Source: Cyanophora paradoxa CCMP329 (lineage: Eukaryota > Plantae > Glaucophyta). From it: a DNA stretch of 64,000 bases. This document shows, piece by piece, positions 1 through 64,000 of this stretch. The notes beneath the pieces were generated by a model, which saw only the letters and a program-made list of their open reading frames with translations, ran no database searches and had not been told where the DNA came from. The position numbers and the translations under genes are program-made. The stretch is from positions 124,001 through 188,000 of the forward strand of contig QPMI01000572.1 in the NCBI GenBank assembly GCA_004431415.1, written 5' to 3'. Position 1 is the stretch's first letter. Every line of letters begins with the position of its first letter.

Positions 1-828
1 GCCCTCCTCCGGCGCGCCCTCTCCGTCGTGCCCCTCGACCCGCGCCCCGCCGGCCCCGACGCCGCCATGCGCTTCCAGGTCCCCGCGCCCCCGCCCTTCG
101 CTTGCTATCCTCGGCTCAGAGGGCGGCGCGCGCGCTCTCGCAGGTGGTCTTCGAGCCGCTGAAGGCGCTGAAGGCGAGCGCGGAGCTGGTCGTGGCGAAG
201 GCGAGCGGCGGCCGCTGGCGCTTCGAGCTCGCCCTCGAGGCGACGGCCCCCGACGTGGACGACGTGATCGTCATCGAGGGGGCCCTCGGCAAGCGCGCCA
301 GCGTCTCCTTCCGCCTCACCAACACCCTCGCCGCCGCCGCCCCCTTCGTCGCCTCGTTCACCCCCGAGTCCCCCGCCGAGTTCTCGGTCTCGCCGGCGCG
401 GGGCACGCTCGAGCCGCGGGGCGGAGCCGGCACGCCCTTCGTCGTCACCTTCGCGGCGACCGAGTACGGGAAGCCGCTCGTCGGGCGCCTCGTCATCGAG
501 ACGGAGGAGATGGCGTGGAGCTACGAGGTCCGCGGCACGCACCCCGGTGAGCCCGCCTCGCCTGCTGCGTCTCTCTGTTCTGTGGCTGGGCGGCTGACGC
601 GCGCGCGCCCCGCCCCGCCCCGCAGCGTACCAGCCGCCGGCGGGGCAGGCGCGGGTAGACCGGACGCTGCCGGCGGACGTCGAGGCGCGGCTGCTCTCGC
701 GCCCCGAGAAGCAGCGCAACTTCCTGCGGGAGAACCTCCAGCGGCCCCTCGGCCCCTCGACCTCCGCCCCCAAGGGCAAGGGCCCCGCCGGCCCCCCCGG
801 CCCCGCCGCCACCCCCAGCAGGCGATAG
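1..828 (+). CDS. CFAP47: Cilia- and flagella-associated protein 47, C-terminal part (5' end outside window)
   Basis: Exons 1-78, 144-546 and 626-828 splice to ...SGGRWRFELALEATAPDVDDVIVIEG...LVIETEEMAWSYEVRGTHPAYQPP...RNFLRENL...*. This matches the CFAP47 C-terminus as I recall it (GGxWxF, DDVIxIE, LVIxTEExxWxYE, NFxREN). TAG at 826-828. Confidence 0.85.
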
Positions 829-1310
829 CGCGCCGTGATGGAATTTCCCCGCGCGTGTTTAGAAGAGACTGCCTGGATGCTCAGCGGGACCCGAGGCCTT
901 GCCTCGTGCGAGCATTCGCAGTGCGTCTACACCGAAGATAGTTACTGTGAGCAGAGCCTTGGGGTTCATGTGTGCCGAATCGAAGTCTCTCAGAGTCTGC
1001 ATTAGAAATCCTGTGCGCTGATTTTCACAATTCCAGTTTCCAGCAGGTATACGTATGATCATGATCATGAGGCCTCCTGCAGTTGCCTCACGGCTCGCTA
1101 TTGATCAGACAGGGTCTCCCTATGGCCAGCTGCACTGCGGCACGAGGGACTGTCAGCCTGGCAGGGGCCTGATGGGTTTCAATGGCATCGATCATCGGAT
1201 TTTAATAGGCTGAACAAAAGAAGTGGCCTCGAGCTCCGTGTAAATGACAAAAACATGGAATCTACAAGACTACATCCTGGGAAATGATACAAAAACCGCT
1301 CTGACGACCC

Positions 1311-1360
1311 CGGGAAACCGATGAACAAAACGCGACGGGAAACCGTTGAACAAAACGTGA
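1311..1360. repeat. Two-copy 25-bp tandem repeat in intergenic DNA
   Basis: cgggaaaccgatgaacaaaacgcga (1311-1335) followed by cgggaaaccgttgaacaaaacgtga (1336-1360), two mismatches. Confidence 0.9.
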
Positions 1361-1739
1361 GAGGCCCTGCGGGGCTCAGTGGAGTTATTTGGGGGGAGTG
1401 GCCTACTTCGTCCTAAGGCCCAGAGGGGCCAGAAGTGCTGTACTGCTGCTGCGCTGGTCATGCTTTACGGCTGCTCGTCGGTCACAATTTTCAAACATGT
1501 TTGCCTAACTGCTGCTACCTTTCAGCCTCACATATTCAAAAAAGAGTGAGCGACATACATACTCGGAAGAGAGTGCGGAATGACAGTTGCCTTACTGGCT
1601 GCATATTCGAAAAAGAGTGCGGGAATGCATCCCAAAAAGCCTCTAACACTGAATGCATCTACGCTTCGTCCAGCGAAAACTCAAAAAAGAAGCGCTCACA
1701 GGCACAAGGTCCGCAAAGAAGGGGGCGCCGCAGCTGCCG

Positions 1740-3245
1740 CTACTCCGTGCCGGCGGGGAGGGCGGCGGGCCACGGGGCGTCGCCCAGGACCGTGACCTTG
1801 GACTCAGGGGAGGAGGTGCAGGCGGCCCAGGCCGAGAAGCGCCGCGGCGCCCGCCGCCGGGGCGCCTCCGCCCCCTCGCCCTCCCCCTCGGCCTCGCCCT
1901 CGGAGAGGACGGCCGAGGCGGGCGGGGAGTGGGGCGCGCGGGGGGCGCGGGGCGGGGCGTGCGGGAGGGCGCCGTGGCCCGCCCAGAGGCAGGCGGCGTG
2001 GAGGGACAGGGCGGAGACCTCGAGGGGGCCCAGCCCGGGCTCCAGGTCGATCCGCTCGACGCCCCACACAGCAACGAAGAGAGCGCCCAGGCCGAGCAGG
2101 AAGAGCGTGTCCACGGCGACGAGCCACGGCAGCGCGGCGCGGCACAGCCGCTCCCGCCGGCCGAGCCCCAGCAGGCGGTGGGGCGGCGGGGTCGGGGGCG
2201 TGGCGGGGCGGGCGGCCGCCTCGGGGAGGTCTTTTCGCCGCCCCGGAGGCGGCGGAGGAGGCGGCGGAGCGGGGCGGCGAGGCGGGCCCAGCAGCCGGCG
2301 AGGCGGCGCCGCCCGAGGCGCGGGGAGACCACCCGCAGGCCGCACACGATCTGCACCTGCGCCCGCCCGCCCGCCCGGCTCAGCGCGGGCCCTGCGTCCC
2401 GGGCCCGGGCGGGCGGGCCGGCGCACCCACGCGAGGAGGAAGAAGAGGCCGGCCGCCGTGTCGTGCGCCCGTCCTGCCGCCGGCGGCGTCGGCGTCGGCG
2501 CCGGCGGGGCGCGCGCGCACGAGAGCGGCGGGGCGGGGGCGGGGCCTCGGACCGTGGGGCAGGCCGAGGGTGACGGCGAGGGCGACGACGGTGGCGAGGC
2601 CGGCGAGGACAGTGGCACGGAGGGCGCGGGCGGGGCGGCCGGCGGCGAGGGCGCGGGCGCAGAAGACGGGGATGCAGGCGGCGAGGAAGGCCAGCGCGAC
2701 GGCCCCGGAGGCGCGGAAGGCGGCCAGGCCTCGCCCGTGCGGCCCGTCCGACGAGCGCTCCGTGAGCGTCCGCAGGTGACCCACGCGGCACGTCCGCGGC
2801 AGCTCCTTCGCCGGCAGGTTCACGCACGGCGCGACCTGAGGCGCGGCGGCGGCGGTCGCGATCAGCGGGCGGGGAGCGAACGGACTCGGGAGGGCGGGGC
2901 GCTCGCCTCGGTGGCGACGATGACCGCCGCGACGGCGAGGACCGCGAGCGACTGGAGTGCCATCGTCTCGAGCAGCGCGCGGCGGACCGCCGCGAGGCAC
3001 GCGCGCGCGCGGCCGCCGCGGCGGGCGCCGACTCCGACCGGCGCGCCGCGGCGGCGGGCGAGGAAAGAGTCGGCACTGGGACTTGTCGGGATGAGGAGGA
3101 CGGCGGAGGAGGAACCCACGGAGTTTGCGGGCGAGAGGGACCACGCGGCCGGCAGCGCCGTGTCGGGCGCCTCCGCGGCCGTCTCGGGCCGCCCCGGCGC
3201 TGCGTCATCGCACGCCGAGGTGGACTCATTCGGGCCCGCGTCCAT
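1740..3245 (-). CDS. Hypothetical multi-pass membrane protein (intron-containing)
   Basis: Hydrophobic segments in successive minus-strand exons: LQSLAVLAVAAVIVA, GAVALAFLAACIPVFC, TVLAGLATVVALAVTLGL, AAGLFFLLAW, WLVAVDTLFLLGLGALFVAVWG, LEVSALSLHAACLW. No family recognised with confidence. Confidence 0.55.
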
Positions 3246-3824
3246 CCCCCGCTGCCGCTCTTATCGCCGCCGGATCGGCGCCGGGAGCGCAATTGCCCGG
3301 CACGCGTGTCGGCAGCGACTCGGCGGCGAGTCGACGCTTGCGGCTTGCGCATGCGCAAGCTGCACGCGCTGCAAGCTGCGATCGATATCGTACCCGGAAG
3401 TGCAAGCGAGTTGCACTGCTTCTGGTGACGACACGGTTGCGGACGTTCCATGCTTGTCGGAACAATGGGCGAACTTGTGCGCGGTTACGCGGAGAGCGCG
3501 ACATGAGACGCTCAAATGATGTCGCATAGAGCAGCCGCGCTATCGCTGGAGCGTCGTGGCGCCGCGCGTCGTGGTCTCTGCGGGAGAGCGGGCTCAAGTT
3601 CAAAAAAGTGGGCGGGGGGTCTGGCGAACACCTGATTGAGGTTGCGCATGCGTTGAGCGCTGTGAATTCGAAGCAGCCTGGGCGCTGCGCGCGCGCGACA
3701 GGAGTGTCGGCGATAGGGGGGGGCGGAACTTGAGAGGGGTACTTTGGCTGTATCGTCGGTAGTTCCGTCGCGCCAGGCGTGGCGCTGCAATGAGACGATA
3801 GCGATCGAAAGGATAGCAAAATAA

Positions 3825-6800
3825 ATGGCGTTCCGAGCGTTTCTGCCGCCGGAGGCGATTGCCGCCGAGGCGCGAGCGACCGGCGAGCTGACGCAAGCGC
3901 CAGCTCCAGCAACGCAGCGAGCAGGCAACGACAACTCCCCGCGGGCGGGAGCTGATGGCCAGCTCGACGGTCTCAAGGGAAGAGCGGCCGCGCGTTTGCA
4001 CCTGGCCTCAATCAAGTGCGTCTGCCCCTGCACCTTTACACCCGGTCTGCACGTGCATCAGAATTATAACGTGTACGCACTTCGGCGCAGGTGCGAGTCG
4101 AACCCCCAGATGCACAGCCCCAACATCATGCGCGGGAACGCAATGCGGCCTGCGCGTGGTGACCGCGGTGTGGAGAACAGGCGACTTGCCGCCAAGTCTT
4201 CCAGCTCGCCGCTTTTCGACTCAGGCAAGCGTCTAGCTTCTTCTTCGTAGCTCTCGCCACTCGGCACCGTCGGATCGCTAACGTCCCCGTTCGACTTCTG
4301 CTTCTAGGCCGCATCGCGAACGTGCTGGAGGACCTTTTCGACTCGAGCCGCCTTGCGCACACGAAGGCGGGGATGGAGGGAATGCACCTCGACAGCGTCG
4401 ACCTCAGCTTCGCAGACAAGGAGGCCGAGGACTCCTTCACACGCGCGACGGCGCTCGTCGGCCTCGGCCGGTGCAGCACGGATCTCGCGCGAGCGAGCGA
4501 GCGGCCCGCCCCGCCCCGCCCCGCAGCTCACGACTCGCCCCGCTCGCCCGCTCGCGCAGGAGCTTCCTCGTCTGCAGCCTCGCGCTGCTCCTCGCCCTGG
4601 CCAGTGCGCGTACCCCCCGCGGCCGGGAGCGCCCCCGCTCACCACGCGCCCCCGCAGCCACGGCGGTGGCGGTCCTCGCGCGCCACTGGGACGGCTGGCC
4701 CTACCGCGCCGCCCTCTGCGGCGTTCTCGCCCTCTCCGCCCTCCTCTTCCGCCTCCGCCCCGGCGGCCGCGCCCAAGTGCGCGGGTACCCCCCTCGCGGC
4801 CCGCCCCCGCCCCGCCAACCTCGTTCGCAGGTCGCCCTCTTCAACTTCGGGCCGCCGCTCGCGGCCGTCGCCGTGTCGGCCTTCGCGCTCCTCGCGCGGC
4901 CCTCCGCCCTCCAGTACTCGGTGCCCCGCCCGCCCCCGCCCGCCCGCCTGGCCCCGCCCCCGCCCCGCTCACGCGGGGGCGAATCCGAAGGGCATCCCCG
5001 TCGCCGCCGTGCTCGCCGTCTTCGCGCTGGTACCCTCGAATTCCCCGGCCCACGGACCCACCCGGAGAACCCGACCGGGCGCGCAGGCGCGGGCGCTGTC
5101 GCTGTACGCGGCGGCGTGCGGGCTGGCGGTGGTGGGCGTCCTGGCGTGGCGCGCGGCGGCGGCGCTGGAGCTCGCCGCCGCCGCGCGCTTCGCGCTGCCG
5201 CTGCTCGAGGGCGTGGCGCTGCTAGTCTTCGTCAAGCGGAGCGTGGAGCGCATGAGCCGCCGCAACTTCTACCTTACGCGCGACGCCGAGCAGGCGCGCG
5301 CGCCCCGGGCCCCGGACCCCCCGTCAGCTGCCTCCCCGCTGACTCGGGCCCGGCGCCGCGCCTCAGAAACACGCGGCGATTGCGTTGGAGGAGGAGCGGG
5401 CGGCGAGCATCCTCTCCAACATCCTCCCCACCACGGTACCCCCGCCCGCCCGCCCGCCGGGGCGTGCACTGCGCGGGGCGGCCGGGCGCGGCGAGCCGCG
5501 CGACGCAGGTCATCGAGGCGGTGCGCGAGGGGCGCTCCGGAGAGCTCTGCCGCCGGTGCGCCCCGCTGCGCCGCCCGCCCCGGCCCTCCCCTCCCGAACG
5601 TTCGTGTACCCCGCAGGTACTCGAACGTGGCTGTGATCTTCTGCGGCGTGGCGGAGCCGCCCCGTGCGCAGCAGCCGTCGCCTTTGGGCCGCCGCCCGCC
5701 AGCCGCCCGCCCCCTCACGCGCGCGTACCCCCGCCTCCTCCCTCGCAGAGACGACCGCCGACAACGTCGACGAGGTCCTGCCCAGGTACCCCCCCCCTCG
5801 ATGCTTTCTCGTACCCCCGGCGCCCTCCGACCGCGTACCCCCGCAGCATCAACGAGTTCGTCTCGAGACTCGAGGAGCTCTGCGACATCCACGGGCTGTG
5901 CGCGGCGCCCCAGCCGTTCCCTCCCGTACCCCCGCACCGACCCGGGTGCCCCCGCGCCGCAGGGAGAAGATCAAGACGATCGGGTACACGTTCCTTGCCG
6001 CCTGCGGCGTCCCCGAGGAGATCGAGGTCGGCCGTACCCCCCGCCGCCTTCCCTTCTCCTTCACCGCCCCTCACTCGGGCGCCGGGCAGGCGGAGGCGGC
6101 GGCGGCGGCGGCCGGCCGCTTCGCGTGCGACGCGCTCGACGCCGCCCGCGCCTGCGGCCACCTCGCCCGCGTCGGCGTGGTACCCCCCTCACCCACTCGC
6201 TTTCTGTACCCCACCCGGCCCGCCTGAGGGCTCGCCGCAGGCGATGGGCCCCGTCGTCGCGGGGGTAGTCGGCGCCCGCCTCTTCTACGACATCTTCGTA
6301 TCCCCCTCCCCTCCCCCTTCTTCCCCCTACCCCCTGATCCTCCGTGCCCCCAGGGAGACACCGTCAACACGTCGCACCGCATGTACAGCCGCGCCAGGCG
6401 AGCTCGTACCCCCCCCCTCCCCCCCGCCCTCCGCTCCGGCCCCGCCAACGGCCCCCCGCCCCCACAGCCCGGACTGGGCGCTGGTGCCGGAGCCAGTGCA
6501 CACGGCCCTCCTGCGCGCCGAGGCGAGCGCCCTCGAGAGGGTGCGCGTCCCGCTTGCCCTTCGTCTATCTCGTACCCCCCTTCCCCTCACGCGCCGGCCG
6601 CAGGGCGCCCCGCGCCTCTTCGAGTTCTCCGAGCGGCGAGAGGTCGAAATCAAGGGCAAGGGTGCGCCGCCCCTCTCCCCTCTCCCTTTTTCGAACAGGC
6701 GGGGCTGAGGGCCGGCGGGGTACAGGGCTGATGGCGGTCTACGACCTTCGCCCCTTCTGCGAGGCGGCGGGCACCGACTCCTCGTCCTCCGCATCCTCCG

Positions 6801-7459
6801 CCTCGGAGGCTGGGGACGCGGGGGAGGAGGCGCCGGGGGCGGGGGAGGAGAAGGCGGCGGCGAAGGGCAGCGAGGGGGCCCCGCCCGCCGAGGGGCAGGG
6901 GAAGGGGGAGGGGACGGAGGAGTGGATCCTGCCCCCGCTAGAGGTGGGAGAGGCGCCCGGCCCGCCCCGCGCCGGCCCCGTCCCCTGGTGCCGTACCCCC
7001 CTCCACTTCTCCCCCCCGCCCGTCTGAGGGGACGCGCAGCCCGCGGACGCCCTCGTCCTCCTCGCTGGGCTCGTCGCTCGGGAGCAAGGGGACGCCCAAG
7101 GGGACGCCGAAGGGGACGCCGAAGCTGACGGGGCTGGGCCCCGGGTGGAGCCCCTCGGCGACGGCGACGGCGGCCCGCGCGCCCCGCTCGCCCTCGATCA
7201 CGCGCCCGCCGCTCCTCCTCGCCCTCGCCTGCGACGGCAGGGAGGTCGCCGCCGCCGAGGCCGCCGCGGCGGCGGCCGCCGCGGCTGGGAGTGAGGCCAT
7301 GCAGCCCATCGCCGAGTCCCCGCGCGACTCGGCCGCCGGCGCCGGCGCGGGTGCCTTCCCGGCCCCGCCCACGCTCGGCCGCGCGGCGGGCCGCGAGGCG
7401 GAGGCGGCGCTGCACGCCGCGCCGGCCCCGGCCACCCTGGGCCGCGCGGCCAGGCGCGA

Positions 7460-7498
<39 letters not shown>

Positions 7499-10400
7499 CG
7501 GGCTCGAGGCCGTGCCGCCGCTGGAGATGGCGCCGGCGGCGGGGGCGGGGGCGCGGAGGCCGCTCAAAGAGACTGATCGCTCGCTTGCCGACTCGTCGCG
7601 CTCCGTGCGCTTCGAGGAGGGCCCCGCGGGGCCCGAGCCCGAGCCCTTCGACGCCGCCTCGCCCCGCTCGGAGGGCGCGGGAGAAGAGACGGAGCAGGGC
7701 GGCTGCATGGGTCGCTGCTTCGGCCCGCGGCGCCCGCTGCTCGCCCGAGAGCGCGGCCGCGGCGGCGGCGGCTTCCCCTCCTCGCCCCCCTCCTCCGCCT
7801 CGTGCTGCCCGCGGGCGGCGGGGGCGCTGCGCTGGCTGCGGAGCCGTTCGGCGGAGCTGGCGGAGCTGGCGGCGGAGCTCTCGCACACGGCCGGGGGCGG
7901 CGGCGACCGCGAGGACGAGATCGAGCTCGCCGCCCGCGCCGCCGCCGAGGCCACCATAGGCGAGCCGGCCCCTTCCGACCCGCCCCCCGACGGTTCGATC
8001 TGATGCGGGCGGGGGCGCGCATGCGCAGCGTCGCCGGCGATGAACCGGAGGCGGAGCCAGCGGCAGGGCGGGCGCACCTCCCTCCCCTGGATCGACGCCC
8101 GCAAGGTGTGTTCGTGTGTGTCAGAGGGAGAGAGAGAGAGGGATTTGATCCGACGAGGGGCGATATTGTGCGCGGCAGATGTCGAACCCGCGGCGCTGGT
8201 CGCACGCGGCCTCCTCGGAGCACGGCGTGCCCTCCGAGCTCGACAGGCAGGGCGAGGAGGCGGAGGCGGCGGCGGCGGCGGCCTGGGGCTGGGCGCCCCT
8301 CGCCCGCCTCGCCGCCGCCGCCGGCCTGGCGCCCCTCTCCCGCTGCTCGGCCCTCTGGCACCTCACCTTCGACGACCCGGGCATCGAGAAGGTCCCCCCC
8401 CTTCCCTTCCCTTCCCCGCCCTCTGACGGGGCGGCAGCGCTTCTGGCACCGGCGCCTGCTCTACGCTCTCCCGGACATCCGTACCCTCCTGGGGCTCGTG
8501 CTCTTCCACTGGGTCGCCCTCTGGCCGGCCCTCGACTGGTGGGCCGGCGGCCCCGTCCTCGTCCTCCGCCTCGCCGCCCGGTCCGCCCTCTACCCTCCCC
8601 CCTCCCCTCCCCTCCTTTCCTCTCCTCCGCTCAACGTGCGGGGCCAGGCTGGCACTCATGGGCCCGCCCCTCGCGGCGGCGCTGGTCCTCTCCTACGCGC
8701 GCCCCCCGCTCTTCGTGTGGGCCCTCCGCCCCTGCGCCGCCGGCGTCGCCCTCCTCCAGGTCCCCGCACCCCCCTCCGCTCCCCCCGCTCCACTTCTGAG
8801 GCGTACCCCCCTGCAGGCGGGGTACCTGGCGTTCCTGGAGCTCTTCGCGGACCCGAAGTGGGGCGGGGCGCTGGCCCCGCACGACAGGGGCCTGCCCCTC
8901 GCCGAGCTCTGCAACGTCCTCCTCTTCTCCCAGTGCGCCCTCCTCCCCCCCCTCTTCCACTCGGCCCCTGAACCGCGTACCCCCCCCCCGGCAGCTGCCT
9001 GCCGTCGCTGACGAACGTGCGCTGGACGGACGTGGCGGCGCTCGACATCGCCCTCCTCGGGCCCGCCGCCGCCGCCGCCATCCTGTACCCCGACGGGCCC
9101 TTCCGCGCCGCCATTTTCGAGGTGCGCGTACCCCCCAGACACCGGCCCCGGTCGCCTGGCGCGATCCCGTACCCAGCTCGTCGTGGTGGCCTTTCTGGGG
9201 GTACTCTCCGCCTACCTCTTCGAGTACGAGTGCCGGTGCGACCGTAGCCCCCTTCCTTCTCTCCCCCGGCCACCGTTCCCGACCCCTCGTACCCCCCAGG
9301 CGCGAGTTCGAGCTCTCGGACGAGTCGCGCGCCAAGAGCATCACCCTCCACCTCGACAACAAGGTGCCGCACCCCTGGAAACATTCCTCCTCCCCCCCCC
9401 CCCCCCCCCCTCCCCTGCCCCTCTCTTCCGCATGAAGCCTTAACGCGGGCGGCGGCTGCGCAGGAGACGACGCGGCTGCTGTGCCTCTGCCTCCCGGACT
9501 CGGTCGCCAGGGTGCCCCCGCTCCCTCCCCGCTCTCGTGAGCCGGGAGGCGAGCCGCCCCGGGGCGCAGGCGGCGCAGGCGGGGCGGCTGACGATCAAGG
9601 CGCTGACCATCGCCCACTTCCCCTCCGTCGCCGTCCTCTGCGCCGACATCGTCGGGTCCGCCGCTCGGCTCGCCCGGCCGGGGCGCGGGGGGTACAGCGT
9701 CGGACCTGAGCGGCGCGGCGCGGGCGCGCAGGTTCACGCCGCTGAGCAGCACGCTGACCCCCGAGGAGCTCGTCTCGTGCGCCCCCGCCCCCGCTTCGCC
9801 CCGCCCCGCCCCTCGATGCCCGCCCCGCCCCGCCGCGCCCTGCCCACAGGGCCCCGGCCCCGGCCCGCCCCCGCAGGGCGCTCTCGGAGCTTGTGACGCG
9901 GTGCGACCAGGCGGCCGAGCACCGCGGCCTCTGCCGCCTCAAGGCGCGCCCACCCCGCCCCGCCCCGCCCCGCTCTGCTCTCCTCACAGATGTCTTCGCT
10001 CCCCTCCCCTCGCCGGCCCCGCCTGACCTCGCGCCTCGCCCCCCCGCAGCTCGTCGGGGACGCCTTCTTCGCTGTGGCCGGCCTGGAGCCGCCGGCCCCC
10101 GCCGGGGACCAGAAGGAGGCCGGCGCCGCCTCGGGGGCGGGGGCGGGGGCGGGGGCGGTGGGGGCGGAGGGGGTCGCCTCGACCGTCGACCTCGCCCTCG
10201 ACATCGTCGAGGTCTTCCAGAGCTACGTGCGTGTACCCCCCCGCCCCCGAGGCGCCCCGAAGCGGGAGCACGCCCCGCTGACCCCGCGGGGCCGGGGCCC
10301 CGGCCCGCCGCAGAGCCTGGAGACGGGGCGGAAGCTGAACGTCCGCATTGGCGTCGCCCTGGGGCCCGCCTCCGGCGGCGTCATCGGCAACAAGCGCTGG

Positions 10401-11451
10401 CCCGCCCCGCCCCGCCCCGCCCCGCCCCGTACCCCCTCGCCTTCTCCCCCTCACCCTCGCGGGGGGTACAGGTGCTGGGACCTCTTCGGGGACGCCATCG
10501 ACGAGGCGATGCGCCTCGAGGCCGGCGGCGTCGCCGGCCGCGTCCACGTGCGCCCTCAGATCAGATCAGATCCGACCCGATCTGATCTGATCATTCCCCC
10601 CCCCCCCCAGGTCTCGGCGGCGGTGAGGGCGCTGGTGGGGGGCCGCTTCGGGTTCGAGGCGGTGACGGCGGGGCCGCCCTCGCCGGGCCCCCCGCCCCCG
10701 CACTCCCGCCGCTCCTCCCTCGCCGTCGCCGAGGGCGCCTCCCAGCGCCTCCTCCGCGGGCCCTCGCCCCCGGGCCCGGGCCCGGGCCCCCTCTCCCCCG
10801 CCTCCTCCGCCGGGGGCCGGCGGGCGAGCCTGGGCCCCGCGCTGGAGGGCGGCCTGCGCTCCCTCGCGGCGGAGGACCGGGCGGTGGGCCCCGCCGCCTC
10901 CGCCTCGGACGGGGAGGGGGCGGCGCCCTCGGTGGAGGCGGCGCTGGCGGCCCTCGACGCCGCCGTGCCCCTCGCAGACCTCCTCGCCCGCTCCGCGTCC
11001 GATCGCGAGGGCGAGGCGCACCGGCAGCCGTCCCCGTCGCCGTCGCCGGGGCCGGGGCCGCTCGCCCGCGCCCCCTCCGCCACCGCCCCCGACGGGCGAA
11101 CGTTCCTCGTGACGGGGCGCGCGCGCTCCTCGGGGCGCTCGGAGGGGAGCGGGCGGGGCCTGCCGCGCTCCCTCACGGACGGCGCGCTGGGGAGCCCGGC
11201 GCTGAAGCCCCGCCGCCCCGCCTCCCCGCACGTCCAGTTCGGCGGCAGCACGGTCCGCCCGCCCGCCCCCGATCCATCCCGCAACCCCCCGGGCTCCGGC
11301 TCCGGTCTCATCGTCTCGCGCGCGGCAGATGCGCGGCTCGGCGGTGTTCGAGCCGCTCGACTCGGCGCGGCTCGACTTCTCGGGGGCCTTTGGCCTCTTT
11401 GGTGGCGGCGCGCGCCGCAACTCCGCCGACCTGGAGGCCATCACCGTGTGA
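3825..11451 (+). CDS. Membrane-bound class III nucleotidyl (adenylyl) cyclase: TM block, cyclase domain, TM block, cyclase domain
   Basis: Spliced domain 1 (about 5617-6750): YSNVAVIFCGV...INEFVSRLEELCDIHGLEKIKTIGYTFLAACGV...GPVVAGVVGARLFYDIFGDTVNTSHRM...EIKGKG. Domain 2 (about 9610-10660): VAVLCADIVGFTPLSSTLTPEELVS...CRLKLVGDAFFAVAGL...VRIGVALGPASGGVIGNKRWCWDLFGDAIDEAMRLEAGGVAGRVHVS. Each domain is preceded by an LxFxD..E motif and several hydrophobic helices. TGA at 11449-11451; start codon uncertain. Confidence 0.85.
10559..10592. repeat. Perfect 14-bp inverted repeat (hairpin) inside intron 10548-10610
   Basis: gatcagatcagatc (10559-10572), 6-nt loop cgaccc, gatctgatctgatc (10579-10592). 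Confidence 0.9.
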
Positions 11452-11556
11452 CCCCCTACAGCTAACAGCTAATTCAATCGTATCTGCCTTGTATCCTGTC
11501 TCAATCGTATCTGATCTGAATTAGAATGTGTGGTTTAGAGGACCTGACTCAGTGAA

Positions 11557-11799
11557 GGGCAATTCAAAGCTAAGGGGCATCACAGCACTTTTATTGGAAC
11601 GGGAAATATATGCGAGGCGGCGCTGGCGGCCCTCGACGCCGCCGTGCCCCTCGCAGACCTCCTCGCCCGCTCCGCCAGCGCTGGCCCCGCCGAGGCCGAG
11701 GCCGGTATATATTTCGAATTAATATTCCCGTTCCAAAAAAAGTGCTCCATCACAGCATCCCGTTCCGATCGGGCAATTCGAAGGGGCATCACAGCACTT
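11557..11799. repeat. 62-bp duplicated exon fragment bracketed by inverted and direct repeats
   Basis: 11614-11675 is identical to coding sequence 10935-10996. Inverted repeat of 22 bp with one mismatch at 11584-11605 and 11725-11746. Direct repeats gggcaattc...aaggggcatcacagcactt at 11557-11590 and 11771-11799. Confidence 0.85.
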
Positions 11800-12225
11800 G
11801 TTCGATCAGAGGACTCCATCGATATCATTGCAATTGTGTGACCGCTGATCTAGATCTGTACGCATGTGATCATGACAGCTAACATTTATTCGTGTAGATG
11901 TACATGTGCTGAGCTCTGCTATGCGTAGTGCATAGTGATCCGGAGCCGTTAGATCCGGAAACAGCGGCACGTGGGGAGGGGGGCAACGCCCTCCTTGCCT
12001 GGCCGGACTCTTCCCTGCCCTCCCTTCCTAAGATGAGCAGAGTGCGGGGACGAGTCGAATTCGAAGACGTGAGAGCGACGTCGAGACGTGCACGTGATAT
12101 AATGATATTTTCAATGCGCGATGCGGAGACGGCCAGCTGCAGCTGTTGGGTTTCTAGCTATAGACCTGCAGTCCAGTCTACAGCGGTGAGCGCAGAAGAA
12201 CGACGTTGAAATCAAAGCCAGTACT

Positions 12226-15200
12226 CTAGGGTCCCGAAGCGGAGGCTGCAGCCGCAGCGGAGACCATCAGGGGGTCCTCGCCCTTGGCCGCCCCCGCCTC
12301 CTCGGCGGCCGCCCAGGGCCGCAGCGCGATCTCAACGGGGCCGGCGCCCGCAGCCGGGGTCTCGAGCGCCGCCTCGCCCCCTTCCGCCCCCGACTCGTGG
12401 GCGCCCTTTTCGAGGAGCACGGCGCGCAGCTCCGGCGAGCAGCTCGTCCTGCCGTCGATCTGCCGCAGACGGTTTGATCTGGCATCACCGACAGCAGATC
12501 TAGATCTAGAGGACGTGCGCTTGTATATTAGCAGATGTCTAGATCTATCTATAAATACACGCACGAGGCAGCCCTCGAAGATCTCGTGCATGGCCTCCGA
12601 GATGCGGCGCGCGGGGTACAGCACCGGGAGCGGCCCCACGGGGTTCGTCCGCAGGGCGGACACCTCCACGTCCCACACGTACGCGTACCGGTGCGCCCCC
12701 GCCGCAACGCGGAGGCGCTCACCCTGCAGAAAGAAAGAAGATGAGCAAGCAAGGAAGGCGAGATCCGTGGAAGAAGGAGCGAAGAAGAAGTAATCGAGGC
12801 TCGACTAGACGGCTCGCTAACCTCGGTAAATCTACTTTACTACCCATAAAGAAAATCAGTGGAAGAGGGAGCGCGAAATCCTCACCCCGTGAATCAGGCG
12901 GGCGCAGGAGAGCTCGGGCCAGTCGGAGTACTGCGAGGCGAAGACGGCAGCCTCGCAGCCGACCTCCAGGTCCATCAGGACGAGCAGAGTTTTGCGCCTC
13001 CCGGCTCTCTTGCCCCACTGCTTGTACCGCGAACGCCTCAGCAAAATGTAGCGGGAGTGCGCTCGGCCAGCCTGCCGCGGGGTTGTAAGATTTCGAAGGC
13101 CATGATCGTGACCGGCGCCAATCCAGAAGCCGGACCTCATCGAGGACGAGATCGGCTTCGGGATCGCGAAGTGCTTTCCTATCCCCATCATCACGATCAA
13201 CTTTAGCGGATTCAAGAAAGTTTGCCGCGGAGTATTTCCAGTCAATTCGCTTGAGGACTTTCTTTGTGCTTGCATTTCGGGTCCACAGCTGGGGGACAGC
13301 GAGCGGTTTTTCTCCCACTACGGGCCGAGGTTTCTGAAGTTCTGGGAGGTCCGGGCTGAAGCACAGCTGCTCTTCTCCGTTCTATGAATGCTTGTGAGAA
13401 GCGAACAGATCTAGATGCACACGGAGGTGAAGTATAGAGACGTGCGCATGCCTGACCAGGGAAGGATGCAAGCACCACCATGTCAGTGCGACTGTCACTT
13501 GGCGACTTCTCTCCAACACCGCAAATGACGGCTTCTCGTATCGGTTTCCCCCCGAATACTTCGGATCCGCATATCACGTTGACGATCGCCCGCGAGGCCT
13601 CCTGTTCGAAAGCTTGAGCGCGAGCGATCGCGAGTAATCGACTGCAGCTCCGGTAGCTTAAGTTACCAATAACACAGCAGTTCCAAATTTGGTGTCCTTA
13701 TACATGTCTCGGTCCCTTGCAGAATGGAGATGTGTGAAGCGTTGTTGTTCGAAAAACTTGTGAAGTGATTCGCTCTCTAGGAGCACTCCCAATGATTCCC
13801 CATTCTGAAGATTCCAGATTTCCAGCCCCCTCTGGGTGGGCATGATGATTCTTGCGCCATCCTGGACGCTCGAAATCAGTCGACGTCGTGCGCGTGCGTT
13901 TTGAACCGCTGCTTGCAAAAATTGTACATGTGCATGCGCACCGCCGAAACCGTCATGCATTGATGACGTGCGTGTAGGAGCGTCCGAGAGATATTACTGC
14001 TAGTGCACCACTCGTCGGATTTCGAATCCAAATTCGTAAGTGCAAGCTTCCAAACGTCGCCTGCAGCTTCGTGGCGCAGGGTAATAACCCTGCATCCCTG
14101 CAGAATGGACATAACTAATTATAGCGGTTGCTCGGGTATGCGCAGAACGCTCCCGACGCACGTTCGCGTCAACTGCGCACAGGCAGTCTGCATCCACGTC
14201 GTCGAGACAGCGACCGGTGGAGAAATCCCACACACTCGCTCTCGACTCCGTACCGAATCGGAGTTGGAGGCCGTCCTACATATATACACGGACAACATCA
14301 TGATCAGTGAAGGTTTTGGTTTTCGCAAACGGTTTTGCAAGCGCTGCATTAGAAGGTGTACCTTGGATAAACGCAGCACACGGAGTGCGTTCCCGTGAAA
14401 GCCGCGTCCGACAGGGCGTAGCTGACCGGAAGCTATCGACCAGCCTCGTAGCTCCTTCGCACTAGTTGAGACGACGGATGCGTTTCCCTGCATCATTAGC
14501 ATGAGTCTATGATAATAAGCTGCTACGATATAATTTCAAATAGCCCTACCGGGAGAAAAAGTACTCCCTGTGGGCTCTGGGTTCCTTCCCACCCCACAAA
14601 CCGCTGTGTCTCCAATCCCGAAGCGAGATCCCACACGCTTAGGCAGCCGTCGGCAACGCTGGCAGTGACGGCTCGCGAGCCGTCCTTTTGCATAGACAAG
14701 TCTAAGCTTAAGCACGCGAAAGCAATCAACATACGGGGATCGATATCGGAACGCACTTCAGAGAAGTCAAAGAGGCGACTGTTCAAACGTGCATCTTCTA
14801 CCACAATCCGGCCCACGAGCGCCAAACGGTTCACGTCCCAAAGTGTTAGAACTCCATCATAATCACTAGAATGTCTGTTCACGTGGACATCGACGAGCAA
14901 TGCAAGGCTTCCATCCTGGTCGGTTTCGAGATGAGAACATGGTCGAAAAGCATATACTCGAAGCTCAGCCTGACCTTGCTTAGCCTGAGTGATCGATTGA
15001 TCGATTTGGAATTAGAATCGGCGAAAACGGGGACTTTGTGCTCCCCCCTCTTCGACACTTGCAGCAGGTCGTCAAGTATCTCAAGATCGTATATGTGAAT
15101 GCTCGAGCTCTCCATGTCTGAATTTTTGAGTCTCCATTCCGATGCTAAAAGGCGTTGGCAGTCCTGGAAGGAGTCATATGCATGATCAACATCAGGCAAC

Positions 15201-18200
15201 AGACAGTGGTAAGAGACGGCACCTCCGAAACTGTCATTTGCATAATCGTGTCAGCACCATTGTAGATTGCATTGTAGATTTGAAGTGTGATTGTGTTACC
15301 AACACGGTAAGTCTGGAGAAGACTCTTCTGATTGAGGTCCCAAAGCATCAGAAGCGATCCGGATGTAGCCAGTGCCCGGGATCCATCCTGCATGCGCAGA
15401 GAATGCAGCTTAAACAAAATTCCCAACAGCATTAGCTTCCACACTTTGCAGAACTCACTGGCGTAATCTGCGCGCTTTGTAGGTCTAAAACATGTTTTTT
15501 GTAATCAATTTCAGCCGTCTTTTGTTGTTTATCGATATCCAGAACTCTGAGCATATCGTCGACGAAGATTGCACGGGACTCGTTCTGCATAAAGTTGTGT
15601 GTCATACATCGTCATTTCGTGCCAAAAGGCGAAAGGGACAATACCTGCGACACCGCCAGCAGGCCAAGCATCGACGTCCGTACGAATTCGATATGCCTAA
15701 ATCTTGAATCTCGCCACTCCATAACCTTCTTCTTGCCGCCGGAATCCACCTGGATCTCCCACAATTCATACGTGTATAAACATGCGACTTTCTCGTCTTC
15801 TCCTTCGAATCCAATCTTTTGTTCTTCACTATCCCAATTGCGATATAAAAAATGATTACGTTGTCGACATCGCGCTGTAATAATCAAAATTCTTCTTCCG
15901 TCCTGCATTCGTATATAAAATCAGAGCAGCTTCGACCGCACAATTTGAAGTCGTCGGTGCGTACGGAGAGGCGTGCGACGCCCTTGACAAAGGTCTTGGG
16001 GTGGGACGTGCACCAGAGGGCCGGAGTGGCGATCACAGCGCAGCCATTCAGCTTGGCGCCTCGCAGATCAGCCCCCGCGAGGTTGGCCTCCTGCAGTCCG
16101 CATCCAGTCAGATCAGCGCCCCGCAAGTCCGCCCCAGCCGCCTCCAGCCGCTGCAGATCCGCCCCGGGCATTCTCACGCCCCGCAAATCGCTACCGGCAA
16201 AACTGTACCCCGCTGCGAAGCGCCTGTCAGGTTCTGGTGAAATTCAATCGATTTTCGAACGACTGCTAGGCACCACGATTAAGAATCGTCATCGCATTCG
16301 CCGAAGCGATCAGATCCTGCTTGGCCGCCCTCGGGTCGCGGCTCTGATCCAGGAGCCCAAGCAGTTTCTGCGCAATCGAATGGGCTGGCGCGTGAGCTGA
16401 GAAGCGCTAGCGCTTGAGCTTGTGTGTGCACCGTGCAGTACAATTTATCGCCGCGGCAGCATTCGGCAAGAAATTCCAGAATCTTTGGCTCTCCCGTCAA
16501 AAGTCTGAAATAATGGCAATGAAGACCGAAGATCAAATTTTACAAGTACGGATCGGAGAACGGATCGAATAAGATTGACTTACGTCTTATGGATCAGACC
16601 AGCGCCTGCCGCGGACCAGAAGCTTGCACGTCGCTGACGGCGGACCGAGCCGACGGCAAGCGCGCTCCGAGCAATAGCCTGACAACCATGCCAGTGCGTG
16701 AGCGGTGCACGCGTAACGAGTGCTCAGAGCTCGAGTTGGGCACCTTTTCGAACATCTCCTCGGCAACGAAGTACTCAAGCAGCGTCTGCGTTTACGTGAC
16801 TGTGTAAGCAGCACGAATGATCATGTGTGTCATGCGAATGATCAGCGACACAGCGTACCTTGTGGAGGAACCGAACATGAACAGCTCGAGGCGCGCTAGC
16901 TATAGCCTCGCGATCGTCTCGCCCGCCCTCAGAGGCCCGCGGCTGCCTGCCCGCCGGTGCAGCCTCGGAGATGTGGAGCGGGCAGTGGTCCCTGATGAAG
17001 ACCTCCATGGGGCTGTCCTGGCTCTGCATCAGGTCGATGCACGCCTTCAGCGGGTCTCTGCAGTCGGACTGCTCTCCGCCCTGCTTCGCCCCATCCTCGG
17101 CCAGCACTGCAGCTGCAGCTGCGTAGCGCGGCTTGCGATCGGCACCCTTGGGACGCTGCAATGGGGAGGCAAACTCTGAAATTGAAGCCTGCAATGTTTT
17201 CAATTGCGAGCAAGTTCGAGCAAGCAAGCAGGCAAAAGCAGCTGCAGAGGTTTGAAGCACCTCAAACATAGCAGTAGCCAAGTCCCTGCAAAAGCTGCGC
17301 CCGTACGTCTCGAACTCTTGTTTGTCCCACCCGCTCAGATCTGCAGGCACGCAACTAAACGTGGGAGAGGGCGGCGCAAGCTTATTAATGTAGGCGCATT
17401 CGAAGTTTCCGAGCTCACCGATGCTGAGCTGGGCGCCCTTGTTCCTGACCCGGTCCCACTGTCGCCCGAACCACCCCTCGACGAACGCGTCGTAGAGCTC
17501 GCGGATCGTGAGAAGCGACGTGCACGTGGACGCGTCGATTTCGGCCTTCGAGCTTTCTCTGCGCACGTATATAAATGCAGTCCCCATCAGCGATTTCCGA
17601 TTCACCAACACAGACCTCTGAGAGACGAGCTTCGGCAGCGTGCGGGCGACCATGCTGCCAGCGAAGAATTAGACCGAACTGCTCCAGAAGAATAGGGCGA
17701 GAGGGATTGGGTTGCGCGCTTCAGTGTGAAAGGGTTCTCGATGAGTGCGAGTGTCCCTGGAATGCGCTTGATGTGCGAGAGGTACTCATCAGCTGTCCAG
17801 TTGCAGCTGCGTTCCCGCAACTCCGCAGGCAGCGCCACGAACTGCTTGAGATAATCTTCCACCTGCCAGCAGTGGTCGCGATTAGCGGCTTCAATTCGCG
17901 TTGAAAGCGAGCCAGTTCATTTGAGAGGGCGCAAATGAACCTGTTCAGAGTTGAAGGGGTGCATGCAGACGTGGTCCAGGGGCTCCAGCGCGCCGCTGGG
18001 GTCGCTCGGTGCGAAGAGTTCAGCGTAGCCCCTCTGAGCCGCAAGGAGCGAGCTGCGGCAGGTCACGATGACCGCCGACACCCAGTCGACGAGCTCGTTG
18101 TCGGGCCAGAGGCGCGGCGGCGGCGCATCGCGGGATTCCAGTTCGTCGTACGCATCCAAAAGAAGCACCAGTCCGCGACTGCGCGCATCCGTGACTGGGC

Positions 18201-21200
18201 GCGTCTACGGTTGGCAGCAATGCTTATACGTAAATGGTGCACCTGTCACGGATCTTTGTGAGAGTCGCTTCGGGGACGGACAATGCTCGCGCTGCCGCAG
18301 CGCGCAGACCGCACGCCACAGTCTCTCTGCCGAGTCGCGGGAGCCGGAGCAGGCACGTCACTGGCAGGCGCTGGTCGCCCCGCGGCTGCCGACCGTGCGT
18401 GCGCCGCCACTGCTCGCACGCAAGGCGATGCAGGAAGACAAGGAACGTCGACTTGCTGGATCCGGGCTCGCCCGCGACGAGCAGCGCCCGCGGCGCGCCT
18501 TCGGTCGCTCCGGGCAGCGTGCGGGCGAGGAAGGCCGTCGTGTATGAGAGAATGTCAACGACGTTTCGGAGCTCGGGATCGGTCGTGGCCTTCGGCGGCA
18601 CGTACAGCGCGATGCCGTCGCGCAGGTCGCGTTTGGCGAGCTCCTGCTCTCCGTACTGCGCGCCGGTGAGTGGACGAGATGCGTTCAGGCAGACTCGAGC
18701 TCACGGAGTGAAGGGCGGAGCGGATGACAGTCTCGTTCGGGTCACGGACGAGGCGTGTCACAGCCGTTCTGAGCAGCTCCGACGACGCTTTCGGTGCGTT
18801 CAACCTCAAGCACGCTGATCTCTTGAGCGTGCGTTTCGGCTTGAAACCCGCAGCTTTGAGATCCTTCTCGTTGTCAGTCAAGCGATGGTCTAGATCTCAA
18901 ACAGCAAGAAATCAATTGGACCAGGGTGGTATGCACCTCGATTGACGCCCCGAGGAGCGATGTAGTGGCCTTCAACGCCTCGCCAGCGAAGGGGTCGTCC
19001 TTTTGCGCGAGCTGCTCCAGTCGCTTTGTTGCCGCCTCCGTCGCCTGCCCTCCAACCTCGGACGCTGCGATGCTCGCGAGCGCCTGCACCGCGGCCGTTG
19101 CCGATGCGATGGCTGCCTTGCTCGCAGCCTTCTTCACTTGCGGGGCGGCCGCCGCTGCCAGTGCCGCGTCCGCCAGCGCTCTGGCTACATCGACAGCCGC
19201 AAGCGCCGCCTTCGCGTCGCCACCGAGGGCCTCCACAGCCTGCGCAGGCATTGCGGTCGGGTTGCATGCGGTCGGAGAAATGGAGAAAGAAGAGCTATGC
19301 GAACCGACAAGAGGGCCGCGCAGACGGCGGCGACGAGCTTCGGATGCGCTACGGCGGCCGACGCGCCGCCCATTGCCTCCAGAGCCATCTGCAGCTCCTC
19401 AAGGTGACCCCCCTCCGCAAGCGCCGCAAGCAGCCGCGCCGGACGGTACCTGCACGCGGTCAGATACAAAATACGTTCCGAAATGCTAGCCACGAGGTCC
19501 ACGGCGCACCAGCACTTCTTTCCCTGCGGTGATCCGGCACCTACCAGGCGGCCGAGGTCGGCCCAGAGCTCTTGCACGACAGCCTTGACTCCGAGGTCGC
19601 CGCTCAGAGCGTCCTGCGGGCCTGTTAAAAGCGGCAGCGGCCATAGGATATAATTATATAAAGCACCTTGACAAAGACGGCCAAGTCAATAAGCGTTATC
19701 GCTCCGAAGCTGCTGATGCCTTCCATCACCGTCCGCCCCGCGCTGTACAGCTTTGCGACGATCCGCCCTACGGAACGTCAGCGAGAAGGATGAACTAATG
19801 AAGCTCATGATCAGCTGGGACGCACCAGCCGCCTTTACGCGAGTGAACGCGTCCTGCAGCGGGTCGTAGCTCGAGCGCGCGGCCGCGAGCGCCTGCCGCG
19901 CGACACTCGCCGCCACCTCCGCGCGCCACCAGCCGCAGCCCTCGAAGGCCCTGAGCGACGCCTCCAGCTCCCGCACCGTCCCCTCGTAATCCAGCCGCCC
20001 CGCCCCATCCGCCTCCTGCTCGTCCTCTTCTGCGCCCGGTAGCTCATGATCAGCGTCTCGTGTGGGATCCGGAGTTCAAGCCGCGAACGCACCGGCAGCA
20101 AACGCGGCGCCGTCGCTCTCCGAGTCGAACGCGGCAAGCACCGCCGGCACAAGCTGCAGCGCCGCGAGCGCGTCAACGTCTCCAGGCGCAAGCTTCGGGC
20201 TCAGATCCTTCAGCTGCGCGTAAAGACCAGGCGCAAATTAAATTCGAAAAAGACGAAAACACGTCACATCACTCGCCTGCCGCAAGCAAAAAGCGACGAG
20301 GCGGGACCGTTGCGTCGAGGTCAGCGTCCCCCGCGGCAGCCGCCCGAGCACGTCGACCAGCGCCCCGATCCGAGTCGTAGGAATCGCTTCCAGCACTGTG
20401 CCGTCCCGCAGGCGCAGCAGGACTTCCAGCAGCTGCGCACGCGTGAGACGAGAAAGTCGAGCAGCTGGAGGGAGATCTACGCACACGGGAGCAGAGCTCC
20501 GGGTCGCCCGAGCGGACGACGGCGCATGCCTCCGAGATCTCCTCCGGCCGGTGCCGCTCGCGCTCGCCGAACGCGTCCAGGGCTGCGTCCAGATCAGCCA
20601 AGACCAGCTGGTCATGAGGGACGGGAAGGAGAGTACTCGCACCGTTGAAGCACGCCTCCTGCGCCTCCGCGAGGGCGTCGTCGACGTCGCCCGTGTAGAT
20701 CTCGTTCAGGAGCGGCACTTGCGCCGCGCGCCTCGCGGCCTCCGAGGCGGGTCCCTGCCGCTTCGCCTCCCGCAGCAGGGCGCACAGCCCCGCGAGCTGC
20801 CCGACCGACGAGGCCGTCTCCAGCGACTGGAGATAACGGAGCTCCTCCAGCTCCGCGGCGAACGCCGGCGCGCGCGCGCTCGACGCACTGGGCGCCGGCG
20901 ATGCCGCGGCAGCTGCAGCTGCAGCGCTAGCTGTGACAGCTGCGGGAGGCTTCGATGCCGCCGGCCGCGGGGACGTCGCCGGCGCGGGTGGGGGCTGCTG
21001 CTGCTGCTGGCCATGTGCGGAGGGATGCGCTGGGACCGATCGCGATGTAGACTGGAGCTGGGGCGTCGACGGTGCGCATGCTTGCGCAGGCGTCGTACGC
21101 GTCGCCGCTGCTGGAGCGCTAGCGAGGCTGATCGCTAAGTCCGATGGATCCGCCACCGCGTCGACGTCCTTGGAACTGGCGCCGGCGTGCGCGTCCTGGG

Positions 21201-21387
21201 CCTGCGTCGGCGGGCGCGCGCTCGAGTGCGTCGGCGACGTCGACCGCGGCTGGGTGGTCGCTCCCGCCGCCGCGGCCGCGGGCTTCTGTGCGGCCTGACT
21301 GCTACCTCGCGCTGGAGGCGACTGCAGCTGCTTCGCTGCCGCCTTGCGGCGGTCGCGGGGGCCTTTCTTGCAGCACGCGCTTCCCAT
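12226..21387 (-). CDS. NLR-like STAND protein: acylation motif, helical/ARM-like region, NACHT, pentapeptide repeats, WD40 repeats
   Basis: Starts MGSACCKK (21387). Pre-NACHT YVPPKAT; Walker A-like LLVAGEPGSSKSTF (about 18445-18485); Walker B LVLLLDAYDEL; VIVTCR; NPFTL; ELYDAFVEGWF; RFLHK|TLLEYF; GEPKILEFLAE; ASANAMTILNRAGYSFAGSDLRGVRMPGADL...ADLRGADLTGCGLQEANLAGADLRGAKL. Diverged WD40 exons at about 12600-15960. Terminal cap FEGCL|IDGRTSCSPELRAVLLEKGA. TAG at 12226-12228. Confidence 0.8.
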
Positions 21388-21996
21388 CTTTGCGATGCGA
21401 GGCAGTGCACTACCGGTAGAGCGCAGTAGGACGGCTGATCATGAAGGGCGCAGCAGGACGGCGACTCGGGCGACGCCATGATGGCGAAAACGGAGCGGCG
21501 TGATGGCCGAAGTTGCCGAAAACCCGACCGGCGCAAACCGTACCCCCCCCCCCCCGCCCCCCTTGGCTGCAACTTGCCTGCAACTTAGGTTGCAATTGCA
21601 AGCGCTAGCTATAGCCGGCCGGGCCCGGCGCCGAGGCTCGCTCAGCGGCTGATGATTTCGAAAGCGTATGAGGCGCCGGCGGCGGTACCGCGGGAGCGCG
21701 ACGCGCATAGCTACAGAGAAGTACTAGTACTAGTACACGCGCGCGCGCGGCACGAGCTTGCCCCGGCCCCGCGCGCGCGTGCGCAGCCCCGGGCGGCGCC
21801 GACGCGCGCGCGTGCTCGAGCTCGGCGCTTGCTGCCAAGCATGGCTGTACCTGACTTAAGCTTAGTTCCGGTCCCTTTCCCTCCCCGGCTATCCAGCTAG
21901 AGTCGCCACGGCTCGCGATAGTCGAGATTATTGACGGTACAGAGGCGCCGCGAGGCGGGCGCAGATCTAGAGGCGCCGAGCACCTAGAGGCGCCGC

Positions 21997-24900
21997 CTAG
22001 GGCTCGGTGGAGGTCGGGGGCGCGTGCGCCTCGGGCTCCGCCTCGAATTCGAAGTGGAACCCCAGGCGCCGGCTGCCACGGCGGGGCGCCAGTCAGCGCC
22101 AGCCGGGGCCCGGGGCCCGGGGCCCGGGGGCGGTCTGGAGGGCCTCTGACCTGGACTTGGAGCGGGAGCCGCCGTCCCCGTACGTCTCGTTCCACGTCCG
22201 CAGCTGCGGAGGGGTACAGGTGAGAGACGGCGCGCGGGCCCCGGGGGGCGGGGGCACCTGATCCAGCGTGCCGCCGTCGTTGCTCACCGAGGCGCTCACC
22301 TGCCGCGCGGCCTCAGAAAGGGGTACGCGAGCACCGGGAGGGGTACGGGGCACCTCCATGAGGCCCTTCCGGAAGTCGTCGAGGCAGATGGGCCGCAGCG
22401 GGGGGGTAGGCCGCTCGCTGCCCGGCGCTCAGGGGGTACGCCGCGAAGGGCGAAAAAAAGGAAGGGGCTGTACCCGTCGTCGTCCTCCACGAGCGGCCAC
22501 GAAGGCGCCGGCTGCCGAAAGGGTCAGAACGGGCAGATCGGAAGCCATCGAGGGCCTTGCTCGCCTGGGCGGCGCCGCCGGCCGCGGCGGCCGCCTCCGC
22601 CTCGGCCGCCTCGGCGCGGAGGTAGTCGCGGATGGGCTGGTACGCCGCCGAGATGCACCTGCGCGGGAGCGGGCGCCGGCTCGGGCCGGCCCCGGCGGGG
22701 CGGGGCTGCGGGGGGTACGGGCGCCGCACAGGTTCTTGAGGTCGCTGCCGGAGTAGCCCTTCGTCATCCTGCGGCGCCCTGTCAGAGACGGGGGGGGGGG
22801 GGGAGGGGGATGGGCCGGGGGGTACGAGCGCGCCGGGCGATCTCGTCGAAGGAGACGTCGGCGGCGAGCTCCTCCGCCGCCAGAATCACCTGAGCGCGCG
22901 TCGGGGGGGAGGGGGGGAGGAGGGGGAGGGGGCGGGGCGGACGCGGAGGATCTTGGCGCGGTTCTCCGCGTCCGGCAGGTCCACTGCGCCCCGCCCGCTC
23001 GAGGGGGCGGGAGGGGGAGGGGGGTACGGGGCGGACCGAAGAAGCGGCGGGAGAAGCGGCGGAGGACGGCCTCGTCGAGGTCGAAGGGCCTTGGGGGGGG
23101 GGGGGAGTTAGAGGCCGGAGGGGGCGGGGGAGAGGGGGAGGCGGGGGCACCGGTTGGTGGCGGCGAGGACGAGGATGCGCTCCGACTCGCGGCTCCGCAG
23201 CCCGTCCCACAGGCTCATCCTGCCGCCGGGGCCGGTCAGGCGGGGCGGGCAGGCGGGGCGGGCGGGGCGGGCGTGAGGGGGCTGGGGCGGACAGCTCGTT
23301 TTTGACGGAGCGCGAGCTCTCGAAGTCGCGCTCCCCGCGCCGCCCCATCATGCTGTGCCCCGCCGCCCGGCTCAGAAGGGCAGGGAACGCGCAGGGGGCG
23401 GAGGCAACAAGGGCGCGCCTGTCGACCTCGTCGATGAAGATGACGGTGGGGGCCATGCGCGACGCCAGGCTGAAGAGCGCCCGCACCAGCCTGGCCCGGG
23501 ATCAGGGCCCCGCAAAACAAGACTCCTGTCCAGGGGGGTACGCGCACTTCTCGGACTCGCCGAAGAACTTGGAGTTGATGGAGGAGTGGGAGACGGCGAG
23601 GAAGGCCGCCCCCGCCTCCGTCGCCACCGCCTGCGCCCCGGGGTTAAAAGGGGGGGGGGGGGGGGGGGCGAAGGGAAGAGGTGAGGGGGTAGGGGCACCT
23701 TGGCGAGCATGGTCTTGCCCGTGCCCGGTGGCCCGAAGAGCAGCACGCCCTGCGACACGAGCAAGTCAGAATGAGGGGGAGGGGAAGGGGAGGGGTAGGG
23801 GATGCGGGCGCCTTTGTGGGCCGCGTGAGGTTGCCGCGCCGGAAGAGCTCGGGCCGCCTGAGGGGCAGCATCACCAGCTCCTTCAGCGACTCCTTCACTC
23901 CTGCCCGGGGGGTAAGCGAAGGGGGGGGGAAGAGAGGGGGGTACGGCACCGTCGAGGGCCCCGATGTCCTCGAAGCGGACGTTGATCTCGTGGGGGGGTA
24001 TGACCTCCGACATGAGCGCCGCCTGCGGGCGCGGGAGCGCTCGGACGCGGGGCGCCGGGGGGTACGGAGGGCGGGGCACCTCGTGCTCGTTCTTGGGCCC
24101 CTCGCGGAGGACGGCGGCGGCGCGGGAGAGGGGCGGCTCGAGGGCGGCCGGCGGGCTCCCCGGCCCCTCCGAGGCGAGGCCGGCCATGCGGAGGGCCCAG
24201 CGTAGCGAGGCGGCCCGGATGCGGGGCGGGGCGGGGCCGGCGGGGGCCCCGGCCCCGGCGCGGCGGCGGGGCGGCGGGGCGGTGGCGGCGTGGTGGGCGA
24301 GGGCGTAGGCGGCGACGCGCTCGGCGGCCTGCACGCTCAGCTCGTGCAGCCGCAGCGACGGGAACTCGGACAGCGAGGCCGGCGGGGAGGAAGAGGACGA
24401 GGAGGGGCCGGGGCGGGGACGAGGAGGAGGAGGTCGAAGGGGCGGGGGCCGCGGAGGAGGGGGCGGGGCGGCGGGGCGGGCGGAGGTCGAGGCGGGCGCC
24501 GGTGCGGCCGAGGACGCGCGCCAGCAGCTCCTGGTTCGCCGCCGCCGTCGCCCGGCCCCGCTCCGCCTCCACCGCCCGGTTCCACCGGTCCATCTGGGGG
24601 GGGGGGGGTCGAGGGGGGTACGCGCATGTTAAGGTGCTCGAGCCGGCGGATTCGAACCAGGAGCGAGTCGTGGAGGGGAGGAGTGATGTAGACGAGCGAG
24701 GGGAAGGCCCGCGAGAGGTCCTCCTGGGGGGTACGGGTTGGTTCGAGGGGGGTACGACGGAATCGAAGGGGGGGGGAGGAGGGAGGGGCACCGCGGCGGG
24801 GCTGGAGGAGCCGAGGGGGCGGGAGAGGCTGTCGAGGCGGGACTTGGGGAGGCCCGAGGTCACGCCCTGCGGGGGGGGTTGAGGGGGGGAGGAAGCGGGG

Positions 24901-27804
24901 CGGGGGTACGGGGCGGACGCGGAGGATGGACTCGACGCGGCGGGCGAGGGCCGAGGCCGAGGTCCGGGGGGACGTCGAGAGCGCCGAGGCCAGGCTGGGA
25001 AGGGGGGTAAAGCTTAGGCTCAGGCGCCGGGCCGACGGGGAGGGTGGGGGGGACCTCATGGGGCGGCCGCCGGGCGGGGGGCTCCCCGCACGGATGAGGA
25101 GCGCGGAGGGCCCCGCGGAGGAGGCCGAGGGGCCGCCGAGCCAGTCGGCCTCCTCAGGGTCCGAGTCGGGGGAGCCGAGGAGGGCCCCCAGGCCCGACGC
25201 GCTCAGCGACGTGTTCGACGCTGCGCACGAAGGAGGGGGGGGAGGCGGCTCAGATCGCCTTGGAAACGAATACGACCCGAGCGGGCCGGGGGCGGACCGA
25301 CGACGAGGAGCGGGGTGCCGGAGGGGACGCGGGCGAGGGCGGCGGCGACGTGCTCGGCGGCGCGCTGGCTCGAGGCGAGGGCGGAGCGCTCGACCTCGGG
25401 GAGGTAGAGGATGCAGGCGCCCTCCTGCGAGGAGAGCCGCTGGGCCGCCTCGAGCGCCCGGTCGAAGCAGTCGCGCAGGTCCAGCGCGGCGGGGCCCGGC
25501 GAGGGCGAGCGCGGGGCGAAGAGCGGGCGCGCGGGGGGCGCCCCCGGGGCATCCGAGAGCAGCATCGACGTCGAGCTCATGATCGACGCCGTCGACGGGA
25601 TCTGAGGGGCGAGGCGATCAGAGGGAGGGCCGAGGGGCGCGCTGGAGGGGGATACAAGAGGCGGGGCGGACCAGGCTGGTGAGCTTGGGCTGGGGCGGCG
25701 GCGGCTGCTGCCCCCGGGAGGCGACGACGGAGGGGGAGGAGCCGGCGGGGCGGAGGTCGGCGGCGCGGACGGGGCACGCGGGGCCGTCCTCGCCGCCCGC
25801 CCCGTCGGAGTCGAAGCGCACTCTGACCTCGTCGCGGAAGCCCTCGCGCGCCTCCGGCACCGACACGACCGCTGCGGCGGCGGGCGAGGGCGGTCGGGCA
25901 GGCGAGGGAAAGAGCGGCGGGGCGGGGGGCGGGGGGGTGGGGGGCGGAGGGCGCACTGCCGAGGTCGCCGGGGCGGGGCGCCGGGCCGTCCGACCCGGCC
26001 TCGAAGACGCCGACGAACTGGACGCGGTCGCCCCGGCGGAAGGCGGCGGGGCCGACGGAGGGGCGGGGCGAGCCGCGCTCCTCCTCCTCCGCCTCCGCCG
26101 AGGCCGACCGCAGCGCCGCCATCGTCGCCTCGATCTCCCGCTGCCCGCCCCGCGCGTGAGCCCTCGAGCCAAACACAGCCCGACGCTTGGAGGCTGCTAT
26201 CAGGCCCCCTAAAGCACGCTCCCGCTTGAAGCTTCCAAACCCGTTGAAGCTGAATGTCTAGCTCTAAGCTTCCCAGCTTATCGGAACTCGACACTGGGAG
26301 GAATTCGTTCTAAATTTGATCTGAGGCGAACCTTGATGGCCGAGAAGCCGCGGACGGCGCCCTCGACCGCCTCCTCGGCCCCGGCGGCGCCCTGGGCGCC
26401 AGCCGGCGCCGGCGGCGGCGAGGCGCTGGGCGCCGGGGGCGGCGAGATCGAGGCCAAGCCCGTGTGCCGCGCCGACAGGATCGCGCTCACCTGCCAGGCG
26501 CCCCCGTGAGCGCCGCCGCGGCCGCGGCCGTCGCGCCGGGGGAAGAGGCGGGCGGCGGGGCACCTTCTCGGCGTTCGAGAGGTCCGTGCGGTCCTGCAGG
26601 AGGCGCGCCGCCTCCACCTGCGTACCAGGATGGGCGGGGGTGGGGAGGAGGGGGAAGATGGGAGGGTACCTCGGCGGGGGTGACGGCTAGCCAGGAGCTG
26701 GCGGCGGTGGGGGCGAGGACGGGCGGGGTGCGCCGGACGATGCCGGCGAGGCGGGCCGCGGGGCGACGACGGAGGCGGGCGGGGCCCCCGCGGGGCGGGG
26801 GCGTCCCGGCGGCGGGGGTACTGCTTCTCCTCGAGGGCGCGCTCGCGCGGCGGGCGTCGAAGGTGACGAGCGGGCAGCGCATCGCCTTCGCCAGGCTCTG
26901 CACCAGCATTTCCGCGTACCGCTCCGTGCCTGCGGGGCCCGCCGGCCGCCTCAGCGGGGGCGCCGCCGCGCGCAGCCGGCGCGCGCGAGGCGCGCACCGG
27001 ACTGGCCGCGCAGGAGCACGCGGGGGCTGGCCCACGAGAGCCCTTCCGCGTAAGGCACGAGGTCGGGGCGCCGCAGGTGCAGCGCGGCCTGCGGGGCGCG
27101 GCTCGAGCGGGGTGGGGGCGATTCGATCTGGCGGGGCGATTCGATCCGGGCGCACGCAGTTCTCGAGGAGCTCGCGCGTCTCTGGCGCCACGTAGAACTG
27201 CGAACGGCTCAGAGAGCCGCAACAGGCGGCGACGTCAGGAGCAGCGCCGCACCGGCAGCTTGTCAAACGTGGCCCAGCGTGGCGACGGCTGCTGCCGAAT
27301 CTGCAGGAAATCTTCATCGCCGGCGCTGGCAGAGCTCGCGACGGGCCTGCTGCTGATCCGGTCGTACACTGGCAGGCCGCTGGAGCCGACGCCGCTGTCA
27401 TCGTCGCCCAGCGCGCTGGAACTTGACAGCGGCGACGACCCTTGGTTTGGCATGCCGTTCGGGGCGCTTGGTTCGCTGCCGGGGGCTGCCGCGGCTCCAG
27501 CGGGGCTTGCACATGACACCTCTACGAGCTCCGCGACGACGCGCTCCGCCCCGCCGGCTCCCCCGCCAGATCGGCGCGGCGGCCCGAGATACGAGAGCCG
27601 CTGTCGCAGCGGCGCGCTGAAGCCCATGAAAGACGAATTCCTGATTTGCCGCTGCGCAATCCTGTGCTGCCGAAGGACTGATGGGAGCGATTGGTGGTGG
27701 TGGTGGTCGCGGGAACCCCGTTGGAGCACGGCTGCTGGTGCGGGTGCGACCTGTGATACCGCCGCCGCCGGCGGCGCGATGGCGAACGCTGGACCGGCCG
27801 GCAT
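21997..27804 (-). CDS. Msp1/ATAD1-related (plant-type, long) AAA+ ATPase with a possible N-terminal plastid transit peptide
   Basis: Spliced: [118 protein letters not shown]. Upstream block FYVAPETRELL...GPAGTERYAEMLVQSLAK is typical of the long plant forms. ATG at 27804. Confidence 0.9.
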
Positions 27805-27983
27805 GATCCTTTCCGGGTACGCAATGTTTCCAACCGGGTACACTCAACAGAACAAAGCCGAGGTGAGCCGCCCCTTCCGCGTCCCCGGCGACTCCCGCGG
27901 CACGCCGCAAGGCAGCTCGCGCAGTTGCAACGCGAACTCAGCTTAATCGGCGCACCACACAGTTTCCGTACACGAAAGGACGA
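27805..27983. promoter_or_regulatory. Putative bidirectional promoter (AAA ATPase / malic enzyme)
   Basis: Only 179 bp separate two divergent predicted start codons. Positional inference only. Confidence 0.5.
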
Positions 27984-31372
<3,389 letters not shown>

Positions 31373-31585
31373 GCGGGCATCCCGGCGGGCCCCGCCGCTT
31401 TCTCTCGTGGCGCGAGCGACGCGCCGAAGGACGCGCATGCAGTTCGCAAGCATCCGCCGCACATTTCTAAGTTTCTGAACCTGTCACCCACACCCTTTCC
31501 CCTTTTCGGCATAAAGAGCAGTCAGCTAGCTTATGGAATTGCACAGTAAAAACGTAAACAGATCAGCGCGCATTCCGAACAGTGC

Positions 31586-33359
31586 TCAAGAGCAGCGCTC
31601 GAACCTGGGGGCCGCCGGGGCTGGCTTCGCCGCGGTTGACGTCGCGGCTCCAGAGACGCCCACCCCCCCCGAGGGCTCCGCCTCCTCTTCGAGTTCGGTT
31701 CGCGTCCGCTTGGCGCCGCGGGTGCCGACGTCGATATCGGGCTCGGGCCCCTCGGGGTGGGCGGCGCCAGCACTGGGGCTCGAGCTCGAGCCCTGCTGTG
31801 CGGGGCCGGCCGCCCCACCGGCCCCCGGGGCCGAGGCCGAGCTCGAGCTCGAGCTCGGGCTCGGCGAAGGCTGCCCGAAGAGGCGGCACCCGCCGGGCCC
31901 CGCAAGGTACACCTGCGCCGCCCCCCGGTCTGAGAGAGATCGGTCGATCGGGGGGGGTCCAGCAGGCCGAGGCCACGCGCGCACGAAGAGGCGGGCGCGG
32001 GGCGGCAGGCGCATCGCGGCGAACTCGGCGGCGACGTGCGGCCGGTCCTCCCACACGTGCACCTGGCCCCAAGCTGATGAGGGGCGGGAGCTCAAGGGGG
32101 CCAAGGGGGCCGCAGCTACCTCGTTCACGCGGGGCAGCAGGTGGAGCATCTGGGGGGCGTGAGGGAAAGCGCAGGAGGGGCCGGCGGCCGGCGGTCGCAG
32201 GGCACCGCCTCGATCTTCAGCATCTTCTCGCCGCCTGCCCGGCCGCCGCATGCAGAGAGGAGTCAGAGGAGGCCCATGAAAGGGGGCGAGAAGCGCCGCG
32301 CGCGAGACGGACTGTCGGGGTGGAGCCGCATCATCCTGCGCATGCGCGTCGCGCCTTAGGCAGGCGCCGGCGATGGAGAGCTCGAGGGGCGCGGCGCCCG
32401 AGCCGCGCACTTGCCGCGCCCCCCGGCGCCCGTCGTGTTTGCGCCGTGCTTGTAGAGGATCAGCCGGAAGAAGCGCACGCCCGCCACCTGCGCATGCGGG
32501 ATAGCCGGCGGTCTCAGCTCCGAAATCTAGCTCCAATTGAAGCAAACGCTTGCGTACTGTGTCCAACACGTACTCTACGCCCCCGCTGCAGTTCTTGTCT
32601 CGCGACGTGAGAATCTGCGCGAGCGGCCGGCCGCGGGGCGACTTCAAATGCGGCCGCAGCGCCTGGATCGGAGGCCGACGGGGAGGCGCTCGCGGACCCA
32701 CGTGTGCGCCTCGGGGCGCTTGATCTCGCGGAGAAAGTCGGGCAGCGCGGGGCCGGGCTTCGACTCCATCGGCGGCAGGAGCGTCTCCGCGCGGCCCTGC
32801 CGGGGCGCCGCAAATTCGCACCGAGATTTGATCCGAGGGCTTTCGCGCGCACCGACCACTTGTCGCCGAAGGGCCAGGCCTTCCCGGTGCGCTCGAAGTA
32901 CATACGCGCACCCTCCTCGCCCTCCGGCGTCATAAAGAGCGTGTTGTCGAAATCTGCAGGCTTTGCCGATAAGCCGATGTCTCTGCCCCCCCCCTCCCCC
33001 CCCTCCCCCCCCTCCCCATAAGCCGAGTCGCCGCGCGCGAGCTAGAGCTCGAACGGGCGCAGCCCCCTTTCGAGAGGGCCACCACGCGCACCGAAGATGT
33101 TCTGAGAAACGGCGAATAGTGAACGAGAAACGCGCGTACGATTCGATCGCTTAGCGTAAGAATGGATCCGGAATTCGGAATTCGAAGCGCTCGAATCAAA
33201 GCGCGCGCGCTCACCAGCCTGCATGAGCTCTAAAACGAGCAGAATGAGGGCGGCGGCGATGCGAGCGCACCGGGTAACCTCGTTCGCCGGCGCCTCCTTC
33301 CCGCTGTAGACGAGCTTGCCCTTGATGCTTTTGAGAACCTGGGTCTCACAGTAAGCCAT
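31586..33359 (-). CDS. HAD-superfamily phosphatase, Swiss-Army-Knife RNA-repair-like (HAD_SAK_1) type
   Basis: Two micro-exons reconstruct motif I RLNIFDFDNTLFMTP. Then TGKAWPFGDKW-GRAETL, motif II WV-LTSR and motif IV VHVWEDRPH. Start codon uncertain (could lie further upstream near 33525). Confidence 0.7.
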
Positions 33360-33591
33360 ATTGCGCTCCTGCTTCCGCTCCGGCACCTGCGGGAGCGTAG
33401 GCGCGGCGGCGCATTCAGGAACGCGCGCAAAGACCTAGCTCTGGCAGCGCACGCGGTTTGTCCCGATCATCCTTAAGCTTTGGCGTCGTTGCTTGATTTG
33501 CTTGTACCCCTCGACCGTCCAGCATTGCAAGCTTCAATCTTATCCAGCACCGGACCAGCTCGAACCGCACCAGTTCTCGCCGCACTGCTCG

Positions 33592-36500
33592 ATGAAGTCG
33601 TCTCGTTCTAGCTCGGGCCCCGGCCGGGCGTCCCAGCCGGGTGCAGCGCGCTCGTTCGACGGCGCCGGGATGCCGGTCCACCAGTACGCGTATGTCATTT
33701 CAGACTTGCATATCAACTCTTCATGGATCTCTGGCAATCGATACACGTACGTACCGAGTCAAGGGATCCGTTAGTCGCGGCCGCGGCCGCTTAGCTGGCA
33801 TCGGCGGTTGCGGCCACCACCGCGGCACGGTCAAAACGAAGCCTAGCAATCGTTTGAACGCCATTCGGGGCGCGCGGGATGACCTTCGCTCGCGCGCAGC
33901 GAGCTCTTCAAGTTCATGGACTGGGTTGTCAAGCCGCAGATGAGCAACTGCCGCGTCCTCGTCATGCTCGGCGACGTTATCGAGACCTGGCAGGGTCCGC
34001 CGACTCGCCCCCGGCCGCCCCGGGCGGCTCGGCCGCGCGCTGACATGACCTGGCGGCCGGCCGCCGACCGCCGCGCAGCGCCCTTCTCGAAGATGCCGCA
34101 GACGCTGCAGGAGATTGTGGAGACGCGCGAGTGCCGCAAGTTCATCGGCTTCCTCCGCGAGGCCATCCAGGTCCCTAGACTCCGGCCCCCTTGACCCGGC
34201 CCGCGCCGCCCCGCCCTGCTCAGGCAGGCCCCGCAGAACGGCATCCGCGTCGTGTGGGTCCGCGGCAACCACGGTCCGCACGCGTACCCCTCCAGCTCGC
34301 GCGATCGCTCGCGTTGCGTGCCTATCCCCCCCCCCTCACTTGCCCGCCAGACTACGCTGTTGGAAAGAAGGAGGTTCAGAAGTGGGCGGCACCCCCCTCG
34401 CACGCCTTCCCTGCGTCCCCGACGAGCGTACCCCCTGCTCGCAGGTACTTCCACCCGGAGATCGAGTTCGCCGACGACATCTACTCGGGGGTACACCGCC
34501 CGAGCCGGGTGGTCCGGGGTACGCCGGTCCCTGACGGGGCCCGGCGGGCCGCGTGCAGATCGCCGGCGTCTCGATGGCCCACGGACAGTGCGCTGCGGCA
34601 GCCTCCCCCCGGACCCGCCCCGGCCGTCCGCCGCCTGCCCGCCTGAGATCGCCGTACCCCGCAGCAAGTACGACCTGTTCAACCGGACGTCGGACTACAA
34701 GCCGAAGCTGCCTTTCACGCCCATCCAGGACCAGCCCCTTGGATACTACCTCTGCCGCTCCGACGAGACCGGCCGCACCCTCGTCGGCGGCAGCGTGCGC
34801 CCTTATCCCGTACCCCCTCCGGCGCCCCTCCGGCGACGACGCCGAGCCCGCTGCAGGCCCCCTCGACGAACGTGAACAACGACGTGTCCGATTTCGTCGG
34901 CTGGATGACGACGGCGATGCAGGTTCGAGCCCTCCGGGGTCCCTTTTCCCTCGACCGGTTCGGCCGAGCCGGCCCGCCCGCAGCGCGGCGGCGTGCCCAA
35001 GCGCCCCATCCTCGAGCTCATGGTCTCCAAGGTCCGCGTACCCCCCATTTCGGCGCAGGGGCTCGGGTCGACGCGCGTACCCCGCGCGGCGCAGGCGTGT
35101 CGGCTTCCGTACTGCAAGATCGCCAGCATGAAGATCAAGGACCGCGCCTGGTGCGGGGTACAGCGGGAAACGGGAGGTTTCCGGGGGCCGCGCGAACCCC
35201 GTACCCCCGCAGGACGCCCTTCGGGGGGGACGAGGGCGTGCCCTGCGAGATGACCGTGGACCAGGCGCGGCGTACCCCCGGTCCCTCCCCCCCGCGCCCC
35301 TCCGCCCCTGACGCGCCCCGCCACAGATGGTCACGGCCTGGGAGGGCCTCTTCGACGCCGTCAACGACAAGGGTGCGCGCGGGGGGCACCGCGCTCGGTC
35401 GCGGCTAGCGGCGGGCTCACAGGAGTACGCTTCCTGCTCCGCATGCGCAGGCGCCGATTATTTCCGCAAGTCGATCGAGGCCTCCCTGGGCAACTACGAC
35501 GAGCGCGTACCCCCGCGTGCTCCGCGCCTCGAATTTCGTGCCCCCTCATCCCGTACCCCCCGCAGGTGGCTCGAGGACGAGACCGAGTTCCCCCCGGTGC
35601 GCCCCCGTACCCCCGTACCCCGTATCTCTTGTACCCCCACCGATCCTCCCCCCCCGCTCAGAACTCGCTCGTGGTCCGGTCGCCTCCACATTCGAAGGGC
35701 CCCCCGCCGCGCCCTCCGACCCCTGTACCCCCGCAGATCTTCGGCCACACGCACCTGCCCGTCGTGCGCAAGGTCGGCAGCCACATCTACTTCGTGCGCC
35801 AGTAGCCCCCTTCTCCCTCGCCCCCGCCCCCTTGCTCCGCCTGAGGCCCGCCGCTTGCGCGTGCAGAACTCCGGTGCGCGCCTCGCCGCGGGGCGCCGCC
35901 TCCTCCTCCACCTCCTCCCGCCCACCCCCTCCGTTTCCTTCACCCCCCGCTCACCCCTCGCCCCGCCCCGCAGGCGGCTGGGTGGACGACGTCAAGGAGA
36001 ACGCCACGTTCATCAAGGTACCCCCCTCCCTCCTGCTCGGGCCGGGGGGCGGGCGGCCCGGAGTGCGAGGGGGGCGCCGCAGGTCGAGCTGGACCCGACG
36101 TCGCCGACCCTCCGCGCCCTCGTCACCCCGGACGGCCGCGTGCGCGCCCCCGCCCGTCCGAGCGGCCGGGCCGAGCCGCGGCTTCTGCTTACGCTCGCGC
36201 AGCCGCCGGTGGAGCTGCTGAACTGGTACAGCCCGACGGTGCAGAAGCCGTGCGCCCTCACCGCCAGCTCGGGCACCGTGCGCCGCCCCCGTCCCGGTTG
36301 AAAAGAGGCGCGGCGCCGACGCGACGCGGGGTGGCGGGGCGCAGCACATGCTGGCCGGGGGCATCGGCTCGGGCATCTCGGGCCTGGTGCTGGACCCCAA
36401 GGCCCGCCCCGGCTCCCAGGCCGGCCGTGCGCGCCCCCGCCCCGCCCGCAGGCGCCTCCTCCGCCCAAGCGGGGGCGGCGGGGGCCAGAGCTGCTGGCGG

Positions 36501-37568
36501 ACGGACACGTGCGGAAGATGCTGCCCCTGCTGCCCCTCGCCCGCATCCTCCCCGAGCTCGCCGCGTCCGCCCCGCCCCGCCCGACCAGGGAGGGAGCCAG
36601 GGCCGCCGACGCGGCCGCGCAGGAACATGCGGCCCTGCGAGATCGAGGAGGAGTCGATGCTGACGCGCTGCATCCCCGCCCTCGGCCGCCTCGACTTCGA
36701 CGGCTCCGTCGTGCGCCCCGCGGGGCCCCGCCCTCCGAGCCCCCCGAGCCCGGGCCGACTTCTTCTTCTTCTTCTCCGCGCAGGACCTCTTCATGCTGGC
36801 GAACTTCAAGTGCCCCAAGTGCGAGAAGGTGCGGCCGGCGGGTCTCAGAGAAGAGGGCCGCCCGCCCCGCCCTCAGCGCTTCCCCGCCCCCGCCCGGCCC
36901 CGCCGGCGCAGGTGACGGCGCTGCGGTACCGGGAGCTCACGCAGCGCCTCAACGCCCTCAACGTCGACGTCAACATCGGCGGCGCCAAGCTCATCGGCGC
37001 CGTGCCCGCCCCGCCCCGCGGCCCCGCCCCGCCCCGCCCAGCCCAGCCCCGACGCTGACGCTGACCACGGCGCGCGCCCCGGCCCGCCCGCAGTACCGGA
37101 AGCTCCTCACCTGCAACAACCCGCGCTGCCTCCAGGTGCGGCCGGCCGGCTGCCGCCACCGCCCCCCGTCCCGCCCCCGCCCCCGCGCCGACGGCGCCGG
37201 GGCAGGTGTACGCGAGCTCGGAGGGGGGCAAGAAGCCGGTCTCGCAGACGCAGGCCGTCGACCTCCTCGTCGCCTTCGTCCAGGTCCTCCCCCCCCGGCT
37301 CCCTCCCCGGCCCGCGGGACCCGTGCAGGCGCCCCGCCGCCCCTCTAGCTCTACATCTAGTCCTCTAGCTCGGGGGCCCGCTGCTAGCGGTGCTCGGCTC
37401 CGGCGCCGCGTGACGGGGCCGGCCGCGCAGCTGCTGAACGAGCCGTGGAAGAGCGGGGACGAGCACAACCGGAAGATCAAGGGGGACCACATCGCCGCCT
37501 TCGTCCTCTCCCTCCAGTCCAACTTCCCCTCCCTCGTCGTCAACGCCGCCGCCGCCGCCAAACGCTGA
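33592..37568 (+). CDS. Calcineurin-like metallophosphoesterase (LpxH/YbbF-like) with a C-terminal four-Cys Zn-ribbon-like region
   Basis: Spliced motifs VISDLH, LVMLGDVIETW, VRGNHD, MAHGHKYDLFN, VIFGHTH and YFNSGGW. C-terminal FKCPKC ... LTCNNPRC. TGA at 37566-37568. Confidence 0.8.
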
Positions 37569-39023
37569 TCATGAGCGCGCGGCGCGCCTCCGCCCGCGGC
37601 TCGCGATCGAGGGGACGCGAGCTCCTCGGCCGGGGTATTCGTGTTCTTTGCACTCGTGGCTTTCGGTAGTTGGACAGCAGCTGTAATCCGACAGCCGTTG
37701 TTTACAAAGGCGTATACGTATTGGATATGATTGGAAACGAATTCGAACATCTCGCGCGCGTGCCCGGGACCGGTGCCTTTAAATTTAAATTTGCGCATGA
37801 AATTCATTGATCAGTTGGCGCCGCCGGGCCGCCGGGCCGTCCGACGGTCATGGCGTGCACCCGGCCCCCCCACCCACCCACGCGCGCACGCATATATCAG
37901 CTACTAGGCTAGCTATAAATCTTTGTTATAGATATGATAGCAATACGTACATATGTATACGTACACACGCACTACATTTGAAATTGACATCGGAATTCGA
38001 ATTGAGAGCTACGACGTTGGCTCACAGCCTGAGTCACAGGCTGACGTGTGCGGGTCCGGACGTCGACAGCTCTGTACACATGTACAAACTACGGGTCAGG
38101 ACGGCTCTCTACAACATCTGCATGGACAAGAGATCGATAACATGCCAACGTGTATCGATCACGATGTATCGCCGATGCCAACGTGAGAAAGACCACGAAT
38201 TCGAAGGGGCAACACGGGCTCTACTTCTACATGTACATCTCTCCCTGCCATGGGTCACGAGCATGTACAACGGTACTACACATACGGTACAACAATCGCA
38301 AGGGATACGAATCGAATAGAACGCCGACTGCCGGAAATGTGCACTAGTTGATTATACTGTTTTTGGTAATACTGATGATGAATCGCCACGATTGATGAAT
38401 GTGAAATAGAAAGAGATGCGGTACATGCATATGCAGGGGAAAGTCGAGGAAAGCGAAAGGGATCGATCGACTGGAGATGAGGAGCTGCCGAGCCTGTGTT
38501 GCGGTGGTTATGTTGCGCTATGTATACTCGGTCGATCTCCGGGAAATTGTAAGTAAGGTACGGCACGCGAATAGGTACGTACACTACAATCTCTAGATCT
38601 GCGGCTGTGTGAAATATATAGGCGAAAAGAAAAGCTCTCACAAGTTCTGAAAGCGCTTCATTCTCAACCGGATCACAACTCAGGACCACATGCATGGATA
38701 TACAAGTAGCAAACGAAATGCATCTTATCTGTGCTTTACAGGGACTAAGTACATACTGTGAGCGATACGTAAACTGTCGATGATCCTTATATACACTAGT
38801 ACTAGTACTAAAGAACACGCACGATGTAGGTCCTGTGGGGTGCTTGCTTAGGTCTTCTGACACTGCGAGTGTTCTTTCAATGCACGAAATAATTAATGCA
38901 GAAAAGCGAAAACAAGGAAAAAGAGGGGAAAAAACTATGGCGCCCCGAACGTAGCGGATCGGATAGAAAGAGAGATGGATAGCGATAGATGGAGAAAGGA
39001 GGGGCGCGCCCCGCCGCGCTCGC

Positions 39024-41035
39024 TCAGCCGCTGGCGCTGGCGACGGGCTCCTGCGTCACGGCGGCGGCGCCGGGGAGCTCGAAGGCGCCGGCGGGGGCAG
39101 GGCGGCGCGGGGCGTGCTTGGCGGGGCCGGCGGCGGCGGCGGCCTTGGCGGCGCGCTGCTGGGCGAGGCGGGCGAGGAAGGCCTCTTCCTGCCCCTTCGG
39201 CACGAACCGCCCCGAGACCCGCAGCCGCCTGCCCGGCCCCGGGGTCAGGAAGAGGGGGGGGGGAGGAGGGAGGGGGTACGCGTACTTGGCGGCGGCGACC
39301 TTGCGGACCTGGTAGGTCACCCCCCGGTGGAAGTTGCGGCGGTGGCGCTTCTCGCGGTACCGCCTCAGCGCCTCGGACTGCCCGCCCCGCGCGCGTCAGG
39401 GCCGCCGGCGCCTCGACGAGCTCAAGCCTCGCACCCGGGACCAGAGGGTGCCGTCGGTGTAGCGGAGGCAGTTGTCGGGGAGGGGGTACAGCTCGGGCGC
39501 CGCCCCCCCGAGGTGCGGCGTCGCTGGGGCGCTCAGGGACCGGGGCTGCCCCGCGGGGCGCGGTCAGAGGCGAGGCGGGGAGAGACAGAGAGAGAGCGGG
39601 GCGGGGCGGGCGGGGCGCACCGAGCTCGAGGGGCCGCTCCCCGCCCGCCACGCCTCGCGCGGGCCCTCCTCCTCCTCCTCCTCCGCCTGCTCCGCCCCGG
39701 CCCCCGCCTCGTCCTCCTCCTGTTTGACGGAGGCGGGGGGCCCGAGGGCGAAGTCGGCGCGGCAGTCGAGCTCGCAGTCCTCGTCGATCGCCGGCGCCCG
39801 CCCGTGCGCGTTCGCCCGCCCCGAGAACGACGCCCCGAAGCCCGGCCCGCGGGCCGGCGGCGCCGCCATCTGGCCCAGCGAGGGCGCCGAGCAGGAGCGG
39901 CTCATCGAGGGGCGGCGGTGCCCTGCACGCGCGGCGCCGGCGTCAGAGACGGGTTGGATGGAGGTCGCATGGGCGGGCCGGGCCGGGCCGGCCGGACCGA
40001 GGGGCGGGAGGTTCGGGGCGCCGAGCCCCATGACGTTGCGTGCGCTCTCGGGTGAAGCCGGAACGGAGATAGAGACCGGGCCCGCTGCGATCGGGGCTCG
40101 GGCCGGGCCGGCGAGGCGGGATCAAATTCGACGCGCGCACCGTGGCCGTGGCCGGGGGGCGTCAGGTGGCCGGCGGACGTCGGCGAGCGGCCCGTAAGGC
40201 TGTACATGGGCGACGTGGGCGCGGAGTAGGAGCTGGCCCCGCGGGCGACGGCGCCGGGCCGCGGCATGGGCCGCAAGGAGGGCATGGGCAGGCCGACCAG
40301 GGAGGCGAAGCCGCCCGGGCCCACGCCGCTCTCGCTGATCGTGATGGCCGGCGAGGCCTGCGCCCGCAGGGCCGGCGAGCACGGCGCGGATGCCGCGGTC
40401 GGCTTCGGTGGCCGCGACGGGGGCGACGGGCAGGACTGGGCGCGGGCCGCGCGCGTGAAGGCGCCCGGCCGGTCCATGTTGGGCGCCTCGGCGCTGGTGG
40501 GAAACGGAGCCTCAAAGAGCTGCGGAGGGAGCCATGAGAAGTCTGCGCCGCCCGCGGCGATGTCGTTGCAGCTGCGGAGGTACAAATGCTGCAGGGCTCG
40601 CAGGTCCGGCGCGGAGAGTGGCGTCCGCGGGAACTGCCGGTCGACATCATCTTCGGACACTTCTTCGGCGTCGAAAACGGTCCCGCAAGCTGCCAGGTCG
40701 ACCGAGAGCAGCGGGGGCGATGGAACCTCGTGCAGCGCCGCCGACGCGTCAAACGCCGCCGCTGGCGGGAGCATCGACTCCAGCTGCGAGGAACAGGCCG
40801 TTTAGACGATGGACGAGCCTAGAAAAATGACAACGCGGGCGCACGAAGCTTATGCGGAACGGGAAGGATGGGTCGGGCATGACGACAAGTCCGGGGTTGA
40901 GCGACCCCTGCGGGCCGCCGAGCGCGCCTTTCGCGAATGCGAACTCCTCCATTGATATGCGTGAGAACTCTTTCAAAGGCTCGGTGCGGCCGCCGCTGCG
41001 GCTGGGGGCTGGGCCCTGGGGCTGCTCTTTCCTCC
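39024..41035 (-). CDS. CCT-domain protein (CONSTANS/TOC1 motif family)
   Basis: Spliced EALRRYREKRHRRNFHRGVTYQVRKVAAAKRLRVSGRF (about 39195-39376) fits the CCT consensus RYxEKRxxRxF...Y.xRK..A..R.R..GRF. N-terminal part is Ser/Pro-rich low complexity; 5' end uncertain. Confidence 0.8.
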
Positions 41036-42561
41036 TGTCAGTCGAGGCGCCGGCGGGGCGGACGCGGTCGGCCCAGCCGAGCGGGCTGATCTGCTGGTGG
41101 AGAACTCTGTCTCACCGCGACACGAACTCTCAGAGTCTACGTATACCGAAACTGGTGTCAAGGGCCAAGGCCTGTGATCTGCTCGGTCCACGAAACACTA
41201 GTAGGAGCTCATGAGGCCGACCGGAAGTACCACATTCGCATGCGCGGGCGAACTCTCGTGCTGCGATGCTCTTGGACGAGTTGACAACTTGTTGTTGGAA
41301 CTTGTTGCTGCTGCTTAAAGCCTGCTGAAGCCTGAAGCGTGCTGGCGCTGCTACCCGGTAGTACCGGAAGCACGCGGGCGCCGGCGCCGGCTCAGTTCAG
41401 AGTCAGCGCTAGGCGCCGCTAGCTGGCTCCAAGCTGCCGGCTGGCGGGGGGGTCAGCGCGGCTAGTCTATCGATATGATAAGAATGCCGTTACACGCTCT
41501 GACGGCTAGCCGGGCTAGGCCGGGCTAGCCCTATCTGTTTATGATCTGCATATATGCTGCGGCCTCGGCTGGGGTAGCTAAAAACTAGTAAAAAGTTGAA
41601 AACTGGGTGGCAATTGGAGCGCACGGGATGTAGAGCCGAAAAAAAGTGCAGTTCTGGCCAGTTCAGGGGGCCCTGAGGGGGGAAGGACTCCGGAGGAGCA
41701 CGTGAGTGAGGCCCTAAGGGGGCCGGCCGGCGGCCGGCCCCCGGTGGTCCGGCGGTGGATCATGATTCATCATGTCACTCCGCGAAACGAGCAGGCGGCT
41801 GCCAGAGGCGCGGTCGACGTCCCCACGCGCGCGGAATCGCCGCGGATCGAAGGCCTTAAGGGGGCCCCCGCCGGGCGGCGGCCCCCGGCCCCCGGGCCCC
41901 GGCCGGCGGCGCCGGGTCCCCAGCGCTACCGGTAGGCCGCGGCCCCGCGCGCGGCCCCGGTACTACGGTACGGCGGTCCCCCGCGGCCCGGGGGGGCCAG
42001 TTGCCACGCGCGCGGGCCACGCGGCCCGGCGCGCGGCGGCGCCCATCGATATCATTGGCCATCCATCGCCGTTCACGATCACGCCTGGCCAGCTGGATGC
42101 TGGAACTCGAGCGCTGGCTCCCGGCCCTGGAAGTTGCAAGTTCTTGCAGCGCCAGCTGCAGGCTCTTTTCAAGTTTCAAGTTTCGAGAACTTTCGACTCG
42201 AGCCCGTGCAATGGCACGAGCATGCGGACTGCACGTGATACAGTGACAGTGATTTGTATTTTATGAACTCGAATCCAGGCCAGGGAAACTGAGGGAAGTG
42301 CCTGGGGACCGGAGGGGCGGCCGCGCGGCCCGGGGGGGCCCCGGTGGGGACACTGGGGAGGGGACGTTGCGCAGGGGAGCTGCAGGCCTGGGCCCACAGG
42401 CCAGGAGGACTTGGGCAGCGCGGCTGCCCCCCAGCCGGCGCCGGCCGGGCGGGCCGGGGGGGGCGGGAGGGGGGACGAGCGGGGAGCTCGAGCGGGGGGG
42501 GGGGGGGGGGGGGGGGGGGGGTGCTGGACCGTTGGACGCGGGGCCCCCGCAGCCGGCGGGG

Positions 42562-45500
42562 CTACGCGGCGGGGCGCAGCGGGCGGCCGGCATGTACCCC
42601 ATCGGCTCCTCCCCGCGCAGCAGCCGCTCGACCGCCCCGGCCCCGCCCGCCGCGCGAAGGCCCCGGCGTCCCACTCGCCCCCTCCGGCCCCGCCGCGGGC
42701 GCCTCGCCCCGCGCCGCCCGCGGCGGGTACCCCATCTGGCGGGCGCGGCGCTGCTCCGGGGGCGGCTCGGGGGGGGCGAAGCCGGGCAGGAGGCGGGCCG
42801 GGGGCAGGTGCAGGTCGATGAGGACGCCGGCGGTCGGGAGCCACGAGGCCAGCGCCGCCAGGCAGAGCCTGCGCCACCGCCGCCGTCGGACGTTGGAAAC
42901 CCGCGGGCTGCCGGGACGGGAGGCACCCCCCGGCCAAGCCGACCTCTGCCCTCCCCGCTAGACCCTCCAGGCCCCTCGAGCCTCCCTTGTGATCTCTGAT
43001 CCCTGAGCCCTCTGGAGGGGAGGGCGCGGCGCACGCGTCGAGGCCGTCGACGCGGCGGGCGGCGGGGTCGGCGCCCCTCGACAGCAGGAAGCGGCAGATC
43101 GCCTCCCGCCCGTTGTACGCCCCGTACCTGCGCCCCAGAGGCGGCCGGAGTGGTCGGGAACGGAGCTGGGCGCAGGGGGGGGGGGGGGGGGGAGGGGGTA
43201 CATGAGCGCCGTGGTGCCGTCCACGCGCCGCGCGTTGACCCGCGCCTGCGGTGGCGGCGCGCTCCGGTCAGCTCAGCTCCCCGCGGGTTCCCCGCCCGCT
43301 CAACCACACTCCCTGTACACCCCCCAGCCCCCCCCTTCCCCCCCCTTCCCCCCCCCCCCCCCCCCCTCCCACCTTGCAGGTGTCGACGAGCCAGCGGACG
43401 ATGCGCTCGTGCCCCCCCTGCACCCTGCGGGGGGGGGGGGGAGTTGGGAGGGGGGTAGAGAGGAGGGGGGAAGGGAAGGGGAGGGGCCGGGCGCGGAAGG
43501 GGAAGGGGCGGTTTGGTTCTCGCAGCGCGGCTCATTCTCCCGAAGCGGTCTAGTGGGGAGGGGGCGCGAGCGGGGCCCCCGGGCGCACGAGGCCATGAGG
43601 GGCGTCTCCCCCGCCTGCGAAGGAAGCTCGGCTGAGCGCAGCGCGACAAGCCGAGCAGAGCCGAGCGAGGGGCGGGGCGGGGGCGGGGGCGGGGCGGGCC
43701 TCGCCGTCGGCGGCCTCCTCGACGTTGAGGCCGCACTCCACCGCGTACTTCGCCACCTGCGGGGGCGCGGGGCGCGTCAGCGGCGAGTCAGGGGCGAGCA
43801 GCGGCGCCCCGCGAGGCCGCCCCAGGGGCCCCGAGAGGGCCCGGGCGGGGGGGTACCGGGAAGTGGCCGTACTGGACGGCCCAGATGAAGGTGAGGCCCG
43901 TCTTCGTGCGCGCGTGCGGGTTCGCCCCTGCCGCCCCCGCCCCTCAGAGGGGAGGCAAGGCGCGGGGCGGGATGGGGGGCGGGGAGGCGGGGGGCGGGGA
44001 CCGCGGGCGACGAGGAGGCGGGCGACCTCGAGGCGGCCCCGGAACGCCGCGTGGTGCAGCTGCGCGGGGCGCTCAGATCAGATCAGACAAGAGCGCCGGC
44101 CGCCGCTCAGAGCGCGGGCGGGCGCCGTCCCCTCTCTAGCCTTTCGGGAGCGCGGGCGGGGGCGCTGGGTGGGGCGCACGGGGGCGAATCCCTCGTCGTC
44201 GGCGGCGTCGAGGTCCGCGCCCCCGTCGCACAGCGCCCGCACCGCCTGCGCGCGCCCCCTCAGCGCCGGCGGGGGCGGGGGGCGCGGGGGCGGGCTGGGC
44301 GCCCGCGCGCCTCGATGTGGCCCTCCCGCGCCGCGTGGATGAGCGCCGTGCACCGCTCCGCTGCGCCCCGGCCCATCGGCGCGAGCGCTGCGAGCCCCGC
44401 AGGGGCCTCAGGGAGAAAGGGCGCGCACAGTCTCTCGCGTTCGGGTCGGCCCCCTGCGCCCGCCCGCGCGTGAGCAAAGGCGCGGGGCGGGGGGTACGGA
44501 GCGCGGAGGAGGGCGCGGGGCACCTGCCGCAGGAGCGCCGCCACGACGCTCGCCTCGCCCATCCCGGCCGCCCTGGGGTACCCGGTTCGAGGACGATGGG
44601 GGGGGGGGGGGGGGAAAGGGGGGGGCGGGGGTACGCGCATCATGAGGGTGGAGAGGCCCTGGCCGGCGGCGCGCACCATCGCCAGCATCGCCTGGTCGTC
44701 CCTCTCCGGCTCCGGCTCCGGCTCGCGCGGCGGCGGCGGCGGAGGGGGAGGTTGAGGGGCGGCAGCTCGCGGGGCCTCGGCGGGGCGCCGGCGCCGGCGG
44801 CTTCCGCCGGCTGCGGCGCGGCGGGGGCGGAGGATGCGGAGGAGAGGGCGGGCCCGCCCGGGCCGCAGATCCGGGTGCAGGGGGGAGGAAGAGGAAGGGG
44901 CGGGAGGGGAGGAGGAGGAGGAGGTCTCTTGGGGTGCGGCGGGAGCGGGGGGCGGGGAGGCGCGGGCGGCGGCCTGCTGTCCGTGCCGCCTCAGGGCAAA
45001 GCGGGCGGGGGTGGGAGGAGGAAGGGGGGTACCTGGGGGCTGGGCGCGGCCCTCTCGCGCCGGACGGAGGCCCACGCGGCGGCCGCGGCGACGGCCGCCC
45101 CCGCGGGGTTCGCGCCCCTCGCCCCGGCCTCCTGGAGGGGGCGCGCGTCGGCAGACGTCGAAAGCATCGCGGCGGGCGGCGAAGGAGGGGGGGCCAAGCG
45201 GCAGCACCCGCAGGCGCCTGACGACGGGCACGCGGCTCATGACCATCGCGAGCTGCACGGCGCTCACGCCCTCCGTGTCTGCGGGGGGGTGCGCCGTCAG
45301 AGGGGCGCCCGGCCGCCCCGCAGGGGTACAGGAAAACTCGCCCCGGGCGTCGACGTCGGCGCCGCATCGGATGAGGAGGTCCACGATCCTGCGGCCGCCC
45401 GGCGCCTCAGCCGGCCCGGGACGTGGGGGGCGGGGGGAGGAGCCCGCTCACCTGAGGTGGCCCTCCTTGGCGGCGAGGTGAAGGGCCCTCGTGCCTGCAC

Positions 45501-48500
45501 GCCCGAGTCAGACCCAGAGTAAAAAGAGCAAGAAGAACTAGAGGAGCGCGGGGCGGACCGCGGGGGCTGGCGGCGTTGGGGTCGACGCCGGGCCCGCCCT
45601 CCTCGGTCCCCAGGAGCCACGCGGCGACCTCGAGCCGGTCGTTCGCCGCCGCGTACCTGCGAGGCACGGGGCGCGTCGGGCCGAGATCCAGCCCAAGCTG
45701 CTCTCGAATAGGAGGTCGGACCAGAGGCAGGACCAGCCGTCGTGGTCCACGGCGTTGGGGTCCGCACCCCGCCCCACCAGCAGCTGCCGGAGAGGCTAAG
45801 AAGAGGGGGCGCCGGGGGCGGGGCGGGCGGGCCTTGACGGCGGGGAGGTTGCCGCGCTGGCAGGCGACCATGAGCGCCGTGCGCCCGTCCTTGGCCGTGA
45901 TCCCGAGGCCCGCGTCCTCGCCCTGCCACGGGAGAAGATGGGCGAGGGCGAGGGCGAGGGCGAGGGGCGGGGCCGGGGCGCACGCGCTGGGCGCGGATGT
46001 CGAGGATGGCCTCCAGCGCTTCCGCCGTCTCCCGCGGCTGCCGCCCCGCCCCGCCCCGCCCGCGGTGAGACGCCGCGCGGCGCCCGCCTCTCTAGGACGC
46101 TACTAGCTGCTAGAACGGGCCGCGCCTGGGCGGGGCCGGGGGCGGGGCCGGGGGCGGGGGCGACTCGGACCTGGCAGGCGTAGAAGGCGGCGTCCCAGCC
46201 GTCCTTGTCCAGGGCCCCCAGCTCCGCCCCCGCCTGCCCCGAGGTCAGCTCGGCCAGCTGACGGGGCGGGGCGGGGCGGGGCGGGCCTCGACGAGGGCGC
46301 GGACAATGGCGCCCGAGCCCGAGACCGACCCCTGCGCGGGGAGGCGGGGAGGCGGGGCGCGTTAGGCCAGCTCGGAGACGGGATAGGGGAGAAGGCGGGG
46401 GGTGGGCGGGCCTGCATGAGGACGGTGGTGCCGTTCTTGCGGGCGGCGCGGGGGTCGGCGCCCCGCTCGATCAGCATCGCTACCATCCCCAACAGGTTCT
46501 CCTGCGCACGCGTGCACACGCAGACCGGCGTTCAGCGGCCGGCTGCGCGGCTGCGCAGCTCGGGGCCGGGGCGCGAAAGGTAGTGGGGAGCTCTAGGCAA
46601 GCCCGTAGGAGCGGGCGGTGTCCCCTCCAGCCTCTAGCCTCTAGCCTCCAGCCTCTAGCCCTCTAGCGGGGCGCCACCTGGGCGGCGATCATGAGGGCGG
46701 TGAGGCCGGCCGAGGTCCGCGCGTCCACCTCCGCCCCGAACCGCTCCACCAGCGCCCGCGCCGCCTGCCCGGGAGCTCAGCCAGATCAGACTGACTGACT
46801 GATCGGGGGGCGCCGGCCCGGACCTCGGTGCGGCCCTTCTGGCAGGCGATCATGAGCGGGGTGACGCCCTCGTTGGTGCGCGCCGCGAGGTCCGCCCCCG
46901 CCTGCCCAAGGCGAGGCTCGCGAGGCTCGGGGGGGCGGGCGGGGTCGGGGCGGGCGGACGTCGACGAGGGCGCGGAGGACGTCGAGGTTGCCCTCCTGCA
47001 CCGCGAAGCAGTGCGGCCGCCACCCGTCTGCAGGCCCCACAGACGGGGCGAGAGCTGAGAGGGAGGGAGCGGCGGGGGCTGGCGCTCGGGCGGACCGACG
47101 TTGGGGAGGTTGGCGTCGGCGCCGCGCTCGAGGAGGAGCCGCACCATCGCCCCCCGCCCCTGCACCGCCGCGATCTGCTCGCCCCGCCTCGCTCAGGCCT
47201 CGTCTTGCTCGCTCTTCTACGGTTTCTCCCAAGGCGCACAGCGAGGGGGCAGAGGCCCTTGCCCGTCTGCGCGTTGACGTCCGCCCCGCACTCCTCCACC
47301 AGGAACCGCGCCGCCTGCGGCGAGGGAAGTCAGAAGGGGGAAAGGAAGAGGAGGGAAGGGGAAGGAAGGGCGGGCCTGGAGGCTGCCGGTCTGGGCGGCG
47401 GCCATGAGCGGGGTGAGGCCGTTGGCGGCGCGCGCGCTCAGCGCCTCGGGGCCCATCGCATCCCGCACCCGCCGCAGCACCGCGACCCTGCGACGAAAGC
47501 GTCGAGAAGAGGAGGAGGTCAGCTTCCGTCAGCTCCCTCCCAGTCAGCCTCCGCTGCGCGCACGCGTCGCGGCGGGCGGCGAAGAAGGCGGCGGTCCAGC
47601 CGTCGCAGTCGGCGAGCGCGGGGTCCGCCCCCGCCCGCAGCAGCTCCAGCGCCACCTGGGCCCGGGGGGAGGCCGGGGTGAGACCCCGCGCCCTGCACCT
47701 AGGAAGAAAGATCCATCGCTATCTGAAGGGCGAGGGGTCACCTCCTCGGCGCCCTCGTCGCAGGTCACCATCAGCGGCGACACCCCCTTCCTGCTCGGCG
47801 GAGAAGAGGTGAGGGGGCCGCTGGGCGGAGAACCGGATCCAGAGGGGGGGCGCACCGGGAGCAGATGTCGGGGTTCCCGCCCCCGCGGAGGAGCGCCCGC
47901 GTCGCCCCCGCGCTCCCCACCCGCTGCGCGCCCCCGCCCCTCAGAGGTCGGCTCGGGGGCTCAGGCGGGGCCGGCCGGGGCGCACCGCGGCGAAGTAAAG
48001 GGCGGTCCACCCGTCCTGCGGCGCCCCGCGCCCGTCAGCCGGCGGGGCCCAGACTAGAGCCGATAGGCTAACGCTAGGTGCGCGGTGCGGTGCGCGGCGC
48101 GGCGCGCGGCGGGCTCGCGCGCGCTCGCCTTGTCGACGGCGTTGGGGTCGGCCCCGTGCTCCAGCAGCAGCGCGATGAGCGACGTGAAGCCCTACGGGAA
48201 CGCGGGTGAGGAGGCGCGGGCGGGGCGGGGAGGCCTAAGGAAAGGCGAGGGGAGGGGCGCCTTCTCGGCCGCCAGCATGATCGGGCGGATGCCCTGCGGC
48301 TCACGCGTCAGGCGAGGCGAGGGGGGGAGGAGAAGGGGAGGGGGGTACCTTGGAGTCGGCGACGTGGACGAGCTCCGGGGAGTGCGCGCAGAGGGCCCGG
48401 GCCGCCCCCGCCTGGCCCCGCTGGCACGCGAAGAGCTGTCCGGCACGCGGCGTGAGCAAGGGAGGGGCGGAGGGGCGGGGCGGGGCACCAGCGGGGTCCA

Positions 48501-51500
48501 GCCGTCCGAGTCCTTGAGGGTGGGGCAGGCGCCCCGCGCGAGGAGCGCCGCCACGCAGGCCGTCTGGCCCTCCCGCGCCCCCCACGAGAGCGCCGTCCAC
48601 CCTGCACAGGAGGCGGGTGAGAAGGCGAGAAGCGGCGTGGCTAGGAGAGACAGCGCGCCCTCGCGGTCCTGGTCGTCGGGGCGGGCGCCGGCGTCGAGCA
48701 GCGCCCGCACCGCCTCCTCGCTCCCGTGCGCCGCGAACATCTGAGGCCGCGAGCGAGCGAGCGTGAGGCGAGGGCGGCCCCCCACTCGGCTTGAGGGCCT
48801 CTGCTAGGCTCTGCCGAGCTCGGAGGGGCGGGGGCGGGGGCCGGGGCCGGGCGGGGGGCGGACGAGGGCGGTGCGGCCCTCGCGGGAGGCGTCGTTGGGG
48901 TCGGCCCCCAGCGCCACCAGCAGCGCCGCCATCGCCCTGCCTTGGGCTCAGCAGGGGAGGGGGCGAGGGGCAAGCGAAGCGAGCGAGCGGACCCTCGGGC
49001 CTGGAAGCAGGCGCGGATGAGGGCCGACCACCCGTCCGAGTCCTTCGCCGCCACGTCCGCGCCCCGCGCCACCAGGTACTCTGGCGAGGGCCTCGGCGGG
49101 GGCGGGCGGGGGCAGCGGGGGCGGGGGCGGGCCGGCGAGGGGCCCGAAGCCGGCGTCGATGGCAGCCATCAGCGGCGTCACCTGCGCCCCCGCGCGCCCC
49201 GGCGCCTCAGAAGAAGCGAATCTCAGAGGCCGATCGATTTGTCACTGCACGCGCCCCGTCGCGCTCGCCGCGGGCGTTGACGTCAGCGCCCCCGCCCAGC
49301 CGCCTCGCGCTCCTCGCCCGTCTTCTCTCCTCCTCCTCTTCGTTTCCGACCCGCCCGTCCTCGCCGCCGCCCGCCTCCACCTTCGTCCCTGCCTCCTCTG
49401 CCTCGGCACCCGCCTCCTCCTCCTCCCCCGCCTCCGGCTCGCCCTCGACGAGGAGGCGGGCGACCTCGACGGCCCCGCAGGCCCCAACCAGCTCGGACAC
49501 CCCGTGCAGCGCCGTCCGCCCTGCAGCGCCGCCCGCGTGCAGTTGGGCGCGGAGGAGGGCGCAGAGAAAGAAAGGGCCGCACCGGCGGCGGCGGGGTGCG
49601 GGCGGTCGAGCGGGGGGCTCTCGGGGTGCCTCAGGATGGCCCGCAGGATGGCCATGTCCCCTGCCAGGGCCGCCCGCCGCCGTAAGAGAAAGTGGGAAGG
49701 ACGCGACGGGGCGAAGGAAGCACCGCGGGCGGCGGCGAAGTCGACGCAGGTGCGGCCGCCCTTGTCGGCGGCCCCGAGGCGGGCGCCCCAGCGCAGCAGC
49801 AGCCGCATCATCTGCACGCTCCCGTTCTGCACCGCGTACCTGGAGGGGGCGTCAGGGGAAGGGGGAAGGGCCAAGGAGGAGGCGATCGGCGAGGAGGCGC
49901 GCATGAGCGGGGTGGTGCCGTCGGCCTCGGCGGCGTTCGGGTCGGCGCCGTGGTGGAGCAGCAGGTTCGCCACGGCGACCTGGGCGAAGGCGGGCGGGGG
50001 TGAGCGGGGCGCCCGAGGCCCGAGGGGAGGGCGGCGCGCCTTGTTGTTGAAGGCGGCGGAGAGGAGCGGCGTCCGCTGGAACGAGCACGCCGCCTCCACC
50101 TGCGGCGGGGGTGGGGGAGGGAAGAGAGAGCTGGGGGAGGGCGCGGGGGCCGCGGCGCACGCTGGCGCGCATGCGGAGGAGGACGCGGACGACGGCGGTG
50201 TAGCCCCAGCAGCACGCGCAGTTCAGCGGGCTCCACCTGGCCGCGAGGGGGAGGAGAAAGGCACGGGTCAGAGGATTCAAACGGGGGCGGGGGGGGGGGA
50301 GACGAGAGCGCGCACCCCGACTCGTCGCAGGCGTCGACGTCGGCGCCGATGGAGGCGAGGAACTCGGCCGCCTGCCCCCGCCCGCCGTCAGAGGGCGGGA
50401 TGGAAACAGGGCGGGAGAGGAGGGCGGGCGGGCCTGGGCGTGGCCGTTGACGGCGGCCATGAGGAGCGGGGTCTCCTGCTCGCCGGTGCGGGCGGCGAGC
50501 GAGGCGCCCCGCGCCGCCAGCGCCCGCGCCACCTCCACGCACCCGTACCGCGCCGCCCACACCAGCGGCGTGTACCCGTAGAAGTCGGACCTGGGGGGAG
50601 GCACAGGCTAAGGCGACGTGCGACTCGGGCGGGGGAGGGCGGGGCGCACCCGCCCTCGACAGGGCAGCCGAGGCGGGAGAGGAGGCGGACGAGGTGGGCG
50701 TGGCCCCACGCCGCCGCCCGCGACAGCGGCGACATGTCCTGCCACACCCACGCGCGCGCGGAGTCGCAAGAAGCAGAAGCAGGAGAGAAGGAAGGACAGC
50801 GGGAAGAGGGGGCGCACGGTGACGGACTTGGCGTTGAGGTCGGCGCCGCAGCGCGCGTGCAGGAAGCGCACCCGCGCCGCGTCCCCCTCGTTCACCGCCC
50901 GCCCCAGCGCGATCTGCCCGCACTAAGCGAAGGGGGGGGGGGGGGGGGCGGGAGGGGGGTTACCTGGACGAGCTCGGGGGGCAGGCCGGCGTAGGGAACG
51001 GCCCCCCTCTGGAGCAGGACCGTGAGGGCCATCTGCGGGGTACGCTGAGCGAGCGCCGCCCCCCATCGGATGGGGCAGAGGGGGTACGGACGTCGTCGTC
51101 GAGGCGGGCGCCCTCGAGGGAGGCGCCCTCGGCGTGGGCGCGGGGGGGGCACTCCCAGGCCGCCCGCGCCGCCAGGCGGCCGGCCGGCCCCTCCGCCAGC
51201 TCCCAGAGGGCGACGCCGTGGTCCGACCCGCCCGTCGCCAGCCGCAGCCCGGGCCCCGGCTGCGCGGCGCGCGCCTCAGAAGGAGGCGGCAGTAGTAGTG
51301 GAAGGGAGGGCGGCGCGCCAGGAAGCAGAGGGAGGAGACGACGTTCTCGTGGGTCGAGAAGCACGCCGCCAGGCGCCCCCGCCGCGGCGGCGCCGGCGCC
51401 TCCCTGCGTGCGCCCCGCCCACGCCCTCAGCGGGTGGACGGAAGAGAGGTGGGGGACAGGGAGAAAGGGCGGGCCAGGAGGCGGCGCGGTCGACGAGCTC

Positions 51501-54500
51501 CGCGGCGAGCGCCATTGCCGCCTCCGCCTCCGCCGCCTCCTCCGCCTCCACCCCTTCCTCCACCACCCCTTCATCCCCCTCCTCTTCCTCCTCCTCGGCG
51601 TCGGCCTCGAGGTCCCACACGTGAATCCAGGACCTGCGCGCGCTCCCAGTGAGAACAGGGCGCAGGAGAAGAAGAAGGACGCTTTGAGGGCGGGTTGCGG
51701 GCCACTGGGAGCCGGTGGCGGCGTAGCGGCCGCAGGGGCTCAGCGCGAGGCACGTCGGCTGGCTGCTGCTCCCCGAGACCGCCAGCGGGCGCGGCCCGGG
51801 GCCGCTTTCGTCCGGGTCCTCCGGGACCGGCGGGTCCGGGAAGGGGTCCCCGGGGCCCGGGATCTCGAGGGGCTCCCACGCGCAGGCCGCCTCCGAGGCG
51901 TCCCACAGGGAGACCGCCCCGTCCTCGCCGGCCGAGCAGAGCTGAGCGGGGGCGCCGGGCGGCCCCGGGCGGAAAGCGACGCAGCGGACCGAGTTGGCGT
52001 GGAGGCCGACGCGGGCGGCGCGGGCGGCGAGGGGCCCCTCGGGGGGCACGGGCCCCGGGGCGAGCTCGAGCAGCCAGAGGCCGCCGCCCGTGTCGGCGGC
52101 GGCGAGGCGGAGGCCGTCCGAAGAGACGGCGAGGGCGGCGCCCCAGGTCTCCCCGCCCGCCCCGCCGGCACCGGCACGCGCCGCCGCGGGCCCGGCAGCG
52201 GCAGCGGGCCGCCCCCGCCGCCCCCGCCGGCCTGGGGCAGGCCCAGATGAAGAGCTCGCCCTCGGCGCAGGCGGCGGCGAGGGCGGCGCGCCCGGCGGCG
52301 ACCTCGACGACGTGCGAGGGAAGGCCTGCGTCCCGCCAGGCCGCCTCCGCCCCTCGGGCGAGGCGGAGGAAGAGGCGGGGGCGGGGAAGAGGGCGACCGA
52401 GCGGTCCTCGCCCCCGCAGAAGAGCCCCGCGCCGTCGGGCGCCCACGCGACGCTCAGGCAGCCGGCCGCCGAGCCGAGCGAGCCCGGCGGGTCCCGCGGG
52501 TTGCCCCGAGCTTCCGCGGCGCGTCCCAGCGCGCCCCCGTCGCCTTCCACGCCGCCGAGGGGCCCGCCCCGCCCGTCCCCGCCGGCCAGAGGCGCACGGA
52601 GCCCTCCGCCCCCGCCGAAGCGACCAGCGCGCCGTCCGGCGAGGCCGCCACCTGCGGCGCGCGCGCGCGTTCGATTCCGGGCGGGGGCGCTTCGAAGTTC
52701 GGGCTCCCAAGGGGCGCACCTGGCGGACGGGGCACTCGTGGCAGCCGATCGGCCCGCCCCAGCGCCGCTGCGCCATCGCCTCCGGCAGGTCCCACATCTG
52801 CGAACCCCTCAGCGGCGCCGGAGGGCCGTACCCCGTCCCAACTCGATCCCCCGTACCTTGACGCGGCTCTCGTCGGTGCCGATGGCGAGGAAGGGTACCC
52901 CCGGGCGGGCCCCGAAGGCGAGGCACCGCAGCCGCTTGCCCCCCGCGTGCAGCGGCGGGGCCGCGTCGCCCGCCTCCCCGTCCTCCTGCGCGCGGCTCAG
53001 GTGAACCGGGGGGGTAGATGTAGGAAAGCGTACCCCGAGGGAGCGGAAGCGGACGCAGCCGTCGTCGCCGGCGGAGGCGAGGAGCGGCGGGCGGCCCTCG
53101 GCGGGGGGCGGCAGGAGGCAGAGCGCCGTCGCCGCCCCCGCCGCGTGCTCGCCCACCACCCGCACCTGCGCGCGCTATCTTTAGAACCTCTTCGAAGAAG
53201 GAAGCTGTACCCCCACAACTGACCAGGGAGCGGGAGGCGGAGCTCCAGAGGCGGAGGCGGCCGTCGCCGTAGGCGGCGACGAGGGGCGCCTCGCGGCCGC
53301 CGCCGGCGAAGCGGAGGGCGTTGAGGGGGCCCCAGGGCGCCTCCCCGCCCCGCGCCGGCAGCGACGCCAGGAACGACGCGTTCCGCCCGTCCCACAGGAA
53401 CGCCCGCCCGTCCTGGACCCGAGTTAGGGAGGGGCCGGGGGGCCGGGGGCAGGCGGGGGCGCGCGCGCCTTGGAGCCGGAGGCGAGGAGGGCGCCGTCGG
53501 GGGCCCAGGCGAGGCAGAGGGCGTCCTCAGCGTGGCGGAAGCGCTCCTGGGGCGCGGGCGAGTCGCCCTGGAGCCCCCGCGCGACGTCGAGCAGCCTCAC
53601 GGCGCGCCCCGCCGCCGCCGCCAGCAGCGGCGCCCCCGTCGGCGTGTGCGGCGAGAAGGCCACCGCCGCCACGTCCGAGGGCAGCGCGTGGCTGAAGAGC
53701 TCCTTCGGGGCCGGGCAGGGCGTGCCGGGCGCGCCGGCCGCTGCCACGGCGTCCACGCGGTAGACCTTGACGGTCCTGGCGAGGGGGCGCCTGAGGGCCG
53801 GCGCGGGCCGGGCGGGGCGCTGAGCGCGGCGTGCGGGCGCACTTCTTCGACGCGGCGACGAGCACGACGCTGCCGTCAGCCATGGGCGGCGAGAAGGAGA
53901 CGGAGGCGACCTTGCCGGGCCTGCCGGCGCGGCGGCCGCGGTCAGCGGCGCCGCGCGGCCGCCCCGCCGCTCCGAGCCGCGCACCAGACGGCCGTCCGCA
54001 TCTCCCCCGTCGTGCAGTTCCATATGAAGACGCCTGCGGGCGGTTCAGGCGACTGGCGCGCCGGCTGCGGGGCGCGCCTGGCCGTACCGCCGAAGTGCCC
54101 GCCGGCGAGCAGGGTCGTCGGGGACGGCGACGAGTCAACGCGATGCATGTCGAACGCGCTCACGCTCCCGGGTGTCTCGAACTCGGCGCGCAGGCCCCAG
54201 CGCGCGCCGGAGAGATTGGCGCCTTCGAGCTGAGCGCCGCTGAGGTTCACGCGCTGCAGGATGCATCGTGAGAGGTCTGCGCCCCTCAGGTCGCAGCTGC
54301 GCGGGCGAGCGGCGTCAGGCTTCACGGGTGCATCGGGTGGTCCGCTCACCCCTGCAGGCGCGCTCCGGTGAGATCGGCGCCGCTGAGGCGGACTCCCGAG
54401 AGGTCACAGCCGGCGAGCGGAACGCCGTCGCGCGCGATCGACTCTGCGGCGGCCCTGGCGGCCTGGAGCGCGACCTCCGATTGCTCGTGCTTGCTCCACC

Positions 54501-54546
54501 GCACGAGCGCGACGAGCGGCTGTTGGCCATTCGCGCCTCCGCTCAT
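42562..54546 (-). CDS. Pentapeptide-repeat, WD40 and long ankyrin-repeat fusion protein (no NACHT domain)
   Basis: ATG at 54546: MSGGANGQQPLVALVRWSK...AARAAAESIARDGVPLAGCDLSGVRLSGADLTGARLQG-CDLRGADLS. WD40 repeats (WAPDGALLASGS, SVRCVAFRP, SAGEDGAVSLWD, TGGSDHGVALWE). Cap AEGASLEGARLDDD|MALTVLLQRGA is joined in frame via phase-0 introns to more than 20 ankyrin repeats (GYTPLVWAARYG, GWTALSWGAREG, GVTPLMIACQKG, GRTALMVACQRG). 3' end uncertain. Confidence 0.7.
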
Positions 54547-54635
54547 CGCGGCAACAGCTGGAGCTCGAGACCGCTCGCGCTTTCGCACAAGGAGCACCGA
54601 GCCGGGGTACGTATACCGTTGACAGGCTCACCGTC
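54547..54635. promoter_or_regulatory. Putative very short bidirectional promoter (WD40-ankyrin gene / F-box gene)
   Basis: 89 bp between divergent ATGs at 54546 (-) and 54636 (+). Positional inference only. Confidence 0.45.
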
Positions 54636-56333
54636 ATGCAGGAGGAGGACGCAGGCGGATGCTGCGCTCTCGCCCTCCCCGACGAGCTCCTGCAGCTTGC
54701 GCTCCTCCGCGTCGGCGCCGTCAAGCATGTCTGGCCTCTCCGCGGCGTGTGCTCGCGGTGGAAGCGCGCAGTGGAGGAAATCGAATGGCACTCGTTGGCA
54801 ATCGACGCGACGAGCGCGGACCATTTGCAGCCGCTGTCAAGTTTCGTGCGCACTCGATCACTGCGGCTCGCCAGCGGCGCGAAACTGGTTTTGCCATGCG
54901 ATGCTCGCGCTGGAGTCGCTTCGGCAGCGTCCCTGATTGAGGCTTGCTCGAGTTCTGGGCTGGGCGAGCTTTCTATTCAGATGTCGTTCGGCGCCGACGA
55001 AATCCCGGGCGAGGAGCTCGAGCAGTGCGTACACGACATCCTGCGGGCTGCAAGGGAGAACGATGGGCGTTGCCTCCGTGTCCTCTGCATCGACGCCGGC
55101 AAGATAAGGACCTCGACCCCGTGCAGCGTACGCGTGCCAACTCCCGCGCGGCCGCGGCCGGCCAGCTTCTTCTCTAGCCTTGTCTGAATAACTGAGCCTG
55201 TCGGCCGTGGCGCAGATCGACGCCGGAGCACTCCTCGAGCTGCTGCGGCCGCACGCGCTCCTCGAGAGCCTGCAGCTGCCGTGCGCCCTCTTCCTCGGGG
55301 AGGACGCGGCCGAGGCGGTCGCCGCCTCGTGCCCCGCGATCCGTAAGCTCGCCTGCGCCTTCGAGGACGACGAGGTGCGCGTGTCCAGGTCGAATGCCCG
55401 AGCTCGAGTTTGAATTCGTCGTCGACTCCAATTTGATCCACGCGCAGGCGATGGCGCCGCTGGCGGATCTCCCGCTGGAGGAGCTGACGGTGCTCGTGGG
55501 CGGCTCGTACGGCGAGGGCGCGCTGCGCTCCTTCCTCTCCGGCCGCGCGGGGCGCGCGCTCCGCTCTATCGCTCTCTACGAGTCCGCCGCTGCAATTCTT
55601 CTTATAGGTTTTCGACCTGCACGCGTGCGATCTGAGCCGCACGCGCGCGCACACACTCGCAGCAACGGGGAGTCCAGGGATGACCCGCCCCGTTTCGATC
55701 GCGGTGCCCTGGAAGTGCTCGCTCGGCTCCCGAAGCTCCGGAATCTCGAGCACCCCTTGCCGGTGCGTGCGCGTGCGCGCTTTCTCGACGTGCGTCGCAA
55801 TGATTCTTCTCGTATCGCACTTATCATGCACATGTACATATCTCGCAGGTGTTGAGCTTTGTTACGCTCTTGGTCCGTGAGATCTTTTCCTGCTCGCGGG
55901 CCAGGGGAGTCGGGGGAGGGGTCTGACCCCCGGCCGCCGCCGTGCAGCATGAGTTTGGTTCACTTGACCGCTTCCGGGAGCTCCGCTCAGTCCACCTTCG
56001 CGTCGGAAGCCGCTTTGAACTTGAGGTCGCTTTTTTCGGTACCCTTTTCGGTCCCGCGATATTCTCATCCCGGTTCTCTGCCAACAGAGCATCGGGTTTC
56101 TCGCCGGGGCCATGGTGCAGTGGATGGAGGCGACGTCCATGGGCCAGCTGAACCTGCTGAGGCGGTTGGAGCGGGTCACCGTCTCCGCCGCCCGGAACGT
56201 GGCGCTCGCGCCCCCCGTGGACCTGTTTCTCTACAACCCCGCGCGAATCGAGCTCGTGTGGGCCGGCCAACCACCCGCCCCCTGGATGTCAACATCTACA
56301 GCTGCGCATGCAGCGACCGGACCGCACATGTGA
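54636..56333 (+). CDS. F-box protein with degenerate LRR-like repeats
   Basis: N-terminal LALPDELLQLALLRVG...LRGVCSRWKRAV is an F-box. LxxLxL units follow (LLESLQLP, IRKLAC, LEELTV, LRSIAL, LPKLRNL, FRELRSVHL). Exons splice in frame to TGA at 56331-56333. Confidence 0.75.
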
Positions 56334-56388
56334 ATGATGCACTGTACAACTCGACCCCTAGCACAGCGGACGGCTAGCGCTGAGAAGG

Positions 56389-59300
56389 CTAACGCGCGGC
56401 GGGGGCGCCCCGGTGCCAGGGCGTCCAGTCCCCGTGGAATTGCTGTGTACAAGCGTCGAGTGTTAGAGCGCGCAGGGCAGGAGCGGCCCGGCCCGTGGCG
56501 CGGGCCGCCGGGCGGGGCGGGGGCGCACGTAGGGCGAGGGGTCCCTCAGGGGGCAGACCGCCAGGGGCCCCGCCTCCAGCCTCTGCCGCCCCGCGCCGCG
56601 CCCCGGATCCGATAAGAGGCGCGGCAGAGACGCGCGCGGCTGAGGAACCGTTTGCGTACCCCGGCGTCGAAGAAGGCGAGCGAGGTGCGCGGCTCGGGGC
56701 GGGCCGCGAAGAGCAGGACGACGAGGTACCCCTCCGCCTCCCCCGTGCGGCCCGGCCGGGGTACGAAGTTCGGCTCGCCCACGAATGTGTGCGGCGGGGC
56801 GCGCCACTCGGAGTCCACCCGCCCCGCCGCCCAGTCGACCTGAGAGATCGCGTACCCCCTCAGAACTTCTGCCCTGGGCGGGCGCCAGCGCCGGCTGGGG
56901 CCCGTACCCGGCAGATGCGGACGAAGGGGAAGGGCTCGCCGTCCCTCTCGCTGGCGGGGTACCAGAGGTACCGGTAGCTCCGACCCTGCGGCGCCCGAAG
57001 CCGCCGTCGGCCGCCCCGAGCGCAGGCCGGCCCCCGCCGAGGGGGGTACGCGCACGTCAAAGGCGGGGTTGATGCAGGGGAAGTCGGGGTTGCGGCGGTC
57101 CACGTCCACAGACGACGCCGTACCCTGGCGAGGGCCGTCGGAAGGGGGGGAGAAAGGTTGTACCGCCCCGCAACAGGGGTACTCTTGCCGGACCTTCTCC
57201 GTGTCGACGGTGTAGCGGCGGAGGGCGCTCGCCATCATCCCGCGCCGGTGGACGAAGTCGAACCTGCGTACCCCCCTCAGGAGGCGCCGGCGGCGTTCCG
57301 GCGGTCCGGGGAGAAAGCGGCGCGGGGTACCCGAAATCGAAGTCGCTGGCGACGCACGCGTCGAGCACGATGCTGCGCACGCGGAGAGAGGAAAGGGGTA
57401 CGTGAGGTTTTAGGGTTCCTGCCTGGCGCTCCGCGCTGCCCCGCCCCTCTCTACTCCCCGCACCTGGGACCGTCCTCGTAGGCGTTGCAGAGGTGGAAGC
57501 TGCGCCCGGGCCCGCGCTCGGACCCTCCCCGGCTGGGCCTCGGACCGGAGGGGCGGGGTACGGGGGTACCCGAAGGCGGTGGGGACGGGGACCTCGAGGG
57601 GGCGCCGCCCCGCGCCGGCCTCCCGCGGCACCGCGTAGATCAGCGCCTGCCCCGCCCGGCGCCCCCCGGCGTTAGGCGCTCTCTCTGGAACAGAGCGGAG
57701 GGGCCGGCCGCTCGCGCCTTCTTGGTCTTGTCGACGCGGAGGGCCTGCGAGGAGGCTCTGAGAGGGGCAGACGGGGCGGCGCGGGGCGGGGCGGGGCGGC
57801 GGGCCTGGTTGATCGGGCGGGCGCCGGCGAGGGCGGCGGCGAGGGCCGGGAGCGAGACGCCCACGGGGCCCATGAAGAAGACGTAGTACTGCGCCGTATA
57901 CGTCCACATCAGCTCGGGTGGGGTGTACCCCTAAGCTCGCTTCCCCCTCCCCCGGGCGAACGTTCTCCGTGATCGTGAAGTCGTGAACGAATGACGAGAT
58001 CGGCATCTTGTGCACCTGGGCGGGGGTTACCAGACAGGTCGCGACCTAGAGTCTCGTACCCCGGGGTCCGGGGCCCGGGGTGCACGCGCGCTGACCTGCT
58101 TGGAGATGGCGTGCATGGTTCGGTCCATCTCGTAAATCACAAGCTTCCGCTCGGGGCCCGGCATCGCCCTGGGGGTACGGGGTAAACAAGAAGGGGAGAG
58201 GGAGAGGCTTGGAGATGGCATGGGGGGTACCCGAAGTTGACGAGGCGGTCCCTCCTGGTGTCGACCCTGCAGTGCGCCGAGAAGGCCTCTCTCTCCTGAC
58301 GGGGGGGCAGGGGGCGGGGGGCGGGGGTGGGGGGTACGGGTTCAGCAAGCGGGGGAGAAGGATGGAAGGATCAGCGTACCCCGATGGCACCGGAGAGGTC
58401 GTCCGGCCCGTGAGTCTCGAGGGTCGCGGGGTCGATCCGGTGCGGCCTGCCCCCTGCCCAATTCATTTAGCGGAGGGGGGGGAGGGGATGCGGTGGAGGG
58501 GTACCGCACCCTCCCAGAGGGCGTACAGGCTTCCGTTCCAGAGCACGACGTTCGTGTTCTAGGAATCGCTAGTTTAGCGGCCGGGGCGGGCCGGCGGCGA
58601 GGGGCCAAGAAGGGGAGCGGAAGGGGTACCGCGACGTTCTTGGGCCGGAAGTCGAAGGCGTTCCGAAGGACGCCCCCGGGCTTGAGTGTGCCGAACCCCC
58701 TGCGCTCGACGTCGGCGGGGCCGGCCGCGCACTGGAGGGGGGTACCGCAACGCCGACCTGTACATGACCTTCCCCGCCTCGCTCTCGACCCGGTACGCCT
58801 CCGTCTGCGGCGGCGAGGGTGAGATGCAGAAGGGCACGGAGGGAGAGAGTAGGAGAGCGGGCGCGCCTGCACGTATCTGCTGGAGAAGTGCACGCGGCCG
58901 CCGGCGACGCTGAAGCGCCGGATGAACCCGTGGCCTGCCCGGCCCCGGACCCTCGCGTTCGGATATCGATGGCGAGGCCGCGCGCGCCGCGGCGCACCGT
59001 CGAACGGATGAATCAACTGCCCGCCGATGCGCACCGATCCCGGGCCGTTCACGAACAGCGTGCCGACTGCGCGGCGCTCGAGGAAAGACGGCGCGAGCGC
59101 GCGGCGCCGCGCACCGATTTCCGGGGGCAGCGACCCCTCCACCTCGAGAAAGTAGCCTTCTTCCTCCTTCGCGTCTACGTCCCAAAGCGCTGCATAGTCG
59201 CCGCGGTCGAGCCCGTCTGCGCGCGCGCGTGAGCGCCGGACGCGTGCCCATGCGCCAAGCGTCGCAGCGCTTTCCCCGGGCGCGCGCACCGTCCGGAAAC

Positions 59301-59509
59301 TTTTCTGCGCCGTCTGCGCGTAGGCACATGCGAGCGAAACGGTCAGCGCTTCGCTGCGCGTAGGCGCATGGCGCGTGCGCACAGTGGACCCGCCGGTAAC
59401 TGTAGTAGGCGCTTAGGGCGGCTGCGGCGGCGACGGAACCGATCGCTGCTGACGACGAAGGAAGCACCTCACGCCACTGGTGCAGCGCGAACGGCGCTGA
59501 GAGCAGCAT
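56389..59509 (-). CDS. Carotenoid cleavage dioxygenase (RPE65 family; ACO/CCD7-like)
   Basis: Spliced VEGSLPPEI-GTLFVNGPG, HPFDGHG, KNVANTNVVLWNGSLYALWE, and all four Fe-binding His (FSAH, FVHDF, FHLCNAYE, QFHGDW). Also DFPCINP and GEPNFVPR..EAEGYL. TAG at 56389-56391. Confidence 0.9.
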
Positions 59510-59859
59510 TGCTCGGGCAGGACGCGTGAACTGCGGGGCTCGCCGTTCGCGGCAGGGTTCAACAGTACACGGTTTGCCCGGCCGGTAAGATGGTGCGCAC
59601 TCGGCGTCTTGCGCTCGGCGCGGTTCAGGGTCGGAGAGTCCGGCTCAGTCCGCTAGGGGGGGGGTACGCAACCGACTCTGTGCAAGCCAGTGCATCGTTG
59701 TAGGTCAGCGCCCGGTCGCCGCGCAGCATCAGCCGCTTTCTTAGGTCAGCCCGAGCGCAACCCGCGTGCCCTGCGCAACGCATCATTTGGCACACGCCAG
59801 CGCGCGCGGCCGATCGTTAGCTAGCCCCAGTTCAGTTTCGGCAGTTGCAGCTCTAAACC

Positions 59860-62127
59860 ATGGCTGCGTCGATTATTGCGGGCGCCGCCTCGCTCGTCAC
59901 GAAGATTCCGGTCGTCGGCAGCCGCATCGAGGCGGGGGCGCACTTCGTTGCGCGGCGCCTCGTTCTGGACACTATGTCGAGGCTCAAGGCCGGCTGCCTG
60001 CGCCTACAGTACCCAGACGGCACGGTCCAGACCTTTGGGGACCCCACGTGCAAGGACAGCGCGCTCACTGTCGAGCTCAAGCTGGTCCGGCCGGACAGCT
60101 TCTTCTGGCGGGTGCTCATGGATGCCGATATCGGCATTTCGGAGGCATACATGCACGGCGACTTCGAGTGCTCGGACCTCGTCGCGTTCTTCCGCGTCCT
60201 CATCGCGAACCGCGACCTGCAGGCCATCAGCGACAAGGTTCGCCCCGTCCTCGCGCCTTGCAGCGCGATGCGCAGCCGCCGCGCACGCCCACGCCCCGCC
60301 CCGCGAACCGTTGAGCCGCGCGGGGAATTTGATCCCGCCGCGCGCAGGACGTCGTGCTCTCGTTCCTCGGGCGCCTCTTCAACGGTTACATGCACAGCCG
60401 CCGGAAGAACACGCTCAGCGGCAGCGCCAAGGTGCCCGCCTGCGTGCTCGCGTGCCCGTGCAGCCGCCGATCCGCGCCCGCGCCCGCCCCGCAGAACATC
60501 CAGGACCACTACGACCTCTCGAACGACCTCTTCCGCATCTTCCTCTCCCCCGACATGACCTACTCGTGCGCAGCAGCTCCGGCCGCCCCGCGCGGCTCTC
60601 TTGCCTTCCCGCACCTGACCTCGCTGCCCGCCGCCTCAGCTGCGCGCTCTTCCGGAGCGACTCGGAGACGCTCGAGGATGGGCAGCGGAACAAGCTGCTC
60701 CACATCATCCGCAAGGTCTGCGCCGCTCTCGCCGGCCGGCCGCGCCTCCCGACCCCGACCGCGCCCCTGCCGCACGCAGGCCCGCATCTGCAAGGACGAC
60801 CACGTGCTCGAGGTCGGCTGCGGCTGGGGCTCCTTCGCCTGCCTCGCCGTCCAGACCACCGGCTGCCGCGTGCGCTCCCATCCGTCTAAGTACCCTCGAG
60901 CTCCGCCCCGTTCCCTCGCCGAGCGCCGGCGCCCGCCCGCCAGGTCACGTGCATCACCCTCTCCATCGAGCAGCTGCGCGAGGTTCGTTCGAGGCTCTCC
61001 TTCTCTTCCTTCCGGCTCCTGTTCTGACGCCCCTCCGGCAGGTCGAGGCGCGGGCGGCGGCGCTCGGCATCTCGGACCGCATCCAGGTCAAGCTCATCGA
61101 CTACCGCACCATGCAGGGCCAGGTGCGCTCTCTCAGTAAGGCGAAGAAGGTGAGAGTCGCTGACTTCCTCGCGCGCCGCGCAGTTCGACAAGGTCGTCTC
61201 GATCGAGATGCTGGAGGCGGTGGGGTACGAGTTCTACGACGCCTACTTCTCGTCCATCGACCGCCTCCTCAAGCCCGACGGCGTCGCCGTCATCCAGGCC
61301 CGAGCCTTCCCTTTCCTTTCCTTTTCCTTTTCCTTCCTTTGCGCTCCTTTTTCGGCTCATTTCCGGGGGCGCAGGTCATCACGACCCCCGACCAGCGCTT
61401 CGAGTACTACCGCCAGGTGCGCGTACCCCCCGCGGAGTGGTAAGTAAGGTGAGCTCACGCGCGGGCCGCCGCAGGGGGTAGACTTCATCCAGAAGCACAT
61501 CTTCCCGGGCTCGCTCTGCCCCTCCCTCACGTGCCTCCTCAACTCCATCACGCGCTCCTCCAACCTCATGATCCACCACCTCGAGGTCCGTACCCCTCCC
61601 CTCCCGCTTTCGGCGCAGCCGTTCGAGCTTTCGGCGCAGGACATCGGCTTCCACTACGCGCGGACGCTGCGCGAGTGGCGCCACACGTTCGAGAAGCGCA
61701 AGGACGACGTGAGCGCCCGCCGGCGCCCGCGCTCCACCCCCCGACCGCAAATGACGCCGTACCTCGCCCCAGGTCAAGGCCCTGGGTTTCAATGAGGTCT
61801 TCTTCCGCAAGTTCGTGTACTACTTCGCGTACTGCGAGGTACGTGTGTATCCCCCTTGAAATCTCCCCCCCCCGCTTCCCTCTCATATCAATTCCCGTAC
61901 CCCCGCAGGCGGGCTTCGCGACGCGGACGCTGGGCGACCTGCACCTGGTGCTCACGCGCCCCAACAACAGCGCCCTCCCCGCCTTCGGTGCCGCCGTACC
62001 CCCCTGCTCCTCCTCCCCCCTGTATGTCCCTTTACCTTCGTTCGCAGAGGAGGACGCGTGGCGCCTGCCCGAGGTGGTGGACAAGCGCATCCCCATGGCC
62101 GCCCCGCCCAAGAAGGCCGCCAAGTGA
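59860..62127 (+). CDS. cfa: Cyclopropane-fatty-acyl-phospholipid synthase family SAM-dependent methyltransferase
   Basis: [92 protein letters not shown]. TGA at 62125-62127. Confidence 0.92.
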
Positions 62128-62455
62128 TCAGCTGCAGGGGGCCGGCGGCGCGAGTCCGCCCGATCCCGTGTACGTAGCTGTAGCACGGTATTAGCACCGC
62201 TATCTTAGGTACTTTCAAACAGCACTGCAGCGCCAGCGCCAGCCGCAGGCGGGTCCAGCGAGCGGACCCAAGTATTTCCTATCTTGATCGATATCATCGA
62301 TCTTATTACGGCAAGCTTAATTGAGCTTTTCATTCCTCTCTGTACCAGCACCGTCCGCAGTCAGCAGTATTTGAATCGAACCCAGCACGTGTATTCCATA
62401 TCTCTATCAAAATGCATACGTACGTGTTTTCTACCCATACAGCTGCAGGCATCCG

Positions 62456-64000
62456 CTATCGCGACTCTGTGCGGAGTGCGAGGCCCATGCCGCCCACGGC
62501 GCCCGCCCTCTCCTCCTCGCCGCTCGGCCGCCGCTTCGGGAGGGCCTCCTCCGCATCCGGGCTCCGCCACCCCACCTGCGCACGCGCCCGCTCGTGTTTA
62601 GGGGGTACCGGGGGCGGCGGGGGGAGGGGTATGGGGGGGAGGAACCAGCGGCTCGTCCCCCCAGTCCTCGCTGGTCCGCCCGAGGCGGTCCGAGGAAGGC
62701 GGCGGCGTCCGCGGCGGCCGCTCGAGCCCCCCCGCCGCCCTGGAACAACAAAGGTGAGGGGTACCGGTCGGATTGGAGCGCGGGAGAAGAAGGGTACTCG
62801 GACCGGACGCAGAGGACGAAGAGCGCGAAGACGGCGACCTGCATCGCGGCGAAGAAGTAGTACCGCCCCGCCTGGATTCGAACGCGGGTCAAGTCGGAGG
62901 GGAAGGGAAGGCAGGAGCGGGCGCACGTTGGAGAAGGGGTTCAGCTCGAAGACCTGATAGCCAGCCCGTCTGAGAGACAAGGGGGGGGAGGGGGAGGGGG
63001 GTACGCGCCACGACGTCGAGGGCGTTGCCGAGGGCGGAGGTGAGGAGCCAGAGGGACGAGACGACCGACTTCATGCTCGCCGGCGCCTGCAGGGGGGGAG
63101 GGGGGCGATCGGACGGGGGTAGAGGGGGAGGGGGGAGGGGGGGGGCGAACGAACGTTCACGTAGGCGAACTCCAGGCCCGTGATCGAGAGAAGCACCTGG
63201 GCGCAGGGGGGTACGCGTACGTGAGGGAGGGGTACAGGGATGGTTCAGGGGCGGGCGGAGGGGCGGCACCTCGCCGATGGTGATGAGGATGTACTGGGGT
63301 ACCTGCCACGCGACGCTGACGCTCGCCCCCGCGACGATCCAGCCCTGCGCACGCAGACCGGGTTCGAACCCGCGCGGGGCGGCTTCGAGATTACCGAGTC
63401 GAACAGAAAGGCACCTCGACCACTCCGCTCATCACAAACGCCGCGGCTCTGAGAAAGGGAAGGTTGATCTGCGGAGGTACGGAGTTTCGGGTGGGGGTAT
63501 GTGCGAACCCGAAAAGCATCCCGCCGGCCATACGGCTCAGGGGGTGCACGATCGCGCCCATCCCGCGGCTCTGGGGGTACGGGATTCGTTCGGCGCGCTC
63601 GTGGCTGCAGGCGGGGCAGCCGCGTACCCTAAAGAAGGGGTACACGAGCTGGTCGAAGAGGGGGGCTAGGACGAGGATCAGGAAGGAGTTCAGGTTCTGT
63701 ACCCTGCGGAGGGGTCCTCTCGGCGGGAATTCGTCAAGCGGGGGTACGGGCGCGGAGGAATCCGCACTGGTCGGGCTCGATCTCAAGGCCGCCCAGCTTG
63801 CAGTCCATGTGCGACGCCTGGAACTGGGGTACGAGGCATTTTTCAGGTGGGGGCCGGAAGCCGAGGCGGGGGTACACTCGGGGCACCGTCCACGTGGAAG
63901 ATTGCTGGTCGTAGAGCGACCAGAAGACGGGCACGGGCGCGAAGATAAGCGCCACGCGCCCCAGGTCCTGCATCTGGGGGTATACGTACGTGAGCGGAGC
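62456..64000 (-). CDS. POT/PTR2 (SLC15-like) proton-dependent oligopeptide transporter, 3' part
   Basis: [98 protein letters not shown]. 5' end lies outside the window. Confidence 0.9.

Follow-up and report, generated by a model that had tools for sequence, protein, structure and literature searches.

A gene in which the repeats of a sensor lie one by one on exons of symmetric phase raises the question whether these exons are cassettes that are still skipped, duplicated or swapped, or whether the layout has another origin. Such a gene is tig00021179_g19246 of Cyanophora paradoxa, host of a run of phase-0 introns in the stretch of 64,000 nucleotides analysed here (the window). The initial annotation described it as an NLR-like NACHT gene with a WD40 sensor, diversifiable because the cassettes would be interchangeable.

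The public model of the gene, tig00021179_g19246.t1, ends prematurely: it reads into intron 15903-15964 and then stops, and the gene extends further. The extended 37-exon structure (Table 1) corrects this truncation, and RNA contigs from three studies show that the gene is expressed. The product is a NACHT-pentapeptide-WD40 protein with a predicted N-terminal acylation signal, common to the paralogs P0018 and P0019, by which the N-terminus would be acylated and serve as a membrane anchor. A Pfam scan of amino acids 1-712 gave no match and no effector domain was recognised there, and signalling may therefore need a partner. The NACHT domain scores 23.5 bits against PF05729, slightly under the curated cut-off of 26.7, with an intact Walker B motif and a Gly-to-Ser change in Walker A that is common to the subfamily. 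RNA contigs bridge the sensor repeats and the NACHT part in one polypeptide (contig X5-14 runs from the pentapeptide exon through WD exons 1-3, and X1-5 connects the former to upstream exons), and the exons match WD units of the family. With a NACHT match carrying Walker motifs and exons spliced into one frame, the description as an NLR-like gene with a WD40 sensor holds.

Table 1. Features of tig00021179_g19246, in positions of the window
Feature	Position	Strand	Remarks
Whole gene	12226..21387	-	37 exons, ~2,222 aa; RNA contigs and sequence
Start with Gly2, Cys5, Cys6	21370..21387	-	predicted myristoylation and palmitoylation signal, from sequence
Low-complexity linker and alanine/leucine-rich arm, probably helical	18705..21369	-	aa 7-712
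NACHT domain	17839..18487	-	aa 769-937; Pfam PF05729, E 5.6e-5
Pentapeptide-repeat exon	15965..16212	-	last part is first propeller strand; PF00805, E 2.9e-17; RNA splice sites
Run of 15 consecutive phase-0 introns	12460..15964	-	59-162 nt each, at a-b turn of repeat
WD exon 1	15645..15902	-	86 aa; ~30-aa insertion ahead of strand c; RNA and sequence
WD exon 2	15459..15584	-	42 aa; unit 2 of P0018 (z 8.5) and of P0019 (z 7.8)
WD exon 3	15223..15387	-	55 aa; unit 3 of P0018 (z 10.3)
WD exon 4	14975..15163	-	63 aa; unit 4 of P0018 (z 9.8)
WD exon 5	14757..14915	-	53 aa; unit 5 (z 4.8), unit 3 (z 6.9); sole clear off-diagonal case
WD exon 6	14550..14684	-	45 aa; unit 6 of P0018 (z 8.6); family HMM E 4e-9
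WD exon 7	14362..14487	-	42 aa; unit 7 of P0018 (z 12.0)
WD exon 8	14162..14275	-	38 aa; beginning of unit 8 of P0018 (z 4.1)
WD exon 9	13942..14097	-	52 aa; strongly diverged
WD exon 10	13667..13861	-	65 aa; sequence, RNA and family comparison
Exon 11	13452..13601	-	50 aa; no recognisable WD motif; GC-AG intron next
Exon 12	13136..13381	-	82 aa; no recognisable WD motif; absent from initial annotation
WD exon 13	12886..13071	-	62 aa; absent from initial annotation; RNA and sequence
WD exon 14	12565..12723	-	53 aa; also opens the family's C-terminal cap
Last exon	12226..12459	-	cap end, acidic tail, stop codon

Eleven introns had been placed at 13602-15964 on the minus strand, and all of them have GT-AG borders exactly there; the ten exons between them have the lengths and first residues described, are multiples of three and contain no stops. 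RNA contigs from three studies show exact removal of 10 of the 11, whereas intron 14685-14756 is missing among the 15 joints listed out of 26; a contig piece terminates at the donor of this intron, and an X8 contig continues into it. The claim of consecutive phase-0 introns at one WD40 position was borne out, and the run proved longer, with 15 introns instead of 11. Introns 13382-13451 (GC-AG), 13072-13135 and 12724-12885 are also spliced in RNA contigs, and intron 12460-12564 is implied by contig pieces that end at 12459 in four runs, so that 13 of the 15 are seen spliced, with the exons joined in order. Together the 15 introns bound 14 repeat exons, one repeat per symmetric exon as claimed. 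The exon unit differs from the structural blade, as each exon covers strands b-c-d-a.

All 15 tail introns are in phase 0, compared to 11 of the gene's 21 introns further upstream (phase 0/1/2 = 11/5/5, this 5' intron chain having been placed by mapping P0001; Fisher p = 0.002; 0.52^15 = 6e-5). In a control pentapeptide-WD40 gene in the same window, the nine introns read have phases 2,1,2,2,0,0,0,0,0, with the introns of its WD40 part scattered over repeat positions. Since introns of the control gene and of the 5' part are often in phase 0, it is the shared intron position, and not phase 0 alone, that is the real signal.

The exons are indeed highly divergent from one another, as had been noted, with a mean amino-acid identity of 21% (maximum 38%) versus 78% among the repeats of paralog P0005. 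Their lengths range from 114 to 258 nt and are not fixed at one value. WD exon 6 is the most canonical of the 14 repeats and the only clearly canonical one, and a Pfam scan of the WD exons one by one gave a WD40 match in none. Weak Pfam matches to BPS1, Acb1, MSG and TraP in single WD exons were rejected as far below cut-off. At the DNA level, blastn found no similarity among the tail exons, and repeat finding across the tail returned short chance matches only. Compared to the close paralog P0018, the exon-by-unit matrix has a mean z of 8.4 on the diagonal versus 1.6 off it, and for exons 1-7 against units 1-7 the observed order is the best of all 5,040. The gene is thus colinear with P0018 over units 1-8 without rearrangement, a comparison made mainly with this one paralog, the public paralog models ending before the counterparts of exons 9-14.

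In this light it is very improbable that the receptor is diversified by active skipping, duplication or swapping of cassettes, whether in splicing or through recombination of DNA. Any such event would preserve the frame, and unit number does vary among the homogeneous paralogs, but the units of tig00021179_g19246 are position-specific and kept in order in the paralog, and exons without DNA similarity provide no substrate for unequal crossover. Spare exons are absent as well, blastn of each exon against the window returning only itself, and the introns are too short to hold them. One X1 contig has a junction that corresponds to the in-frame duplication of 43 codons, most of exon 11, but this junction lies off the exon boundaries and occurs in one run only; the tail joints listed connect consecutive exons, with no skipping joint among these 15 of 26, in shallow RNA contigs. 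The analysis covered a single strain, and no differing letters were seen between the RNA runs. Repeat exchange and change in number fit the homogeneous paralogs (12-17 units), not this gene. Of the diversifiable sensor first proposed, the variable sensor therefore stands and the interchangeable cassettes do not; old duplication with congruent order, the outcome that the initial annotation had itself set against its model, is largely what the colinearity with P0018 amounts to.

As to the fold, modelling of the diverged P0018 tail gave a WD40 propeller of seven blades (pLDDT 70, Foldseek E 1e-18); the alignment used was rich in canonical WD40 rows, so that a propeller outcome was favoured, and a search with this tail returned three generic WD40 proteins only. 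The sensor of tig00021179_g19246 is probably a double seven-bladed WD40 propeller, the model being that of its colinear paralog P0018 only. Exons 11 and 12, without a WD motif, count against a propeller sensor.

The origin of the layout is to be sought in the paralog family. In NACHT trees from quick searches without bootstrap, a five-gene clade including tig00021179_g19246 (SH-aLRT 100) is nested inside paralogs with homogeneous repeats, and an AU test, for a group chosen after the first tree had been inspected, rejects a clade of homogeneous paralogs only (p 0.001). These surrounding paralogs carry 12-17 near-identical, HET-E-like units. The public models of P0021, P0012 and P0022 contain intron-like insertions directly ahead of the DG turn. 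Most of these insertions end in Gln, and they suggest that these paralogs share the intron site. An assignment of P0012 and P0022 as diverged (lag-42 test) was dropped, the intron-like insertions sitting between near-identical repeats. As the clade is nested among near-identical-repeat paralogs, the layout would have arisen there and frozen in the clade of tig00021179_g19246. In the family ancestor, a single WD40 unit, interrupted at the a-b turn by a phase-0 intron, would have been tandemly amplified together with that intron, and unequal crossover and conversion would have kept the copies near-identical, as still seen in the sister paralogs. Homogenisation may then have ended once, in the clade of tig00021179_g19246, where units would have dropped under the similarity required for recombination, each acquiring position-specific sequence while the order froze. 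A symmetric one-repeat-per-exon layout can hence be a relic of earlier tandem amplification; on its own it is no evidence of shuffling.

The propeller part has diverged fast. The P0018 and P0019 proteins share 87-90% of their residues before the propeller begins and 39% within units 1-2; identities per 20 residues fall abruptly from 15-20 to 4-10 directly after the pentapeptide repeats, ahead of the first phase-0 intron. GC3 is 0.45-0.68 in exons 1-12, whereas the exons upstream have 0.72-0.80 and exons 13-15 have 0.85-0.96; the value in exons 1-12 is close to the intron GC of 0.48, and GC content across the window has its trough in this region. The 90% core versus 39% tail identity of the paralog proteins and the fall in GC3 point to a fast-evolving sensor. 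The same GC3 near intron level would suit a frozen layout under relaxed selection, in which the sensor decays by drift, keeping frame and rough fold but gaining no new binding specificities, as would the lost WD motif in exons 11-12 and the shallow RNA contigs. We consider this unlikely, as the 788 tail codons are open, without stop or frameshift in 14 exons despite many indels, the anchors of strands b and c are retained in 12 exons, and several paralogs are similarly diverged yet keep position-specific motifs.

The abruptness of the fall and the flat tail identity (~38-39% whether the core identity is 63, 67 or 90%) could also reflect exchange of whole tails, with cassette order fixed and paralogs swapping the entire propeller, or converting its 5' part, by recombination in the conserved pentapeptide exon, so that old sensors are paired with new cores. 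P0018 and P0019, however, both have in unit 2 a long d-a insertion that is absent from tig00021179_g19246, in agreement with the core tree, and the break falls on a protein domain boundary, where selection would give the same pattern; this appears to us a shade less credible than decay. We lean, if only slightly, towards a layout inherited by amplification and then frozen, with the sensor of an NLR-like switch now evolving fast in a fixed order. The propeller would be altered by rapid substitution and in-frame loop indels, probably because new binding is selected for, much as in the highly variable NLRs of plants; the protein would have an immune role, in which ligand sensing would release the NACHT domain to oligomerise. 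The flat tail identity is poorly explained by a simple rate model and counts against this favoured explanation. Rather speculatively, the members of one glaucophyte NLR family might diversify in two ways while sharing an exon scaffold. Most would exchange repeats in a concerted, HET-E-like manner, whereas the clade of tig00021179_g19246 would have switched to a fixed order, with a locally higher mutation rate or strong diversifying selection acting on the propeller only and possibly with swaps of whole sensors. The family offers a testable case within one genome of a concertedly evolving WD40 sensor that leaves the recombining pool and becomes either a decaying or a fast-evolving fixed-order receptor.

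Our literature search found no paper on this layout or on these Cyanophora genes, and related systems each share part of it. The HNWD/NWD NLRs of Podospora anserina (HET-D, HET-E) likewise combine NACHT with a C-terminal WD40 sensor, and their high internal conservation and variation in unit number recur in the homogeneous Cyanophora paralogs (PMC1805685, PMC13449251). Unlike them, tig00021179_g19246 lacks a HET domain and has one intron for every repeat, a pentapeptide linker and an acylation motif; HET-E-type repeats are 70-100% identical to each other and those found here average far less, so that the gene belongs to the low-conservation type. The ROCO (type I LRR) and NB-ARC-TPR genes of Ectocarpus, also algal candidate immune receptors with one repeat per symmetric exon, have one fixed exon length, spare copies in introns and rearranged paralogs (PMC3341825, PMC11378527), in contrast to the variable lengths, lack of spare copies and kept order of tig00021179_g19246, which more closely resembles the type II LRR exons of Ectocarpus, with the same layout and no sign of shuffling. 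The 90-bp-exon LRR genes of Tetrahymena, produced by unequal crossover, likewise consist of one-repeat exons in an array whose introns all have one phase (PMC6564038), but there LRR exons of exact length, phase 2 and highly variable number are found, compared to WD40 exons of variable length, phase 0 and frozen order. In plant highly variable NLRs, too, the sensor evolves much more rapidly than the nucleotide-binding core and its repeats are not homogeneous; these NLRs are NB-ARC-LRR proteins defined by allelic diversity within species, whereas the Cyanophora contrast is between paralogs (PMC11093987, PMC8226289).

The repeat-exon feature of g19246, the NACHT-pentapeptide-WD40 gene under study, is real. 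On re-reading the sequence, the 11 phase-0 introns and ten exons of the initial annotation were recovered exactly as described, and RNA contigs from four runs in three studies skip 10 of these 11 introns exactly, as well as three further ones. Introns 14685-14756 and 12460-12564 are not among the joints listed, the contig pieces ending at their borders; one contig of RNA run X8 crosses the donor of the former, which has a weak AAG acceptor, and represents either intron retention or pre-mRNA. The full model has 36 introns, three with GC donors, and runs to about 2,222 codons; each of the last 15 introns is in phase 0, compared to 11/5/5 for phase 0/1/2 among the first 21 (Fisher p 0.002). The shared repeat position, and not phase alone, is the special trait of g19246, because the WD40 introns of another pentapeptide-WD40 gene within the window sit at scattered repeat positions though five of the nine read are phase 0 (one of the nine has a GC donor). 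A short element common to several other transcripts or loci lies inside the longest tail intron (162 nt); it shows a depth spike and dissimilar flanks in all four runs, is single copy within the window and is possibly a small dispersed repeat.

Features of g19246 and other genes, in window positions where available
Feature	Position	Remark
Acylation-type start	N-terminus	Gly2/Cys5/Cys6
Long arm	after acylation-type start	no Pfam match
NACHT domain		PF05729, E 5.6e-5, slightly below cut-off
Walker A	18450-18480
Pentapeptide repeats	C-terminal of NACHT
14 repeat exons, then the family's C-terminal cap	after pentapeptide repeats
Further introns spliced in RNA	13382-13451, 13072-13135, 12724-12885	first is GC-AG
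Introns with GC donor	13382-13451, 17655-17719, 20214-20276
X8 read-through contig	14715-14914
X1 junction contig	13452-13572
Short element	12791-12850
Second pentapeptide-WD40 gene	42562-54546	no NACHT; fused to long ankyrin array
Gene end resembling carotenoid-oxygenase-type protein	56390-58000, minus strand	by eye

Protein search with an exon of the NACHT region gave a 100% match to P0001, which is tig00021179_g19246.t1 of Cyanophora paradoxa, a glaucophyte alga (taxonomy look-up), in EukProt; all nine other matches looked up were paralogs from the same genome, and the whole core as query added more paralogs and only one weak outside protein (25% identity). The public model of g19246 enters intron 15903-15964 and then stops. 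Those of paralogs P0002, P0004, P0018 and P0019 all break off ahead of the WD40 tail or a short way into it, probably through the same annotation failure, and these tails are absent from protein databases. In Walker A, the conserved Gly before Lys is replaced by Ser in g19246 and most paralogs checked, a change that is therefore an old subfamily trait.

Each WD exon begins at the a-b turn and codes for strands b, c and d plus the a strand that follows. Searched one at a time, the tail exons gave no Pfam WD40 match. WD40 propellers have the a-b turn at their bottom face, while the top face, through which they bind, is built from the b-c and d-a loops. Long WD exons carry their additional residues before or after strand c, and the long, low-confidence loops in the model of P0018 are d-a and b-c; its tail was predicted to form a WD40 propeller of seven blades (pLDDT 70) from an alignment that favoured that fold.

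We found no sign that the cassettes are interchangeable, as had been proposed. Mean amino-acid identity among WD exons is 21% in g19246 versus 78% in paralog P0005, DNA similarity among the g19246 exons was not detectable, and the window holds no spare copies. Exons 2, 3, 4, 6, 7 and 8 each match best the same-numbered unit (WD40 repeat) of the close paralog P0018, and colinear order against units 1-7 is the best among 5,040 permutations; exon 1 matches unit 1 weakly, and exon 5, the clear exception, scores higher with unit 3. All tail joints among the 15 of 26 listed from RNA contigs, which are shallow and lose rare forms, link adjacent exons. One X1 contig runs from the end of exon 11 through eight letters, seven matching the start of exon 12, back into exon 11 at 13572; if real, this is an in-frame 129-nt (43-codon) duplication, but it is a single contig without splice sites at its bounds and may be a library chimera.

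In a NACHT-core tree, g19246, P0002, P0004, P0018 and P0019 group together (support 100), nested among paralogs with near-identical repeats, and a clade of the homogeneous-repeat genes alone was rejected (AU p 0.001); these trees are quick searches, the second omits two long rows and the AU group was named after the first. Homogeneous paralogs have 12-17 units in public models, several of which carry intron-like insertions directly before the DG turn, indirect evidence suggesting that they share the g19246 intron site. In the simplest history, one exon-intron WD40 unit would have been tandemly amplified, its copies kept alike by concerted evolution of the kind seen in Podospora HET-E (PMC1805685), with homogenisation then lost once, in the g19246 clade.

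The clade members P0018 and P0019 share 87% identity in the arm and 90% in core plus pentapeptide. In units 1-2 their identity is 39%, the drop beginning directly after the pentapeptide repeats, ahead of the first phase-0 intron; pairs of homogeneous paralogs with equally distant cores retain 73-81% there. In g19246, GC3 falls to 0.45-0.68 in exons 1-12 (0.72-0.80 upstream, 0.85-0.96 downstream), close to intron GC (0.48), and the frame nevertheless stays open across 788 codons. Together with the propeller model of P0018, we lean towards reading this as a fold under constraint whose surface changes fast. Relaxed selection on the tail is unlikely. Whole-tail exchange between paralogs, slightly less probable again, is kept as a reading because tail identity stays at 38-39% whether core identity is as low as 63% or as high as 90%. 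Active shuffling of the g19246 cassettes is highly improbable.

By analogy with STAND proteins, g19246 could be a membrane-tethered switch kept closed by a double propeller, which ligand would open, oligomerisation following; it may signal through a partner, because it has no recognisable effector. Judged from titles and term counts, we found no study devoted to this Cyanophora family. Unlike the exon-shuffling ROCO and NB-ARC-TPR receptors of Ectocarpus, g19246 has no equal exon lengths, spare exons or rearranged paralogs; it resembles Ectocarpus type II exons, which also show the layout without shuffling. Its repeats lack the high internal conservation typical of HET-E-type NLRs (PMC13449251), which those of its sister paralogs show. 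In comparisons between paralogs, g19246 appears to change in the manner of plant highly variable NLRs (PMC11093987).
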